In this document: piece by piece, positions 1 through 64,000 of the stretch
How positions within the stretch are numbered: position 1 is the first letter of the stretch
How the letters are laid out: each line of letters starts with the position of its first letter
Position numbers and translations under genes: made by a program
Notes under the pieces: generated by a model
Told to the model about the DNA's origin: nothing
The model's input: the letters and a program-made list of their open reading frames with translations, nothing else
Databases searched by the model: none
From: Sporopachydermia quercuum
Taxonomy: Eukaryota
DNA: 64,000 nucleotides
Assembly: GCA_001599295.1 (NCBI GenBank)
Contig: BCGN01000010.1
Coordinates: 62,001 to 126,000, forward strand
Reading direction: 5' to 3'

Positions 1-1
1 G

Positions 2-331
2 GACCGATTACTTGAGAATGGCAATTCAAGTTCGGAACACGGCTCAACATCGGAAGCAGACTCAACTACAAGTTCCAGCGTAACTTCAACCTCGGCTGCG
101 CCATCATCTAGACGTCGGATGAGGAAGAACACTTGCTATGAAGCAGTTTATCATAAAGCGTCTAAATTACTCAATGGATACCCTCTAACTAAAGGACAAC
201 AAATGGGAGGATTCAATCTCGGCAGTACTGTTGTGTTGGTTTTTGAAGCTCCCCAGAACTTTGAGTTTACTACTAAGATAGGTCAGAAGGTTAAAGTAGG
301 AGAAGGTTTAGGTGTTATTAAGGATGATTGA
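2..331 (+). CDS. PSD1: Phosphatidylserine decarboxylase 1, C-terminal part (gene starts before the window)
   Basis: Frame is open from position 2 (DRLLENG...) to TGA at 329-331. It contains GGFNLGSTVVLVFEAP, the LGST pyruvoyl autocleavage motif of PSD1. Confidence 0.93.
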   Translation, partial: DRLLENGNSSSEHGSTSEADSTTSSSVTSTSAAPSSRRRMRKNTCYEAVYHKASKLLNGYPLTKGQQMGGFNLGSTVVLVFEAPQNFEFTTKIGQKVKVGEGLGVIKDD

Positions 332-2134
332 GGAAATATAATTGTGGGGTAAAGTTCGAATTCGAATTTGATGTTGCTACTGCAGTAATTGGAATACCAG
401 CATTTATTGTTGTTGGGTTCTTGCACTAATTATAGCTCTGCTACAATAGTTCATTTGATACTACAAACATTCATTTGGTTTCTTTCATATATAGACTGGT
501 TCAAACTACTAGTGAAAAGGATCCTTTGATATTGAACACTATCATCAGCATATAGATAAAAATTATTCAATGCATATTTCATTTTAGTTGATTTCTTGCT
601 GCATAGTAGAGTTAATACAGTTAATGTTCAGCGAAAAACAAATAATACATAATTAATATACTCAAGTTTTTATTGACGGCATTCATTGATTCTTTCATTA
701 ATGTTATAATTAATGTTTTGGTTAATTAATATAACAGAGTTAGTATATCAAAAAACAATGATTTATGATCAATGAATATTAATGTAATTATTGCAGTAAT
801 TGATACGTAATTTATGTAAAAGTTACCACAATCATTACTATTACATTTATAAATTAATGATTCATTAATGCATATGTAATTAATCAACCTCTTATTTACA
901 TTTATTACATTTTTACGGCAACCAATTTTTTTTTCACAATTTCTTCTGAATAGAAAACACACAAACTGAGTATTTGTTAGTTGGCCTTGAATACAAAAGT
1001 CTTGTCAGCAGCAAATGAACAGAAATAAAGCAATCAGTAATTATTGCAATAAGTCGATCTTTCGTTTATTTTCTTGGTATAAATGAAAATAAATGCTCAT
1101 TAGAAGTACAGTAATGAACAACATACGCTTGATGTAGAGCAAATAAGCTTAAATTAAAACTGATTTTTAGAATGCACTATATTATTAGCTTAGCAATAGC
1201 ATAGAGATCATACTGAAAACGTTTCTGCTTCAGGTTAAACGTAGCCAGTTGATTATAATTTGCAGCCGTAAATTCAAGCTCAAGTTTGATATAGTCACAA
1301 GTATTATATTCATTTGTTATCAGTCATTGGTACTAAGTTTAATTCATGCTATTTATACTGTTTATTCAATTTAAGAAATTTATGCTATTAATGCAATTAA
1401 TGTTCATAGCTATAGCGTTGATGAAGATGTAATTTGAACCTTTGAGCCTTTAATGAACTTATCAATATATATATGAGCAGCTCGTTGCGCTGTGTATTTC
1501 ATTGCCGAAATGCTCATCAAAGTTCTCTTGAAGCAACATTGTGTACAGAGGAAGTGATTATTCAGAGCGAGTGACAGGTTTCCCGTTCGATATGAAATCT
1601 GAGGAATAAATGTAATGCAATTGGTGGATGAACTTTATTATGTTATTATGTTATTCTGCATAAAATCTTTGCTGTAAACAGACAGGAGTGCCGGGACGGA
1701 ACGGAGCAGAGCACGTGGAAGGCCAATAGTTGGCAGATTGTTTCCGTAGTTGTTCGCTGTTTCGGATGTTTCCGTGTCATCCCGAATAACGGAAACAATC
1801 AGAATCTCTCTTTCCAAATACCAATTAAAATCACAAACCAATTATTTTGCTGCATCGTTTACTACTACATCGATTCCGCTATTTTCTCCGTTTACTGGTC
1901 TATGTTTTCCACTATCCGTCTCAGATAGTGTCTCCGGTATCCAGAAATCACTCCCCAGGAATATTCGCCCATTTCATCATCTTTTATGCTACACATCCGA
2001 ACTGTTGCTACTATGATTGTTTTAGGTTCAGACGACAAAATGCGTATATTCTTCTTCCGCTTCTTTCCGAAATCTTTTCCTAAATCCGCTCTTATCTTTT
2101 CCTGCATTTTCTCTTATCCTCTCCGCATTTCTTC

Positions 2135-5100
2135 CTATGACAAAAACTTCTTCTTCAGCATCCAAACGTTATTCTTCAAATTCTCAACAAAATGCGTGTT
2201 CAACGGCTGATTTTCACCATTTTCATTGAAATCGGAAAAAGCAAATAGTAATTTCATATTCCACAAATCGTCCATCGATTGTACATTTGAAAGAGTTGAC
2301 TTTAAGGATAATTTTGTATCTGTGATAGTTGACGAGAGGATAATAGGCTGGAAAGGGTCAGTATTAGCTAGATTGGGTTTATGTTAGTATCTGAATGTGG
2401 GATAAGGTGGAAGTAGAGGAAACAATAGAATAAAAAGAGAAAATGATGCTATGCAACCGTTTCCGTAATTCCCATTATTTTTCCTTTCTTCCTTCTTTTT
2501 TTTTTTTGGGAAAAAAAAGCGGAGACTTTTCCCATTAAAAGAACAGAACAATAGAATACTTACCGCTTTTTATCACGTAATTCAGCTCTGATTCATCGAC
2601 ATTGCGGAAAACATTCAACCGAGAAACGGGTTTCAAAACATCCGAGGTCTCAGAATCAAATTCCGCTTCCCGAGATTTAAGCCGAAATTTCACCCAATGC
2701 CGGGAGTTTAGATTAGATTTCTTGGCGATATATATAGTATAATTTCCGGCAATAAACGATCGGGTTAGGAAAGACTCGGAATTGAACTTTAAATCGACAG
2801 GAAAACACCCATCTCGTTCCGTTTTGATCTGAATGATCTCGGATATTTCCGGAATCAATGCCGGAGTCTTAACTGTGATACGCGTACTATTGCCGTCATT
2901 ATTTCCGCCTCTATCTGAACCAGGTTTCAAAGTTATCTCCACTTCCTGGATAATCGGCATCTTACTCTCTGAATCTCGGACAACCAAGCATCGTCGGTTT
3001 ACCGCTAATGCCCAGAAATGCCGAAGTGCTTGTAAATAAACTCCTTGATCTTCAGAATCTCTTGGCAGTAACGGATAAAATGATATGACCATGCATGCAA
3101 CTGAAAACACGTCCCGGGAAAACCCGTATTGTCCGCCTCCGAGAAATAAGATCCCCAGACCTAAGCTCGATGCCACGTTAACGCCAAATTTCTGCGTTTC
3201 CAATACTTGGTTATGTAATATTCGAAGTCTCCGAAGTACTCGTAGATCACCCGTACCGGCGACAATCACCGATAATAACAATCCAAGTAGTCCAGTAAGT
3301 TCGGACACAGCTTTCCGGGTCAATTCGGAATCAAATCTCCGAGCTTCTAATCCCGAGATTCGGAAAAACTGGTCGAAAACTGATTCAATTGTGTCCCGAG
3401 CTTCGGAATTGGACGTCGATGCAAACCTCATTGCTATGGCAAACGCAGCTCCGGCGATAATGTTAAAATATCCAAGCTGGGAGCTGGAAAGCTCCGAGAT
3501 TTCGGATAATGAGTACTTCTCGGATAAAACCGGTGGGACTTGTTCGTTTATCCATTGCAAATTGGGACGTATTTCCGACCAGCAGATTAAATTCCGGCTT
3601 AATACTAATATTAGAAGTAAATCTGGTCGGATGTAATCTAATAGTTGAATAGTATTAGGTATACAAAGCCGTTCATACATGTATTTCTCTTCTGTTTGTA
3701 GAAACATAAACCCGAGTGCTAAAATCCCCCCGCTTCCGCTTTGGTCGTATTCTATCCGAGTTTGGAAGTCCCTTTTCCCTATTGCCAAATTAAGTAGCCT
3801 TTCTTCAAGTCGCAAATCGCCTAATCCGGCAGGAGGCCGACCTCGGCCTAGGTTAATCAAACCTAAACTTATCCCTGCCGAAAGTCGATAAGCTTCTGTC
3901 CCATTTCCGGGGCTCACATCTATTCCATCATTGCTGTCCGATCCCGACGGTGTCCCAGATATCTCGGATAACTGAATTTCACACATTCGACGATGCTGGC
4001 TTCCGAGGAACAATAAACCTAATCCAATCAACCCCGCAGTTTGCACTTGCGGATGCACATTCAGGTTCGACGACCCCGCAGGAAGCATTGCTATCACATG
4101 CACAGAGAGAATTTTAGTAAGCATAGAGTTCATAGACCCTCGGGCTGAGGCCGCCATTCCGATGAGTAAACCTACCGATGTGTAAAGGTGCTTTGGCCCA
4201 AGGTAGTTGTACATATGCCACTCTTCCAGATGACGCAAATGGCCATTTAATCCGAGGCCCAAGAGGAAACCGGAGTGATTCGGAGTTAAACCTTCGGTAG
4301 GTTTATTGAAAACGACCCAGGATCCGGATATTCCGGCGAAATCTCGGGATATACTTAACCCCGCATTCACCCCACAATGGAAGTTGGCCCAGTTAAGTGA
4401 GTTATCCGAAAACTCGGATTTATCCGGGAATAAAGTTCCTAAATGGGGTTTAATTTGTACACCAAGATTAAGTTTCGGAATAGGACATTTTTCGGTTAAA
4501 AGCGGAACTCTGGCGGAAAATCCAAGGGCGGATTTGCCGAATGCAGCGGCTAAAGTTCTTATTGCTACCGAAACAGTTAATTCGTTCCGCTTATTGATTA
4601 CCGAGCTTTCCGACTCAACTTCTGCTTCAAGCTCAATTTCCGGCTCATTTTCGGCGTTTGGTATCCGAGTAATTCCGTTTATGGCTTCTGTTCTGGTCGA
4701 AAACCCTATGTTGGGTGTAACTTTATTAGGGAAAGTTATTATCTGGGGTTTCGTATTCTGTAGTAGCTTCTGGGCTTCCGCAAATCTCCGATCAGTTGAG
4801 AAAATTAATCGAGTCACCGCTATCCGATCCGCCTCGTACCGAGAGTCCCATGGACTCACAACCTCTGGATCTCGGAGCGAATGCAGTAAACTGCGGATGT
4901 CGGAAGTTTTATCAGAAGATGCCGACATTCTCGGTAAAGATTGGAATATATCGGAAGAGGTTAAAGCTAAAAGGTCTGTTCTGCCCGTTAATTGCAATTG
5001 AGCCTTCAGCTGAGTTTCATTTGTTGTTCCGAGCCTTTCCGGTTCAAATTCCGATGCCGAGGCTAATTCTGAAGTTAATTCTGATGAGGAGAAACTTGTA

Positions 5101-7220
5101 GAACATCCGAGAATAGAGGTTTTCAAGGGAACGGAGATTCCGTCGGGAAAAAACTCTAAATCTCGGGCCGAGATACCTAATTCTGCCATCATATTGATAA
5201 CGTCACGAGCGGAAAATGCCGAAGACACAATACCTTCATATAGTTTTAGTACAGCGAATATCCGAGGGGTTACAAACTCATCAATCTCCTCTGAGCCTTC
5301 GGCCAATTCCGACAACGTAATCAACGGAATTATCGGGCCGCGGAATAAACTAACTAGTGATTCTGTCACATTGGGCGGAGTTTTAACTATTTCCGGTAAT
5401 AAAAGTCGAGATTTCCGGTCGAAATCACCGTTGCCGAGATCATAGTAGTAGATCCACTTATCTGACCATCCGAGCCATGCACAGAGCTGACGAATTAAGG
5501 TGCCGATATTATTTACATGTGAATTATCCGGTGCTGTGGTGTCTAACTTAAAATCCTCTCGGATTAAATGCAATCCGAGAATTATCGAAGGTAGAAGGTC
5601 GGATAGAATAGCGACCTTTGGTTCAGAATTATTCGGATAAGGGAATTGGGATAGAAATCCAAATTGGGGAATATCCCATTCCGAGTTTAACTCCCAATCG
5701 GGAAAACAAGCAATGAAGTATCCAAAAATCACGTACACAAATGCCTCCCATTCGTTCTTACTCGAAGAATACCGTAAGGCCGAAAACCATAAAAGCCGAG
5801 CTTGCTGATAGATTTGATCTCCGGCTAAGATTCGGAATATCTGTAAACCTCGGGACACAATCTCTGTTTTGGGAGATAGAGTCAAGGTTAACTGAACCAC
5901 TGATGNTTGTGCGTCGCATGTAAGGTACAAATTGTCATGAGAATAGCCGAGAAAAGTATGGAAAGATAGATTCAGCGGGATTGGTTCCGAGCTTAGATTC
6001 CGAAACGGATCAATGAGTTTGAAGTTTCGGGAATTCTCGGAAACTATAATCAGGGCAGGGTCTGATTTAGGGGTTTTGTGGCAATTCCCAGGCGAGTGTC
6101 CAAGTAAATTACCTGATTTGTCCGAGTTACTGTAATTCGGGTGCAGAGATGGTTTGGAATAAATGCCAATGAAATCTCGGGCAGCAAAAGTTGACCGAAA
6201 TTGAAACTTTGGAACATTTATCGGGCCGGAAGCGGAACGGAACATGAATAAGCTTGCTAAGTTAACATTCATATGGAGAAGAATTAGCACCATTTGATCG
6301 TCGGAATCGATTAAGTCGGCTTTATGGATGCCGAAATCGGCCGAGACTCTGAACTGATTTATTTTTGTAACCACTAAGTCTCTTCTAAGCATTGAAACTT
6401 CTAGTAAACTTACGGGATTATTGTTTCCGAAATCGCCTGAAGGTTCAAACGAGGAAACTCGGTTATCTTTCCCAATTGAGTCAAATTGACCGTGTTCTTC
6501 CGATACCGGAAGTCGAGATGCCGAGCTTATCCGCCGAGATGAGCTTCTTCTCCGGGCATTTCCTCCTAATTGGCCCGAAAATCCTAAATGACGCTTGGCT
6601 AATGATCTCATATGATACACAAATAAAACCTCATTAGCTAAAGTTACAAACAGAGAGGATCGATTATCCGGTGACACAAACACAAGATCCTCGGAACCGG
6701 AAATTGCCGAAGTCGATGAGGACACAACTGTGCCTAAATCAAGTATCGGATCAATCATTGAAAAAAAGATTGGAGCAGTCGTTGGAAGTTGTAGTTCCGC
6801 ATCCGAGATTTCGGGCTTGCGCTGAAGTATTAATCCCCGATCGTACGGAAATACCCGCTCGGGTTTAAAAGGAAGATGTACCACGTGAGTTCTTCCATCA
6901 GTGTAGTATATATGGCAGAATTCGGATATTATCACAGCCAACGCTTCGGAAGTGGATACGTAAGTGGATGAGGACACTGATGCCGAAGAAGATACGGAGG
7001 ATGACCGGAATTCGGTAATAACAGCATGATCTATAGAGGAGTTGTTGTAGGTGAGTGTTTTCAGTGGTAATCCGCCCTGTGTCCATATGGCTTTGTCTTT
7101 GTATATGTAAATAGTATCGCCATGTTTTGACATCAGAATTTTATTAGGAGTTTCACCGTCAGGAGGACCGTTGGGATGGTTGTGTGACCACGGAACAAAA
7201 GCTTCTACTGCGTTTTTCAT
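2135..7220 (-). CDS. APC1: Anaphase-promoting complex subunit 1; exons 7220-2564 and 2367-2135
   Basis: 1561-aa ORF with PC repeats (HSGFLLGLGLNGHL, SVGLLIGMAAS, LQALRHFWALA). Splicing out 2563-2368 adds in-frame ...ANTDPFQPIILSSTITD...DDLWNMKLLF...VENLKNNVWMLKKKFLS*, which resembles fungal Apc1 C-termini. Confidence 0.93.
2368..2563 (-). other. Spliceosomal intron near the 3' end of APC1 (196 nt)
   Basis: GTAAGT donor at 2563, TACTAAC branch point at 2389-2383, TAG acceptor ending at 2368; splicing keeps the frame. Confidence 0.88.
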
Positions 7221-8306
7221 TTTGGATCACAATATTGAGATTTCTTCCGAGATATCTTCCGTCAGTAGGTTTTGTTGTGGGAGCAACTGGTTGCCGCTTG
7301 AGAGCAATGGATTGTAGAATAACGGACTAATTGCCAGTTTGGCACAAAATACCGTCTTTCTAATAGTAAACAAACACGGAAGATCCAATAAGTCAATCTC
7401 TCATGTATTTTCGGCAGGATTTAATTTTGAGAACACATGGAAATAGGCATGGAAATGTGTGACCCATATTTTCAGTGCAGTAGATAAGATATGCATATTC
7501 ATTTATGTACATAGTAAAAAATGACAAATTGTTTTGGAATGACACAATGCGTTTTCAGTGATCATATGCAAGGAAAGTTATTAAGAGATAATTTCATAGA
7601 AGTGAATGACTGGTGCGTAACAGAGCAAATACCGATTAAAAAAAATTTTGTTATCAAAACTTTCTTATATTTGAAACTATGATGAGCTTTATATATTTAT
7701 TAAATCTACTATTGATTCAAATATATTCAATTGTTTTACTTGGTGGCAGTGAAGAATAGTAGGAAGTTGAGACATAATGTTAGAACTCTATTACGTCTTG
7801 ATAGATTTCATGTCATAGATATGTGAACCATTGTCTGTGAATAGAAGTAATTGCTTCTGTTGTAAAGTAGTTGATATGTTCTTCTACAACAGAACAGAAA
7901 GTTGGATGAAGCCAAGTAAGCATTATTATAAAAACCAATTATTTCATAACCAACAAAACATATTATGTCTTCTGTTTTCTCTTATATCATGTCAATCAAC
8001 TTATACTCATCTCATCTGTTCATGTCATGACTTGTCCCATGTCACCTTACTTTTCAGAAACCACTCTCTATTATGGGGCAATATTTATATAGCTATCCAA
8101 CAGTATTCATTGTTAACACTTGCCTTGTAGACATACATATACAACAATCAATAAAACAACTGTAAAATCTACAATAGTACTGTGAAGTCGCTTTCAATTC
8201 AATAAATTTATAGTATCTCAATCGATCAGTTGGTTTCGTTACCATATCTGCTTCCGCCCCAAGCATCTTTTCATTGTACGACTAGACCACGACATATCAT
8301 ATCACA

Positions 8307-8579
8307 ATGGGGGAATCTAACATAATAAGCATATTCAAACCAAGACCCGAAGGCGAAATTGAAGTAGAAGATTGTTTTGCTTGTCAAATGATGTCAGCAG
8401 CGTTTTTGTCCGGTGCTGGAATCTATCTTGCAACAGGGGCAGTGTTCAGTGATAAACCAAATCCTGCTGTCTCTGCGAGATGGAAAACATCTGTTAAATG
8501 GTTTGGTATGGCAATGATAGGTCTAGGGATTTACAGAGCAGGAGAAGGATTTGTATGGAAGAAAAATGAGTATTTTTAA
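8307..8579 (+). CDS. Small DUF4536-like (YDL157C/DMAC1-like) membrane protein, probably mitochondrial
   Basis: 90 aa with DCxxC (EDCFACQ) followed by two Gly-rich hydrophobic helices ending GIYR. Confidence 0.75.
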   Translation: MGESNIISIFKPRPEGEIEVEDCFACQMMSAAFLSGAGIYLATGAVFSDKPNPAVSARWKTSVKWFGMAMIGLGIYRAGEGFVWKKNEYF

Positions 8580-8711
8580 TTGAATATTCTCATGTAAATA
8601 GGAATATATGACAACGATATATGATTGATTTTAGGAAGTTATGATATGGGGTAATACTGTATTGAACAGTACAACTTATTCTTAAAAGGGAACAATTACA
8701 ACATTATTGTT

Positions 8712-9584
8712 CTATAATGCTAAGCGTCTTTTAGCAAAACAATAGAAAGTTGACCATTCAATTTTGATAACGGTTTCATCAGTCCATCCTAGTTTCTCTT
8801 TCAATTCATCAATGAACTGATCAGCAACATCTCGCTCATTAGGATTCTCTTCTTTCCAAGTATGGTAGCCACTCCAAGTAGTTACATAGCGTTTGATTTC
8901 AATTAAACGAGCATTTTTACCAATATATAAAGCCGTTGGTACCTTGTCACCTTTTTCAGGTTTATAAGTGACCAATTCAATGTTCTCATACAAATCATTA
9001 GGTGGTAGTACTGTAGGGTAGTAATACCTTAGAATGTCTCTGTTAGGTTGCTCCCAATAAGGACCAATGAATCTCGGATCATCATATGTGTATTTTGAGT
9101 ACAGCTCATTCGCTAAAGGACAGTCAATGAAAACAGGATCTTTATACATCCAAATAGCGAAAGTTCCACCAGGTTTCAACAACTTGCTTACGACAGAAAA
9201 TACCTGATGAGAATCAAACCAATGAAAACACTCAGCAGCAGTGATCAAAGAGAATTGTGTACCTGCTGCGAAATTAGTATCAACAGTCTCTGCTTTGGAA
9301 ATAATGAAGCTTACTTTGTTTTTAATATCGTCATGAGCACCATTTTCTAATGCTTCGTTTGCTTGATTGATCATTACTTTAGAAGGATCTGCACCAATGA
9401 TTTGTTTATCAACGAACTTAGCCAACGCCATTGTAGCTTCTCCTGGTCCACACCCTAAGTCAAGAGCAGTTTCTATGGAGGCATTGTGATATGCAATCAG
9501 CTTTTCATAAAACTGGTCATCATATGTTGGTCTGAACTCTAGATAGTTAGACGATGAGAAGTTGGAATTTGAAAAGGTAGCCAT
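8712..9584 (-). CDS. TMT1: SAM-dependent methyltransferase, trans-aconitate 3-methyltransferase (Tmt1/Crg1)-like
   Basis: MATFS...Y..FRPTY N-terminus, LDLGCGPG motif I, LITAAECFHWFD, LKPGGT, PYWEQP, TWSGYH. Confidence 0.8.
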   Translation of the reverse strand: MATFSNSNFSSSNYLEFRPTYDDQFYEKLIAYHNASIETALDLGCGPGEATMALAKFVDKQIIGADPSKVMINQANEALENGAHDDIKNKVSFIISKAETVDTNFAAGTQFSLITAAECFHWFDSHQVFSVVSKLLKPGGTFAIWMYKDPVFIDCPLANELYSKYTYDDPRFIGPYWEQPNRDILRYYYPTVLPPNDLYENIELVTYKPEKGDKVPTALYIGKNARLIEIKRYVTTWSGYHTWKEENPNERDVADQFIDELKEKLGWTDETVIKIEWSTFYCFAKRRLAL

Positions 9585-10333
9585 TGCAGGTAGTATGTAA
9601 GAATAGACACAGCAATTGAAGAAGAGTCAAGAGAGTTTTCCACCTTACAGAGCTTCGATCTATCAATCAAACCAGCAATCGAATCGAACAGGGAAAGTCT
9701 ATTTAAATAGTCATAAGTAACAGGTATTCCCGATGTTGATAACTAGATTATTCTAAGTGATGAGACACAATAGAGAATTAATCCGGGGTTGTTAGGGAAT
9801 TCAGATTTCTTAGATAGGAAATTTCGTTAGGTTGAAAAACCATGACATAACCTAGCAGAATAACAGAATTCGAAGAAATAATTTGGGCTGCTTCAAAGAT
9901 GAGATAATGATAATACTAGAAATATATTATGAACTCGGNTATCTTGTATTAAGCCATTGTGTGGTATTTATAGCTTGTAAATACAACAGTTGTTGATATC
10001 ATTTTATGCAAATGATCCTTCCGATACCGGTCCTGTAACGGAGAAAAGGTTAAACGTTAAATCTTTTACGGTCTAAACGGGGAATAACCAACTCTTCTCT
10101 TGAAATTTAATGAGGCGGAAATAATTTGAAGATGCACGTGACATGTTTGTAATCAGTGGTCCACTTCCATAAGATGGTGAGGTGAACCGAATTACTTCTC
10201 CTAAGCTTCAGTGCTTATATCGATGGCAAAGGCAACATCTAATCATATAACGGATATCGAATTGGAGGAATATTCCAAATAAACGAAGAAGAGACTTAAT
10301 TCGAGAATATAGCTGGAAGATAGAAAAGCATTT

Positions 10334-11089
10334 ATGATGGCAGTAACAGAAGTGACAAGTGAAACACATTTTACTGATTTGACAACCTCAGTCAGTAAAG
10401 ATCGGTTAACAGCTATTTACTTCCACACACCATGGGCAGCGCCATGCATCCAAATGAACTCAGTTTTTCAACAGTTATCAGAAGTAAACCCTGAAGTTTT
10501 GTTTTTATCTGTTAATGCTGATGATCTTCCTGAAATCTCCGAATTATTTGATGTCACAGCAGTTCCCTTTACTGTTTTTGTCAGAGATGGCACTATTTTG
10601 AAGGAACTATCAGGTGCTGATCCCAAGCAATTTGTAGCTACTTTACAAGAGCTTCTTACAGGTTCAGAAGCAGCTCCGGCAAATGTAGTTACTGGAATTG
10701 CCACTCAACAATCAAATACAGAACCAGACGCACCAGCAGAGACTAATGCCCCAGTACAAGAAGAAAGCGAGGAAGATTTGAATGAAAGACTGAACAAATT
10801 GGTCAGCGCAGCTCCAGTAATGTTATTCATGAAAGGGACGCCAGCAGCTCCACAATGTGGATTTTCCAGACAGATGGTTGCTATTTTGAGAGAGCATCAA
10901 GTTAGGTTTGGATTCTTTGATATTTTAAAGGATGATATAGTGAGACAAGGATTGAAGAAGTATTCGGATTGGCCAACTTATCCTCAACTCTACATCAACG
11001 GAGAACTACAGGGCGGTTTGGATATCATAAAGGAATCTTTAGAAGAAGACCCAGAGTTTTTTACCAAGGCTGTTAACGGGGAACTATGA
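10334..11089 (+). CDS. GRX3: Monothiol glutaredoxin with N-terminal thioredoxin domain (Grx3/Grx4)
   Basis: WAAPC thioredoxin-like motif, then LFMKGTP..PQCGFS and WPTYPQLY..GE..GG. Confidence 0.95.
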   Translation: MMAVTEVTSETHFTDLTTSVSKDRLTAIYFHTPWAAPCIQMNSVFQQLSEVNPEVLFLSVNADDLPEISELFDVTAVPFTVFVRDGTILKELSGADPKQFVATLQELLTGSEAAPANVVTGIATQQSNTEPDAPAETNAPVQEESEEDLNERLNKLVSAAPVMLFMKGTPAAPQCGFSRQMVAILREHQVRFGFFDILKDDIVRQGLKKYSDWPTYPQLYINGELQGGLDIIKESLEEDPEFFTKAVNGEL

Positions 11090-11977
11090 TACTGTGTCCT
11101 AAAACTAATTTCTAATCATATATTGTATTCTTATTCTTATATATTTAACATACTACATGCCTTTTATTATCTACATTAATGTCCTGGACTATCACGTGTA
11201 TGCCTGTTATATTGTTATTAAGATCAATGTACCCAATAGAGATGTGTTCCGTAAATCATGAAATTCTGTTCTGTTGCTTCCACCTATTGCCCACAATATA
11301 CCATATGATGGAATTGATAAACTTGAGTTCAAATAATTAATAATATTTTACCTCCGAATTAAACAAATCGGAAACTATGTAAGAATAAAGTTCTCCACCT
11401 CATGCAACGAATAAGGAAGCCTGGATTATTATTACTGTGCTCGCAAATTAAGCTTCTCCCTATACAGATCACCTACATGTAAGATGCATACAGCGGTCTT
11501 GTTCAGGTACCATTCAATGATACGGTAAAACATCGAAATAAATGATTAATGTGTTGTGAAGAAAATTAAAAAAATGGAGAAACAAAATTTGATAGTAAAT
11601 AGCTGGACTAGAGAATCAATCTCGCAAGTATCATAGCTGCACTACAACTTGAACATCAACCCTCGATAGTTGCTCTTCGTTCAATGTCTCATCATCCTTG
11701 ATTCTAAAAAATGCATCACATATGCTCATTACTTCACCTCGATTACTTCGATATCATGAGACAATTCATGTCCATACTTGAACACTTTGGAACCACTGCC
11801 AAACTCGGTCATTTTCTCGGCTTCTCAGCCCTCCAGCTCTCATTATTCCATTTGCCGTTCCGACAACTTCCGTGCGGCTGTATACTCCAACACGTACTTT
11901 GCATCACCAACTATTTCTTCCCTCCAGGAAACTATCGGAACTCTCTTCAAGTGATCCATCTCATTAAACTTTCCGCA

Positions 11978-12217
11978 CACGTGACCCACAAGGAGCCCAA
12001 AACGTATACCGCCCATTACCCTCCTGTTTCCACTGCGCAATGAATCCTGTTCTGTGTTATCAGTGCACAAAAGTTAATAACTATTTTCGTACCCACTAGT
12101 ACAAACGCTAATTACAAAAAAATTTTTCACACCGTAAATTTTTTTTTCCTTATTATGGCCGAATTTTCTGTGAGCGCGCGGCCTTTTTCATTTTTGCTCT
12201 TTTTCTACTTTATATAT
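11978..12217 (+). promoter_or_regulatory. YEF3 promoter elements: Cbf1-type CACGTGAC (11978-11985), RRPE AAAAATTTTTCA (12118-12129), GCGCGCG (12174-12180), T-tracts and TA-rich box
   Basis: Motif matches upstream of a highly expressed translation factor; factor assignments are by analogy to other yeasts. Confidence 0.55.
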
Positions 12218-12575
12218 CCAAACGTATATCCATCTACACATATTTTCTTCTTTCTTTCTCTTCTTCCCTCTTTCCTTCTGAGTACTGGATAACTAGAAAT
12301 TGTTAACAATTTATTGTTGCTTTTTTTTCACCTACCAATAGAGGACAGACTTGTATTTTATTGTTTTCACGGATTGGTAATTGATTTGTATTTCTTTGAC
12401 AAATAACATATTCTGTTTGATTTCTGCCACATCATCAAACAAACAAAGAGTATTTATTATTGTTCCCAAAGGATATAAAACAATAGGTTAAGGATATTAC
12501 TGGGGGTTTAATTTTGGTTATTATTAGATTTTTATACATTGATTCTTTTTTAAAAAATAAAAACGACTGGAAAAA

Positions 12576-15500
12576 ATGGGTACTGCTCCTCAAGTTTTAA
12601 CAGAGCTCTTGCAAAAGCTCACCATTTCATCAACTGAAGATGATCGTGAGGCTGCTGCTACTAATGTTGCATCATTCATCAATGGACCAATTGAAGAACA
12701 CAGCGCTCCATTTGCCTTTTTCGACGATTTGAAGAAAGCTTTGAATAACAAGAAGGACGTCAATGCTAGATTAGGAGCTCTCTCTGCTATCTCTCACATT
12801 GCCTCTGTCAACAACTTGTCACCCACCATTGAACCTCAAGTTGTAGCTTTGTTAGGAGATGTTTTAGCTTTGGTTGGTAACGACAAGCAAAATGATGTTA
12901 AGGCTGCCGCTACCAAGGCTTCCAAGGACATTGTCAGTGCTATCACTCCTTCCAGCATCAAGGCTCTTTTGCCTCCTATTACTGCCTCTATTGCTTCTTT
13001 CAAATGGCAAGAAAAGATTGCAGCTTTGGAATGTGTTTCCCTTTTGGTTGAAACCGCACCTATCCAAGTTGCTTTAAGAATGACTGAATTGATTCCTGTC
13101 TTATCTGAAGCCATGTGGGATACTAAGAAGGACGTCAAGGAACAAGCTTCCAAGACCATGATCAAGTGTACTGAAACCATTCAAAACAAGGATATTGAAA
13201 AGTTCTTGCCTGCTTTGGTCAAGTCAATTGCTCAACCTACCGAAGTTCCTGAAGTTGTCCATACGTTAGGTGCCACTACTTTCGTCTCCGAAGTTACAAC
13301 TCCTACTTTAGCCATTATGGTTCCCCTTTTATCTAGAGGTTTAGTTGAAAGAGACACTTCCATCAAGAGAAAGGCTGCTGTCATTATCGATAATATGTGT
13401 AAGTTGGTCGATGATCCTCAAGTTATTGCTCCTTTTATGGACAAGTTGTATCCTTCATTGAAGCACAACTATGCTAATATCGCCGATCCCGAAGCTCGTG
13501 GTGTCACCTTACGTGCCATCACCACTTTGAAGAGAGTTGGTGAAATCGGTGAAGATGATAAGATTCCCGAAGTTTCTACTGCTGGTGATACCGCCGTCAC
13601 TCTTAGAGAGTTGAAGTCCTTGTTAGACGAAAAGAAGATCAAAGTTGACCCCAAGTTCGACGTTGTCCTCAACTACGTTGCCTGCATTGCTGGTAACTTG
13701 ATTGACGAACGTATCGTTGACTCTGAACCTTGGTACTCCAACATGACTCCTTTCCTTACTATCTTCTTACACGAAGCTGAGGCCAAGGACATCACCGAAG
13801 AGTGGAGAAAGAAGGCTATTGCCAACATTCCTGGTGGACCTGTTTTCGAAGATGAAGATGAAGAAGGTGAAGAGTTATGTAACTGTGAGTTCTCTTTGGC
13901 TTATGGTGCTAAGATCTTGTTGAACAGAACTCAATTAAGATTGAGAAGAGGTAGAAGATACGGTCTTTGCGGTCCTAACGGTTCCGGTAAGTCTACATTG
14001 ATGAGAGCCATTGCTAATGGTCAAGTCGAAGGTTTCCCTACCCAAGATGAATGTCGAACTGTCTATGTCGAACACGACATTGACGGAACTCACGCTGACA
14101 CAGCTGTGTACCAATTCGTCTTGGATGATGGTAATGTTGGTACCGAAGAAGAAGTCAGAAAAGCATTGAACGATTTCGGTTTCACAAATGAAATGATTGA
14201 AATGCCTATTTCCTCCTTATCTGGTGGTTGGAAAATGAAGCTCGCTTTGGCCAGAGCTGTCTTGAAAAAGGCTGATATCTTATTGTTAGATGAACCTACT
14301 AATCATTTGGATACCGTCAACGTTGCTTGGTTAGTCAACTACTTGAACACCTGTGGTATTACTTCCATCATTGTCTCTCACGACTCTGGTTTCTTGGACA
14401 AGGTTGTTGAATACATTATCCATTACGAAAGATATAAGTTGAGAAAGTATAAGGGTAACTTGTCTGAATTTGTCAAGAAGGTTCCTTCCGCCAAGTCTTA
14501 CTATGAATTAGGAGCTTCTGAAGTTGAGTTCAGATTCCCTGAACCTGGTTTCCTTGAAGGTGTCAAGACTAAGCAAAAAGCTATTGTCAAGGTCCAAAAC
14601 ATGTCGTTCCAATATCCTGGTACCACCAAACCTCAAATCAGTGGAATTAACTTCCAAGTCTCCTTATCTTCCCGTATTGCCGTCATTGGCCCTAATGGTG
14701 CAGGTAAATCTACTTTGATTAACGTTTTGACCGGTGAATTATTACCTACCACTGGTGAAGTCTACGTCCACGAAAACTGTCGTATTGCTTACATTAAGCA
14801 ACACGCTTTTGCCCACATTGATTCTCACTTGGATAAGACTCCTTCTGAATATATTCAATGGCGTTTCCAAACCGGTGAAGATCGTGAAACTATGGACAGA
14901 GCTTCCAGACAAATCAACGAAGATGATGAAAACAGCATGAACAAAATCTTCAAGGTTGAAGGTACTCCAAGAAGAATTGCCGCTATCCACGCCAGAAGAA
15001 AGTTCAAGAACTCTTACGAATACGAATGTTCCTTCTTATTGGGTGAAAACATTGGTCAAAAGAATGAACGATGGGTACCTATGATGTCTGTTGACAATGC
15101 TTGGTTACCAAGAGGTGAATTGATTGAAACTCACTCCAAGATGGTTGCTGAAGTCGATATGAAGGAAGCTTTGGCTTCTGGTCAATTCAGACCTTTAACC
15201 AGAAAGGAAATCGAAGCTCACTGTGAAATGTTAGGTCTTGATGCTGAATTGGTTTCTCATTCTAGAATCAGAGGTTTATCTGGTGGTCAAAAGGTTAAGT
15301 TAGTCTTAGCTGCTTGCACTTGGCAAAGACCTCATTTGATTGTTTTAGATGAACCTACCAACTATCTGGATCGTGACTCTTTAGGAGCTTTGTCTAAGGC
15401 TCTTAAGTCTTTCGAAGGTGGTATTGTTATCATTACCCATTCCGCTGAATTCACCAAGGATTTAACTGACGAAGTTTGGGCTGTTGTTGATGGTAAGATG

Positions 15501-15722
15501 ACACCATCTGGCCACAACTGGGTCCAAGGTCAAGGTGCTGGTCCAAGACTAACTGAAAAGGAGGATGAAGGTGATAAGTTTGATGCTATGGGTAACAAGC
15601 TCGAATCAAAGAAGAAGGCCAAGAAGTTAAGCAGTGCTGAATTAAGAAAGAAGAAGAAGGAAAGAATGAAGAAGAAGAAAGAACTTGGTGATGCTTATGT
15701 TTCATCTGATGAAGAATATTAA
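12576..15722 (+). CDS. YEF3: Translation elongation factor eEF3
   Basis: HEAT N-terminus, two ABC cassettes ([28 protein letters not shown]), chromodomain insertion, Lys-rich tail ending YVSSDEEY; strong codon bias. Confidence 0.98.
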
Positions 15723-16834
15723 ATGGGTTGGTTATAATTATCTCTCATAATTGTAATTAATTTTCTTGATAGAAATATACATACATATGTTTCAATTTTT
15801 AAGTATTTTATAGATAATTGGCTGGAGGAATTAACCATTGAGTCAGTTGATTTGATGTGGCGTCGAAATTATTGATTCTTTGGTTTTTCTAATCAAATAA
15901 ATTTACTTGATTTGTTTATATTTTAGTTGAATTGTAACTTATCGTACTCATTGTATTTATCTTGAGTTATGTCTAATATTTATCAACATAGTGGATGTAA
16001 TCAATTGCAGAGCAACAACAGATTACGCATTTATTTCCACCATTAACGTATGTTGTGTTGTGCTCTTGTTTTTTAGGCTCTCCTCTTCTATTACACTGGA
16101 TTCTAGATTCTGGTCTCTAACTAACGAGTAATATGTATGCTTTTGATATTTAATGTCACTGTTGGAGTTAATTGGTAATATTATCCAAGGGAAGTTAATC
16201 TTCATGTTTGGTTGACATAGAGAAACGCTTCTATTGATTCCAACAATTATAATGCCCTGATTTGAAGAATCCTCTGTGCCATTCTAATATGCAAGAATAC
16301 TAGATAAAGATCATAGACATATCACATACATAGACTATGTATCTCCCACAAAAACGGCTGTTTTGTTTCAAGATGTGTATCTTTTTTGTTTGGAGTATTC
16401 TCTTGATCTTCGGAGATGTAAACAATGGGAATATAAATAATGGTGCAGCTTTTCTCAATCTTTTGATAAAAAACAATTATCACCAGATTTCATTCATGTC
16501 TACTTCATGCTGCTTACTTCAAAGCGGGTGGTCGAGCTGTAAGGTGAACAAGCTATTAGAACAGAGATTGTCAGCCTGATAAAATAGATATCAATTAGAC
16601 ATCATGGACTAACAACTGTTGGTTCTCAAAAAATCCTAAGGTCCTAGTGACTGAGAAATTACTAAAATATGAAATTGGGAAAGGAACAGCGTAGGAGAAC
16701 ATCAATTCTTCTACTTATTTAGTTCATATATCTATATGACATCTCGAACCCATATATCCACCATAACAAACCATCAAAGCAAACATTAACTTATCTTAGT
16801 CATTCAAAATGGTATATACCCATGACACAGATCA

Positions 16835-18307
16835 TCATTGTATTCTTCTTGCTACTGTTTTCCATAGTCTACCAACAGCCCTACTTGCTGTATTATATAT
16901 TTTTTTTATCCATCTTTTAGGCATCACTAGTTGTAAATCATCTTTCGTCATTAATGAATATCTTCCAAACGTTTGGAGATGCATGAACAATCTATAATTA
17001 AATAACAAAATATACCATATGACGAGAATGATGAATGACACTAATAACACCATCAATGGAGGATATTCGAATGCAGTTACTAGAACTTTAGCATCGTATA
17101 GATGCCATGAGGACCCAGGCAGATCAGCAAAGAATCTTGTTTGCATTTCAACTTTAGAATAACCAAAAGGATTTGATGTAGATAAGGAATTGAGAGACAC
17201 ACCAGTAAAGGGGTGAAATACGTTGACGGAGTAATCATCAATGTCCGATTCAACTTCAGTTAATGGAGAAGAGCTGTTGAAAACTTCATCAATAGATCCT
17301 AATTGCTGACTGCTGCCTTGCTGCACTTCTTGTTCTTGCCCCTGTTCTTGCTCCTGTTCCTGTTCTTTGTGATCTTCTTCTGTAGGTGAATACAATACGC
17401 GAAAGTCTAACAAATCCACCTTATCCAAATCCCAGTTCTCACTAATGCTAACCTTCTGCAAATCAGTCTTGGCTCGTGCCATCATCAGCTTGTAATAATT
17501 CTCATTATACCATTTCCACCTTTTGAATCTATTCCATACAACAGTTAAAAATAAAGGCCCTGTACAATACATTATAGTAAAATAAGGCAACACAAACCTA
17601 CTATTAAAGCTCCAATTATAGTTCCATAACTTCAGTGAACCAATGACATTCTGGAAGAATAGATGATTAGGAATGGAACCCATAACGTCATTAGATATCC
17701 CTACAGGTTCAGTATGTCTAGCCCATGCAGGAAATGATAATAACGGATCAATCCTTGATGTACATACTACATCAAGGTCAATATATACTCCACCGTAATG
17801 ATTCAAAATAAAATATCGCAATACATCAGATCTCATGATGTTATATGGATAGCCATCGAAAATAGGTAGAAACCAAGGATAATATTGAGCTATGAATTCT
17901 CTTGCTGATACATCCGTCCATAGGATGTACTTATAGTCTGGATGCAATGCCTTACATGATTGTTGAGCCTCTAGCCAATCAGTCGGAATTGATTCACTTT
18001 TATAAGTTTGATGAATGATTTTGGGTATAATAGGAGTATTGATGTTGATTCCTAAATTGTTATTGTCGTTTGGGCTCATCAGCGCCAGATCTTTTTCGTT
18101 GATTGCATATTTTGGTGAATTGGTGAAAAACAAGCCAATGAAGTCTGTGAAAAGAGGCAGAATATATATGAAAGCTAAGAAGTATACTGTGACAAGTGAG
18201 AAGAGCATGATTTTGTACATGCGCTTTTTTGAGGTTGAAAACTTTGAATATGGTGGATAATTTGATAGGAACTCTTGAGAAACAGAGCCACTGTATCGGT
18301 TGATCAT
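16835..18307 (-). CDS. SUR1: Mannosylinositol phosphorylceramide synthase catalytic subunit (Sur1/Csg1/Csh1, GT32)
   Basis: IPKIIHQTY, YGGVYIDLD (DXD), GISNDVMGS, TGPLFL, GSSWH..DA; N- and C-terminal TM segments. Confidence 0.9.
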   Translation of the reverse strand: MINRYSGSVSQEFLSNYPPYSKFSTSKKRMYKIMLFSLVTVYFLAFIYILPLFTDFIGLFFTNSPKYAINEKDLALMSPNDNNNLGININTPIIPKIIHQTYKSESIPTDWLEAQQSCKALHPDYKYILWTDVSAREFIAQYYPWFLPIFDGYPYNIMRSDVLRYFILNHYGGVYIDLDVVCTSRIDPLLSFPAWARHTEPVGISNDVMGSIPNHLFFQNVIGSLKLWNYNWSFNSRFVLPYFTIMYCTGPLFLTVVWNRFKRWKWYNENYYKLMMARAKTDLQKVSISENWDLDKVDLLDFRVLYSPTEEDHKEQEQEQEQGQEQEVQQGSSQQLGSIDEVFNSSSPLTEVESDIDDYSVNVFHPFTGVSLNSLSTSNPFGYSKVEMQTRFFADLPGSSWHLYDAKVLVTAFEYPPLMVLLVSFIILVIWYILLFNYRLFMHLQTFGRYSLMTKDDLQLVMPKRWIKKIYNTASRAVGRLWKTVARRIQ

Positions 18308-20231
18308 TTTTTTTTTTTTGAGTGGAATGCTTCATGAAATTGTAACAAAGGTTTGACCATATATGATCAAGCACTAAAAGAGTGCTACTCAACCAGTAAA
18401 TGAAAAAGAGTGAACAAGCAGAATGATACCAGGTACTATTTCATAGAATCAACAGACGAACAGAAATTCACAGATCTCACCTCAAAGCTCACGACCAAGA
18501 GTCAACACAGATAATGAGTAATATGCAATCAGTGCCCAACGTTCAATAGTATGATTAATGATAGAGAGTATGCTTCTAGTAACAAAATATGAATACTGCA
18601 ATCTAATCGCTGATAAGCAATCAGTCTTGTAAAGAGATCAAAGCCGTGATCGTTGAATGAAAGCCGAGCTTGCGATTTAACTGAATACTTGTTGAACGAA
18701 GAGGAACAACATTCAAAACTAGATACAGTATAATAGCAATTATTAGCGGGTCATCCACTATTTCAAAGAGATGCTTAAACAGTATTTTTGTGTATTTGCA
18801 ACCGAGTTTGATCTAATAAGATATTCTTGGGTAATTCTCTACAATGCTGAATGAACTCTTGTAAATTGGTTTCGAAGCCTTCGAGCCATTTGAGCCCTTT
18901 GACTGCACAAATTGTTTCTTTCCCTTTTAAATCAAAAGTAAAGGCCAAGCTTATTATTAACGTGTAGCAACAATAGAATACCAATAAATAAAAGCAGAAT
19001 AATGGCAGTATCAACATTTGCAAATACTAACCAGAAACAAACCTATCAGTATCTACAGTGGAAGCTAGTTGATACGCGACTCACTTTTGTCCTTCCAACA
19101 CGAAAAGAATCACAACCCGTTCGTGTTTGCTTTGCTGGAAAATTAACTGACGGATACAAAAGCGTAACTGATCTCTAAATAATACAAAATTGGGAGCTCA
19201 GGTTGCGTGGTTAAGCACTAGGTGAACGAGCAAAAAGTATTCTGCTAGAACTGTTTCTTATTATTGGCGACGATTTGATTTGATTGTGGTAATCCGTTTC
19301 GAGCAAAACAGGGTTGGGGTTCCAGCATGAACAAAAGGTGGGGTGCCACGTGATATCTCGAATAGATAGGCGAGAAAAATCGACGGTTGAATGTCTGCGT
19401 AAAAGAAAAATGAGTCACAGAAATCAACAGGAACAGCAAAAAATTAACTTCTACAACAAAGTTTAAGGGACTATTATTAATTAAAGCATTTTGATAGCTT
19501 GCAACGTTGTCTAACACTGNCAAATGGTTAACTATTGACAAATAACTAAAATAATGAGAACATTCTGAAACACTCACGGCTGGAGATTCTCAATTAGGTT
19601 AGTTGCAGTAGGAAATATGTAGATAGTTGATTATAGATAAGGTGGTTTGGAAATTTGCAGTGGAAAACGAGCATTCACTGAAATTTCAGTAGAATTTTTG
19701 TAAACTATCAAAACAAGGGGAAAAATTGTTTTGGGTTAATTACGAATTAGTGATATCTAACTGGAGATTCTATTGGGATCTCCTCTGTTAATTTCATAAA
19801 CGTTTTGAAGATACTCAATTAGTAAATCGTAATTACAAAACAGGAAGTTAAAATAGTGTTAAAAAAGAATAGTTGGTACTAGTCGAACTTTACTTATGAC
19901 AAGATTCGAAGCTCACTCGTCAATGGTCAATTATTAAATTTGATTGCCGAAACAAAATGAAAGATAATTAGTTGGAATAAAGAAACTTGAACAGTCAGAA
20001 GTCAAAAAATGTAGGCTTGTACAGTGGGTAAAATCTGCTCTCTCGTTGTACTACTCCCCAAAATGCTACTACTCTCGTTCTGGAAACAATGAAGGACCCA
20101 CTGAACTTGCCTCTCTACGACTATTCAATATGTCAACATAAATAAATCATAACAGTTTTTGTAAAATTCTCTTGATCATTTTCTTTTTGTCTATCCACAC
20201 GTAACTACTATCTATATCGTATAGCTATTGT

Positions 20232-23200
20232 CTAATGCTTCTTCTTCTTTCCTTTTCCACCAGCACCTCCATTGCTACCAGCACTTGCTCCTTTGGATCT
20301 TGCTTTACCAACAGCTTTACTCATTGCATCAGGGACAACCAATTTGATCTTACTAACAGCAATAGGTAACAGCAAATCAGTATCTTTGATCTGTTTCAAG
20401 ATCTCCAGTTCTTTGGGCCAGGGGTAAAACTTGTCACTCTGGGTGGTATCAACCTTCAAAGGATTAGTAAACATATACAAACATTGATTGATAGCTTTGC
20501 CTTTCTTCAGGTTACCTGGTTGAATCTTCACTTTATACTTATACTTCAATAAAGCGTTCCAAGGACCAAATATTGGAACAAGATTAATAGGATTATCATC
20601 CGAATTCAATATAGGAACAATGGAATCAAGCTTATTAATATAGTCAGTATCCACAGCATTATCAGCGTTACTATTATCTAATAATTCCTGCTGTTTTCTT
20701 ATCAAACTTTCCTCATAACGTTTCTTCTGCTCCTGTTTTCTTTTCAATTGCTGTAGCCGTTGTAACTCTGCTTCCTCAGCAGCTTTCCTCTTTTCACTTT
20801 CCTTCTCAACACCTTTTAATGTCCCTAAAGCTTGCATACGTAGATTTCGCTCTTCTTCATCTTGATCTGCATATTTGGTTGCCATCTTCTTCAGTTTTCC
20901 TTTCTTTCCTCTTACTTTTGAAACAGAAGCATTAGTACCACCAGTAGATTTCTTAGAAGACACGTTCAATTCATCAAGCTGTGACATTATATCGTTTATC
21001 GTACTACTGGCAGCAGAATCAGAAGTAGAATTCATCTCGTTGTTAAAAGTATTGGCATAGTTTGAGATATCAATTCCTTTCTTCATTAGTTTTCTTTCCT
21101 TAGCCGAAAGGCGTTTCTTACCTGCGACACCAGCAGCATTAGAAGAGATACTATCAGAATTAGTATCAATACTGGCAGCGCTGCTTTTACTATCATCCGA
21201 TTCATTTTCAGTTTCCTTTTCATCATTTTGTTCGAATTGTTCTTGTTGACGCTTGAAACTGTCTAAACCGTAACGCTCTGCTTGGGACTTTAAATCAGAT
21301 TCATCATCTTTATCAGCAGCAGTCGCGGTTGAATACGATTCTGTCTTCTCACTATCATTATCATTAGAATTAGAGGATCCAATGATACTAGAACCAGCGA
21401 CGGCTATTGTAGTATTCTTACTACCATCAGAATTATTAATGTTATCAGTGGAAGCTTCGTCATTGCCTGGATTCTTAGTACTATCACCATCGTTTGTCTT
21501 TTCATCATTCTCATCCATAATTTCCTCCTTTTCATCTACATAAACACCCATCTGCTTCTCTCTCTCTGTTCTCATCTCCTTATACCGGTGAGTGGTCTCC
21601 TCATCAACTAACCAACCTATGGCAAAGCCCATCACCAACTGACTAGGCGGCAGAAATACCTTATCTCCAGTGATAGCAAATTCACCAGGTTGCATGCCAA
21701 TCTCTTTCTGAACTTGATTATACTTAACCCACCAGGCCGATGTAACCATTTTCGCTTCCCATGCTTTAGATGTAGACACTGCAAACGTTCCTGCCTGCAT
21801 TAATGCCATTGGTGATACTTCGTCAAACCCAGGTCTGTTTTTAACTATTAGAGCACAGGAGCCTTCAATATCACTTGAAACGTAAACATCACCAGGTTTG
21901 AAGTATTTAGCATACAGAATATCGTTTTGGGCACCGTCTTTGCCTCCTAAAACCANGAACCCATCACTGGAAATGAACCAGTAAAATTTCTCAAACCAGT
22001 AGGGCTGCCTCACAGATTTTAACTGTTGGATATCAGATTTTAGATGCCTTTTCATGTCTCTGGATATTTTATCCTGAGTAGATTTCAAAGCATAATCAGC
22101 CTGTTTTATCGTTTTGTTTTGTTGAAGAGCGGCTTGCCGCTTCTTATCAAAATAGGTAACTGCATTGGCCCAGGCAGATATGCCAAGATCTATCGATACT
22201 TCAGTAGTTTTAACAGGAGAAGACTTTCCACGGGAACGGTTACATGATATGGAAGAACGGCCAGAGTCTGAGTCAGAATCGGAAGAACTATCAGAAGAGC
22301 TGTCGGAAGAGTTTTCGGAATCCAATTCCGAGCCAGAACCGGAGTCAGATTTGTTATTAGAATCGAAATCTTCGTTGTAGTAACTAGGCAAGGGTAGTAT
22401 CACTTTCACCCTGTTATTTTCCAAATCCAAAGGCAGTTTGATATTGGTAGCTATAGGATCTCTTCTTGACTGTCTTTCGGTAATCAATTTCTCGATATTC
22501 ACCCAATCCATGCTTTGATTGATATATTTCAGCACATACTCCTTAACTTGTTCCACCAAATCAGCGTTATCCTGTATAGCTTCACCTTGCAATTGGGATA
22601 ATTTCTGCTGTGTTTCCAGCGATTCCAACCGTTTATCACGTTCAGCTTTGGCAGCATTCAAACGTTTATCTGCCAATTTCTCTTGTTGCAATACTTTCAA
22701 AGAAGCTTTGGTTGCTTCAACAGTAGAAAAGAACCTGTCAGCAGTACGATTATAACCAGAAACTTTGATCAATTCGTATGTTTTTTCTTCAGTGCCTTTC
22801 GGAACTAAAGGTTTAAAAGGATGGAAATCATCAAAAATACGACTTTTATCCTCAGGATTAATTCCAGAAGGTAAATTATCAACCGTAGCAGCAATAATGC
22901 TGGTAGCAACACTACTAGTGTTTCTACTGTTATCTTTATAGGCAACTATATAACCAGCTAAAGATTCAGGCTCCTGTTTAATGGTAACATTGATACTCTG
23001 TAACGTTTCGACTGACTTCTTGATCGCCTGGACTATTAAACTGACTTGTGAAGAGTCAACTGATGATATGTCAATGTTAGAGCTAAGAGTGTCAGGCTCA
23101 ATTCCCACTTCATATAACGATTTAGTGATTAAACCTGACGATAAATAGCTCAAATGTGAGTATAGCAACTTGGAAATTGAATACTGTTTCCTTTGCTTCT

Positions 23201-23825
23201 TCTGTCTCTTAGCACCAGGAGTTGCCACAGAGTTATTGCTAGCACTATTAACAGCTGTCTTTTCTTCCTCAGTTTTAACCCATTCAACTATATCTTGATT
23301 TTTCACTTTAGAAATATCGTCTAAAGTCAGATTTGAGTCATTCAGCATTTGTAAAGACTGGAAATTGTATTTGACACCAACAGAGATTCTTTGCTGACTG
23401 AGCTTCTCCGTCACCACTCTTTGGAAGGCTAATATTATATGGTCCTTATCAAGAAGAATAACATTGCCACCAGCGTAGAATTCTAAAACCAAATAAAATA
23501 AACCATCACTGAAACTCAACACAAGTACTCTGTCAGTACCTAATTGATAGATATCATTTAGCCTTCGTGTTTTCAAATGCTTTCTAAGCTTTGCTATAAA
23601 GCTGGATGGCACGGGAGCGGTTGGTCTTGCAAAATCTGTGAGGTGTACTCTGAAGCCAGAATCAACCAGCAGCATTCTTTTCTCATCAGGAATTGAGAAT
23701 TTCAGCAAAATGATGTTGGAACCAGTGGTAACATCGTAGATGTTCTGCAGGCGGAAACCTATGAGCTTTCTTTTCAGCTCTTGGGTGATGATTTGAAGGT
23801 CTAGCGAGCTGTAACGTTGTTTCAT
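20232..23825 (-). CDS. RQC2: Ribosome quality control complex subunit Rqc2/Tae2 (NEMF)
   Basis: MKQRYSSLDL, KLRKHLKTRRL, DRVL, WFEKFYWFISSDG, KYKYKVKIQPG..KKGKA. Confidence 0.96.
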   Translation of the reverse strand: MKQRYSSLDLQIITQELKRKLIGFRLQNIYDVTTGSNIILLKFSIPDEKRMLLVDSGFRVHLTDFARPTAPVPSSFIAKLRKHLKTRRLNDIYQLGTDRVLVLSFSDGLFYLVLEFYAGGNVILLDKDHIILAFQRVVTEKLSQQRISVGVKYNFQSLQMLNDSNLTLDDISKVKNQDIVEWVKTEEEKTAVNSASNNSVATPGAKRQKKQRKQYSISKLLYSHLSYLSSGLITKSLYEVGIEPDTLSSNIDISSVDSSQVSLIVQAIKKSVETLQSINVTIKQEPESLAGYIVAYKDNSRNTSSVATSIIAATVDNLPSGINPEDKSRIFDDFHPFKPLVPKGTEEKTYELIKVSGYNRTADRFFSTVEATKASLKVLQQEKLADKRLNAAKAERDKRLESLETQQKLSQLQGEAIQDNADLVEQVKEYVLKYINQSMDWVNIEKLITERQSRRDPIATNIKLPLDLENNRVKVILPLPSYYNEDFDSNNKSDSGSGSELDSENSSDSSSDSSSDSDSDSGRSSISCNRSRGKSSPVKTTEVSIDLGISAWANAVTYFDKKRQAALQQNKTIKQADYALKSTQDKISRDMKRHLKSDIQQLKSVRQPYWFEKFYWFISSDGFXVLGGKDGAQNDILYAKYFKPGDVYVSSDIEGSCALIVKNRPGFDEVSPMALMQAGTFAVSTSKAWEAKMVTSAWWVKYNQVQKEIGMQPGEFAITGDKVFLPPSQLVMGFAIGWLVDEETTHRYKEMRTEREKQMGVYVDEKEEIMDENDEKTNDGDSTKNPGNDEASTDNINNSDGSKNTTIAVAGSSIIGSSNSNDNDSEKTESYSTATAADKDDESDLKSQAERYGLDSFKRQQEQFEQNDEKETENESDDSKSSAASIDTNSDSISSNAAGVAGKKRLSAKERKLMKKGIDISNYANTFNNEMNSTSDSAASSTINDIMSQLDELNVSSKKSTGGTNASVSKVRGKKGKLKKMATKYADQDEEERNLRMQALGTLKGVEKESEKRKAAEEAELQRLQQLKRKQEQKKRYEESLIRKQQELLDNSNADNAVDTDYINKLDSIVPILNSDDNPINLVPIFGPWNALLKYKYKVKIQPGNLKKGKAINQCLYMFTNPLKVDTTQSDKFYPWPKELEILKQIKDTDLLLPIAVSKIKLVVPDAMSKAVGKARSKGASAGSNGGAGGKGKKKKH

Positions 23826-24060
23826 TGTGTTGAGGCAAGAGATAAAATTAGGTCTTCATAGGGTATAAAAGAGTGAAAGTGTAGTTGGAATAACAGTTAA
23901 TGCAAAAGATAAGATCTCTTACCAGTTTTCGGTGGTTTAAATTGATATTTTCTGTATTACTGCTTTCATTAGTAGGAGGAAATGAAGGTAATTGACGGCA
24001 GATCTATATATGTTGCAGACATCACGTCTCAGTTTAGTGAAAAAAGTAAAAGTTCAAAAG

Positions 24061-24067
24061 TTACCCG
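24061..24067 (+). promoter_or_regulatory. Reb1-type site TTACCCG upstream of RQC2
   Basis: Exact motif about 235 bp upstream of the RQC2 ATG; the same TTACCCGGC occurs at 32624 upstream of SWS2. Confidence 0.5.
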
Positions 24068-25074
24068 GCGAATTTAGAGAGCACACAAAGAGATATTATT
24101 AGGAGTAAATGGGAGTCAAAAGGATGTCTAGGAGAATTGAGAAAGTTATATTATAAATATTACAGGTAGCTTTAATTGCTCAAGATACTCAATGCTTGAG
24201 ATTAGATTGACATTTTGGATAAGTTGATAGTCTCAGTTTGTTGGATATAACTTCTGGTCACATTGTTCTCTTTTCAAATATTTGATGATATAATCAGAAA
24301 ATTGATAGTTTCCGCTGAACACACCCGATGAACATAGGAATTCAGTTATAAGACATCTTTTGATTATGAACTGTCATAACAGTAAGTTAACAATTTAACC
24401 AGAACAAGATCTCCCATGGTAACTTCTATTAACTGCAATACTCATTTCTAACTGGTTTTCTCATTTTTGCTTCCGTCGATTTATATGTGAAAGAAAACTA
24501 AATCTTCATAAGACTACCTAATTAGGTAATAAAAACCATTGCCGAGAGAAATATTCGGAGAAAAGTACCAATTTGTCACAACTGACAGGCAAACAACATA
24601 ACGCATCAAACAGATTAGCAATTTGTTTCTATTTACTAAATTCTTGAAAAGTAGTTCATCTATGGATACATCAAGCCATCAGTGTACCAGATGTAACAAT
24701 AAATAGCTTTCACTCTACTCAACCAATTTAAACTTTCTCAGTTTGCAGTATCATCGCATATCCCAAAACTTTACTTCCCCACCTAACTCTGAAATCAAAC
24801 AAAACAACATTTTACATCTTTTCCGTTATTTTTTGATTTTAGCCCTACCTTCTTTCTTCTCATCCTTATCTACGTTCTCTTATTGACACTCCTATAATTC
24901 AAAGTATTGATATATCAACATCTAATCAAAGTAGTTCTTTTCTAATTATGCGGTTTGATAAATTGTAGCTTACTCTACAACTGCTATGTCCAATTTTTGT
25001 ACTCCGGTTGTTTATTGCCGCTCACACTACCAGTCGATTCACTCAATCTCATAGGTGCATTCATCACTATCAAC

Positions 25075-26292
25075 ATGGGTAAAATATGGAATGCTTTGGC
25101 TAGTAAACTGAAGGAAAACAGCACACCAGCAGGTAATATAAATATCCAGACTTTTGCCGAGAAACTAATAGCAGGCGAAAGTAAAGTGGTTTTCATGGTT
25201 GGTGCTGGTATATCTACCTCTGCTGGTATTCCTGATTTCCGTTCTCCGGGTACTGGCCTTTATGATAACTTAGCTAAATTAGATTTACCATATGCTGAAG
25301 CTGTGTTTGATATTGAATACTTTCGTGAAGACCCGAAGGCTTTTTATACTCTTGCGACGGAGCTTTTCCCGGGTAAGTTTCGTCCTACTATTTTCCACTC
25401 GTTTATTAAGCTAATAGAGGAGAAAGGCTTACTAGAAAGGGTGTATACCCAGAATATTGATACTTTAGAAAGAATAGCTGGAGTTCCTGCGGAAAACATA
25501 GTTGAGGCTCATGGATCTTTTGCTACTAATCATTGTATTGACTGTAAAAGTGAAATGTCAACTGAAGACCTGAAAAGAGATATGGAAGATGAATCACTAG
25601 GAGGTATTCCAAAATGCAGCGAATGCGGTGGAATCGTTAAGCCTGATATTGTATTTTTTGGAGAAGGATTGCCCTCGAGATTTTTTACATTATGGGACGC
25701 TGACTGCGCGAATACAGACATTGCCATAGTTGCTGGAACATCATTGGCAGTGTTCCCGTTTGCAAGTTTACCAGAAGACGTTAGCAGAAACAGTATTAGA
25801 GTCCTAATCAATAAGGAAGTAGTAGGTGACTTCTTACATAATAGCAGACCTAATGATTTAATATTGCAGGAATCATGTGATGATGTGGCGATATTGATAG
25901 CTAGGGAATGTGGATGGTATGAAGACTTGATGAAGCTATGGAATGCTACTGAAATAAAAGGAGAAGAGGCGAATGAAAAACCTACTGATAGTGATACGTT
26001 GGAGAAGATTATGGAAAAGATGGAACAAGAGGAGACAGAAAAGGCTGCTAAGAAAGAAATAGAAGATAAAGATGTGGATGAACTAGAAGCAGGCATTGAA
26101 AAGGTGTCTTTGGGGGACAACAGCGTGGAAGACAAGAAATCCGAGTTGAAAGTTGAAGAAGAAGGAAAGGACGAAGAAAAACATAGAGGAACCGAAGATG
26201 AGAAGAGGGAAGAGGAAAATGAAAAGAAAGAGGATGACAAGCTTAATGAATCAAACGAGTTTGATTCGCCAAAGACCAATCCCAAGATATAG
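25075..26292 (+). CDS. HST2: NAD-dependent sirtuin deacetylase (Hst2/SIRT2 class) with acidic C-terminal tail
   Basis: GAGISTSAGIPDFRS, YTQNIDTLE, EAHGS, CxxC...CxxC, KPDIVFFGE, GTSL. First ATG is at 25075; the ORF-track start is a TTG. Confidence 0.93.
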   Translation: MGKIWNALASKLKENSTPAGNINIQTFAEKLIAGESKVVFMVGAGISTSAGIPDFRSPGTGLYDNLAKLDLPYAEAVFDIEYFREDPKAFYTLATELFPGKFRPTIFHSFIKLIEEKGLLERVYTQNIDTLERIAGVPAENIVEAHGSFATNHCIDCKSEMSTEDLKRDMEDESLGGIPKCSECGGIVKPDIVFFGEGLPSRFFTLWDADCANTDIAIVAGTSLAVFPFASLPEDVSRNSIRVLINKEVVGDFLHNSRPNDLILQESCDDVAILIARECGWYEDLMKLWNATEIKGEEANEKPTDSDTLEKIMEKMEQEETEKAAKKEIEDKDVDELEAGIEKVSLGDNSVEDKKSELKVEEEGKDEEKHRGTEDEKREEENEKKEDDKLNESNEFDSPKTNPKI

Positions 26293-27014
26293 CCACTATT
26301 GGTGTTGATGTATAATCTAAACCAAGAACTTGGGATGTTTTGCCGTTTTCCTGATAACATTAATAATTTGGCGCATTAGGAATTATCAATACATCTTTAT
26401 CCGAATAAAGAATTTTGTTCTGATACTTTGAATAAACTGTGGACTTCTATAGCTTCTTTACGTTTATCAAATCAAAAGATGAAGCTAAACCTAGAATCGC
26501 CCCATCTGTTGAACCTTCTCCAATAACTCAGCATTCTTAACCCATTTTATAGCTATATATCTTAGTTCACCATTTGTAATAAGCGACTTACTATTTATAC
26601 TCATTTTGATTCTAAAGCCATCATCGTAAATAGAAACATACATTATTCTTTTGGGGTATGAAACTCAGTGTCCAATTACAAGGTCTCATTAACGAATAGC
26701 TTCCTATCATTTATCGTACGTCCCATAACACATTCTTAAGATGTTCTTCTCATCGCGCCACAAAGTGGGTAATTGAGCTCCACAAACAAATGATGTCATT
26801 ATCATTTGTTCTCAATCCCCCTAGAAGAAAAGATACTGAACCATTAAAAAGAAGTGGGAATGATTGTCATGATACGTCTTCAAAGTAATCGTTCAACCAC
26901 TAACATATCTTTCTCCATTATCACCAATTTGATAATTGAATTCTCTTTTTTTTTTCTTTTTCTTTCCCTTATACTTCTCCTTGCCATTGTATAACTAGCT
27001 GACCGTCATTTCTA

Positions 27015-29561
27015 ATGTTTTGGTCAAGGTTGGGCTGGAAACAAGCATTGTATGCTTCCAAAGCGTCGAGAGCCAGTGTATTTTCTCAATATCGTTCACC
27101 TTTTAAAGTATTTCCGTATGTGACTCTGCAGAGACAGTTCAGCAGGGTTGCTCCCAAGAGCAAGGACCACGTTCCTTCTGTGGATTCTGAGATAGAAGAG
27201 GTGGAAGAGATGGGAAGAGACACTCAACGATCAGGAAGAATAGCATTAGACGATAACGAAATGCTGTTCTATTTTGACAATGTATTCCCAGTACAAGGCA
27301 GATATCTCATTGTCTGGCATTGGTTAGTCAAGAATGTTTTTGGCCATGATTCTAACCATGTTTTGCAACGGATCAACAAAGAGTTGATTCCTCCTGAACT
27401 GAAAGACAAAGTAGTGGCACGTTCAATTGTTCCAGTTTATCGTGATGGTGGTGCTTTTGTAACCCTGAATAAGCCTGATGACAGAAGCGACTCTATTTTC
27501 AAAAGAACAGTGCAAACATATGTAAATAGCCAAGGCATTCGTCCATGGTTCAACTACCTTTCACACATCTCCTGCTATGCCGTCAAAGGTGTGCCATGGG
27601 TAGAGGACCTCAGAAGATTCCCTAGCAGCAAAATAAAAGTCATATTTGAAGGTCCCGATTTGACTGAAGAAGAGCTATATTTGTTATTTCGTAGATATGG
27701 CTGTTTGCTTGATATTCAACCTCCTTCCCCTAACAATAAGGATTTACCAAGATTTGCTATGATCAATTTCGATGAATTCAGAGCAGCTGCATGTTCGAGG
27801 AACTGTTTGAACGGTCTCAAATTCAAAGACACAACTCTTCATTTACAATATGAACCAATTGTACGTGCTCACGTAATTCGTGAATTCTTGATTAGTCATT
27901 CAAGAATAACAATCCCATTAATTTTGGCACTAGCAGCCGCATTCTTTGTCCTTATTTTTGATCCAATCAGAACATGGTTTATTGAACAACATATCAGAGG
28001 TAACCTCAATTTTTTCGACTATGAGATATTCAAGGTAATCCGTGAATATACTAAGAAGTCTTTTGCTAACTTGCAAAAATACTTCCGCTCTAGTGAAATT
28101 ACTGATTCTTCTTTCCATAGGCTTTGGTCTGATCGGGTAGAGAAAATCGAATCACTCAAATTATGGCTTCAAGAGAACGTCAATACTTTCATTGTTGTTC
28201 TTGGACCCAGAGGCACAGGGAAACATGAATTGGTATGTAAGTACGCCTTGGAAGACAGACCGAATGTCTTATATATTGATTGTGATAAGCTTGTGAAAGC
28301 TCGCACCGATGCTCAATTCATCTCTACTTTATCGCACGAAGTTTCCTATTATCCTGTCTTCCCTTGGATCAATTCTGCCTCGCAGTTTCTTGATTTAATC
28401 GTTCAAGGCTTGACAGGACAGAAAGCAGGTATGTCTGTATCAACAGAAGAACAACTTAGATCTGTTTTGGGTAACGCCATGGCTGCCATTCGTAATATCT
28501 CTCTTTCCAAACGGTCAAAAGAGTTAACAGAAGGTGATTCAAGTGCTGCTGGCAAGGAAGAGGACTACTTACAGGCGCATCCCGACTCAAAACCTGTCGT
28601 GGTTATCGATAGATTCAAACGCAAATCTGAACATAATTCCTTTGTTTACAAAGAATTGGCTGATTGGACTGCTTTATTGATCTCAGCAAACCTAGCTCAT
28701 GTTATTTTCATCACTGATGATGTAGGAAGTCCTAAGCTTTTGAATGATGCTCTACCAAACCATGTTTTCAAGTTTGTTCCACTGGCTGATGCTTCAAGGG
28801 AAGCCGCTAACAGTTATCTACGCAACCAATTGATCAGAAAGCAAGATAATAACTCAACCGAGAAGGAAGATGAGAAGTACCTAGGAACAAATAAACCTGT
28901 AAATAAAGAAGCTCATGCTCTCAATGCCAAGGACTTTGAGAAGGCCATTGATCTAGTTGGTGGTCGTCTACTTGATCTACAAGCGTTTGTCCGCAGAGTC
29001 AAATCAGGCGAAGAACCAGGTAAAGCAATGGACGAAATGGTTCTACAGGGCTCAGAAGAAATCTTACAGAAATTTCTTATTAGAAAATCTGATAACTGGA
29101 TTTCTGGTCAAACCTGGACTTTAGTTAAAAGTCTGGCTACCGCTGATACAGTATCAGTTCCCGTTATAATGATGGATCCTAACTTTAAAGGAGCACCTGA
29201 TGCACTTGATGCATTTGAACAAGAAGGATTAATTCAAATAGTTAGAGAACATGGATTACCTAAATCTATCAGACCAGGCAAGCCACTATATAAAGCCAGT
29301 TTCAGAGCTTTGTATGAACATCCTATCACTTGCCCTATGCAAGAGATAAGTATGTACGAAACTTTGATCAAGAAACAAACAACTGTTATTCGTACCCTTG
29401 AAGAAGAGTTTAATGATCTATCCCGAGTTGCTGATAAGAAGGAAATCAGACAACGAATAGATTATCTGTCCTCCAAGGTTGCTGTAAGTCAAGCATTGAT
29501 CAACGATTACGAGAAACTGATTAATAAGAATAAGGATACACTGAAGAAAATAGCTAAATGA
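27015..29561 (+). CDS. YME2: Mitochondrial escape protein 2 (Yme2/Rna12): RRM, TM segment and AAA-like domain
   Basis: DGGAFV, PWVEDLRRFPS, LYLLFRRYG, FDPIR, GPRGTGK, GGRLLDL. Confidence 0.94.
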   Translation: MFWSRLGWKQALYASKASRASVFSQYRSPFKVFPYVTLQRQFSRVAPKSKDHVPSVDSEIEEVEEMGRDTQRSGRIALDDNEMLFYFDNVFPVQGRYLIVWHWLVKNVFGHDSNHVLQRINKELIPPELKDKVVARSIVPVYRDGGAFVTLNKPDDRSDSIFKRTVQTYVNSQGIRPWFNYLSHISCYAVKGVPWVEDLRRFPSSKIKVIFEGPDLTEEELYLLFRRYGCLLDIQPPSPNNKDLPRFAMINFDEFRAAACSRNCLNGLKFKDTTLHLQYEPIVRAHVIREFLISHSRITIPLILALAAAFFVLIFDPIRTWFIEQHIRGNLNFFDYEIFKVIREYTKKSFANLQKYFRSSEITDSSFHRLWSDRVEKIESLKLWLQENVNTFIVVLGPRGTGKHELVCKYALEDRPNVLYIDCDKLVKARTDAQFISTLSHEVSYYPVFPWINSASQFLDLIVQGLTGQKAGMSVSTEEQLRSVLGNAMAAIRNISLSKRSKELTEGDSSAAGKEEDYLQAHPDSKPVVVIDRFKRKSEHNSFVYKELADWTALLISANLAHVIFITDDVGSPKLLNDALPNHVFKFVPLADASREAANSYLRNQLIRKQDNNSTEKEDEKYLGTNKPVNKEAHALNAKDFEKAIDLVGGRLLDLQAFVRRVKSGEEPGKAMDEMVLQGSEEILQKFLIRKSDNWISGQTWTLVKSLATADTVSVPVIMMDPNFKGAPDALDAFEQEGLIQIVREHGLPKSIRPGKPLYKASFRALYEHPITCPMQEISMYETLIKKQTTVIRTLEEEFNDLSRVADKKEIRQRIDYLSSKVAVSQALINDYEKLINKNKDTLKKIAK

Positions 29562-30142
29562 AGACAACAACTGGTGAAAATAACGGAAACGGAAGACTTT
29601 TGCAGTCAGATTATGACCAAAATATTTTAGTCATTCATTGTATTAGCGATTAGTTCTATTTTCAAGGATAAATAGAGAGTACCAGTTTTCGGTGGCAGCA
29701 ATACTTCAGGATCCATATATGCGATCTATCTGAGTATTTAATGTTCAGAATCATAATATATAATGGTTGATCTTCGATTTTGCCGTTGGAACTAATGATG
29801 AAAGTTGGAGCATGCAGTTGGAGCTGAGCTCATTAAAAGCTCAACCATTATGATATGCCTTTCAATACAACTCCTTTTGTTAGTAAATACTCCTCGTGGA
29901 ATATACAAGATCAAAATTACGTACCAGAGGCAGAGGCGTGAATGTGTTATAGTAACGGTAAGCTACTGACGTGGATCAGTAAATGCTCACCTATTCAAGG
30001 TTAACCTTTTATATATCTTTTTACATTGTCACTTTGTTCCTATTATTACCATTATTATTAATATCATTACAACCATTCATTATTAGTCTACTATAAATTT
30101 TTCCTATTGCACATTGCTACGCTTTTACCCTTTGATCAGTAT

Positions 30143-31969
30143 CTAATTAATTAGATGTCCAATAAGCATTTCATAACTCATCCATAATCTAATATTTCGC
30201 ATATCGTCTTGAGTATAAGTCAAGGGTTTCCCTCTGCTAATTACTTCAACATTCTTACAAGTAAACGCACCACAGTCATAAGCATTATATTGTCGTGGAG
30301 CATCCTTGACGTTCACTTTAGCATATTTCGAGTAATCTTCCTTATCTTCAGCTTTTAAAACTCCTTGGGCAACCAGATTCCTGGCAGAATCTTCCATAAA
30401 CAGCTCCAAAGCTTTCAGATCTCTTCCTGGACTTCCTCCTAATGAATCATAGAAATCAAATTCTTTATCCATATTATTTACTACGCATAGGTACCAATGT
30501 GTTCCTCCTCTATTCATAGGAACAAATATATAATCCAATGCTGTTATGTTGATCTTTTTCCTTCTAACCCATTTAGCCAATGCTTTGAAATCATGTTGCA
30601 GAAGTTTCGTATGGAAATGTGTTGTCCAACAAAACACTTTGGGCAAGGAAGGATTCTCTCGTGATCTCAGAACAACCAATCCAAGATAAAAATCAATGAT
30701 GTTATCATTGAACCAGTTACAACCTTTGATTGTCTGGAAATCTCGAGCATAGAGATCAATTCTGGTAATGGCAGGTTCGCTGGCTAATACACCATAGGAA
30801 TCATTGGATCTGTATGCCAGTAAAACTTTCTCAAGGATTTGATCAGGCAAAGGATTGATGATTTCACGTTCAGATGACTTTTTCAGTTCTTGGATAAATT
30901 TTCTCAAGTTTTCTCTTTCTTTCCTGATTCTCTCGTATGATTTGAAACTTGGGGTTAACAGTTCAGAGAGTTTCAACTGTTCAGTAGTGAAACTGAGTTT
31001 TAAAGTTGGTGAGGTGTAAGAAGGGTATAGTACCGTGGATGATAACTGTTTTTCATAAGTATTCCTGGGTTGAGACAATGTAGAGATAATGCCGTTGCTT
31101 TCATTTTCTTTCTTTTGCCTCTCTACTGATTTCTCAAACTGTTCCAGTGTTATCTCAACAAGATCGTTCTCATTATATAGATCGGTGTCAATAGACGAAT
31201 CACCAACGTTTTCAGTAGTATTCGACCATGAGTATTGTAGAAATTTCAGCAGCGAACTGCCTTTAGTTGGTGTTGATTGCTGTTGGATAGAAGCAGACAC
31301 AGGTGATGTAGATGTTGATGTGGACAGAGAAGAGGGAATACTGGTAGATGAGACAGATTGAGCACCTTGAATAGTGGATTCCGAGCAGCTTTTTGAGGTT
31401 AAACTAGGTATTGAGAGCGTTTTGATAGCTTGTCTGATCTCTTCATGATCAGTTAATGATGCTGAATCTGCATTTGATGATGTTTTCTCTGAATGAGCCA
31501 CAATACCAGAGGAAGAAGAAGATGAAGAAGTAGTCCTAGGAATAATTNGACTATCAATTTGCATTGCCACAGAGTTCCTAGCCTTTACTTCCACATTNTC
31601 TTTTTGTTCCTCTATTGAATCTTTACTGAGCTCTTCGGAAATAATCAATGATTTAAATGAACTGAGAATTCCCGACATTCTATTAGTTATTGCACCTAGG
31701 ACATCAACAACCGTTCCCACAGCATTTACACCAAGGTTAAACGTCTCCATTTCACTCTCGCTCATTAAACCATCACTGTTAGTTGAGTTTATGTTGTAAT
31801 TACTGGAAACCTCATTCGTGTACCTTGTATACTTGTTTTGATTGGCATTGACAGTTGAACCAGAAACACTATCACTGTTTATTGATATTTGATCAACCTT
31901 TCGTTTCTTTTCAGGACTGAGAACCCCATTTCTGCATAAACCAACAAATGGATTACCATTTTCCGTCAT
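30143..31969 (-). CDS. ULP1: SUMO protease (C48 family)
   Basis: C-terminal WFNDNIIDFY, HW, YDSL, RQYNAYDCG catalytic motifs; low-complexity N-terminus. First ATG is at 31969. Confidence 0.88.
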   Translation of the reverse strand: MTENGNPFVGLCRNGVLSPEKKRKVDQISINSDSVSGSTVNANQNKYTRYTNEVSSNYNINSTNSDGLMSESEMETFNLGVNAVGTVVDVLGAITNRMSGILSSFKSLIISEELSKDSIEEQKXNVEVKARNSVAMQIDSXIIPRTTSSSSSSSGIVAHSEKTSSNADSASLTDHEEIRQAIKTLSIPSLTSKSCSESTIQGAQSVSSTSIPSSLSTSTSTSPVSASIQQQSTPTKGSSLLKFLQYSWSNTTENVGDSSIDTDLYNENDLVEITLEQFEKSVERQKKENESNGIISTLSQPRNTYEKQLSSTVLYPSYTSPTLKLSFTTEQLKLSELLTPSFKSYERIRKERENLRKFIQELKKSSEREIINPLPDQILEKVLLAYRSNDSYGVLASEPAITRIDLYARDFQTIKGCNWFNDNIIDFYLGLVVLRSRENPSLPKVFCWTTHFHTKLLQHDFKALAKWVRRKKINITALDYIFVPMNRGGTHWYLCVVNNMDKEFDFYDSLGGSPGRDLKALELFMEDSARNLVAQGVLKAEDKEDYSKYAKVNVKDAPRQYNAYDCGAFTCKNVEVISRGKPLTYTQDDMRNIRLWMSYEMLIGHLIN

Positions 31970-32839
31970 ATTAATCAAATTGCGCTTCTGAATCAACCAA
32001 GAACAAGCCAATGAGTCGTTTCTCCGAGATACAAATACAAATACAGATAAGGTTATGCTTCCAACCTCCAGAAGCAAAGCGAACAAGTACAACTACTATT
32101 TAATATTCAATTGAAATATAGAGACCAATAAAACAAATAAAAAAAAATATGCTGCATGATTTTGATTTGTTTATCTGCAGTCCACCGCTCTGCACAATAT
32201 TGTCAAATGTGTTTTATCGATGACTAACTGATTTACTGATATAGCTCAGATGGGTATTGATCTAAAACACTGATTCACGGTCCAGTTGTTTATAAGTAGC
32301 AGAATAAGAAAGCTTCTTGCAAAAACAAAAGACCAATATACAGATCAAATTCCCATGAAGTGTTTTGAATGAAAATTCAAAAAGCTCTTCATAACTATTC
32401 ATATATTTTAGTATTGCTACCAGTCAATATGCTCTAGTTGAAGAACAGTAAGCTGTCATAACCATCACAAATTTTGTTTCTTTCAGGTGAGAGAGATTAT
32501 GGAAATAATAATTAAAAATGGGATGAGACCTCAAGTGTAAACTTCGGAGAGAATATAAACCATCAATTGTTTCAATATCACATAATCGTCAGTGAACATG
32601 ATCTTGGACGGTAGTTAGGAATGTTACCCGGCTGACGTTTTTCTCCTTCATTTCCATTTGACTTTCAAATAATTGAAAGATTGATTTCAAGCACATGGAA
32701 ACATCAAAGATACATTGAGCTATTGATTTTTTATTCATTTTTATTTGAATGTGTTTTCAAAAGTTTACTGATTCACATTGGTTATTATTATTATACCGTT
32801 TGTAGAAGTTTCCCCGAAAATTCAACAGTAATACTCGAA

Positions 32840-33868
32840 ATGGTTGTTCATGTTATTGGTAAGAAGTTCAAAGGAAATATCCCTATTGTGGTATGTGCTC
32901 TTTTCTGTTTGTATGGATGACTGATAGGATATGGTATTATGAAAGCATTGAAAGGTAGAATGGATGAGTTCAAATCCTAGGGGTTGGACATTGAAAAGCA
33001 GATTTGAAGCTGGCATTAGATAGAAGCATAATGATAAGAGTAAGCTAGTTGGAGCTAGCTAGTAGTATTCATATTCTTATCAGGAGAGCATCAGTTGCTG
33101 TTTATTCTAGAACAGCTTTCTCTGCTCATTAGTAGCGATCTTCCAAGGGTGTTATTTAATATCATAATGTACTCAATAAGTTATAGAGATGTATCCATGT
33201 CTATCTATTTTTCTCATACTGACATTATCTTCAGATTGGCTTATACTCAAGAATTTATGGCTTGTCAAGAAGTTCGGCCCAAGAGATTTGTGCCAAGCTC
33301 GGATTCTATCCAGCCATGAGAATGCACGAATTAACAGAAGATCAGACTGTTAAACTTGGTGCCGAGTTATCAAATTACGTTATTGAAGGTGAAGCTAGAC
33401 AGCTTGTTCGTGATAACATTAAGAGGAAATTCCTTATAGGCAGTTATCAAGGTCAAAGACATGCTTATGGATATCCAGTACATGGTAGAGGTCAGAATGG
33501 TAAGACCGCTGGAAAACTGAACAGATTAGAAAGAAGGACATATAGTACGGTAGCTGGCAACTCAGGGTATGTTATTTTAGTTTCTGTTTTTTAAGAGGAA
33601 TTTGCAGATTATTGGGGAAGATAGTTGTATGAAATGCAGTGAATCATGTCTTACCTTATTCATTTTTGATAACAATGATAAAATATAAGCTATTAGTCTT
33701 GTCAAAGTATGATGCCCTTTGGCATAATTCCGCAGTTCAACTATATCGAATACTAGTAGATGGCAAGATTAGGGAACATCATTATTCCTTTCTTATTCCA
33801 TAAACTAAATTACTAATAATCGTTTTAGAATCATGTCACAAGTCATGCGATCTGTATGGAAATTCTAA
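32840..33868 (+). CDS. SWS2: Mitochondrial ribosomal protein uS13m; exons 32840-32890, 33235-33566, 33829-33868
   Basis: Spliced protein MVVHVIGKKFKGNIPIV|IGLYSRIYGLSRSSAQEICAKLGFYPAMRMHEL...IGSYQGQRHAYGYPV...LNRLERR...G|IMSQVMRSVWKF*; the start and core match yeast Sws2. Confidence 0.9.
32891..33234 (+). other. SWS2 intron 1 (344 nt)
   Basis: GTATGT donor, TACTGAC branch point, CAG acceptor; phase 0 joins two S13 segments. Confidence 0.9.
33567..33828 (+). other. Probable SWS2 intron 2 (262 nt)
   Basis: GTATGT donor at 33567, TACTAAT branch-like site near 33811, TAG at 33826-33828; gives a short in-frame terminal exon. Confidence 0.65.
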
Positions 33869-34128
33869 CTCTGTAAACATGCAAGCCATTAGCAGATAGC
33901 AATAGGGATTATCTTGTACATATAGGAAAGTATACAACACAATAAACATCATACTTGAACTGCATCATTCTTTTCGTATACTAGTTCTTAACCTATTTCG
34001 GATGATTATCAGTCCGATCAGCATATCATTAAAACTATCAACAATTTTAATTCAATACAGACTCATTTTCCATTTTACCATTAAATTTCGTCCTACTAGT
34101 TATCTCAAACATAATGGTCTCCTCTCAT

Positions 34129-35433
34129 TTATTCATCAATATTTACAATATCTATATATGCTACTTCACCAGATATATCATGCTTCAAATCGTTAATATA
34201 AAATGCAATCTCACTACCTGCACTAAACACGTTTTCATTCACCTGTGGCTCAGTTGGTTGAGCTCCTGATTCTCCCCAAACGTCAAATGAGTCCTCAGGC
34301 TTGAATGTCTCTAGAACAATATGATTCAAACCATCGCCATGGGGAATCTTAGTAATCTGTCCCCGCTGTTTGATTTCTGGACGTAACAACGAAAACTCCA
34401 CTTGCAATCCATCCTGCAATTCTGCTTCTGGTGATACTACTAGCATATGACTCTTAGCACCCCAGGCACCACCTCCAGCCAAAACTCTGAACGTTTTAGC
34501 ATCAGTACGATTGGCATCTTTAAAAACTGTAGCAAAAACTTCTGTTTCCTTTAGTTTGATTTCATTTAGCAAAGAACTGTTCTCCAGATACGAAGCTGGC
34601 GATTGACCATTGATAGATTTGATCATATTTCTATGAGCACTGGTAATAACCATGGGAGTTTCCCTAGGGAATAACAGTTCAGTTTCATCTTCTATTCTTA
34701 TTTTAACTATCCCATCGTTATCACACATTAATATGTCTTCTTGTATACCTATAGTAAGCTCTGATAGATATTTATAGTTGTTGGTAGAATCACCAGGCAA
34801 CATATAGAACATAGTTGCATGCTTTTCGTTAACAAACAAAGTATTAGCAGGTGTAATACCTATTTTTAAAGCCAAGCCAATTTCGATACTGAAAATTGTT
34901 TGATGCAAATGCCAGTTTTTTCTCCCTGTCATAGTTTTGACACTATCTGGTATATCTATCGATGGCGCCACATCTTCTGTCAGCTCTTTCGACTCTTTCA
35001 CTAGTAATTCACCTTCGGTCCAAAGCTCTGAAACCATATCTTTAAATCCCAATCCACCATCAACAACACAACCAACAATACCTAGACTGGGGTTTTGTTC
35101 TCTTAACTCGGCTGCTTGTTCGATGAGCTCATTGGAATACTGTGGAGTGCTCAAAAGAATTGCTGATTTAGCTTTGAAAGGTATGTCGTTTTCCGGAAAA
35201 AATTGAAGCTTCCCTGGCGACCTAACTGTTCTAGTATAAACTTTTGACGCTCTAGAACTTGACTCAAAAGAATGTTTTCTTATGAAACAAAAAGATTTGA
35301 AAAAGTTGTTGGCAATTGAAGCGGAGCGTGATCTGTATGGATGTATAACAAAATAACGGCAAGGATTCACCAAACGTCTGACGAATGAAAATTCAGACGT
35401 TAATTTTGAGCCATTTCTACTCAAAGCAAACAT
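34129..35433 (-). CDS. Uncharacterised fungal protein, FIST-domain-like, with probable mitochondrial presequence
   Basis: 434-aa ORF with Arg/Ser/Phe-rich N-terminus; ANTLFVN, NMIKSINGQSPASYL, AGGGAWGAK and FSAGSE resemble fungal FIST-type proteins (recognition from memory). Confidence 0.6.
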   Translation of the reverse strand: MFALSRNGSKLTSEFSFVRRLVNPCRYFVIHPYRSRSASIANNFFKSFCFIRKHSFESSSRASKVYTRTVRSPGKLQFFPENDIPFKAKSAILLSTPQYSNELIEQAAELREQNPSLGIVGCVVDGGLGFKDMVSELWTEGELLVKESKELTEDVAPSIDIPDSVKTMTGRKNWHLHQTIFSIEIGLALKIGITPANTLFVNEKHATMFYMLPGDSTNNYKYLSELTIGIQEDILMCDNDGIVKIRIEDETELLFPRETPMVITSAHRNMIKSINGQSPASYLENSSLLNEIKLKETEVFATVFKDANRTDAKTFRVLAGGGAWGAKSHMLVVSPEAELQDGLQVEFSLLRPEIKQRGQITKIPHGDGLNHIVLETFKPEDSFDVWGESGAQPTEPQVNENVFSAGSEIAFYINDLKHDISGEVAYIDIVNIDE

Positions 35434-36841
35434 GTTATAAGTAGTGAAAATGCAGTCAGGATCTTGATTCTATATGATAATAGGGAAGTGTTAGTAAATA
35501 ATCAATCCTCAGCTTTCGCTGATAGTTGAATTGTGAATATGCTCAGCAGTTACAGCTTAGAGGATAAAGGACATCTCCAATACCTGACTCAAAAAACATA
35601 GAATGTTAAATTCACTACAGCTGTTGTATCAACCAACTTCAAGTATTACTAGACAAATATCATAATAAAGAGACGAATGAATATTAAATACAATAGGACT
35701 TTCTTCAAAGAAAGATTCAATGATGAACAGACAGAAATTTCATCTCTTTCTGGATAAAACGATCACGTGGAGTAAATTTTCTGTTTCTAGATTTAAGGTT
35801 AATAATATTTGATTTAAATATAAAACAATAGTTCTGTATTACAATTAACAGCATGGAGTCTTCAATTATGGCATAAATGAACATTTGAAGTCTTCTCTTA
35901 ATTATTTATTGCATAACAGAGGCAATTCAATGGTTTACTCTCCATTGTTTATGTTAAAGTATGGAGAAGTCAAATTAAATTCAGGATTGAAAACCAAACC
36001 CTGTTAAGGTTATTATTAATGTTTAAACCTAAAACCTTTTTCAGAAGACTACGAGAAGCGGTTGAAAACGTTGATTATTGCTCTCCATTGAACCAAGTTG
36101 CTGATCCATCTTACACTTACCATATGGATTTGCCCTCTTTTGTTGGAGTAAGATATTATACCTACATACATAGAGAGCTAAGTACCTATTTTTTTGGTCT
36201 CAAACCGGAAGACCCACTATACTCGTATCTTCACATTTTTCATCTATTAACAGTTGGCATGAACTCTAATTGACAACCACACTAACTTCCAAACTTTAGC
36301 TTCCATTCTCAGCTGTATTCCTTTTCATGGCAAATATTGAAAGCCGAAGTTTCTTTTTTCTATTCTTCAGCAAATTAATGAGCTATCTGTAGAACTATTG
36401 GCTGTCTCTATTATTGTTGTTTTAACAAGAGAAATAGAATCAGAAGGTGGAAGTGGCTCTGCTGTACCACATTTATAGCTTCTTAGTCATTAGAATCTTA
36501 CAGACAGCAGAAGAGTTTGCCGGAAGGTGTTGATCATTTAGCAGATCAATTTACAAGAACAGGAGATCAATTAAACGATCGACAAATGTCTATTATTCAA
36601 AATTAATAATTTATATGTAATCGGCGGCTTATTTTCTCGGAAAACTGAAAATTTTGATTGCTTAATACAAACACTGCACTATTCTTCTATCACGACATAC
36701 CATCTACTGTTAGCCTTCATTCCTTTTCAGACTAACTGATCAACCTGTTATAACCGCACATACTAAACGTCAAGCTCACATCAAGGAAACAGAATGAGTT
36801 GCCATACTGTAATAATATAGCCATAAAACAGCTACGACACT

Positions 36842-38089
36842 ATGAATAAAAGTACTGACACGTCTATTGGTGAAAATACCAATAGTATCACCGTTGATAC
36901 TTCTATCACACCGACATCTACTACTTCACCTGATTATATAATACCTCTTATGACCGACGATAGCAAACCTCAAGGAAATCAGATCATTGGTGCAACGACG
37001 GCTGGTATAAGAGCTATCATGAACCAAATTTCAACCGTTTATTTAAGAACACCAGCAAAATTATTTCGACCAAGCAGATTTGACTATTTGGCTCTTGCTA
37101 GACTAATGAACACGGAAATGACCAAAGGACCTTGGAGACTGTCGACGCATTCAGGGCCTGCGCTATTATACAACGCTGTTAAGAAATACGGTTGGAGTTT
37201 CATACCAAACCAGGTTCTACCTCCGTTAATAGCAAATTCTGCTACCGGTGTTGTTCTATACACAGCTTATTTAGTTATGCTGGAAGCAATGGCTCCAGGG
37301 GCCTCATCGCCATCACCATTGAATAGTCCTCCAAGTCCTCTAACCACATTCAAAGCAGGATTTATTGCTGGTGCTTTGCAATCAGTAACAGCTGCACCTT
37401 TGGATGCCATCTATACCAGATATTCAATTTCAGAGCTTCTAGAGTCAAAATATAAGAATATGTGGCAATTTGGCATTCACAAACTAAAGGAAATTGGTCC
37501 TACTGGTGTTTTTGCTGGTTTCGGTATTAGTTTATTGAAGGAAAGTTTTGGATTTGGATTCTATTTCAGTACGTTTGAAACAGTGAAAAACCAAGGTTAT
37601 AACTTCACAGTAAGTATTATCCTTACTTGGAAACAAATGATCAACAGATTGAGAGCATTTGCCAATCCAAACTATGTCATTGACGTAGAAGCAGAGAACA
37701 AGATAGAGAGAACCAGAAGTAAGAAGATTCTTGTCTCAACGTTTATTTTATTAGCTGGAGCTTGTGCTGCTGCCAGTTTACAATTGGTCCAGTATCCTTT
37801 CGATAAAGTACAGAGCATTCATTTATCACGGTTGGAAACATTAGATATAGCAGATAAAAGAAGTACCAAAGGCCATTTCATCAAACTGTATATATCAGCT
37901 TATAGAGACACTTTTCAACATATTGTTAAAGTGAAAGAGAAGACTAACGTTAGTTGGATTCAATGGGGATATAAAGGATGGTTCAGAAATGCAGCAACAA
38001 CAATACCAGCTACCAGCGTCGGACTGCTAGTGTTTGAGATAATGAGAACAAAGTACGCAAATGAGTATGAGCTTATGATGAGTCCATGA
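36842..38089 (+). CDS. Divergent mitochondrial carrier family protein
   Basis: Carrier signatures Px[DE]xx[KR]-like (APLDAIYTR, YPFDKVQ), GVFAGFG, YKGWFRN; fungal LRTPAKLFRPSRFDY block. Confidence 0.8.
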   Translation: MNKSTDTSIGENTNSITVDTSITPTSTTSPDYIIPLMTDDSKPQGNQIIGATTAGIRAIMNQISTVYLRTPAKLFRPSRFDYLALARLMNTEMTKGPWRLSTHSGPALLYNAVKKYGWSFIPNQVLPPLIANSATGVVLYTAYLVMLEAMAPGASSPSPLNSPPSPLTTFKAGFIAGALQSVTAAPLDAIYTRYSISELLESKYKNMWQFGIHKLKEIGPTGVFAGFGISLLKESFGFGFYFSTFETVKNQGYNFTVSIILTWKQMINRLRAFANPNYVIDVEAENKIERTRSKKILVSTFILLAGACAAASLQLVQYPFDKVQSIHLSRLETLDIADKRSTKGHFIKLYISAYRDTFQHIVKVKEKTNVSWIQWGYKGWFRNAATTIPATSVGLLVFEIMRTKYANEYELMMSP

Positions 38090-38430
38090 GAAATCAATGA
38101 GGTTTAGATTAGAATTATATTAGAATTAGGCTAGAATGAACTGGAATATATTTATATGACTGAAAGAGAGATAAATAGATATGTAAAATAAACACATAGG
38201 GAATCATATTCGTAGGTCTACAACGTACCATGTAGCACTTTTTTTAGATACTCAACAAAAGAATAAACATTTGGGAATTTTGTATTTGTTGTTACATAAC
38301 GGATAATAACGCATAGCTCATTGTCAGCATAGTTCTACAATGGACTTACATCTTATATCCTCTTGTTAATGGTATAAGATACTCAACGTGACTACTACTA
38401 ACTTGGGTACTCCTTTTGACAAAAAATCTT

Positions 38431-39231
38431 CTAATTAAGCTTGCCAATTCTTTTCAAATAAGCATCCCAGCCAGCCTTTTGATATCTAGCTCCTTCTACA
38501 GCAGGATCACGACCTTTGGCAAACAATCCTCTACCAACAATTATAATATCTGAACCATTAGCAACAACCTCATCAACAGTTCTATATTGTTGTCCTAAGC
38601 TATCACCTTTATCATCGAGACCAACACCAGGAGTCATGATCAGCCAATCGAATCCTTCTTCCTCACCTCCCATCCTATTCTGAGCAATAAAACCTATAAC
38701 AAAATCCTTATTGCTTTTGGCCATCTCAACTGTTTTCCTAGTATATTCACCAGAGGCAAGTGAACCCTTGGAACTCAACTCAGCTAGCATCAAAAGACCT
38801 CTTGGGTCACTGGTAGTTTCAAATGCTGCTTCGTATAATCCTTGGATGATGCCTTCACCGGTAACTCCATGGGCATTTGTTATATCTGCCCATTTGGCTA
38901 TTTTATAAACACCACCAGAATACTGTGCTTTTACTGTTGATCCGATATCAGCAAACTTCCTGTCTTCAAATATCATGAACTTATGCTTTTTTGCTAGTTC
39001 CAGGAAGGGAACAACTGTTCCTTCGTATGTGAAATCGTCAATGAGATCCATATGAGTCTTAGCCAGAGAAATGAAGGGCCCCAGTGTATCAGCAAGCTTT
39101 AGAAACTCAGCAGTAGTTCTCACGTCAAAGGAAGCACAGAGGTTTGATTGTTTCTCTTCCATTAGATTTAAGAGCTTGGTTGCAACTGGAGCAGTGTGAG
39201 ACTCGGCTCTTTGCTTATACGATAATGCCAT
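38431..39231 (-). CDS. URA3: Orotidine-5'-phosphate decarboxylase
   Basis: [51 protein letters not shown]. First ATG is at 39231. Confidence 0.99.
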
Positions 39232-39708
39232 CGCTGATATGCTGAAGAGTAGATTATGCAACAAATAAAATGAAAGACGAAACTGATTCTTCGTCGATCA
39301 ACAATAGTGAAATTAATCAATGCTATAAAGTATAATATATAGCTATTTTTGCTGATGTATTCAACCGAATTGTTGCTAAATCGTTAGACTGTTAGTGTCT
39401 CAACCTCAGGAGATAAGCAGCAAACTCAATACAATGCTAATAGGAGCCAAAAGGCAGAATAACAGTTGGATGGACTGATTCATAATTGACTTACCGGACT
39501 GTCAAATAGTACAATAAAATGCTAATAGATGCTAATATACCTGGAAGGCATAAAGGAGCAAATAAACTACAAATGGCGAGCAATTATACGATTATATACA
39601 TTGATATAATACACTAATTCATTCGATGGCCTTATAAATAAAAAAAAATGATTTCTTTATGTAAATGGGAAAAACGTCTCATTACAGGTAAATATAAGTT
39701 CAGACCTC

Positions 39709-39748
39709 CACGTGACTTAGCACGTGATATCAGTTTTAGGTCACGTGA
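39709..39748. promoter_or_regulatory. Cluster of three CACGTG (bHLH, Cbf1/Pho4-type) sites upstream of URA3
   Basis: CACGTG at 39709, 39721 and 39742. Confidence 0.6.
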
Positions 39749-40076
39749 TTTAGTATAAGAAGTTATTGGTTATCTCGCTGGTCCTTGTTATACAAGGAAA
39801 AGACTGCAATGATCCCCTATAAACTAAAGAATTCACTACAAATATACTGGNTATGATGATGTGGATAAGCTACTCGATTCCATTGTAGAACGCGTACTCT
39901 CTAAAGCTGGATTGGTTATAGTCAATTGCACAATCAGTGAATATTCATGATAAGTACTGTGACTGATGACCCAGATTACCACAATAAAACCCAAAACAAA
40001 CAGAATAAGAGTCTACTACATCCCTGATAAAGCAGTTCCATTTATCTTCATTTACTCTTAGTGCACCCATCTAGGT

Positions 40077-42185
40077 TCAATCGAAATATGTCCTTCCTCC
40101 AGCCCTTGTCCATTGAGTTGCTAGGGTATTACAATTTAGAGCATCGCAATATTTTAAAAAAGCATTCCTGTTGCTTATTTCGACATTCAGACAACCGTCA
40201 AGTATCAAATGGTTCACATGTAAATAACAATTCAAATCATCTGGCCTCTCTGTTCTTCTTCTCTTAGCCTTCTTCTTAGATCCTCGGGCAACATCAAGTA
40301 GCTGCAGTAGCGAGTATGTAGTTATTGATGTGAATGACAAATCAAGTATTTTCAGATTAATCACTTCTCCTTCTTGCTGTGCTTTTCTAATGTATTCTCC
40401 CCAAAGAGCAAATCTTGCTTCCTCTAACATACTACAACATGCCAGAGTCATTTCACTTAGTAGAGGGAATTCTTTCAAAAAGGAGATGAAATACTGTTCT
40501 AAAGGTACACTGTTGGTTTCTGATGACCTTGTGAATCTAGAAGGAAACCTGATGCCTCTGAAATTCTCAGGATGTAATTTTCCAATGATGATCTGGAAGT
40601 ATTCCTCTGGAATTGTACTTTTGACAAAATCCAGTACTTTCAAGCTCTCTAACGATGAGCATTCATTGATAGCTTCATTGAATCTAGTTTTATCAACTGC
40701 TTCGTTGCCATTAGGAATGGCCTCTCTTATTCTTATTTCCTCTAGATTTGAACAGTATTTCAGCACTCTAAATAGTTCAAACCACGGTATAGGCATCTTG
40801 TCAACTTGAAGCACGCGCAAATCAGAACTCCATCTGAGTAATTGAAGAGATGCCATTGGCTTCGTAATGAAAGTGTCTGATAGTCGTATATGTTGTAAGT
40901 TGCATATAGGAAGAGATTTTAGAGCTTGAACCACTGCGTAGCCTTGCAGCATGTACGAATCCACTGGTGTAATGTCGAGAGACTTCAAAATCAAGCTGAA
41001 TGTTTTTAAAGTACCATCAGTGAACTCTTCAGGGGTTTCCATGTCATCATTTTCAGGTGAATCCTCAGAAACAGCAGGAATCTCTGGCCAGTAAGGCATG
41101 TTCCTATATGATTCTAGTAGCCCATGACCAAATGGATCTGGTTCACATCGTAATATCAAATGCACTGCTTTGAGATTCTTACATTTCCTTGCCAGTAGAG
41201 GTAAGTATGAAAGGTTGGACTTAGCAAATAAGGTGAACTCTTTCAGATAATTCATCTTGTCGATAGTATTCACCAGACGTTTAGTCAGCTCAAAATCTGA
41301 GCATGCCATTCCTATAGTCAATTTCCTGTATGGAATATTATAATTGCTGATCATCCCAATAAATCTTTTAACGTCCTTTAGGCGTATCTTTGCTATCTCC
41401 AAGCTTACAGTTGAATGACAAGGATTATTCTCATCAACNGGATACGTGAAAGGCTCTAAACACTCCTTTAGAAAGTCAGGATCAGATTCCTGTGCTGATA
41501 GGGAAATTTCAGAAAAAAGGTTTCTGTTGGACCTTATAAACAGGTTCCATTCAAGGCAGACATCCATACATATTCGTAGCTCTTTAACAGATAAATAATA
41601 AAATATCCTATACAGAATTTCTGGGGGAAGATTTGATAATGTGATTTTCGTCTCTTGCTTCTGCTCGATATTTTGTCTCTTTTTCAGTACTTCCAAATAT
41701 ACTCTTTTTAATATATTCAAAGATTTCTGCAATTGGTTATTCTTTTCGTTTACATTGCCTGAACGACCTTCCAATGACGAGTTATCCTTAATAGCTTGAT
41801 GGATCACTTTGATACCTCGGTTGTAAATTTTAAGAGCGCTTTCATGCTTCCTAGTCATTTGGTATAACTTTCCAAGTAAAAGGTATCGTTTAGGAGGAAC
41901 CGGATCAATTCTGAGCATACATAATAAGCCTTTGATTGCATTTGAGATACTCTTCATTCTATCAGGATCTCTGATGGAAAGTATACTCGTTTCCCCGAGA
42001 TCGTATGAAACGAACCCATCATAGTTCAGTATGAGAAACTGTCTGCATTGTTGATTAGTCACTGACTTTTTGACGATCTCATTTATTTGACTTCTAATAT
42101 ATGATAGATCTTTATTACCATGTTTTAATCTTTTGATTGCCCAGGCTAAGGATTCGAGATGCTCCTTATAGCTTCCATCATTCAT
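40077..42185 (-). CDS. TPR, F-box and LRR protein (Dia2/Pof3-like SCF substrate receptor)
   Basis: TPR-like YLLLGKLYQM...ALKIYNRGI, F-box LSNLPPEILYRIFYYL...VCLEW, C-terminal LRRs (LKILDLSFTSIT, LILDGC). Confidence 0.75.
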   Translation of the reverse strand: MNDGSYKEHLESLAWAIKRLKHGNKDLSYIRSQINEIVKKSVTNQQCRQFLILNYDGFVSYDLGETSILSIRDPDRMKSISNAIKGLLCMLRIDPVPPKRYLLLGKLYQMTRKHESALKIYNRGIKVIHQAIKDNSSLEGRSGNVNEKNNQLQKSLNILKRVYLEVLKKRQNIEQKQETKITLSNLPPEILYRIFYYLSVKELRICMDVCLEWNLFIRSNRNLFSEISLSAQESDPDFLKECLEPFTYXVDENNPCHSTVSLEIAKIRLKDVKRFIGMISNYNIPYRKLTIGMACSDFELTKRLVNTIDKMNYLKEFTLFAKSNLSYLPLLARKCKNLKAVHLILRCEPDPFGHGLLESYRNMPYWPEIPAVSEDSPENDDMETPEEFTDGTLKTFSLILKSLDITPVDSYMLQGYAVVQALKSLPICNLQHIRLSDTFITKPMASLQLLRWSSDLRVLQVDKMPIPWFELFRVLKYCSNLEEIRIREAIPNGNEAVDKTRFNEAINECSSLESLKVLDFVKSTIPEEYFQIIIGKLHPENFRGIRFPSRFTRSSETNSVPLEQYFISFLKEFPLLSEMTLACCSMLEEARFALWGEYIRKAQQEGEVINLKILDLSFTSITTYSLLQLLDVARGSKKKAKRRRTERPDDLNCYLHVNHLILDGCLNVEISNRNAFLKYCDALNCNTLATQWTRAGGRTYFD

Positions 42186-42864
42186 ATTTCAGTCAATGAC
42201 ATACAGCACGTCTTATAACAACTGGAATCTGATAATAAAACAATATCCTAGTTGCTGAAATATTCAGACGTTCCTTAAATCAGAATAATGAGTAACGTTA
42301 ACTAATAGATAATAAACTGCAACAGAATGATAACGAAAAACCTCAGATCAACAGCGTGTCAAATTGAGTTCTATTGTCTATGCAAGATTATGCATACACA
42401 TGCATATATTTTATAGGTCAAATATCTGCATATACACTGCATACAATATGAACCTTATTTTGTAAATCAGATAGAAAAATTCAATATTTATATAAGCAGA
42501 GCTTTTTTGACATTTATTTAATCATTTGTATATCACAACTGAGTGGACTCATCAGATAATGAACTGTGTAATCGAAATCAGCTATCATCCAACGTCAAAA
42601 GTTATTCATAACCTTTTTCATGAAGGTGAGTAATCATTTTGACGGAAGAGTATTCTTCGTTTCTTGCTCTTGTGTGATCAAATATTAGGACAGGAAAACT
42701 ACTTCTATACTACAATTGTTTTAAGTATAGAAAGAAATAAATAAAATTATGAAATATCTTAGATTAAACTATTAGCATTACAATACAATGCAACACAAAG
42801 AGTAACGCTACATTAATATACATTTCCACATTACATCTGAATAAACAGCCAGATCATGAGGATA

Positions 42865-42897
42865 CNATTATTGGATAAATCGATTATTGGATAAATC
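42865..42897. repeat. 16-bp tandem duplication (C[N/G]ATTATTGGATAAAT)x2
   Basis: Direct repeat read from the sequence, just downstream of the ATG26 stop. Confidence 0.85.
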
Positions 42898-42956
42898 AAT
42901 AAATTGGTCTGCTCCAAATCTTTGCTTCTATTACTCTGAGGACTCATCAAACGACT

Positions 42957-45900
42957 TCAAAGAACTTGCCATGAGCCGGATTCACTTGATTTGCTATCGT
43001 CACTACTGGCACCGTCCTCTTCTTCTGCAACTGCTGCAACTGTTGCAGCTTTATGGCTGGCATCATCTTTTGACAGCTCAAAACTCTGGATTACATCTGC
43101 ACTTACTTCATAAGTATCATTTGATTCTCCTTTGCCTCTTCTGAATAAAGACGAAGATCTTTTGGCTGCTTCTCTCTTCTTTCTGGTTAACTCTTGCGAA
43201 TAGTTCAAATAACGATATATAGTTTGAATAGCCTTAGCAACACCATTTTCTTCTTGTATTCTCTTGCCAACGATTCTAGCACGATCAATGATTCGTTCAT
43301 TAGTAGTTACTTCAATCAGGGCCTTAGAGAATAGCGCTACCGTTAACTTCCTCAAATGCAACCCGGCTCCAATGTCTTCTACTCTATTAGCATAAAAAAA
43401 CTGATCACCAAAGAATGGTTTAATGATAGTTGGTAGACCTGATCTTAAAGAAGCACCTGTGGTACCTGATCCACCATGATGAACAGCAGCATCAATCTGT
43501 GGGAACAGCCAATCATGAGGAATCGAATCAATGTTGTATATTTCTGGTGGGAATTCAATTTCTGGCAGATTTGCGTCTTCGGCACTCTTCCCTCTATCTG
43601 ACCAGCCTTTGGACAGAATACATCTAACATCAGCTTTCAAGACTGAATCAATAACAGCCTTTGACAACTCTCTTGGATTAGCAACAACAATACTACCAAA
43701 GCCAATATATACGATTTTCTTACCGTCATCACGGGCCTTCTTTATAAATGCTTCTAGTTTACTATCAGGGGTAAAATCGGTCTTTTGGTCTAAAAACCAA
43801 TAACCTGTAACAGTCACCCAATCACTAAAATCGACAGGTGGTGGGAATACTGTTGGACTAACATTATACAGGAATGGCACTTTCCCTTGTTGCATTTTTT
43901 CAAGATTGGTCCGTGGTAAATCTAACACTTCAGTTCGCCATTTATTCACTTGACCGGCAATGCCTTTCCAAAATACGTTCTCAAACATCACATGGGTCAA
44001 ATAATTATATGATCCACCCATTTTCTGTTCAGGAACAATGAAAGCATGAGGATATGCTCTGGTTCTGGACCAAGGCATAGTAAATGCGCGGAAATAAGCA
44101 CATCCTAACGCTTCAGCAATGTGAATACCTGCCATTGCACTGGGGCTTTCAATCAACACGTCAGTACCTTGACAAGCCTCCCATGACGTTATTAGCAACT
44201 CTTCGATCCATGACCTAAATTTGCTTGAAGCATCACGTAAGAATGAAACCGATAAAGAGCCATGTTGAACCATCAATTGCATTAAGTCTGCTGGGTTACC
44301 AGCAATCTCACGGAATCCAATACCCTGTTCTCTAACCCAGTCTCCAAATTCTCCATGACTGGCAATAGTAACCTCATGACCTTCTGCCATAAGTCCCTTA
44401 GCTAATGCAATATATGGTTGAACATCACCACGAGATCCAATGGTAAGACATGTGAAATGAAGCTTCTGATTTGGTTTGCAAGGAAATTCACTGGCTTCGT
44501 TGATAATAATCTTTCTTTCAACCTTGTCCCCAGAAGTACCTGAAGATTCACGAGCTGTCTCGTCCATTGCATCCGTATAAGTCCATATTTTAGCAGAAGA
44601 TATCATTGGATCACTGAAACGATGATTTTTGCTACTCGAATAATCAGATTCCCCGGTAGGAAGAGTGTTATCTGCAGATTCTCCTTCTTCAGAATCCTCC
44701 TCTTCCTGTAACTCGTCAAACTTGTTCATAACTTGAAGCAGTTTTAGTAGAACCTCCACACAGTCATCTCTGCTTGCTTCTGACGAAAACTCAAAGAAGA
44801 TTTCCTCGTGACCCTCAATAACTATCACCAAACCAGAGTATCCAAATCTAAATCCTTTTTCTTTATTAACGTTTTCGATATCCTCAAAAGGTACCATCAT
44901 CTTTGTCTTGACGCCAGGAATCAAGCTGCGATAGCAAAGGTATCCATTACTGAGATATAGTTTACCGTATAATGGGAAAGACTTCTGTAGATAGCAGTAA
45001 TAACTAGCAATCAGATGGTAATGTTCATGAAGAGCAAAATGACTTCTGAACCTATTGTTACTTTCTAACACATACTCTTCAGTGAGTATCTTCTGACTGT
45101 CTGCTGAAATACCACTATATGCATCAATAGGTTCCCCCTTGGCATCTACACTTGCCTCAGCGTAATGTCTGGGCTCATTATACCACATGTCTCCAACTTT
45201 GTTGACAACGGATAATGTATTTTCAACTTTCTTAGTGAGATTTGGTTTAGGGATCCAGCTCGTCCATTTGTTTGAATTCCTTTGAGAGTCAAGCCCATAG
45301 TTGGGATCTTCGGGCAAATCCTTCGTAGAACTGCCTGTTTGAGCTGTTGTTGATGTAGGAGCAGCTGATATGATGCTAGTTTGCTTACCTGATGATAACT
45401 CGTTAGAGTCAGACAAAGACTCAAATTCGATTTTTTCAGGATGATCCTCAGGGCCTTCAGCAAACTTAACAGTACTCTTTGAAAGTCCTTCATCTATACT
45501 ATCATAATTTGGAGAATAATCAGTAGTTTCCTTCTCCATGCTGGAAATATTCTCAGAAGAACTAAATCTAGGAATGGAAATACTCTTACTAAGGTTGCTC
45601 TTGACTTGCCCGATCTTGTCAAAAGCCGTACGAGCAATTGAAGATGGTGATAAACTAAGACTGGATGCTGATTTTCCCACTTCATCGTCTTCTGCGTCGG
45701 CTGGATCAATAGATGTGGCAGATTTCGCAACACCATTCTGTCTATACATAGATGTTGAATCAATCACTTTTTCAGGTGATGTTGTGATACCCTTAGCAAC
45801 ATACTCATCGTGAACGTCATTAACTGTTTTAACCAGATTGTCCAATGCCTCGTCACCATCTTTGAAAAATGCAAAGAAATAGTCATCAACAACAAATGTA

Positions 45901-47507
45901 TCATCATCTTCCAATGTCTTAATTTTCACGGTTTGAGCAATATTATCAAACGCAGTTGCCTCTTCAATATCTAAAATATTAACCAGTGGCAAACCAATTC
46001 TCATACTATTGCCTCTGTTTTGTGCTTGGAATATTTGTTTCTGTAACATGCTTACCCATTCTTTAGCGGCATATGAATTGTCAGTAGAAAATTTGTACGT
46101 AATGCTATCAGTCACAATCCTAAAGGCAGATGGTACCGTGTTATCTCCAGCTAGCGCCGATAATCTATTGAGGAGCGGTAAACGTTTGCCGCCAGCATAA
46201 TCCAACTCGGCTTTTATTACATAGCGAAGATCAATAGTGAGTAAAGAGAAATATAGATCAACACTATTTGAGTGGAGTGTTAAAGAGTTATCTTTCAAGA
46301 CTGCCCAAAGACGTTTTGAACCTTTGACAGTTTTCTTGGTGATGGCGCCACTATGGACGATCTTGCCTTGATTGTTGGGAAGGAAAGCAAGGAAATATAT
46401 ATATTTGTTGGTGATATAAAAGTGACCTCTTAAGAGAACATCCGAAAGAAGCCAAGATCGATAATCGGCAATAAACCTCTCATCAGATTTAATGTCAAAA
46501 AATTCCTTGAGCCTTTCACTTATCAATTGAGCTCGTTGAAGTGACCTAGCTTTCGCAGTTTTCTTATGTCGTCTGGGGATACTTCCAGGCGGCTCCTGAG
46601 CTAATTTGTTGTATTTGAGGATAATGCTTCTATCAAAATCCGAAGTATCATTATGAGTAGTTGGGGTATTGGAACCACCGGTTGATGCTTCTGATTCAAG
46701 GTTTTCAATCGAACCAGTAACAGGAACAGAAGTAGCAGGAGATTCTGTAGGACATTCTGATGGGGATGCTGTAGTAGTTTTTACCATTGGAATAGGTGCA
46801 GAAGTAGGAGTATTTGTGGTTGAATCACTACTAGATTTCTCCTTGAGACTGAACTTCTTTTTCAAGAAAGAGTCTGATTCGGCTGAGTGACCTTCCTCTT
46901 CGTCATCAGAGCCCTCCTCTTCCTGATCCTCTTCGTCGCTCTCACTCTCAACTTCATCTTCATCATCCTGGCCATCATCGTTGGGACGATCCTCAAAGTT
47001 CTTGTAGACAGATGCTGCTGTCAGCATTGATAGTACACTTTTAGCCATACCAACAGGGGCAGCAAAATCCACATTAGAATCAGGTGCTGTAGGCTCTTTC
47101 CTCACACTGCTAGTAAACAACCCAGCACTAACATTAACTTTAAGTGAATTTTTTCTGCTGCTTCTACGAAAAAAAGAGGGTGCAACTGACGATGACATAT
47201 TCTTACCACGAAATATTTCACCTCTGAACTTGTCTCTTGTTCTACCACTTTTCCCATCAGTCCTATCCACAGCAGGTTTATTTAGTTGAATTGATTGTGA
47301 CAACTTGGAGGTACTTGGACCCTTTGTTCTTGACATCAGTTTAGCATATTTACTTTCAAGATCGTCAATAGTTGACATCAATGGTGACTTAGATCGTACA
47401 GGAATATCTCTATCAGCTGTGTTTGTACCTGGAGGTATAGTCACAGGTGGTTGAAGTAATTCTTTGCCTTCATCTTCCCCTTCAGTTGATTTATCTCGGT
47501 TACTCAT
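42957..47507 (-). CDS. ATG26: Sterol 3-beta-glucosyltransferase (GRAM-PH-GRAM-GT28/UDPGT)
   Basis: TIGSRGDVQPY, ESPSAMAGIHIAEAL, PWSRTRAYPHAF, VHHGGSGTTGASLR, PFFGDQ; GRAM and PH domains upstream. Confidence 0.97.
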   Translation of the reverse strand: MSNRDKSTEGEDEGKELLQPPVTIPPGTNTADRDIPVRSKSPLMSTIDDLESKYAKLMSRTKGPSTSKLSQSIQLNKPAVDRTDGKSGRTRDKFRGEIFRGKNMSSSVAPSFFRRSSRKNSLKVNVSAGLFTSSVRKEPTAPDSNVDFAAPVGMAKSVLSMLTAASVYKNFEDRPNDDGQDDEDEVESESDEEDQEEEGSDDEEEGHSAESDSFLKKKFSLKEKSSSDSTTNTPTSAPIPMVKTTTASPSECPTESPATSVPVTGSIENLESEASTGGSNTPTTHNDTSDFDRSIILKYNKLAQEPPGSIPRRHKKTAKARSLQRAQLISERLKEFFDIKSDERFIADYRSWLLSDVLLRGHFYITNKYIYFLAFLPNNQGKIVHSGAITKKTVKGSKRLWAVLKDNSLTLHSNSVDLYFSLLTIDLRYVIKAELDYAGGKRLPLLNRLSALAGDNTVPSAFRIVTDSITYKFSTDNSYAAKEWVSMLQKQIFQAQNRGNSMRIGLPLVNILDIEEATAFDNIAQTVKIKTLEDDDTFVVDDYFFAFFKDGDEALDNLVKTVNDVHDEYVAKGITTSPEKVIDSTSMYRQNGVAKSATSIDPADAEDDEVGKSASSLSLSPSSIARTAFDKIGQVKSNLSKSISIPRFSSSENISSMEKETTDYSPNYDSIDEGLSKSTVKFAEGPEDHPEKIEFESLSDSNELSSGKQTSIISAAPTSTTAQTGSSTKDLPEDPNYGLDSQRNSNKWTSWIPKPNLTKKVENTLSVVNKVGDMWYNEPRHYAEASVDAKGEPIDAYSGISADSQKILTEEYVLESNNRFRSHFALHEHYHLIASYYCYLQKSFPLYGKLYLSNGYLCYRSLIPGVKTKMMVPFEDIENVNKEKGFRFGYSGLVIVIEGHEEIFFEFSSEASRDDCVEVLLKLLQVMNKFDELQEEEDSEEGESADNTLPTGESDYSSSKNHRFSDPMISSAKIWTYTDAMDETARESSGTSGDKVERKIIINEASEFPCKPNQKLHFTCLTIGSRGDVQPYIALAKGLMAEGHEVTIASHGEFGDWVREQGIGFREIAGNPADLMQLMVQHGSLSVSFLRDASSKFRSWIEELLITSWEACQGTDVLIESPSAMAGIHIAEALGCAYFRAFTMPWSRTRAYPHAFIVPEQKMGGSYNYLTHVMFENVFWKGIAGQVNKWRTEVLDLPRTNLEKMQQGKVPFLYNVSPTVFPPPVDFSDWVTVTGYWFLDQKTDFTPDSKLEAFIKKARDDGKKIVYIGFGSIVVANPRELSKAVIDSVLKADVRCILSKGWSDRGKSAEDANLPEIEFPPEIYNIDSIPHDWLFPQIDAAVHHGGSGTTGASLRSGLPTIIKPFFGDQFFYANRVEDIGAGLHLRKLTVALFSKALIEVTTNERIIDRARIVGKRIQEENGVAKAIQTIYRYLNYSQELTRKKREAAKRSSSLFRRGKGESNDTYEVSADVIQSFELSKDDASHKAATVAAVAEEEDGASSDDSKSSESGSWQVL

Positions 47508-49206
47508 GGTGCGGAGCTTACTACCCTAACCAGTTATTTCTAGTGGTCTTCTTGCGCTGTTTCTGTAGATTGTGATACTCCCTTCGATGCGATGAAACTG
47601 AACATGCATATGGATATAGTATTTCAAAACACACTCACTATCCTACATGAACAATTAAAATGTGACTAAACATATGNTGTAATCCATAAAATAATAATAG
47701 TTCAGAATATCTGTCTTTCCAAATTTTAATACTAGTATCAAATTCTTCTTATCAATTCAGGAGTTTTCCTTCAGCTCAAGCGATGTGATAATGGTCAATG
47801 ACCAACTTGTTATGTAAATGTTCATTCACTCTTTTCATCAAAGACTAGTATAATACCATTCATAAAACCTGTAATTCAATAAGCAATGATGAAACCTCCT
47901 AGGTGTATAGATTTAATCTTACCATTACCTCATTATTTTTGCCCTTGTTATTGCTTGTCCTTGTCAGTATGACTGACTAGTATATTCTGAACGGCTAGGC
48001 GGCATAATCTGTAGTGTGCATAAGAATATTAAGCAGCCTTGCGTACTTTGAATGCATAGTGCATGATGAGACGTGAACCTTGCCAAATGTAGGTCTCACG
48101 TAAGAAGCCCTGTGACTCCCTACGACGAGGTTACGAGACCTAGAAACGGAGATATCCAGGTACCAATAATAATGGTTATTCAAATATTCCATTATTCTGA
48201 GGAATTTAACAGCATTTTACATTGATACTTCAGTTCCAATTGTGACAATGTTATATGATCATTGCGTTTTATTTTGTGTTTTTCNAGATGCATATGCCTC
48301 AATGTCCATAGTTGTAGTGCGATGTGAGCGATGGGCAGACGACGTGCGGAGAGGCCACTGTTCAAGGGTGAGGAGCTTCCCTATTAGGAAAAACGATAAG
48401 CTGGCCTTGCTGGAAACCGTTATTGAGATGAAATCAGAATTTAAGCTGGAATTTGATATTTGAATGTGATAAAGAAAAGTTGAAAACAATCTGACGATAG
48501 TGAACGATCTGAAAATTTAGAGTGGAATATTGTTCGAAGAATATTTGAAAAGAAGCAGTTTGGAAGTTGTAACAGAGTTCCTGATTGAATGCGGTTCAAA
48601 GTGAAAAGTTCGAACAGTTATCAAGGTGAAGGTTACAGTCGTAGGCTCCNCTTATTCACTCGTAGCAAAGTTCCAGGACTGCTCCAGATTTGCCTTCTGA
48701 AGGCTTCTTTCTTTGGCATAGCTTTATTGTTGGTTCATATATGTATCGCTACTGAATGCGCTAAATAGACGCAAGAATGGTATTTCCACGGTTCACTAGC
48801 TTCATTAATTTTTTGTTGGCTTCACAGATTAACAATTTGGAACTGTTTCTGATCTGATTCCTGTAGTAATGTGATAGAGTCGCATTTATTTTTTGTTTGT
48901 TGTTTGGTTGTGCTTCAGAAAACAAAGATACAGATTGTATGGCAGCATATATGCTTTAAGTCATTATTTACGTGCTAGTCTATGCTTGAGTATTGGAAAA
49001 AATATGAAGACAGAGGGGATTACTTCTGTATGATAGATAAATTGGGTATCATACAGATTACATATACATTTTGTAGTTGATCACATAATACACAGGCTAC
49101 TGCAATTCCAATAATAAGACACCACCCGTAAATCTAACAGTAATAAATTTTCATTGTTGCTTTATTATTAGTACCAAAACAGCTCGGGAACGCATATAAT
49201 AAANAT

Positions 49207-50694
49207 TTACCAATTGGTGACACCATCAACTTCTGCTTCACCAAATAAACTCTCTTTGGTTGCTACATATGATTGGGCTATATCTTCCAATGGTATTTCA
49301 AGATTCATGATATCAGGTAATTGTTTCCTCAAAAAACTCATGATAGATTCATTAACAGCAGCAAACTCCAACAAAAAAGCATCATGACCCTCCGGTGAAT
49401 CAATTTCTTCTAATTCACCATTGGGCATATAGTAGGCGATTTCTTCTTGTTCGGCAATAGTGAATAATCCATCTGTTCGTATTCCCATGATTAATGATGG
49501 TTGAACCAAAGAGGACAACGCTTCTTCTAAAGAGTCATACCGACCACGAGAAATATCGTGAGTATCAAGCTTTCTAGAAATTGCAATGTAACAATTGGCA
49601 TCAAATCTCTTGACAAACTTCTCACCTTGGTACCGAAGGTAAGATTGAGCAGAAAAGTAAGTCTGATGGTTTTTCTTGATCCTATGAATACCGGTGGCTG
49701 AAGAAACACTACTACTGGAGTTGGTTCTTTCTCTCAAACTCGCAGGTCTTCCACTTTTTTCACCAATCGGAGTACTACTTCTTAGTTCATGTAGTGAGGA
49801 AACCGAAGATAAGGTAGAAAGAGAAATTTTCCTAGCTGTATCATTCTTCAAGCCGTCATTGTGGATCCTCCAATTTTCATCATTTGTAGTATAATCTGGT
49901 GGCGCAATAGTTCTTTGAGGTCCATTAATTGTCTTGTGCTTTGCGGGATCTGGAACTTCTCTGCCGAACCTAGTCTCAAATGAATTTCTTGATCGATATG
50001 TCAATAAAGCAGACATTCTGGCAGCACTTAAACCATTGACTGGAGGGTCATCAAACGAATAATATCCATCCATATACTTGGGATCAGAATAAATGCTTTG
50101 ACGTTGAGCCTCTCCCCAAGATATACACCATGCTGAATGTCTTGCTGATGTCGCAATTGGTATTAAAGTTCTCACGTAATCCTTTCCAAAGAAACCATAC
50201 TCTAAAACAAGCATTCCGCCCATAGATCCTCCAATACAAGCAGCAATTTGCTTTACTCCCAAGTCATCCAAAACAAGTTTATGAATTTGCACATCATCTC
50301 TAACTGATACCAATGGATATTCCGGTCCCCATAATCTTCCAGTTTCTGGGCAATTGGTACATGGTGACATAGAACCATATGGAGATCCTAGAGAATTCAA
50401 ACAGATAACAAAAAATCTTGCAGGATCAAAAGCTTTTCCTGGTCCTAATAATGGACCCCACCAATCTGCTACATCTGCAGATCCTGTAAGGGCATGGCAG
50501 ATGACCATAGCATTCGTTCCTTCGGCATTAAGTTTGCCCCAACTTTTATAAGCAACAGGGACATCTTCCAACTCAATACCTGACTCAAGAGTAAAAGAAG
50601 GTATAATTGCAACTTCTTGGTCGGCAACCAGATTGAAAAAAGGATTTTCTGGTTGCTCCTTCACCCTTTTATAATGAGTAGTCTTCTCTCCCAT
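49207..50694 (-). CDS. MET2: Homoserine O-acetyltransferase
   Basis: CHALTGSADV.DWW, GGSMGG, FDANCY, GHDAFLLE, C-terminal FGEAE...VTNW. First ATG is at 50694. Confidence 0.96.
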   Translation of the reverse strand: MGEKTTHYKRVKEQPENPFFNLVADQEVAIIPSFTLESGIELEDVPVAYKSWGKLNAEGTNAMVICHALTGSADVADWWGPLLGPGKAFDPARFFVICLNSLGSPYGSMSPCTNCPETGRLWGPEYPLVSVRDDVQIHKLVLDDLGVKQIAACIGGSMGGMLVLEYGFFGKDYVRTLIPIATSARHSAWCISWGEAQRQSIYSDPKYMDGYYSFDDPPVNGLSAARMSALLTYRSRNSFETRFGREVPDPAKHKTINGPQRTIAPPDYTTNDENWRIHNDGLKNDTARKISLSTLSSVSSLHELRSSTPIGEKSGRPASLRERTNSSSSVSSATGIHRIKKNHQTYFSAQSYLRYQGEKFVKRFDANCYIAISRKLDTHDISRGRYDSLEEALSSLVQPSLIMGIRTDGLFTIAEQEEIAYYMPNGELEEIDSPEGHDAFLLEFAAVNESIMSFLRKQLPDIMNLEIPLEDIAQSYVATKESLFGEAEVDGVTNW

Positions 50695-51343
50695 TTTGAA
50701 AGGGTGCTTGGAACAATAGAACTTACTTTTTATATCCAATATTGATCTCCGATTTATGGCGATTTGAAATGAGGTGTCAATGGAATGTAGAATATGATTC
50801 TTCAATAAGATCAGACTTCAGTAGTTTTTAAAACCTCACAAACTGGTCTGATACGGATTCAAATGTAAAACAAAATGCTATATGTAGATATACCTTTCGG
50901 TGTAGTTGTACATACTAATTAGTTAAGAATCAATAGTTCATAACACACTATACTTGTAGTATATGTAATTGAAACCGCAGACTTTATTCTATTATAATAA
51001 TAATAGCTAGAAGCCTTTATTGACTAGGTTAATGAAAATAATGTAAGACAATATAATGCGTTGTGTTGCTGTTGTGATAGATTTATTACTATTGGGATAG
51101 CACTGAATTAAACGTGAACCGATCAAGTTTGAGGGCAAATTCGTTGCTTGTATACTGAATATAGACGTTTTATGCAATAATACACCCCTTCAGATCAAAT
51201 ATTTCTTTATATATTTTCTTTCAAAAGATTTGATTCCTCTCACTTTTATGAACACATCTCATTGTCAGTCGATCAAGAAGAAAAACCTGTAAATTTCCAG
51301 CATGAGAAGTTTTCTACAATGGGCTAACTTTAAATTGTTGATA

Positions 51344-51571
51344 ATGAGTCATTTACTGATTACGTGATTAGATCAGAGATAAGAAATGCAGAAAAATAAG
51401 AAAAGTAGGAACCGTTGAACTGAATTTGATAATTACTGGGGTTAAACATAGATACCAGAATTCAAACATCATTATATCTATTATCTTGTTCCCTNTATCT
51501 TCCGTTTCAATCTCTACTCTCACAAGTCTGTTCCTGTCAAATCAACGATTCTCACTCTATTTTTCACGTGA
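51344..51571. promoter_or_regulatory. MET2 upstream sites: Gcn4-type ATGAGTCAT (51344-51352), TTACGTGA (~51360) and Cbf1-type TCACGTGA (51564-51571)
   Basis: Consensus motifs upstream of a methionine biosynthesis gene. Confidence 0.65.
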
Positions 51572-52218
51572 AATGAAGAATCAATTGAAGATAAATTACA
51601 TGCACAATATGCATTATTCTGCATGATTTCAAGATAGAGTTTGGGGTATAGTGATCGCATGTGTGTAAAAGTTATATCTATAAGTAAGAAATTGTATATG
51701 GAGGAAACCAGCAAATAGAAGAAAAAATATCAAGATGACTAGGGTAAAAGAATTACCAAAATGAGTATCATTTTTAAATAACAGAAAATTAACACAGGAG
51801 ATCGATCACATTGATATACTTCATATCTCATTATGTAGCTCATATCATTTCCGAACTATAATAATCAATCACCAATTGCCAATGCTAAAACACTATCTCC
51901 TCCGTTATACATCTGGTCTCTTCACATGCTAATCCATCTGAACACTATCCATTACAAGAACCGAAGAAGTATAACTAACTGTTCAATAAAAAGGGTGATG
52001 ATGATGATTCTTTTCTAGGTTAGAAGAGTACAAATGAGTATTCGGATAACAATGGTTTTTCTGTTTGAACGGCTAATTTTGTTGAGATAAAAAATTGAGA
52101 TTTCCCTGATATTTGTTCCAACATTCACTTATTCATCATTGAAATCATTATATCCCCGAAAGAGCTCACATTCATCATCGTACTCTGCGTTGCTGCTGTT
52201 ACCTCCAGTTTTCATTAA

Positions 52219-53454
52219 ATGACGAAACAGCAATCCCCATCCACTGGAACTGTAAAAGTTTCTCTGCTGGAAAGTACTGATGAATCTACCAATTTTCTAA
52301 AAAACTTGCAGAAATTCCCTTTCTACAGACAGCTTGATTTGATCATACCAGAAGATCAGTTTACNAACTTCAAGGATCAAGTACCACCTTATTATTCTTA
52401 TCGCTTTTGCTCACCATTAGTAAATTTCCTAGATCCACTATTTGTCTCAACTTATATCCAGCAAAGTATGTCTGTTTTACTTCAGCTATCCAGTTTACTA
52501 ATATCATTCTAGTTTAATACTAACTGTTGACCAGATGATTTCACTCTCATATCAGAAACTCATATTGACGAAGGAGACACATTCTCAATAACGGATGGTG
52601 TTCTTTTCATGTTTTTAACTCAAAACACATATCAAAGATGTGGCCTCCAAGGAAGAAAAACAAACTTGAATCCTCAATACAGCGGGAAGAATAAACTTGA
52701 CCGCTACGTTATACAGTACAACCTTCTAAATCCTCAAGCAGTTCCTGGTAATAAGGCTCATGACAGGTTACTATGGTCTTTGCAGAATCAAATGAATTTT
52801 CCTGTATGGTTTAGGTTTAGTATTAATGATAAGTTGAGAACGAAACAGACAGAGCTGTCTCCAGAAATAGAATCGCGATTATTCGCTAAAGTGCATCCGT
52901 CCGCCAGAATGAAATTAGAGCTGGAAGTTGAAACAATCTTCTTAAAAAACATAATTACACCAGACTTTCAAACATTTGTATTCGATGTCGATAATAAAGA
53001 TTCACCAACTGTAAAGGCTGTTAAATCTGAATCTTGGTGCTGGGATTTACTTGAATGGATTGGTATGGCTTCTTTGAAAAGTGACAGATTGATAGAATTG
53101 AAGCCTGTTGACTATCATTTGTCTAGATATGCACTTCCTGACGAACTACAAGGAAGTAGAACTAATAGTACTGATTGCATGAAAACAGAACAAAGGTCAG
53201 GCTGTGTTAAGATTTCATGGTCTGGTTTTATACCGGTTGCATTACTTACTAAGATATTTCAATTGGTAAATGGAGTGGCAGAGGAAGAATGGTACTCTTT
53301 GACTGCAAATGTGATTGCTGATGCGCCTCTAATGTTTAATTTGAAAAATGAACGAAGGTATAGAAGCTCTGAGCCGTTTTTCACTATGGTGAAGCTGAGG
53401 AATAATGATAGGCTTTCTCATAGTAGTTCTCTATTAGTATATGAAATGAATTAG
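52219..53454 (+). CDS. RNase P/MRP 40-kDa subunit (Rpp40)-like protein; exons 52219-52465 and 52535-53454
   Basis: Intron 52466-52534 joins the two ORFs in frame. Motifs FL..YI, FSITDGVLFMFLTQNTYQRCGLQG, DLLEWIGM..L.SDR, D.HLSRY and WSGFIP resemble the Ribonuc_P_40 family. Confidence 0.75.
52466..52534 (+). other. Intron in the RPP40-like gene (69 nt)
   Basis: GTATGT...TACTAAC...CAG; phase 1, restores the frame. Confidence 0.9.
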
Positions 53455-53480
53455 TCCTAATAGTTTAACAATATTCATGA

Positions 53481-53510
53481 ATATATCCTAAAGCAATATA
53501 TCCTAAAGCA
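53481..53510. repeat. 15-bp perfect tandem duplication (ATATATCCTAAAGCA)x2
   Basis: Direct repeat just 3' of the RPP40-like stop. Confidence 0.9.
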
Positions 53511-54071
53511 TTTATATTACATAAATGAATTCTGCATGGCTATTTACTTGATATATTGCCGGGACCTATGAAACAATATGTTAAAGCAAGCAGTAAAATT
53601 CAACTCGTCTAAGCCCTTCAGTTAGTGAATTATACATCGTTCACATGGTTCATTATTTCTCAATTATTATATGTGATTATTATCTAACAATTTCTACTAT
53701 TATTCCTATATTAACTACTTACATTAACCATAATTCACTATATCTACCACTACTTCAATTGTTATATCCTCTACTCTACTTCCAACAATTGTTTCCTACA
53801 TTACAGTTTAAGACCCACTAACGAGAACAGATTCCTATATCAAATGTATATCAATAAATATATCAAAATCAATTTATATACTATATGCCCATACACATCC
53901 TTTTCTGCATTCAAAGCAGATATTATCATCACAACTAACTAACTACACACATTAAAGGACTCCGTTTCCTTTATCCCATCAAGCTCCCATAGGTTTTCAC
54001 TCGTTCATTATGGAACTTTCTTCATTAATATCTTCCTTTTTTATCCTTAAAAATTCCATACATCTTCTTTA

Positions 54072-56408
54072 TTATAACTTTCTCAAATCAGTGTCTTCTT
54101 TCACCATTTCTTCCTCTTCTGCTTCTAACTCCTGTTGGATTTCATCCCACAGCTCATCGGACTCTGCTTCAGGTTTAGGCAGTGCATCATTTAATTCACT
54201 ACTTGGTTCCCCTTCTGTTGATTCTTTTAATAGTTTCCTCAATTCACTATACCTATTACTAAATAATGTATTGAATCTTCCCCATTCAATCACCTTACCT
54301 TCTGGACCCAATACAATAATATAGTCAGCTCGTTTAATTGTGGAAAGTCTATGAGCAATAGAAATAGTAGTACAGTTTTCACTCATTAGAGCTAGTAATG
54401 CTTGGTTCACAGCTGCCTCAGACTCAGAATCCAATGCTGATGTTGCTTCATCTAGAAACAACACATCAGGTTTTTTGATTAAAGCTCTGGCAATAGCTAT
54501 TCTTTGCTTCTGACCTCCACTTAATTGAGCCCCTCTTGGGCCAATGGTTGTTTCGAACCTGTCAGGGAAATCATAGATAAAAGAACAGTTGGCTTTGCGT
54601 GCAGCTTCTTCTATTTCTTCCATACTAGCTTTAGGGCAACTATAGGCAATATTCTCTGCAACGGTACCAGAGAAGAGAACAGGTTCCTGTTGGACGACTC
54701 CCATTCTTTGTCTTAGAGATTTAACTGAATATTCATTGATGTTAACATCATTGATTAAAATCTCACCTTTAGTTAGGTCATAAAATCTTAATAATAATGA
54801 AGTGATTGTAGATTTACCACCTCCCGATGGGCCAACTATACAAACGTTTGATCCAGCAGGAATAATGAAATTGAGACCGTTAAATATCTTCACTTTAGGT
54901 CTTGTTGGATAATGGAAATGCACATCACGGAACTCAATGGTTCCCCTTGCTGACACCATTTTCTTACCAGTAGTCAAAGGAATCGAAGATTGACGATCAA
55001 CGAGCTCAAACAATCTACTAGCAGCACCAGCACCTTTCATCAACTCTGAATAAAAACCAGATAATCCAAACATTGATGATCCTGTATAAGCAGCATACAT
55101 CATAAATGATGTCAGCTCACCAACTGTGATAGTGCCTCCTGATACTTTGTTGATACCAATAGCTAATAACGAAAGTAAACTAATGTTGCCTATAAAACCA
55201 GTAGTTCCAAAGAACACACCGGAAGTATAAGCTTCTCGTTTACCAATTTGAAAAACCTGTCGAATTTTATCGTTATATTTATGTACTTCAGCGATTTCAC
55301 CATTAAAACTCTGGACTGTTTTAACAGCACTTAATTGCTCTTCAGTCACTTTCGTTAAAGTACCAACGGATTCTTGTAAATCTCTAGATATCTGACGAAT
55401 TCGTTTACCATAAGTAAAAGCACCTAATGCTAATGGTGGGGCTATTACCAGCATAATAGTAGTTAATTGTAATGATACATAACTCATCATGCTAATACCT
55501 ACAACACCAGCAACAATAGCCCTCAAGCCATCGCTGACATTCTGAGTAACGGATCTTGAGACAATATTAGCATCAGTAGAAAGTCTTGAAATAATATCCC
55601 CGACTCTGTTAGCATCGAAAAATTCAGCATCTTGGGACACTGTTTTCTTAAACATATAAGAACGTAACCTTGATACTAATCGTTCACCAATCAATCGAAG
55701 CATGACAACACGACCAAAATTTGCTAATCCTCCAAGGAAGAACCAACCAGCAAGTAATCCAAAGAATGTGTATAAAGGAATACCATAGATTTGCTTCTGG
55801 GCTTCATCTGCAACAGTTGCAACATCAAGTAGTCTTCCAATGGATAATGGTAGAGACATAGAAACGGCTGATGATATACATAGTAATACGAATGCAATAA
55901 ACATAGGTTTGGTTTCTCGTTTAGCTAAAGAGAACAATCGAAGAATATCACCAAAACCAAATCTATTCTTCTGGGATTCTCGTTCGCTGAGTTTTGCCTT
56001 TGATTCAGGTTCAGGTGAAACTTCTGATGGCTCTGAACTAGTATTTAACACGGTATTAGTAGATTCATGTTCCTTGGTGTTATATGACTTGATCTCAATA
56101 GGAGAGTAATTATTGTTGTTTTTGCGTGAATCATTATTAACTGAATACTTTCTGACTTTTGACAAAATACTGCCTCTAAGAACAGTTTTTGATAATATCT
56201 TGGTTGCTTGATATCCGGGAACGTCAACATTTTTAGGCAGTAAGGTCCCTGACCTGTTTGAATGTTGAGTGCCTGGTAGAGTAGAATTGCTGAATAACCG
56301 AAACTGCTTCAACAAATGACATTCAGTTGGTTCTCCGTTCACAGGTATCGAGATGCCATAACGAAAGGATCCTAAACGACATTTACCCGCTATCCTGATA
56401 AACGTCAT
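54072..56408 (-). CDS. MDL1: Mitochondrial half-size ABC transporter (Mdl1/Mdl2, ABCB10-like)
   Basis: Presequence, TM domain (GERLVSRLR, ELMKGAGAASRLFEL), Walker A GPSGGGKST, LSGGQKQRIAIARA, LDEATSALD. MDL1 versus MDL2 is not resolved. Confidence 0.88.
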   Translation of the reverse strand: MTFIRIAGKCRLGSFRYGISIPVNGEPTECHLLKQFRLFSNSTLPGTQHSNRSGTLLPKNVDVPGYQATKILSKTVLRGSILSKVRKYSVNNDSRKNNNNYSPIEIKSYNTKEHESTNTVLNTSSEPSEVSPEPESKAKLSERESQKNRFGFGDILRLFSLAKRETKPMFIAFVLLCISSAVSMSLPLSIGRLLDVATVADEAQKQIYGIPLYTFFGLLAGWFFLGGLANFGRVVMLRLIGERLVSRLRSYMFKKTVSQDAEFFDANRVGDIISRLSTDANIVSRSVTQNVSDGLRAIVAGVVGISMMSYVSLQLTTIMLVIAPPLALGAFTYGKRIRQISRDLQESVGTLTKVTEEQLSAVKTVQSFNGEIAEVHKYNDKIRQVFQIGKREAYTSGVFFGTTGFIGNISLLSLLAIGINKVSGGTITVGELTSFMMYAAYTGSSMFGLSGFYSELMKGAGAASRLFELVDRQSSIPLTTGKKMVSARGTIEFRDVHFHYPTRPKVKIFNGLNFIIPAGSNVCIVGPSGGGKSTITSLLLRFYDLTKGEILINDVNINEYSVKSLRQRMGVVQQEPVLFSGTVAENIAYSCPKASMEEIEEAARKANCSFIYDFPDRFETTIGPRGAQLSGGQKQRIAIARALIKKPDVLFLDEATSALDSESEAAVNQALLALMSENCTTISIAHRLSTIKRADYIIVLGPEGKVIEWGRFNTLFSNRYSELRKLLKESTEGEPSSELNDALPKPEAESDELWDEIQQELEAEEEEMVKEDTDLRKL

Positions 56409-57979
56409 TTCGATATGGCTTACTTAGCCTTTAGTTTAAAGCTTGCTATACTTTTCAGTCCTTGAAAATAATAAAATCAACACTATTATAAAAGTATTAA
56501 ATTGATAGAATATTCAGTTAGATACTAATTTTCACTTTGTTTATTATCGGATTTCAATATCTCCAACCTGTTNTGTTGTCCTATAGTGCTTGCTCCTTAT
56601 TATGATAGACCTGTCGTGGAATGCAATCACCATACCATATGACGAGTCTTGTATACTTATGTGATGAAAACAGAACGGGTTTACTTTTCGGCTGTGTCAC
56701 CAATACTTAAAACGTTACTGTCTTCCTATCCAAAAGTCTTGTGAAGAGGAACACTGTCGGTGTAGCCAACATATATTAATCCTTCTCTTTGCTTCATATA
56801 CAGGCAATGTCAATCTTCGGTCACAATTGCAATCGCAATCCTTAGCAATAACGTATATGCTTGTTATATTAACTACTTAAATAACAACGCAGTACTGCTG
56901 ATTCGTCCATTGATTTTTCGCTTCGTGGTGTAAAAATATTTAACATTAATCAAGAAATAAACACTATAATACTAAACAACACATATCATTTGCATCCCAG
57001 TCGATTATAATATGATGATTTGATAGGTACAAATTACGAATAGTGAAAACTATGTTCCTTATCCTCGCGACGTTGGACAAAAGTTTCATTGGACTTTCGA
57101 ACGGGATAAAATTCCGTGTCCCGGCACACGGATGATAAGTAAGTTTACAGGGTGCTGCTGGGTGAGGATTTTGGACAGAGTTTGAAACTGGGATGAGGTA
57201 CATGTAGAGAGCAGAAAGAGATTTTATATTAAGTACGAAAAGAAAAAGGGTAATAATAACAGTCTATGAGGTATGATGGTACAAGTTATTTATATTCTAT
57301 ATTTATTTATGTATTCAAAGTTGGGAGTGAAGAGGGCTTTATGAAATTAATTATCTATATCAGTGAAGGTATCCAGGGAAGCAGACTGTAGACTCAGATG
57401 TGATGTATTGTTGTAATGAGGTACAAAGCAGGGCTATGTGTCTAAATGACACTTACGAAGAGAAGGTTGAGAAAGTTGAGTTCATAAATTTGTATTCTAT
57501 GTAATCATAATAATTAAATGTTCTAGGAAAATAAAATGTTATAGGCATGTAAATTATACAAAAAAGATCAGTAAGTGCAGTGAAACATTTATGTTGATTG
57601 AATTTCTCGTTTCATCATTAAGTCGTAATTCAAGGCTTTGTAGGCATAGAAGAACGTGTTCCGATCAAGCCGGATTGCTGTATTATACTTGAGACTGTTA
57701 TTTACGCCATGTGGTACATTTCAAAATTGATGAATATTGATGAACGAACTAGAATGTACACTTTCGTTAACTCATTCAATCATTCTTCAATTTACTTTCG
57801 AGTTATAGCATTCATATGTTCAATTGTATTGTGCATTGTAATTCGCTTTCATTAGAGAAACGAAACTAAATGGCTTATGCTGTGAAGAGAAGAAAGCCGC
57901 AGATAGCTAGAAGAATGGTCAAACAGAGCTTCCCGTATCATGCAGATAATTCTTATAAATTTCATTCCTTTCTTTTTGG

Positions 57980-59131
57980 TTATTTTTTGTTGACATGACG
58001 ACCTAATCTTTCCAGTTCATCATCCCGTAGGAAATAGGCAGGTTTGAACCCGTCAGAATCGTTCTGGGATGGTTCTCCATTCTTTGACAACATGGGGTTT
58101 CTTATGGTATTATTCGTGCTACCAAGTGATGTATATCCTAGATCGTACAAAGAGCAGTACTCAGTTTTAGTCCGCAAAAGAAACTCCCATATTTCGTTGT
58201 ACTTCCAATCAATTATGGGGTGTACACGCATAAAATCAGGCCAGCCGTGATCAGTCTTTTGAAAGAATGTGAGATTCTCGCCATAAGGGTCTGTACGTCG
58301 AATTCCAACTAATATAGCTTTGATAACGCACACCGATGAAACTGACGATGGAGATCCTGTAGACGATGATAAAGGAGTTGATGGCTCTGAATAATATTGT
58401 GTAGACTTCAGATGAATGTACTTATCAAAAGCAGTTTTCATAGGTGAAGGCAGTTTGATCAAATCTAGTTGATACTTTTCTTCGCACTTTTTAGTGAATA
58501 CTTCAGCCTCTTCAAATACATTCTCAGAGTAAACATAAACAGAATTTAGTTTATGAGGGAATTCTTCGAATTCCCATGAGTTGATTATGCTGTGATTTAA
58601 TAAAGCACATAAGTATAGTATAAGCATCACGAGACAGTCCTTACCGCCATTAAATGACATTGAGATTTCATTTAAAGTATATGTGCTCAAGGCTTCATCT
58701 ATCACTCCTAAAGAAACCAAAACAGCTTCTTTGGTCTGATTAAGTAAAACCTGTGAGTTATAAGGATATGCTGCTTCTGGATCATTATCTGGGTCTTCGA
58801 TCTCATAATTCAGAAACTTATGTATGGCGTCTAACGCTTCTGAACATACTAAAAACAACTTGTTCGACTGTATATATTTCTTAGGTATTAAATTTCGATA
58901 ATTAGAGTAGAAAGTGTTGAAGTTTGAAACATTTTTGTAGATGTTAATTGCTGAACCATGTTCTTCCTGTTCTAATTTGCCTTCCTTTTCTCTTTTCCTA
59001 TCTCCATCTTCTTCAATGCAGTTTTCTATATGACTAGTCATAATTTTATCATCTAATCTAAAGTCCACATCCTTCTGCAAACTGTCATCCAATAATCCCT
59101 TACTAAATGGAATTGGCAAAACTGGCATCAT
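57980..59131 (-). CDS. FAD1: FAD synthetase (PAPS-reductase fold)
   Basis: SFNGGKDCLV, GIRRTDP, WPDFMRVHPIIDW, YCSLYDLGYTSLG, ERLGR. Confidence 0.95.
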   Translation of the reverse strand: MMPVLPIPFSKGLLDDSLQKDVDFRLDDKIMTSHIENCIEEDGDRKREKEGKLEQEEHGSAINIYKNVSNFNTFYSNYRNLIPKKYIQSNKLFLVCSEALDAIHKFLNYEIEDPDNDPEAAYPYNSQVLLNQTKEAVLVSLGVIDEALSTYTLNEISMSFNGGKDCLVMLILYLCALLNHSIINSWEFEEFPHKLNSVYVYSENVFEEAEVFTKKCEEKYQLDLIKLPSPMKTAFDKYIHLKSTQYYSEPSTPLSSSTGSPSSVSSVCVIKAILVGIRRTDPYGENLTFFQKTDHGWPDFMRVHPIIDWKYNEIWEFLLRTKTEYCSLYDLGYTSLGSTNNTIRNPMLSKNGEPSQNDSDGFKPAYFLRDDELERLGRHVNKK

Positions 59132-61048
59132 TTCCTCAATAGTGTTTTGTTGTCGTGTCTAACTCAATATTATTATCTGTTCATAATAATGATAAGCTGT
59201 GTTTTTCACCTTCCTGAGTTCAAAGTCGTTCTTTTGGCCTTTAAAAAATAAAGTTTAAGCGATTTCTTGTTAGGAAGACAGTTGGAAAAATAATTAAAGA
59301 TGATGTGATCTTGGTAAAAGGTTAAATGCGTTTCTCCGGCGGAGAGTGATTGAGTGGGTTGTCGGAAGGTTCGTACTGCTGGTAGGTGAAAGATGAGCAA
59401 ATAATTTTTCAAGTAGTTAGGACTATGTTTTTTCAGAGATTTGGGATTCGGGATTTGAGATTTGATTAGTTTGAATGTATGAGTGGTTATACTTGAAAGA
59501 CCGCTGGCTTGAATGGTGCACGTGATTTTAGTATTTGGACTCAAATAAATTAGACGATTAAAGTGACGGTATGAATATCTTATCTTATACTGGTTGAGTG
59601 ACGATTCTGGTGTGATAAAGAATATAACTGATTTCAGAGCAGAGGTTATTCTTTTCAGTGTTCTAGTATACCCTCGTGCCTATGATCCAGTGTGCTTGAA
59701 ACTAGTTACTGCAGTAAGAAGTGTTGCTGTAAGACTTCTAATTCAGCAGATCAACCCCCAGAAATTCTTTTCTCTCATTCTTCTACAGTTATATCATCAA
59801 TTGGAACATTTGCTTTATTTATATTAGTTGTTATATCCAAGCTCGGTTAGTTCTATCAAATTTATTCTTTCTTGGAAAGGAATAACTGACACCCCAGATT
59901 CAAAATTAAAGTTTCATCAGTGCAAACGTTATTTCTTATTCTTGCAATCTCGAATTAAAGCTTTCATTCAACTAACTGAGGGAATGTATATTTAACAAGC
60001 AGTAGAGACTTTATATTTTCTTGACAAAGTATGATATTGGATGTTCAAAGACCGAATAATTGGCGAGCAAATAATCTTTTTAGAATATAGAACTCTTCTC
60101 ACCACTTATCTGTAGAGAGAGGTTGCTTTACACTTTTATGTAACAGGTGCCAGGTAATTCCGTCTATATGCAGTAATATGCATCCCACATAAAATATTGC
60201 AGGAAGTGGCCTCTAACCCCGCATTAATGACATTTTATTGTCGGATAGAGCAATTACGAAACATCATAATAGAAAACCAAAAGAAGATAGAAGAATTTCT
60301 AAGGCGGAGAGAAATACGAGCATTGCTTCTACGGAGTTCTGTTCATGAGTTTATCTAGTCCTGAAAGATCACTTTATTTATCAAATCTTCCATCTAACCT
60401 ACTCGTATTTACAGATTATAGTAACTAAAATTAGTTAGGTGTCTATCTATCTTCTTGCCTCCGCCTCATCAATCTGATATGGTTAGCAAGTTGGATTTAC
60501 TGATCGGAGAAATGATTCCCATTAATTAATTATCACGTGCACCATTTTTAAACTATCAAGATAGAAGAGTTACTACTTCCTTCCCATTCTTTTTCTGCTC
60601 ACGTATTACGGTATTAAACTAGTTCGAGGCAAAAAAAGAAAGGTGTCGGTGCATTTTTGGATAACTCACTAATTAATTCATAAGCAAAGTAGTGACTTCG
60701 AAACTCAAATTCAGAAAGCACTCTTATTGAAGAAAGATATCAATAGTATCTCTTGCTTTTGGCTCTTCCTACCCATCGTATCTCCCAACTCCCCCCTTCA
60801 ACTATCGTAAGTATCATCTTCACGTCTCCCTTTACTATTATTCCTAACCACTTCACGTCTCACCACATTAGCAAGCTCNTTCTTCTTCTTTCCTTTATTC
60901 TAGTTTGCAAATCCTGAAAATGTGATTATAGTCAGATTGGGGTTACTTACTTCTTTACGCGATAAGTATAAGTAGATCGATGAAAATATACATTCATAAA
61001 TCGACATTGTATCTGCTCAATTTATGTACGAACTAGCTGTTCTTGACA

Positions 61049-61585
61049 ATGAGTACAAACCAAAAATTAAGTAAGTTGAAATTTGTACTCTCCCATTGAG
61101 AAAATCTTTCATATAACATTAGCTAACTGAAAATAGTTCATCAAAGCGAATCGCTTTGGAAGAAATTTTTTCACACAATGGATGCGTCAGATCTACAATC
61201 TTCAGCATTAAGTAGTATCATATTGCCATCAGCGCCCATTTTGTTTGATGGTAACCCACTTGCAGGATCTGGTGGGTTTGAACAATTATTAGCTACATTA
61301 CCAACGTCTCAGCACTTCGTAAATAACTGGGATTGTCACGCTGTAGTAGTCAATGGAACAGGAGTAGTTAATATGGTAATAACAGGTAAATGCCGCTTTG
61401 ACGAAAGTGGTAAGCGAAGGTCATTGAACGGAAATGGAATTTCAACTGGGCCAACGTTAGGAACCAAAAGTAATTGGTTTGGGTTCCATTGTGTGCTGAT
61501 AGTTAATGAAAATGTTGACCAAATAGTAAGCGTTGATTATAGACTGGTTCATGTGCCTGATGATACAATACTGAAAGTGGTATAA
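61049..61585 (+). CDS. MTR2: mRNA export factor Mtr2 (NTF2-like); exons 61049-61070 and 61137-61585
   Basis: Intron 61071-61136 gives MSTNQKLIHQSESLWKKFFHTMD...; motifs GNPL, SQH...WDCH, KCRFDESG and DYRLV match Mtr2. Confidence 0.82.
61071..61136 (+). other. MTR2 intron (66 nt)
   Basis: GTAAGT donor, GCTAAC branch point, TAG acceptor; frame preserved. Confidence 0.85.
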
Positions 61586-62066
61586 AAGAAGAAGGAACTG
61601 GAGAGAAGAATGTTTCAGTGATCGGTGCTGTAAAATATAGAAGAAGATATACAGGCAGGGATCCTTCGGAGTCCCACAGAATGTTATAGAAGTTTGGACA
61701 GATTGAAGAAGATCATGGTTTGATTCAAAGACATATATTTGATGAGATTAGTATTGTGATTAAAGCACTTCATTCAAATGAATGCATTCATAACAAACAT
61801 AGAAAAGAATCATAAAATCATCGTATCTATTTGTCATTTTTTACAGGGTTTCAACTAGTTCACGCTTTCTTGTATTTTGTTCACTACAAAGTATTAATAA
61901 TAATTACAGGATGAATTTACAACTGCCATAGTTTCTCTTGTGGTTGTTTTCTCGATGTTTTGCAAACAGCTTCAATGTAACTAAACTAAAATGGCAAAAA
62001 CAACTAAATGTAACCACCAGATTTATTCAACCAATTATATACCAAACGCTAAACAAAAACTGCAAT

Positions 62067-62993
62067 TCATCGCGCGACAGGAGCATAACCACCATTTAAC
62101 TGACTTGGTCCTGCTGGAGCATACACACTTGCAGTAGGTTCGTATTGCTGATGAATGAACGGTTGCTTTTCTAATTGTATATCTTGCGTGGAGTTGTTGT
62201 TCCTACTGGAAGTTGAACCACAGCAGCAAGTGAATAAGAACAAGAAGAAAGATATAAAGTTAGCAACAACAGCAGCAATACCCATGCCAAAGAAGTATCT
62301 ATTCAAAGCAATAGTAATACCAAAGTCATCCACGACGTTATTAAACGTATTTCTGATATAAAGAAAAACTCCCAAAGCACCAAAAATTGCAATCGCCAAA
62401 AATGCTGATGAGAAGAAAGTAATAAAAGCAGTGCATAAAGAACCCAGTTTTGAGTTGAATGCGCAAAACGATAGAAGTAATTGTATGATTGTCAAAGAAA
62501 ACCCAATGATTATTGTAACGAAAATGACTCGACACATACTTCGATACACTGACCAATAGTCATTGATGTCTTGTGGAAGTTCTACAAAATCACTAGCAGT
62601 ATCAAGCACATCTTCCGTAGAAACAACGTCATTAGTGATCACTTTCACAGGATCAAAGACGAACATTGCCTCTGGGTCAGAGCAGTAGAAAATGTTATCA
62701 CCTTGGCCAGGTGCTGATTTGGAAGTACCATTTCCTTTGCAGTAATTCCATAGTGATGTCGTATAGAAATCTGGTAAACCAAGCGCTTCTAGAGCATCTG
62801 CTGTGTCTGGTATTGTGATACCTGGTAGTAGATTTGATAAGTCCGCATTTGCTAAACTTAGTTTCGCCAGATAAACCTTCTCCAGTGGACCTGTAAGACA
62901 GCCAACAAAACAAATAACTGACAATATGATGGATGAAAGGGATAAGATAAACGGTATCATTACCCAAAATATCCTACAAGCAGAAGCAGTCAT
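62067..62993 (-). CDS. SUR7/PalI-family four-TM plasma membrane protein (Pun1/Ecm7-like)
   Basis: N-terminal TM, claudin-like DFYTTSLWNYCKG...C motif, three further TMs, Cys cluster (TCCCG). Confidence 0.82.
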   Translation of the reverse strand: MTASACRIFWVMIPFILSLSSIILSVICFVGCLTGPLEKVYLAKLSLANADLSNLLPGITIPDTADALEALGLPDFYTTSLWNYCKGNGTSKSAPGQGDNIFYCSDPEAMFVFDPVKVITNDVVSTEDVLDTASDFVELPQDINDYWSVYRSMCRVIFVTIIIGFSLTIIQLLLSFCAFNSKLGSLCTAFITFFSSAFLAIAIFGALGVFLYIRNTFNNVVDDFGITIALNRYFFGMGIAAVVANFISFFLFLFTCCCGSTSSRNNNSTQDIQLEKQPFIHQQYEPTASVYAPAGPSQLNGGYAPVAR

Positions 62994-64000
62994 TTTCTTT
63001 ATTGGACGGTTATGATAATAGGTGTGATAATATCGTGATGATACGCTGTTGCCGTAATATTAAAATAGATAATTGTCTAAGGTGAATTTACCTACCAATC
63101 TTTTCACTTTTTCTGCTAGTATGTCGTGTGAGACCACTTGTGCTCTTGCTGTGNAGTACTAACTTGAGCTATAGGTTAAAGCCTTTGGTCTGCTATTTCT
63201 TACTTCCAATCTGATGAAATAATCACTCTTGATGCGTTATGATTGCAATTAAATGAGTTTCAGTAAAGTCTCTCTTGATCTTGTGAACACTTTTCGATAT
63301 AGTCTACTAATTCTCACGGAAATATAACAAATGTTGATTCTTTTTAAATTCCGCCAAACTCAACTACCTTTGTTGTTTTCTTTTTAGTTAAAATATATAT
63401 TTCTCCAAACAAACAACCAGACAAAATTGGAGAATTAGGTGGATGTGATGGTTATTAATATTCCTGTTTTCAGTTCTCACTGTTAAGACGTTTTAGCTTG
63501 GAAAATGAATTTCTAAAATTAAATCGCGTTAAAAATAGGGAAATTGAGCGACGTTTATCCTTAACTTTAATCGCGAGCATACTCACAATTAAAATTAGGC
63601 TATGTAATGAAGAATGAAATGTGCGTACGGCTAAGACCTGCCAATATTAGAGACTGCCTATTAATAGTGCTCTATTTCAAGTTATGGCAGTGAAATGAAG
63701 TGGTAATAATAAACAAGTACTACTGTTTGTCTGCTAAGGAAGGCGCTATATATGAATTATAATGTATTCAATCAAGATGCAACTGGGAACTTGAAGAATG
63801 ATTCACGAAAACCTTAATCTATTGTAAGTTAGGGCGCTTATTCAACTCTACCTGAAAGACAGAGAACAAAAAGAAGAACATGCTTGGTAAAGAAAGCATC
63901 TCGATTGTTTCCTGGTTGTTAAGTCTTTTTCAGTTGTCAAATAAGACTTGATGATCTATAAAACAAAATGGTAGATTCTTAATGGTACAGAATCATGATA

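Follow-up and report, generated by a model that had tools for sequence, protein, structure and literature searches.

The window, by which we mean the whole 64,000-nt stretch of DNA analysed here, comes from Sporopachydermia quercuum (GCA_001599295.1, contig BCGN01000010.1, positions 62,001-126,000 of the forward strand), a deep-branching budding yeast. Two converging genes lie at its left end. The 3′ end of PSD1, encoding phosphatidylserine decarboxylase, occupies 2..331 on the plus strand as an ORF that is open at the window edge (Pfam PF02666, E=3.2e-12). APC1 faces it on the minus strand. Its exon 1 (2564..7220; Pfam PF12859, E=8.4e-25) is contained in an ORF of 1,561 codons at 2535..7220. 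Reading of the sequence and frames predicts an intron at 2320..2563, with a GTAAGT donor and a CAG acceptor, and an exon 2 at 2135..2319 that carries the stop codon; the frame 2135..2383 agrees with the C-terminal motifs of APC1 homologues. In public sequencing runs, contigs of about 200 kb span the APC1 locus.

The trinucleotide CCG, or its complement CGG, is concentrated in a domain that extends from a first site at 1691 to a last one at 7412, with about 45 sites per kb on both strands equally, compared with 7.3 per kb over the remaining 56.6 kb. In total, 260 sites are found in 1690-7420 (5,731 bp) and 412 in 7421-64000 (56,580 bp), a 6.2-fold difference. The five 1-kb bins of 2001-7000 hold 34, 49, 52, 47 and 48 sites, and the 56 bins of 8001-64000 between 0 and 15. 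A preliminary description of this DNA had noted continuous density from about 1690 to about 7420, and this holds, though with a hole at 2124-2457 that has only two sites. Its term "CCG/CGG-saturated" is too strong: APC1 uses 229 of the 487 CCG/CGG attainable by synonymous choice, or 47% of capacity, compared with 9-12% in four other ORFs tested.

Measured by distances from the coding sequence, the domain coincides with the APC1 unit, overrunning the ATG by about 190 bp on its upstream side and the stop codon by about 440 bp. The 5′ flank of the gene (7221..7412, minus strand) still belongs to it, with seven sites and a sharp drop in density beyond. At the opposite end, a cluster in 1691..1800 combines nine CCG/CGG with one CACGTG and three copies of TGTTTCCG. 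Non-coding DNA is no denser in sites than coding DNA: exon 1 carries 49 sites per kb, the APC1 flanks 35-43 and the intron 16 (4 sites in 244 bp). Exon 2, with two sites, and half of the intron are CCG-poor.

The excess resides in the DNA and is not a by-product of the protein or of codon preference. Given the protein and the codon usage of the window, exon 1 should contain 60.0±7.5 CCG/CGG; it contains 229, and the maximum in 1,000 simulations was 87. These sites occupy all three frames (29/48/27 CCG and 31/53/41 CGG in frames 0/1/2) and, on the mRNA strand, amount to 104 CCG and 125 CGG. While CCG/CGG is enriched 6.2-fold relative to the rest of the window, other G+C triplets are enriched 1.8- to 2.6-fold and GpC 1.16-fold. 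CCG/CGG accounts for 230 of the 315 CpGs in the domain but for 376 of 1,149 outside; CpGs in other contexts occur at 14.8 per kb in the domain and 13.7 per kb outside. The CpG excess is thus limited to CpGs inside CCG/CGG. Vertebrate CpG islands have a high observed/expected CpG ratio in all CpG contexts and a G+C content above about 50%, and are linked to absent methylation. The dense domain is no island of this type: the ratio reaches 1.13-1.28 in the bins of 2001-7000, compared with 0.35-0.97 in those of 8001-64000, but G+C is only 38-46%. Outside the dense domain the window avoids CpG, with a ratio of about 0.6.

A gene-sized domain so sharply unlike the neighbouring DNA in composition could be foreign, acquired by horizontal transfer or introgression from a CCG-rich donor, or could be an assembly artefact; a word-based protein search also returned only four APC1 homologues, the best at 33% identity. 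Once codons touching a site are masked, however, the GC3 of APC1 is 0.331, the value of 18 other ORFs (0.331), and the codons free of CCG/CGG contact follow native usage. In the PDB, S. cerevisiae Apc1 matches best (E=3.5e-116), and APC1 and PSD1 are, as we take it, convergent neighbours in S. cerevisiae too. Positions 1-9000 of the window were recovered undivided and with zero differences, continuous across both domain edges, in contigs of three runs from two studies, which may come from the same strain. A foreign or artefactual origin is therefore highly improbable. APC1 is a native, intact gene in its ancestral location, and the CCG/CGG excess in this gene and its short flanks is real.

The protein has shifted as well. 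Codons rare elsewhere are frequent in APC1, with CGG making up 34% of arginine codons (3% elsewhere) and CCG 37% of proline codons (6% elsewhere). Serine-glutamate dipeptides number 29, whereas the two closest homologues have 4 and 6, and codons touched by sites show the substitutions K>R, K>S, L>R and L>P. Sites are placed with indifference to protein conservation: sites touch 0.23, 0.25, 0.21, 0.22 and 0.21 of the codons for residues common to 0, 1, 2, 3 and 4 of the four homologues, so that density is equal at invariant and variable residues. The overlay is specific to CCG/CGG, independent of frame, symmetric between strands, superimposed on native codon usage and bounded near the ends of the gene.

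Such an overlay might have arisen without function, through a local quirk of mutation or repair, confined to a transcription unit, that makes CCG/CGG faster than it is lost. The fit of the domain to one transcription unit, the strand symmetry and the drift of the protein to residues of CCG/CGG-bearing words agree with such a process. We nevertheless regard it as unlikely. None of the one-step precursor words of CCG/CGG is depleted (TCAGA and TCTGA together, 19 observed vs 16.3 expected), the less constrained intron and flanks are not denser than exon 1, and invariant residues carry sites as often as variable ones. Sites are also more evenly spaced than random and avoid very short gaps: the coefficient of variation of the gaps, 0.84, lies at the 1% quantile of random placement, the variance/mean of site counts in 60-bp bins is 0.62, and gaps of 1-4 bp occur 6 times where about 35 are expected. 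No process that would write a single trinucleotide is familiar to us, though a local mutational process of a kind we have not conceived keeps some small probability.

Around the triplet itself the consensus is weak, tCCGa or ttCCGa. The flanking bases contribute about 0.7 bit in all, and the "motif" therefore scarcely exceeds CCG. TTCCGAA-type words number 9 in the domain, compared with about 0.4 expected at the background rate. A distinct preference appears in spacing. CpG-to-CpG distances of exactly 10 bp occur 18 times against 6.0 expected, and more than 17 were seen in none of 5,000 random placements; the over-represented pairs, one helical turn apart, are direct CCG-N7-CCG and inverted CGG-N6-CCG. 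Most gaps have other lengths, with 21 of the 229 accounted for by such 10-bp pairs, and a search for longer-range site periodicity gave none (best power 5.7, below the 95% threshold of 8.8).

The spacing bears on the possibility that the signal acts in RNA, as CG-centred words for an RNA-binding factor or through CCG:CGG folding, to control the stability or translation of APC1 mRNA. The domain approximates the presumed transcript, the intron is poorer in sites, and many sites create codons that are rare in the window. Phasing at 10 bp is, however, a property of duplex DNA, the enrichment of both CCG and CGG on the mRNA strand is needless for a single-strand reader, and exon 2 is no richer in sites than the intron. 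Folding z-scores are weak and differ little between the strands (sense -0.54, antisense -0.71; two control ORFs, 0.02 and -0.30). An RNA-level role is, in our judgement, quite improbable.

Adjacent to the dense domain lies the gap between the two genes. At 332-2134 it is, as had been described, the longest of the five convergent gaps when ORFs of 150 aa or more are counted (341-1112 bp for the other four). The part at 332..1690 is unique, AT-rich and CCG-poor, with 5 CCG/CGG in 1,359 bp. The tract of about 80% AT that had been described is also present: 635..934 is the AT-richest 300 bp of the window at 80%, and the next best reaches 75.7%. Whatever the scale between 200 and 1000 bp, the AT-richest tract of the window falls in the gap (at 1 kb, 73.7% vs 69.7%), and the AT-richest 100 bp, at 693-792, reaches 84%. 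The tract is thus only modestly richer than other intergenic DNA. The word ATTAATG/CATTAAT is locally in excess, with 9 copies in 696-1396 compared with 0.8 expected from other intergenic DNA. The longest inverted-repeat pair in 1-8000 is only 29 nt at 72% complementarity. Self-BLAST of the gap gave only matches of 16-19 nt, and no repeats were found within it or against the rest of the window. None of the nine stop-to-stop frames of the gap reaches a curated Pfam cut-off, leaving no retroelement domains, and no Rfam family or tRNA was found in 332-1690. Short-read contigs cross the gap.

The preliminary description had CCG/CGG dense on both sides of this gap. The right flank is as claimed, and six sites do occur in 1..120 (at 4, 33, 40, 51, 93 and 116), within a Ser-rich linker of PSD1, but this left cluster is unexceptional: at least six sites are found in 217 of 56,461 background windows of 120 bp (0.38%), at four loci, one of which is a Ser/Glu-rich linker resembling that of PSD1. 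CCG is scarce in the final 210 bp of PSD1 and in the 3′ flank of that gene (one site in 121-676). An island of CACGTG and TGTTTCCG had likewise been placed at the inner edge of the domain and is indeed present at 1712-1790. TGTTTCCG occurs at 1739, 1767 and 1790(-), two direct copies and one inverted, which represent three of the four copies in the window (1.14 expected). The CACGTG at 1712 is less distinctive, since this word is common in the window (13 vs 5.15 expected).

These elements had suggested a centromere with the AT-rich gap 332-1690 as core, in which a Cep3-like zinc-cluster protein would bind the flanking CCG-dense DNA; such a flank would be related to CDEIII but dispersed over kilobases. 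Point centromeres consist of a Cbf1 site, then at least about 80 bp of very AT-rich CDEII, then CDEIII with a central CCG; each chromosome carries exactly one, to which CBF3 and a single Cse4 nucleosome are bound. This order is absent here: the CACGTG is 22 bp from the first TGTTTCCG, with no AT-rich CDEII between, and the AT-richest 100 bp lies about 900 bp from this edge. The resemblance to CDEIII of Saccharomycetales, read by Cep3 of CBF3, is in the ttCCGa bias beside AT-rich DNA with a CACGTG nearby. Each chromosome, however, has a single CDEIII of about 25 bp, and CDEI, CDEII and CDEIII keep a fixed order (CDE consensus partly after PMC13017519), whereas the present array has about 230 sites over 5.7 kb of a presumably expressed gene, on one side only.

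Among other known architectures, small epigenetic regional centromeres of the Candida and Clavispora type occupy the deepest GC trough of their chromosome with an ORF-free CENP-A domain of 3-5 kb; the gap here is just 1.36-1.8 kb, and its AT maximum leads the 64-kb window by a small margin. The large flanking inverted repeats of the Komagataella, Barnettozyma and Candida tropicalis type are absent from 1-8000, and the gap lacks the repeats and Pfam retroelement domains of Ty5-cluster centromeres, in which a large intergenic region houses clusters of retrotransposons or LTRs. Proto-point centromeres, in the available part of PMC13017519, have an AT-rich core below 300 bp, a non-transcribed region below 2.5 kb and flanking motifs of about 20 bp; set beside them, the locus offers a 300-bp tract of 80% AT in a 1.36-kb CCG-poor gap. 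With the proto-point or motif-defined centromeres of Saccharomycodales and Phaffomycetales it shares a short AT-rich core, a modest intergenic region and loosely organised short flanking motifs containing a GCG or CCG trimer, but those motifs, as far as the available parts of these sources describe them, are 17-21 bp long, present in one or few copies and restricted to centromeres (PMC13017519; PMC12711049). Here a word of 3-5 bp recurs in hundreds of copies inside a gene.

In favour of a centromere, the AT-richest tract and the longest convergent gap adjoin the CCG domain, TTCCGAA-type words are enriched, and three TGTTTCCG with a CACGTG mark its inner edge. RQC2, HST2 and ULP1 types are among the window genes by Pfam, and their S. 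cerevisiae counterparts presumably lie within about 20 genes of CEN16, which we count on the same side. The parts of the literature available further describe yeast centromeres as very diverse and turning over in situ (PMC12711049), and Cep3 and Ndc10 as older than point centromeres, with Cep3, Ndc10 and Skp1 conserved far beyond point-centromere yeasts (PMC13017519). The same parts describe nothing alike (PMC12711049; PMC13017519), and report centromere positions as largely conserved across three orders (PMC12711049). Against a centromere, too, the domain is one-sided and asymmetric about the gap, ending in the APC1 5′ flank some 190 bp from the start codon; the left flank is CCG-poor beyond a cluster equalled at four ordinary loci; the AT tract leads by little; the gap is free of LTRs and other repeats and is spanned by short-read contigs; CACGTG is common; and what would serve as the flank is a gene that is essential and presumably expressed. 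Nor, as we take it, does any centromere lie between APC1 and PSD1 in S. cerevisiae. The anatomy within the window leans against a centromere, which we consider unlikely here, and nothing found shows that the CCG/CGG excess marks one. There is a similarly small chance that the array is a landing platform for Cep3/Ndc10-type adaptors beside an AT-rich core, either as a "dispersed CDEIII" centromere, encoded in sequence at the kilobase scale, or as a centromere boundary keeping an essential gene free of centromeric chromatin.

Density blind to conservation, coding DNA at least as dense as non-coding DNA, even spacing, the 10-bp peak and undepleted precursors are all selection-like features, and we infer a selected rather than mutational origin of the overlay. 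Our preferred explanation, to which we assign a probability of roughly 0.4, is that native APC1 bears an array of sites, placed by selection, for a protein of the zinc-cluster type that reads CGG. Selection would have placed about 230 evenly spread triplets over the APC1 unit of about 5.7 kb as a dense half-site array. The obvious candidate reader would be of the fungal Zn2Cys6 "zinc-cluster" class (Gal4, Ppr1, Hap1, Cep3). It would coat the DNA of APC1 and determine, in cis, the chromatin or expression state of the gene, possibly so as to shield an essential gene from any effect of the AT-rich gap alongside. Sites of the Gal4, Ppr1 and Hap1 type are paired CGG triplets at fixed spacing. Here, too, the enriched word is the exact CGG/CCG half-site, in 6.2-fold excess, and pairs at a helical turn are enriched (18 vs 6.0), as expected of a Zn2Cys6 array. 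Known Zn2Cys6 sites occur in few promoter copies, unlike the present gene-wide coding overlay that alters codons and amino acids; we know of no precedent for a gene-wide array of this kind. A uniform coat fails to explain the CCG-poor exon 2 and half of the intron. None of the 20 window ORFs scanned with Pfam is a zinc-cluster gene. The proposal is drawn from a single locus in a single genome.

If selection wrote about 230 copies of a trinucleotide across an essential gene, it has overridden codon preference and even amino-acid choice. Such a natural protein-coding sequence would carry a second, dense, non-coding code, and would point to a DNA-reading system acting at gene scale in a manner not described for fungi. 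Should one such domain exist per chromosome, it would define a new sequence-defined centromere type and bear directly on the route by which Cep3 and other zinc-cluster proteins acquired their role in specifying centromeres. A "dispersed CDEIII", if true, would represent, in a living yeast, a stage intermediate between regional centromeres and genetically defined ones.

The CCG/CGG signal is real and very strong. A dense run of CCG and CGG triplets (hereafter sites), which the preliminary description had placed at about 1690 to 7420, has its first site at 1691 and its last at 7412, with 260 sites in the 5,731 bp of the domain versus 412 in the 56,580 bp to its right, a 6.2-fold difference. In the five bins of 2001-7000, CCG and CGG together number 34-52 per kb and CpG observed/expected is 1.13-1.28; the corresponding values for the 56 bins of 8001-64000 are 0-15 and 0.35-0.97. 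Between 2600 and 7400 the density forms a plateau of roughly 10 sites for each 200 bp, which drops off in the space of 200 bp on the right; the run has a hole at 2124-2457. The domain corresponds to the inferred APC1 gene with a 5' margin of about 190 bp and a 3' margin of about 440 bp.

The minus-strand ORF at 2535-7220 matches the Apc1 N-terminal domain in Pfam and, among PDB sequences, Apc1 of S. cerevisiae (E=3.5e-116) and human APC1 (about 1e-104). A putative two-exon model on the minus strand fits the reading frames, with exon 1 at 2564-7220, an intron with a GTAAGT donor at 2320-2563 and exon 2 at 2135-2319, in whose predicted peptide the homologues' C-terminal motifs recur. In the putative intron, 2478-2523 consists of a run of T and then a run of A, a stretch that read alignment skipped as a repeat, and one of the 18 single N bases found across the window falls in exon 1 (5906). 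APC1 is a native gene. Its codons without CCG/CGG contact have a GC3 of 0.331, equal to that of the other genes, with broadly similar usage, and this native background weakens the idea that APC1 was acquired from a foreign source. APC1 and PSD1 are presumably convergent neighbours in S. cerevisiae as well. An assembly artefact is likewise made less credible by independent contigs from three DNA runs of two studies, possibly of the same strain, which carry 1-9000 unbroken and without differences and reach 10.7-43 kb beyond the left window edge. Since these contigs do not differ, they offer no polymorphism from which the direction of change at 1-9000 could be read.

The surrounding genes are those of an ordinary yeast, with 19 of the 20 long ORFs named by Pfam, including PSD1, APC1, EF3, URA3, an RQC2-type NFACT protein, a Sir2-family deacetylase and an Ulp1-type protease. 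A 434-aa ORF (34129-35433, minus strand) is without a Pfam or NCBIfam family. EF3 and URA3 share 74-78% identity with named budding yeasts from many orders and have no closer match. The host is therefore a member of the Saccharomycotina, the budding yeasts, and no sequenced species among the named matches is closely related to it. A search for a full-length PSD1 protein from the host organism did not find one, the best representative being 58% identical. A 12-kb stretch (20232-31969) brings together the RQC2-type, Sir2-family and Ulp1-type genes named by Pfam. Their S. cerevisiae counterparts (YPL009C, YPL015C and YPL020C, respectively) sit at most about 20 genes from CEN16, so the window may derive from an ancestral block linked to a centromere.

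The signal resides in the DNA and not in the protein code. Sites occur in all three frames of APC1 (29/48/27 for CCG and 31/53/41 for CGG in frames 0/1/2) and in both flanks of the gene. Exon 1 holds 229 sites, versus 60.0±7.5 expected for the APC1 protein if encoded with the codon preferences of 18 other ORFs (maximum of 1,000 simulations, 87). Of the sites that synonymous choice would permit, APC1 uses 47%, and the four further ORFs examined use 9-12%. Codon usage as an explanation is ruled out by the sites in all frames, the excess over simulation and the native usage at untouched codons. The excess is also specific to CCG/CGG. The remaining G+C triplets are 1.8- to 2.6-fold more frequent in the domain, mostly through overlap with the sites, while GpC rises only 1.16-fold and CpG outside CCG/CGG amounts to 85 in 5.73 kb (14.8/kb) versus 773 in 56.6 kb (13.7/kb); general GC-biased conversion is rejected, as neither of the latter two is raised. 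Site neighbours are weakly biased: 52% of sites have T at -1, and 48% have A at +1.

Several lines of evidence favour selection acting on how densely the sites occur. The fraction of codons touched by sites is 0.23, 0.25, 0.21, 0.22 and 0.21 for residues common to 0, 1, 2, 3 and 4 of four homologues (n = 744, 280, 240, 176 and 121). Sites at conserved residues are silent, and those at variable residues are accompanied by amino-acid changes, among them K>R, K>S, L>R and L>P. Site density in coding sequence (49/kb) is at least as high as in the flanks (35-43/kb) and higher than in the intron (16/kb). None of the one-step precursor words of CCG/CGG is depleted, and single-step context-specific mutation was rejected on this ground. 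The APC1 protein itself shows pressure toward CCG/CGG: it contains 29 SE dipeptides, where its two nearest homologues have 4 and 6, and compared with that pair it is poorer in Lys and richer in Arg, Pro and Gly. In the other two homologues, which are more distant and belong to other fungal groups, Lys and Arg contents resemble those of the window protein.

The sites are also spaced more evenly than chance, with a CV of 0.84 (the 1% quantile of random placement), a variance/mean of 0.62, 3 of 80 60-bp bins empty versus 6.1 expected, and 6 gaps of 1-4 bp where about 35 are expected. CpG-to-CpG distances of exactly 10 bp number 18 in the plateau versus 6.0 expected, with 5,000 random placements never exceeding 17, and 21 versus 6.4 in the whole domain; direct and inverted pairs share this excess alike. 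Longer-range or nucleosome-scale periodicity is absent from the domain (the best period, 168 bp, has a power of 5.7, short of the 8.8 that marks the 95% random maximum), and no polarity switch between CCG and CGG occurs along it. A signal acting at the RNA level, in the APC1 mRNA, is weakened by the 10-bp phasing, by the equal enrichment of CCG and CGG on the mRNA and by folding z-scores that are weak and alike on both strands, on which RNA structure was rejected.

The preliminary description had read the domain as one flank of a candidate non-canonical centromere, with its AT-rich core in the gap between PSD1 and APC1 (332-2134). The AT tract (635-934), the six sites in 1-120, the CACGTG and the three TGTTTCCG all lie where that description put them. 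The window's AT-richest tract and the longest of its five convergent gaps do adjoin the dense domain, and the site bias resembles the core of CDEIII, the CCG-centred point-centromere element. In the literature, yeast centromeres are very diverse, some being defined by short motifs with CCG (PMC12711049), and Cep3 and Ndc10 are reported to predate point centromeres (PMC13017519). However, the AT tract is only about 4 points above the next best, CACGTG is common across the window, and the gap DNA is unique and free of inverted repeats, LTRs and retroelement domains. The domain, moreover, is one-sided and follows a gene. Left of the gap there is a cluster of six sites in 1-120, within PSD1; the last 210 bp of PSD1 and its 3' flank are site-poor, and the same count per 120 bp is found in 217 of 56,461 background windows, which fall at four loci. 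No such structure is described in the consulted portions of PMC12711049 or PMC13017519, and the main text of the former names none of APC1, PSD1, HST2, ULP1, RQC2, HAT1, CHL1 and CTF19. Given these points for and against, the window cannot decide between a centromere and other readings, and we consider a centromere here unlikely.

One of the background clusters (22197-22399) falls where the RQC2-type ORF encodes a Ser/Glu-rich segment with TCG-GAA and TCC-GAG words; the others are at 9959-10146, 11756-11974 and 13475-13602. The left cluster in PSD1 is like the RQC2-type one, a Ser/Glu-rich linker with TCG-GAA words, and the latter shows that such linkers generate small CCG clusters in this genome. 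Within the gap, a hidden gene or RNA was rejected: no Rfam family or tRNA was found anywhere in the window, and of nine gap frames eight were without a Pfam match and one was sub-threshold (16.1 bits, cut-off 22.8). ATTAATG/CATTAAT occurs nine times in the AT-rich gap (696-1396) versus 0.8 expected from the window's other intergenic DNA, and ATTAAT and TAATTA are 6-7 times above expectation there; the ATTAATG/CATTAAT excess may reflect a cluster of homeodomain-type sites or no more than low sequence complexity. Elsewhere, CACGTG (Cbf1-type) occurs three times inside 40 bp (39709-39747) between the URA3 ORF and that of a 702-aa F-box-like protein (40077-42185, minus strand, Pfam). This protein has no NCBIfam family, and it was rejected as a Ctf13 relative, its PDB matches including none to Ctf13 and none better than E=0.083.

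Our literature search, which surfaced papers on CBF3 and on yeast centromeres, found no description of CCG-dense domains or genes, and a further one by two systematic gene names came back empty. As the best, still tentative account (probability about 0.4), the domain would be a selected, gene-wide array of candidate half-sites for a putative CGG-reading protein of the zinc-cluster type.

Follow-up and report, generated by a model that had tools for sequence, protein, structure and literature searches.

A CCG word across the APC1 gene

APC1, an essential cell-cycle gene of the budding yeast Sporopachydermia quercuum, lies within a sharply edged domain in which the triplet CCG and its complement CGG are about six times as frequent as expected, and the force behind this word is strong or long-lasting enough to have reshaped codon choice, codon neighbourhoods and the amino-acid make-up of the protein. 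In the window, by which we mean the whole 64-kb stretch of DNA that was analysed, 260 CCG/CGG sites fall in 1600-7420 versus 42.6 expected with the rest of the window as reference (6.1-fold, z 33). The domain itself holds about 258 copies against about 39 expected, so that some 220 are extra, on both strands. The density is 47.9 per kb over 1691-2123 plus 2457-7412 and drops to 7.3 per kb across the remaining 56 kb. Bins of 1 kb contain 34-52 CCG+CGG in 2001-7000 and 0-15 in the 57 bins from 7001 on; with 300-bp windows, the minimum within 2600-7100 is 8, which is the 99th percentile outside, where the maximum is 11.

The enrichment reported in the initial annotation is therefore confirmed, and it is stronger than first described. 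Its five hand counts of CCG+CGG are exact on recount (11, 10, 2, 0 and 0). It had also considered that similar densities might be common in other genes of this genome; the 14 other long ORFs of the 64-kb window carry 3.3-11.4 sites per kb, and none of them exceeds 11.4.

Limits of the domain and structure of APC1

The claim of a sharply bounded 5.7-kb domain stands as to its edges, since the last sites on either side lie at 1691 and 7412 and no others follow until 1583 and 7632, but its continuity is broken by a hole of 333 bp. The domain begins some 190 bp ahead of the APC1 ATG and ends roughly 445 bp beyond the stop, and its tracts alternate: dense at 1691-2123, at baseline at 2124-2456 and dense again at 2457-7412. 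The main dense block is exon 1 (2564-7220, minus strand, 4657 nt), with 228 CCG+CGG sites, or 49.0 per kb. Its product is matched by Pfam ANAPC1 (E 8e-25), and 1447 homologues were found, the best at 48% identity. The intron (2368-2563, minus strand, 196 nt) reads GTAAGT ... TACTAAC ... TAG, and its splice signals, frame and length are all consistent; its only sites are at 2457, 2463, 2520 and 2563, which makes the 5′ half dense and leaves the 3′ half not. Exon 2 (2135-2367, minus strand, 233 nt) encodes the last 77 codons and the stop and is CCG-poor, with 2 sites (8.6 per kb). The C-terminus of the spliced product reaches the ends of the orthologues, aligning with residues 1436-1534 of 1534 in one of them (P0004, E 3e-12). 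The ORF is unbroken and retains conserved APC1 motifs, and its intron is canonical. The hole (2124-2456) consists of exon 2 together with the 3′ portion of the intron: 2 sites are found in its 333 bp, where 16 would be expected at domain density (P(≤2) = 1.7e-5).

Downstream of the stop, at 1691-2123, a further dense block forms the left edge of the domain, with 19 sites in 433 bp (43.9 per kb; P 1.3e-9 versus baseline). It is probably the APC1 3′UTR, and immediately past 1691 the minus strand appears to carry AATAAA-like signals. The sole sizeable ORF of this block, of 71 aa, has no Pfam family; its one database match, an IQ-repeat protein, was judged spurious. No Rfam family reaches the gathering score in 1-9000, where two weak matches have E values of 0.31 and 0.56, and no tRNA gene occurs in the 64-kb window. 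On the other side, the promoter-proximal 5′ flank (7221-7412, minus strand) sets the right edge, with 7 sites in 192 bp (36.5 per kb; P 6e-4 versus baseline). It is probably the 5′UTR, with transcription predicted to start near 7400 from an AT-rich, TATA-like stretch.

Beyond the left edge, the AT-rich spacer (332-1690) that separates PSD1 from APC1, two convergent genes, lies outside the domain and marks its boundary: it has 5 sites in 1359 bp (3.7 per kb), for which P(≤5) at domain density is 6e-22, and its GC is 0.22-0.29 over 401-1400. PSD1 presumably adjoins APC1 in S. cerevisiae too.

Identity of the word, strand and frame

The enriched word is BCCGV, with TCCGA at 14-fold and TCCGAG at 37-fold in the domain. 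A weak consensus, wTTCCGARAtt, surrounds the CCG core, and no single flanking position holds more than 0.53 bit of information. Among CpG contexts, CCGA/TCGG (9.7-fold), CCGG (8.9-fold) and CCGC (5.5-fold) are enriched, whereas ACGA (0.76-fold), ACGT (0.85-fold), GCGC (0.33-fold) and TCGA (1.7-fold) are flat or low. A CpG island, in which all contexts should be enriched, was rejected on the ACGA, ACGT and GCGC values. The two flanks of the CpG are interdependent (χ2 45.8, df 6): if they were independent, 82.8 CCGA, 53.5 CCGG and 32 TCGA would be expected, and 122, 30 and 20 are found. This over-use of CCGA with under-use of CCGG and TCGA is suggestive of a specific reader, as opposed to an effect of CpG or YCGR in general.

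The plus strand of the domain carries 144 CCG and 116 CGG, with no switch of orientation along the domain. Sites in APC1 start at codon positions 1, 2 and 3 in 60, 101 and 68 cases, that is, 60 of the 229 are in frame. Since so few sites are in frame, the strands are about equal and the flanks are dense as well, the signal belongs to the DNA and not to translation, as was initially proposed. Precursors of the word are depleted diffusely, the strongest depletion being that of TCA/TGA, at 0.62-fold.

Composition and codon usage

The proposal that the signal is specific to a motif and is not a rise in GC has also held, as the other CpG contexts are flat and beneath the word lies an ordinary, AT-rich background like that of the host. 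With the word masked, the GC of the domain is 0.353, versus 0.353-0.402 in 14 other genes. GC3 of the two-fold codons is likewise that of the host (APC1 versus other genes: GAC 0.33 and 0.27, TTC 0.42 and 0.44, CAC 0.24 and 0.25, AAC 0.38 and 0.41), and Thr codon usage matches that of the other genes. The codons that differ are Pro CCG (0.37 versus 0.05), Arg CGG (0.34 versus 0.03) and Arg CGA (0.30 versus 0.10), with synonymous shifts of all kinds, from AGA to CGA and from CCT and CCA to CCG.

Against the 229 sites observed, a null with reference codon usage gives 60.6 (z 21) and one that shuffles APC1's own codons gives 175 (z 7.6). The null that keeps GC3 at each position gives 149 (z 12), so that the shuffle named at the outset as able to explain the enrichment away does not remove it. 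Neither base composition nor codon choice, foreign origin or assembly error accounts for the excess of the word.

Spacing and periodicity

Pairs of sites 9-11 bp apart occur at 1.61-fold, versus 1.11 in synonymous shuffles, 2% of which reach 1.61; the excess is found in direct and inverted orientations alike, with no one orientation or spacing dominant. The initial annotation had pointed to a spacing of 10 bp or of a nucleosome repeat. No nucleosome-repeat period is found in the CCG spacing, where 43% of permutations reach the observed maximum, and the power of CCG/CGG at 10-10.75 bp is marginal against synonymous shuffles (z 1.9, reached by 4.3% of them). With uniform nulls, periodicity at about 10.5 bp is larger, at z 4.8 for CCG/CGG and z 7.1 for AA/TT, the latter versus 0.1-3.6 in 11 other 4.8-kb windows; for AA/TT it falls to z 1.6 against synonymous shuffles. 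The WW-SS amplitude per 147 bp at 10.4 bp is 14.5 in the domain and 8.9 elsewhere, a ratio of 1.63, compared with 1.12-1.47 at control periods. Most of the domain's periodicity appears to be carried by the protein sequence.

The protein and other fungi

In other fungi, 17 APC1 loci were compared and none is CCG-enriched: with their flanks, these loci have a CCG observed/expected ratio of at most 1, except for one 568-bp flank at 1.38. The word is restricted to this lineage, as judged by the fungal APC1 loci compared. In trees, the organism falls beside Dipodascales with APC1 as well as with RQC2, another gene of the window. The end branch is 1.46 for APC1 (median 0.47) and 0.72 for RQC2 (median 0.41). 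The composition of the APC1 protein is shifted toward Gly, Pro, Arg, Ser and Phe, and among 108 orthologues it is highest in Gly and Pro and lowest in Met and Tyr.

CCG sites avoid the constrained positions of the protein: the fraction of codons touching a site is 0.34 in variable alignment columns, versus 0.19-0.22 in the other classes. Within conserved columns, site overlap is 0.19 for derived residues and 0.20 for retained ones. Since derived residues are on sites no more often than retained ones, the word is not clearly the cause of the long APC1 branch.

What may have written the word

We tentatively favour, as somewhat the best of several uncertain readings, that the CCG words form a lattice along the gene body at which a putative CCG-reading protein docks. 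A short double-strand word with a CCG core would have been written across the whole APC1 transcription unit and kept because such a DNA-binding protein docks throughout the gene body. The putative reader may coat APC1 alone and thereby control its chromatin or transcription, the array acting as a whole-gene operator or roadblock. Both the reading by a protein and the effect of that reading are what we infer. In favour of docking we count the specificity and double-strand character of the word, its independence of composition and codon usage, the placement of sites away from constrained positions and, marginally, their spacing. The limits of the domain match one gene and the adjacent spacer is empty, which fits a function tied to the APC1 transcription unit. 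Zn2Cys6 proteins read CGG/CCG triplets, usually paired, tandem or inverted, at most 18 bp apart (PMC2246632, in excerpt). Several points count against docking. Among about 250 sites the contribution of each would be tiny, and selection per site should therefore be weak. Within the APC1 unit, exon 2 and the intron's 3′ part are nevertheless at baseline, the spacing signal is marginal at fixed protein sequence, the flanks of the word hold little information, and only one instance of the domain is visible within the 64-kb window. We know of no function that needs about 250 sites, and the clusters of docking sites known to us are in promoters, not across coding DNA. In a variant to which we give only slight weight, the lattice would be a chromosome-level cis element with a putative Zn2Cys6-type reader, serving for tethering or as a kinetochore-like platform. 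It would borrow the CCG logic of Cep3-style point centromeres and place it on an essential gene, so that its loss would be impossible. The empty spacer and the gene-shaped limits argue against a platform of either kind.

Close behind the docking lattice, and also no better than a possibility, ranks a fixation or mutation bias that is specific for the word and has no function, namely a locus-limited repair, conversion or transcription-coupled process favouring CCG. One may picture a eukaryotic analogue of very-short-patch repair, or motif-specific biased gene conversion, in which mismatches or lesions are resolved toward CCG and the sites are fixed regardless of fitness. Biased conversion overrides purifying selection, acts site by site and can stop sharply within a gene; in mouse Fxy, 28 replacement changes were gained in the pseudoautosomal part alone (both PMC2631073, in excerpt). 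The long end branch of APC1 and its extreme Gly, Pro, Met and Tyr contents are what such a bias would leave, strand symmetry, frame independence and the coverage of coding and non-coding DNA alike all fit it, and the 333-bp hole matches the size of a conversion tract. However, biased conversion should bring a general W-to-S rise, and two-fold GC3 is unchanged; the non-coding flanks, which are the least constrained, are no denser (36-44 per kb) than the exon (49 per kb); and the unconstrained spacer next to the domain is untouched. Because precursors are depleted diffusely and synonymous shifts are of all kinds, no single substitution signature is apparent, which also speaks against a bias. To our knowledge, no eukaryotic repair bias specific for CCG has been described.

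The remaining explanations are weaker. Mosaic introgression, in which the dense tracts would derive from a putative, fairly close relative with the CCG word throughout its genome and the hole and spacer would be recipient DNA, appears unlikely: sharp edges and the alternation of dense and baseline tracts do look like a recombination mosaic, but at least four junctions would be needed in 5.7 kb, and none of the 17 fungal loci is enriched. A distant donor is opposed by the placement of APC1 where RQC2 is placed, and codon usage outside the word (Thr and all two-fold codons) and masked GC are those of the host, while the branch lengths, with roughly 0.6 extra changes per protein site, suggest a donor and recipient too diverged for homologous exchange. 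It is rather less probable that the words serve as the CG element in the rotational nucleosome-positioning pattern CGRAAATTTYCG and were selected for unusually stable nucleosomes on this gene. The consensus TTT-CCG-A-R-A-T-T resembles CGRAAATTTYCG (PMC5054146, in excerpt), and the periodicities against uniform nulls and the WW-SS amplitude given above agree with it; these periodicities, however, drop to z 1.6-1.9 against synonymous shuffles, the amplitude is raised at control periods as well, and no nucleosome-repeat period is present. Such a code also predicts a symmetric YCGR, and it is TCGA and CCGG that are under-used and the asymmetric CCGA that is over-used. We give little credence to a signal in the mRNA, by which CCG and CGG would pair within the transcript to structure it or would be sites of an RNA-binding protein. 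The domain does match the likely transcript limits, the 3′ half of the intron is spared, and complementary words on one strand would appear strand-symmetric; 200-nt folding has a mean z of -0.68 (23 windows), versus -0.02, -0.29 and +0.04 in three genes. Nevertheless, this effect is small, the antisense folds at least as well (z -0.85), as word content alone predicts, and exon 2 belongs to the mRNA yet stays at baseline, while the intron is dense in its 5′ half. It is scarcely credible that rare CCG, CGG and CGA codons were selected to tune or throttle APC1 synthesis: the over-use of these Pro and Arg codons is real, but most sites are out of frame, the non-coding flanks are equally dense, and shuffling the gene's own codons removes 54 sites. 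As the main cause, translation is refuted by the frame and flank data. Least of all do we believe in an artefact of assembly or sequencing, or in contamination, for which no supporting sign was found. Two studies yield contigs of 198 kb and 225 kb which, though both may be of the source strain, show 0 differences over 1-16000 and are each at the same depth as other contigs; the intact ORF, conserved motifs, canonical intron and adjacent PSD1 argue likewise.

Significance

If a protein reads the words, a gene would be controlled or packaged via hundreds of sites in its own coding sequence, a mode of regulation that we do not know from eukaryotes. If a repair or conversion bias wrote them, this would be the first word-specific, locus-limited bias in a eukaryote, and such a force could reshape an essential protein. 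On either reading, single genes can carry strong non-coding “second messages”, which skew codon usage and amino-acid composition as well as branch lengths and may mislead phylogenomics and selection tests.

Comparison with known systems

The domain resembles the mouse Fxy island at the pseudoautosomal boundary in having a sharp-edged compositional shift and a changed protein (PMC2631073, in excerpt). In islands of that type all W-to-S changes are favoured and GC3 is raised, whereas here two-fold GC3 and masked GC are unchanged and one word makes up the whole rise. A GC-biased conversion island of the Fxy type was accordingly rejected, the general W-to-S shift being absent, with a sharp boundary and fast protein change present. 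A horizontally acquired or introgressed gene was rejected as well: APC1 is not displaced in trees relative to RQC2, and its codon usage and composition are those of the host apart from the word.

Like HIP1, GCGATCGC, the highly iterated word of cyanobacteria, whose function was long obscure, the APC1 word is short, occurs on both strands, is independent of frame and lies inside genes (PMC5861425, PMC4390886, both in excerpt). HIP1 is a palindrome of 8 bp that occurs genome-wide and is linked to methyltransferases, whereas the APC1 word has 3-5 bp, is not palindromic and is confined to one eukaryotic gene within the window. The pairing-centre motifs of C. elegans are spread over large, mainly non-coding regions. 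They share with the domain a regional enrichment of a motif, theirs recruiting the zinc-finger proteins ZIM/HIM-8 (PMC11605055, in excerpt), but they are 11-12 bp long, and nothing ties the APC1 domain to pairing. With the nucleosome bendability pattern CGRAAATTTYCG the domain shares a CG with a 5′ T-run and a 3′ A-run and, as far as uniform nulls show, a periodicity of about 10.4 bp (PMC5054146, in excerpt); it differs in the asymmetry of its flanks and in the weak periodicity left once the protein is controlled for.

Among proteins of the Zn2Cys6 (Gal4) family, Cep3 reads the CCG of CDEIII, and Rgt1 and Aro80 use multiple CGG-type sites. The known clusters consist of few promoter sites, or of one CCG in a 25-bp centromere element. 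In contrast to Zn2Cys6 clusters, the domain spreads some 258 sites across 5.4 kb of chiefly coding DNA, in every orientation and with a reader that is putative. What it has in common with the homotypic half-site clusters of this family is the CGG/CCG core, here at 6.1-fold. The half-sites of the family are often paired within 18 bp (PMC2246632, in excerpt), and the mild excess of pairs at 9-11 bp in the domain may be of this kind.

Extent and Anatomy of the Dense DNA

The CCG-dense DNA over APC1 lies in AT-rich yeast sequence with a GC content of about 0.36. In one-kb bins, CCG and CGG together number 34–52 per kb between 2001 and 7000, and 0–15 per kb in the rest of the window from 7001 on. 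The initial annotation had inferred a sharply bounded 5.7-kb domain with the help of five hand counts, all of which our recount reproduces exactly. Between 1600 and 7420, 260 sites (CCG or CGG on either strand) are observed against 42.6 expected from the rest of the window (6.1-fold, z 33). Longer words show a stronger excess (TCCG/CGGA 9.6-fold, CCGAG 18-fold, TCCGAG 37-fold), and no 300-bp window within the domain has fewer than 8 sites, a count that lies at the 99th percentile of the windows outside it. Two contigs, of 198 kb and 225 kb and each from a different study, match window positions 1–16000 with 0 differences; therefore, the domain is not an assembly error or other artefact, although both read sets may derive from the source strain.

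APC1 is on the minus strand, and its product of 1629 residues is encoded by two exons, with a C-terminus that aligns up to the very end of its orthologues. Exon 1 (7220..2564) is separated from exon 2 (2367..2135) by an intron of 196 nt with GTAAGT, TACTAAC, and TAG signals. The collapse of density at the limits holds, with 3.7 sites per kb in the AT-rich spacer towards the convergent PSD1 gene (332–1690) and 3.0 in the right flank (7413–8400), but the domain is not continuous. It consists of a block at 2457–7412 (36.5 sites per kb in the 5′ flank, 49.0 in exon 1, and 36.7 in the 5′ half of the intron) and of Block A at 1691–2123, downstream of the APC1 stop, with 43.9 per kb. Between them is a hole at 2124–2456, comprising exon 2 and the 3′ part of the intron, where 2 sites in 333 bp represent the baseline; the probability of so few at the density of the domain is 1.7e-5. 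One edge of the hole is no more than 12 bp from the APC1 stop, and the hole starts some 70 nt 5′ of the branch point in the intron. At the hole edge, the intron carries a tract of the nucleosome-excluding type (2474–2520), in which a run of some 12 T is followed by GGG and 8 A.

By eye, polyadenylation-like signals are found past 1691 and a TATA-like stretch beyond 7412; if these are read correctly, the domain would match the APC1 transcription unit. Block A contains no recognisable gene or RNA. As a gene, it has no Pfam family, and its one match among 1.84 billion proteins is an IQ-repeat artefact; as an RNA, it matches no Rfam family at gathering score (two weak matches, E 0.31 and 0.56), and it holds no tRNA. 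Two plus-strand ORFs antisense to APC1, at 3085–3636 (183 aa) and 4681–5001 (106 aa), are probably a side effect of DNA that is rich in CCG and poor in stop codons. Isolated single Ns occur at 18 window positions (e.g., 5906, 9939, and 19520), and one falls in APC1 exon 1, giving an X in the translation.

One Word, at the Level of DNA

CpG contexts are raised in the domain only when C precedes or G follows (CCGA/TCGG 9.7-fold, CCGG 8.9-fold, CCGC 5.5-fold). ACGA, ACGT, GCGC, and TCGA stay at 0.33–1.7-fold, and a CpG island is accordingly rejected. Around the word, A is avoided on the 5′ side and T on the 3′ side; the word is best described as BCCGV. The two flanks of the CpG are not independent (χ2 45.8, df 6): CCGA, which is asymmetric, is found 122 times where 82.8 are expected, and both symmetric tetramers, CCGG and TCGA, fall short of expectation. 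Pro CCG has a frequency of 0.37 in APC1 versus 0.05 in the 14 other long ORFs of the window, and Arg CGG 0.34 versus 0.03, while usage of two-fold and Thr codons is the same in both. The word makes up 13.5% of exon 1; once it is masked, the GC content is 0.353, at the bottom of the range of the other genes (0.353–0.402). The masked GC and the host-like two-fold codons thus bear out the suggestion that the enrichment is motif-specific, and they rule against a general GC rise or GC-biased conversion. A longer repeat unit or repeat family is likewise rejected, as only families of 12–29 nt made of the same words, at 64–100% identity, were found; the repeat search returned no dispersed element.

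That the signal belongs to the DNA and not to translation, as the initial annotation had it, is upheld by its presence on both strands, at all codon positions, and in the non-coding flanks. The plus strand of the domain has 144 CCG and 116 CGG, with no switch of orientation along it of the kind that marks a break- or origin-centred process. In the exon-1 ORF, counted as 2535–7220 and thus extending a few codons into the intron, 60, 101, and 68 sites begin at codon positions 1, 2, and 3; with this distribution and the dense non-coding flanks, rare-codon selection is rejected. In place of these 229 sites, re-encoding the protein by reference codon usage would give 60.6 (z 21), recoding that holds each codon's GC3 state 149 (z 12), and shuffling APC1's own synonymous codons 175 (z 7.6). 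GC3 therefore does not fully explain the enrichment. In the part of the genome that the window covers, such densities are not common either, as none of the 14 other long ORFs exceeds 11.4 sites per kb. The ceiling for synonymous recoding of this ORF is 487 sites.

Spacing of the Sites

Pairs of sites 9, 10, and 11 bp apart number 17, 23, and 14 against 11.4 expected at each distance, equally in direct and inverted orientation. Against uniform nulls, a periodicity of about 10.5 bp is evident for CCG/CGG (z 4.8–5.0) and for AA/TT (z 7.1 in the domain versus 0.1–3.6 in 11 other windows), and the 147-bp WW–SS amplitude at 10.4 bp is 1.63 times that of the rest, versus 1.12–1.47 at control periods. 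Against synonymous shuffles, z falls to 1.9 for CCG/CGG and 1.6 for AA/TT, and 2% of the shuffles match the 9–11-bp pair excess; much of the periodicity is carried by the protein sequence. Of the two periods that had been suggested for the sites, the helical one is thus clear against uniform nulls and weak against synonymous shuffles, and there is no nucleosome-repeat period. Gaps have a CV of 0.97, and counts are under-dispersed per 100 bp (VMR 0.56) and 200 bp (0.54) but not per 50 bp (0.95) or 150 bp (0.85), and we do not claim even spacing on this basis. As evidence, site spacing is weak.

Features of the Protein and Comparison with Other Loci

Of 120 listed orthologues, the 108 with 1400–1750 residues were compared, the other 12 being excluded by their length. 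In this set, Gly and Pro reach their maximum and Met and Tyr their minimum in this APC1, with Phe, Arg, and Ser near the top and Lys, Leu, and Thr near the bottom. The shifts correspond to whether a residue's codons carry the word. In an alignment with 40 orthologues, the fraction of codons touching a site is 0.34 in variable columns versus 0.19–0.22 in the other classes; derived residues at conserved columns show no enrichment (0.19 versus 0.20). The end branch of APC1 is 1.46 versus a median of 0.47 (22 named orthologues), and that of RQC2, another gene of the window, 0.72 versus 0.41 (20 named orthologues). The evolutionary rate of APC1 is thus about double the expectation, as gauged by one other gene and different taxon sets. 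Since both trees put the organism beside Dipodascales, nothing points to a distant donor, and a distant foreign origin is rejected.

A metagenome scan provided 17 APC1 loci of other fungi, at 30–44% identity. Their observed/expected ratio of CCG+CGG is 0.55–0.99 in the gene and 0.53–0.93 in flanks of more than 1 kb, compared with 2.30 in S. quercuum APC1 and 0.59 elsewhere in the window. The comparison with orthologues, run here on other fungi, therefore finds the pattern at none of the 17 loci, and the enrichment is not a general property of APC1. Protein collections contain no close relative (best identity 48% for APC1, 42% for RQC2). For two other organisms sequenced in the same study, the contigs extend over EF3 and a short stretch of PSD1 but not over APC1. 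Pieces of EF3 (13977–15681), 23–48 bases long, are matched at about 84–100% identity (0–6 differences) by further contigs of S. quercuum, which points to additional, paralogous ABC-F genes at other sites of its genome.

On the plus strand, the 3′ portion of the PSD1-like ORF (1–230) has 7 sites in 230 bp (P 0.0018 versus baseline). Six of the seven fit BCCGV, and the cluster lies in a Ser/Thr-rich linker that precedes the conserved C-terminus of the decarboxylase. We reject it as a second domain, as low-complexity coding fits better and a similar cluster exists within RQC2. There, in the minus-strand ORF 20232–23825, 9 sites lie in 110 bp at 22231–22340, with the same words (TCGGAA, TTCCGAG, ACCGGAG) encoding a Ser/Asp/Glu-rich acidic run. 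It may be that the word is this genome's habitual spelling of Ser–Glu and Ser–Asp repeats.

Candidate Explanations and Nearest Known Systems

The domain over APC1 is real, highly significant, lineage-specific, and unexplained. The observation is a single one, made in one window of one strain and apart from relatives, and we therefore hold any mechanism at low confidence. Tentatively, the sites could form a docking lattice on the APC1 gene body for a putative CCG-reading protein. Such a lattice would fit the word specificity, the asymmetric flank rule, and the mild one-turn spacing, as well as the coverage of a transcription unit while the cheap adjoining spacer is left unused. However, so many sites would be an extravagance, we know of neither a reader nor a function for them, and exon 2 is not accounted for. 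Indeed, none of the explanations that we tried accounts for the sparing of exon 2 when the 3′ flank is dense.

A repair or conversion bias specific for the word and limited to the APC1 unit is a doubtful but serious candidate, although we know of no CCG-specific bias of this kind. It would override protein constraint, as in Fxy (PMC2631073), and leave a tract-like hole; every substitution type, however, would need to contribute. An unlikely origin is a mosaic derived from a putative CCG-rich close relative: the alternation of dense and baseline tracts has a mosaic look, but it is made less likely by a background resembling the host's, by the position of APC1 in the trees, and by how many junctions it would take. 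Reading of the word through mRNA structure is very improbable, for the mean folding z of −0.68 on the sense strand, versus about 0 for three other genes, is accompanied by −0.85 on the antisense strand.

Our search of the literature, confined to the papers proper, turned up no account of a word-specific domain limited to one gene of a yeast. The nearest analogues each depart from the APC1 domain in a tested feature. They are the clusters of Zn2Cys6 sites and the CCG of CDEIII (PMC2246632), Fxy-type conversion islands (PMC2631073), iterated words of the HIP1 type (PMC5861425, PMC4390886), the motif clusters of C. elegans pairing centres (PMC11605055), and the CGRAAATTTYCG bendability pattern (PMC5054146).
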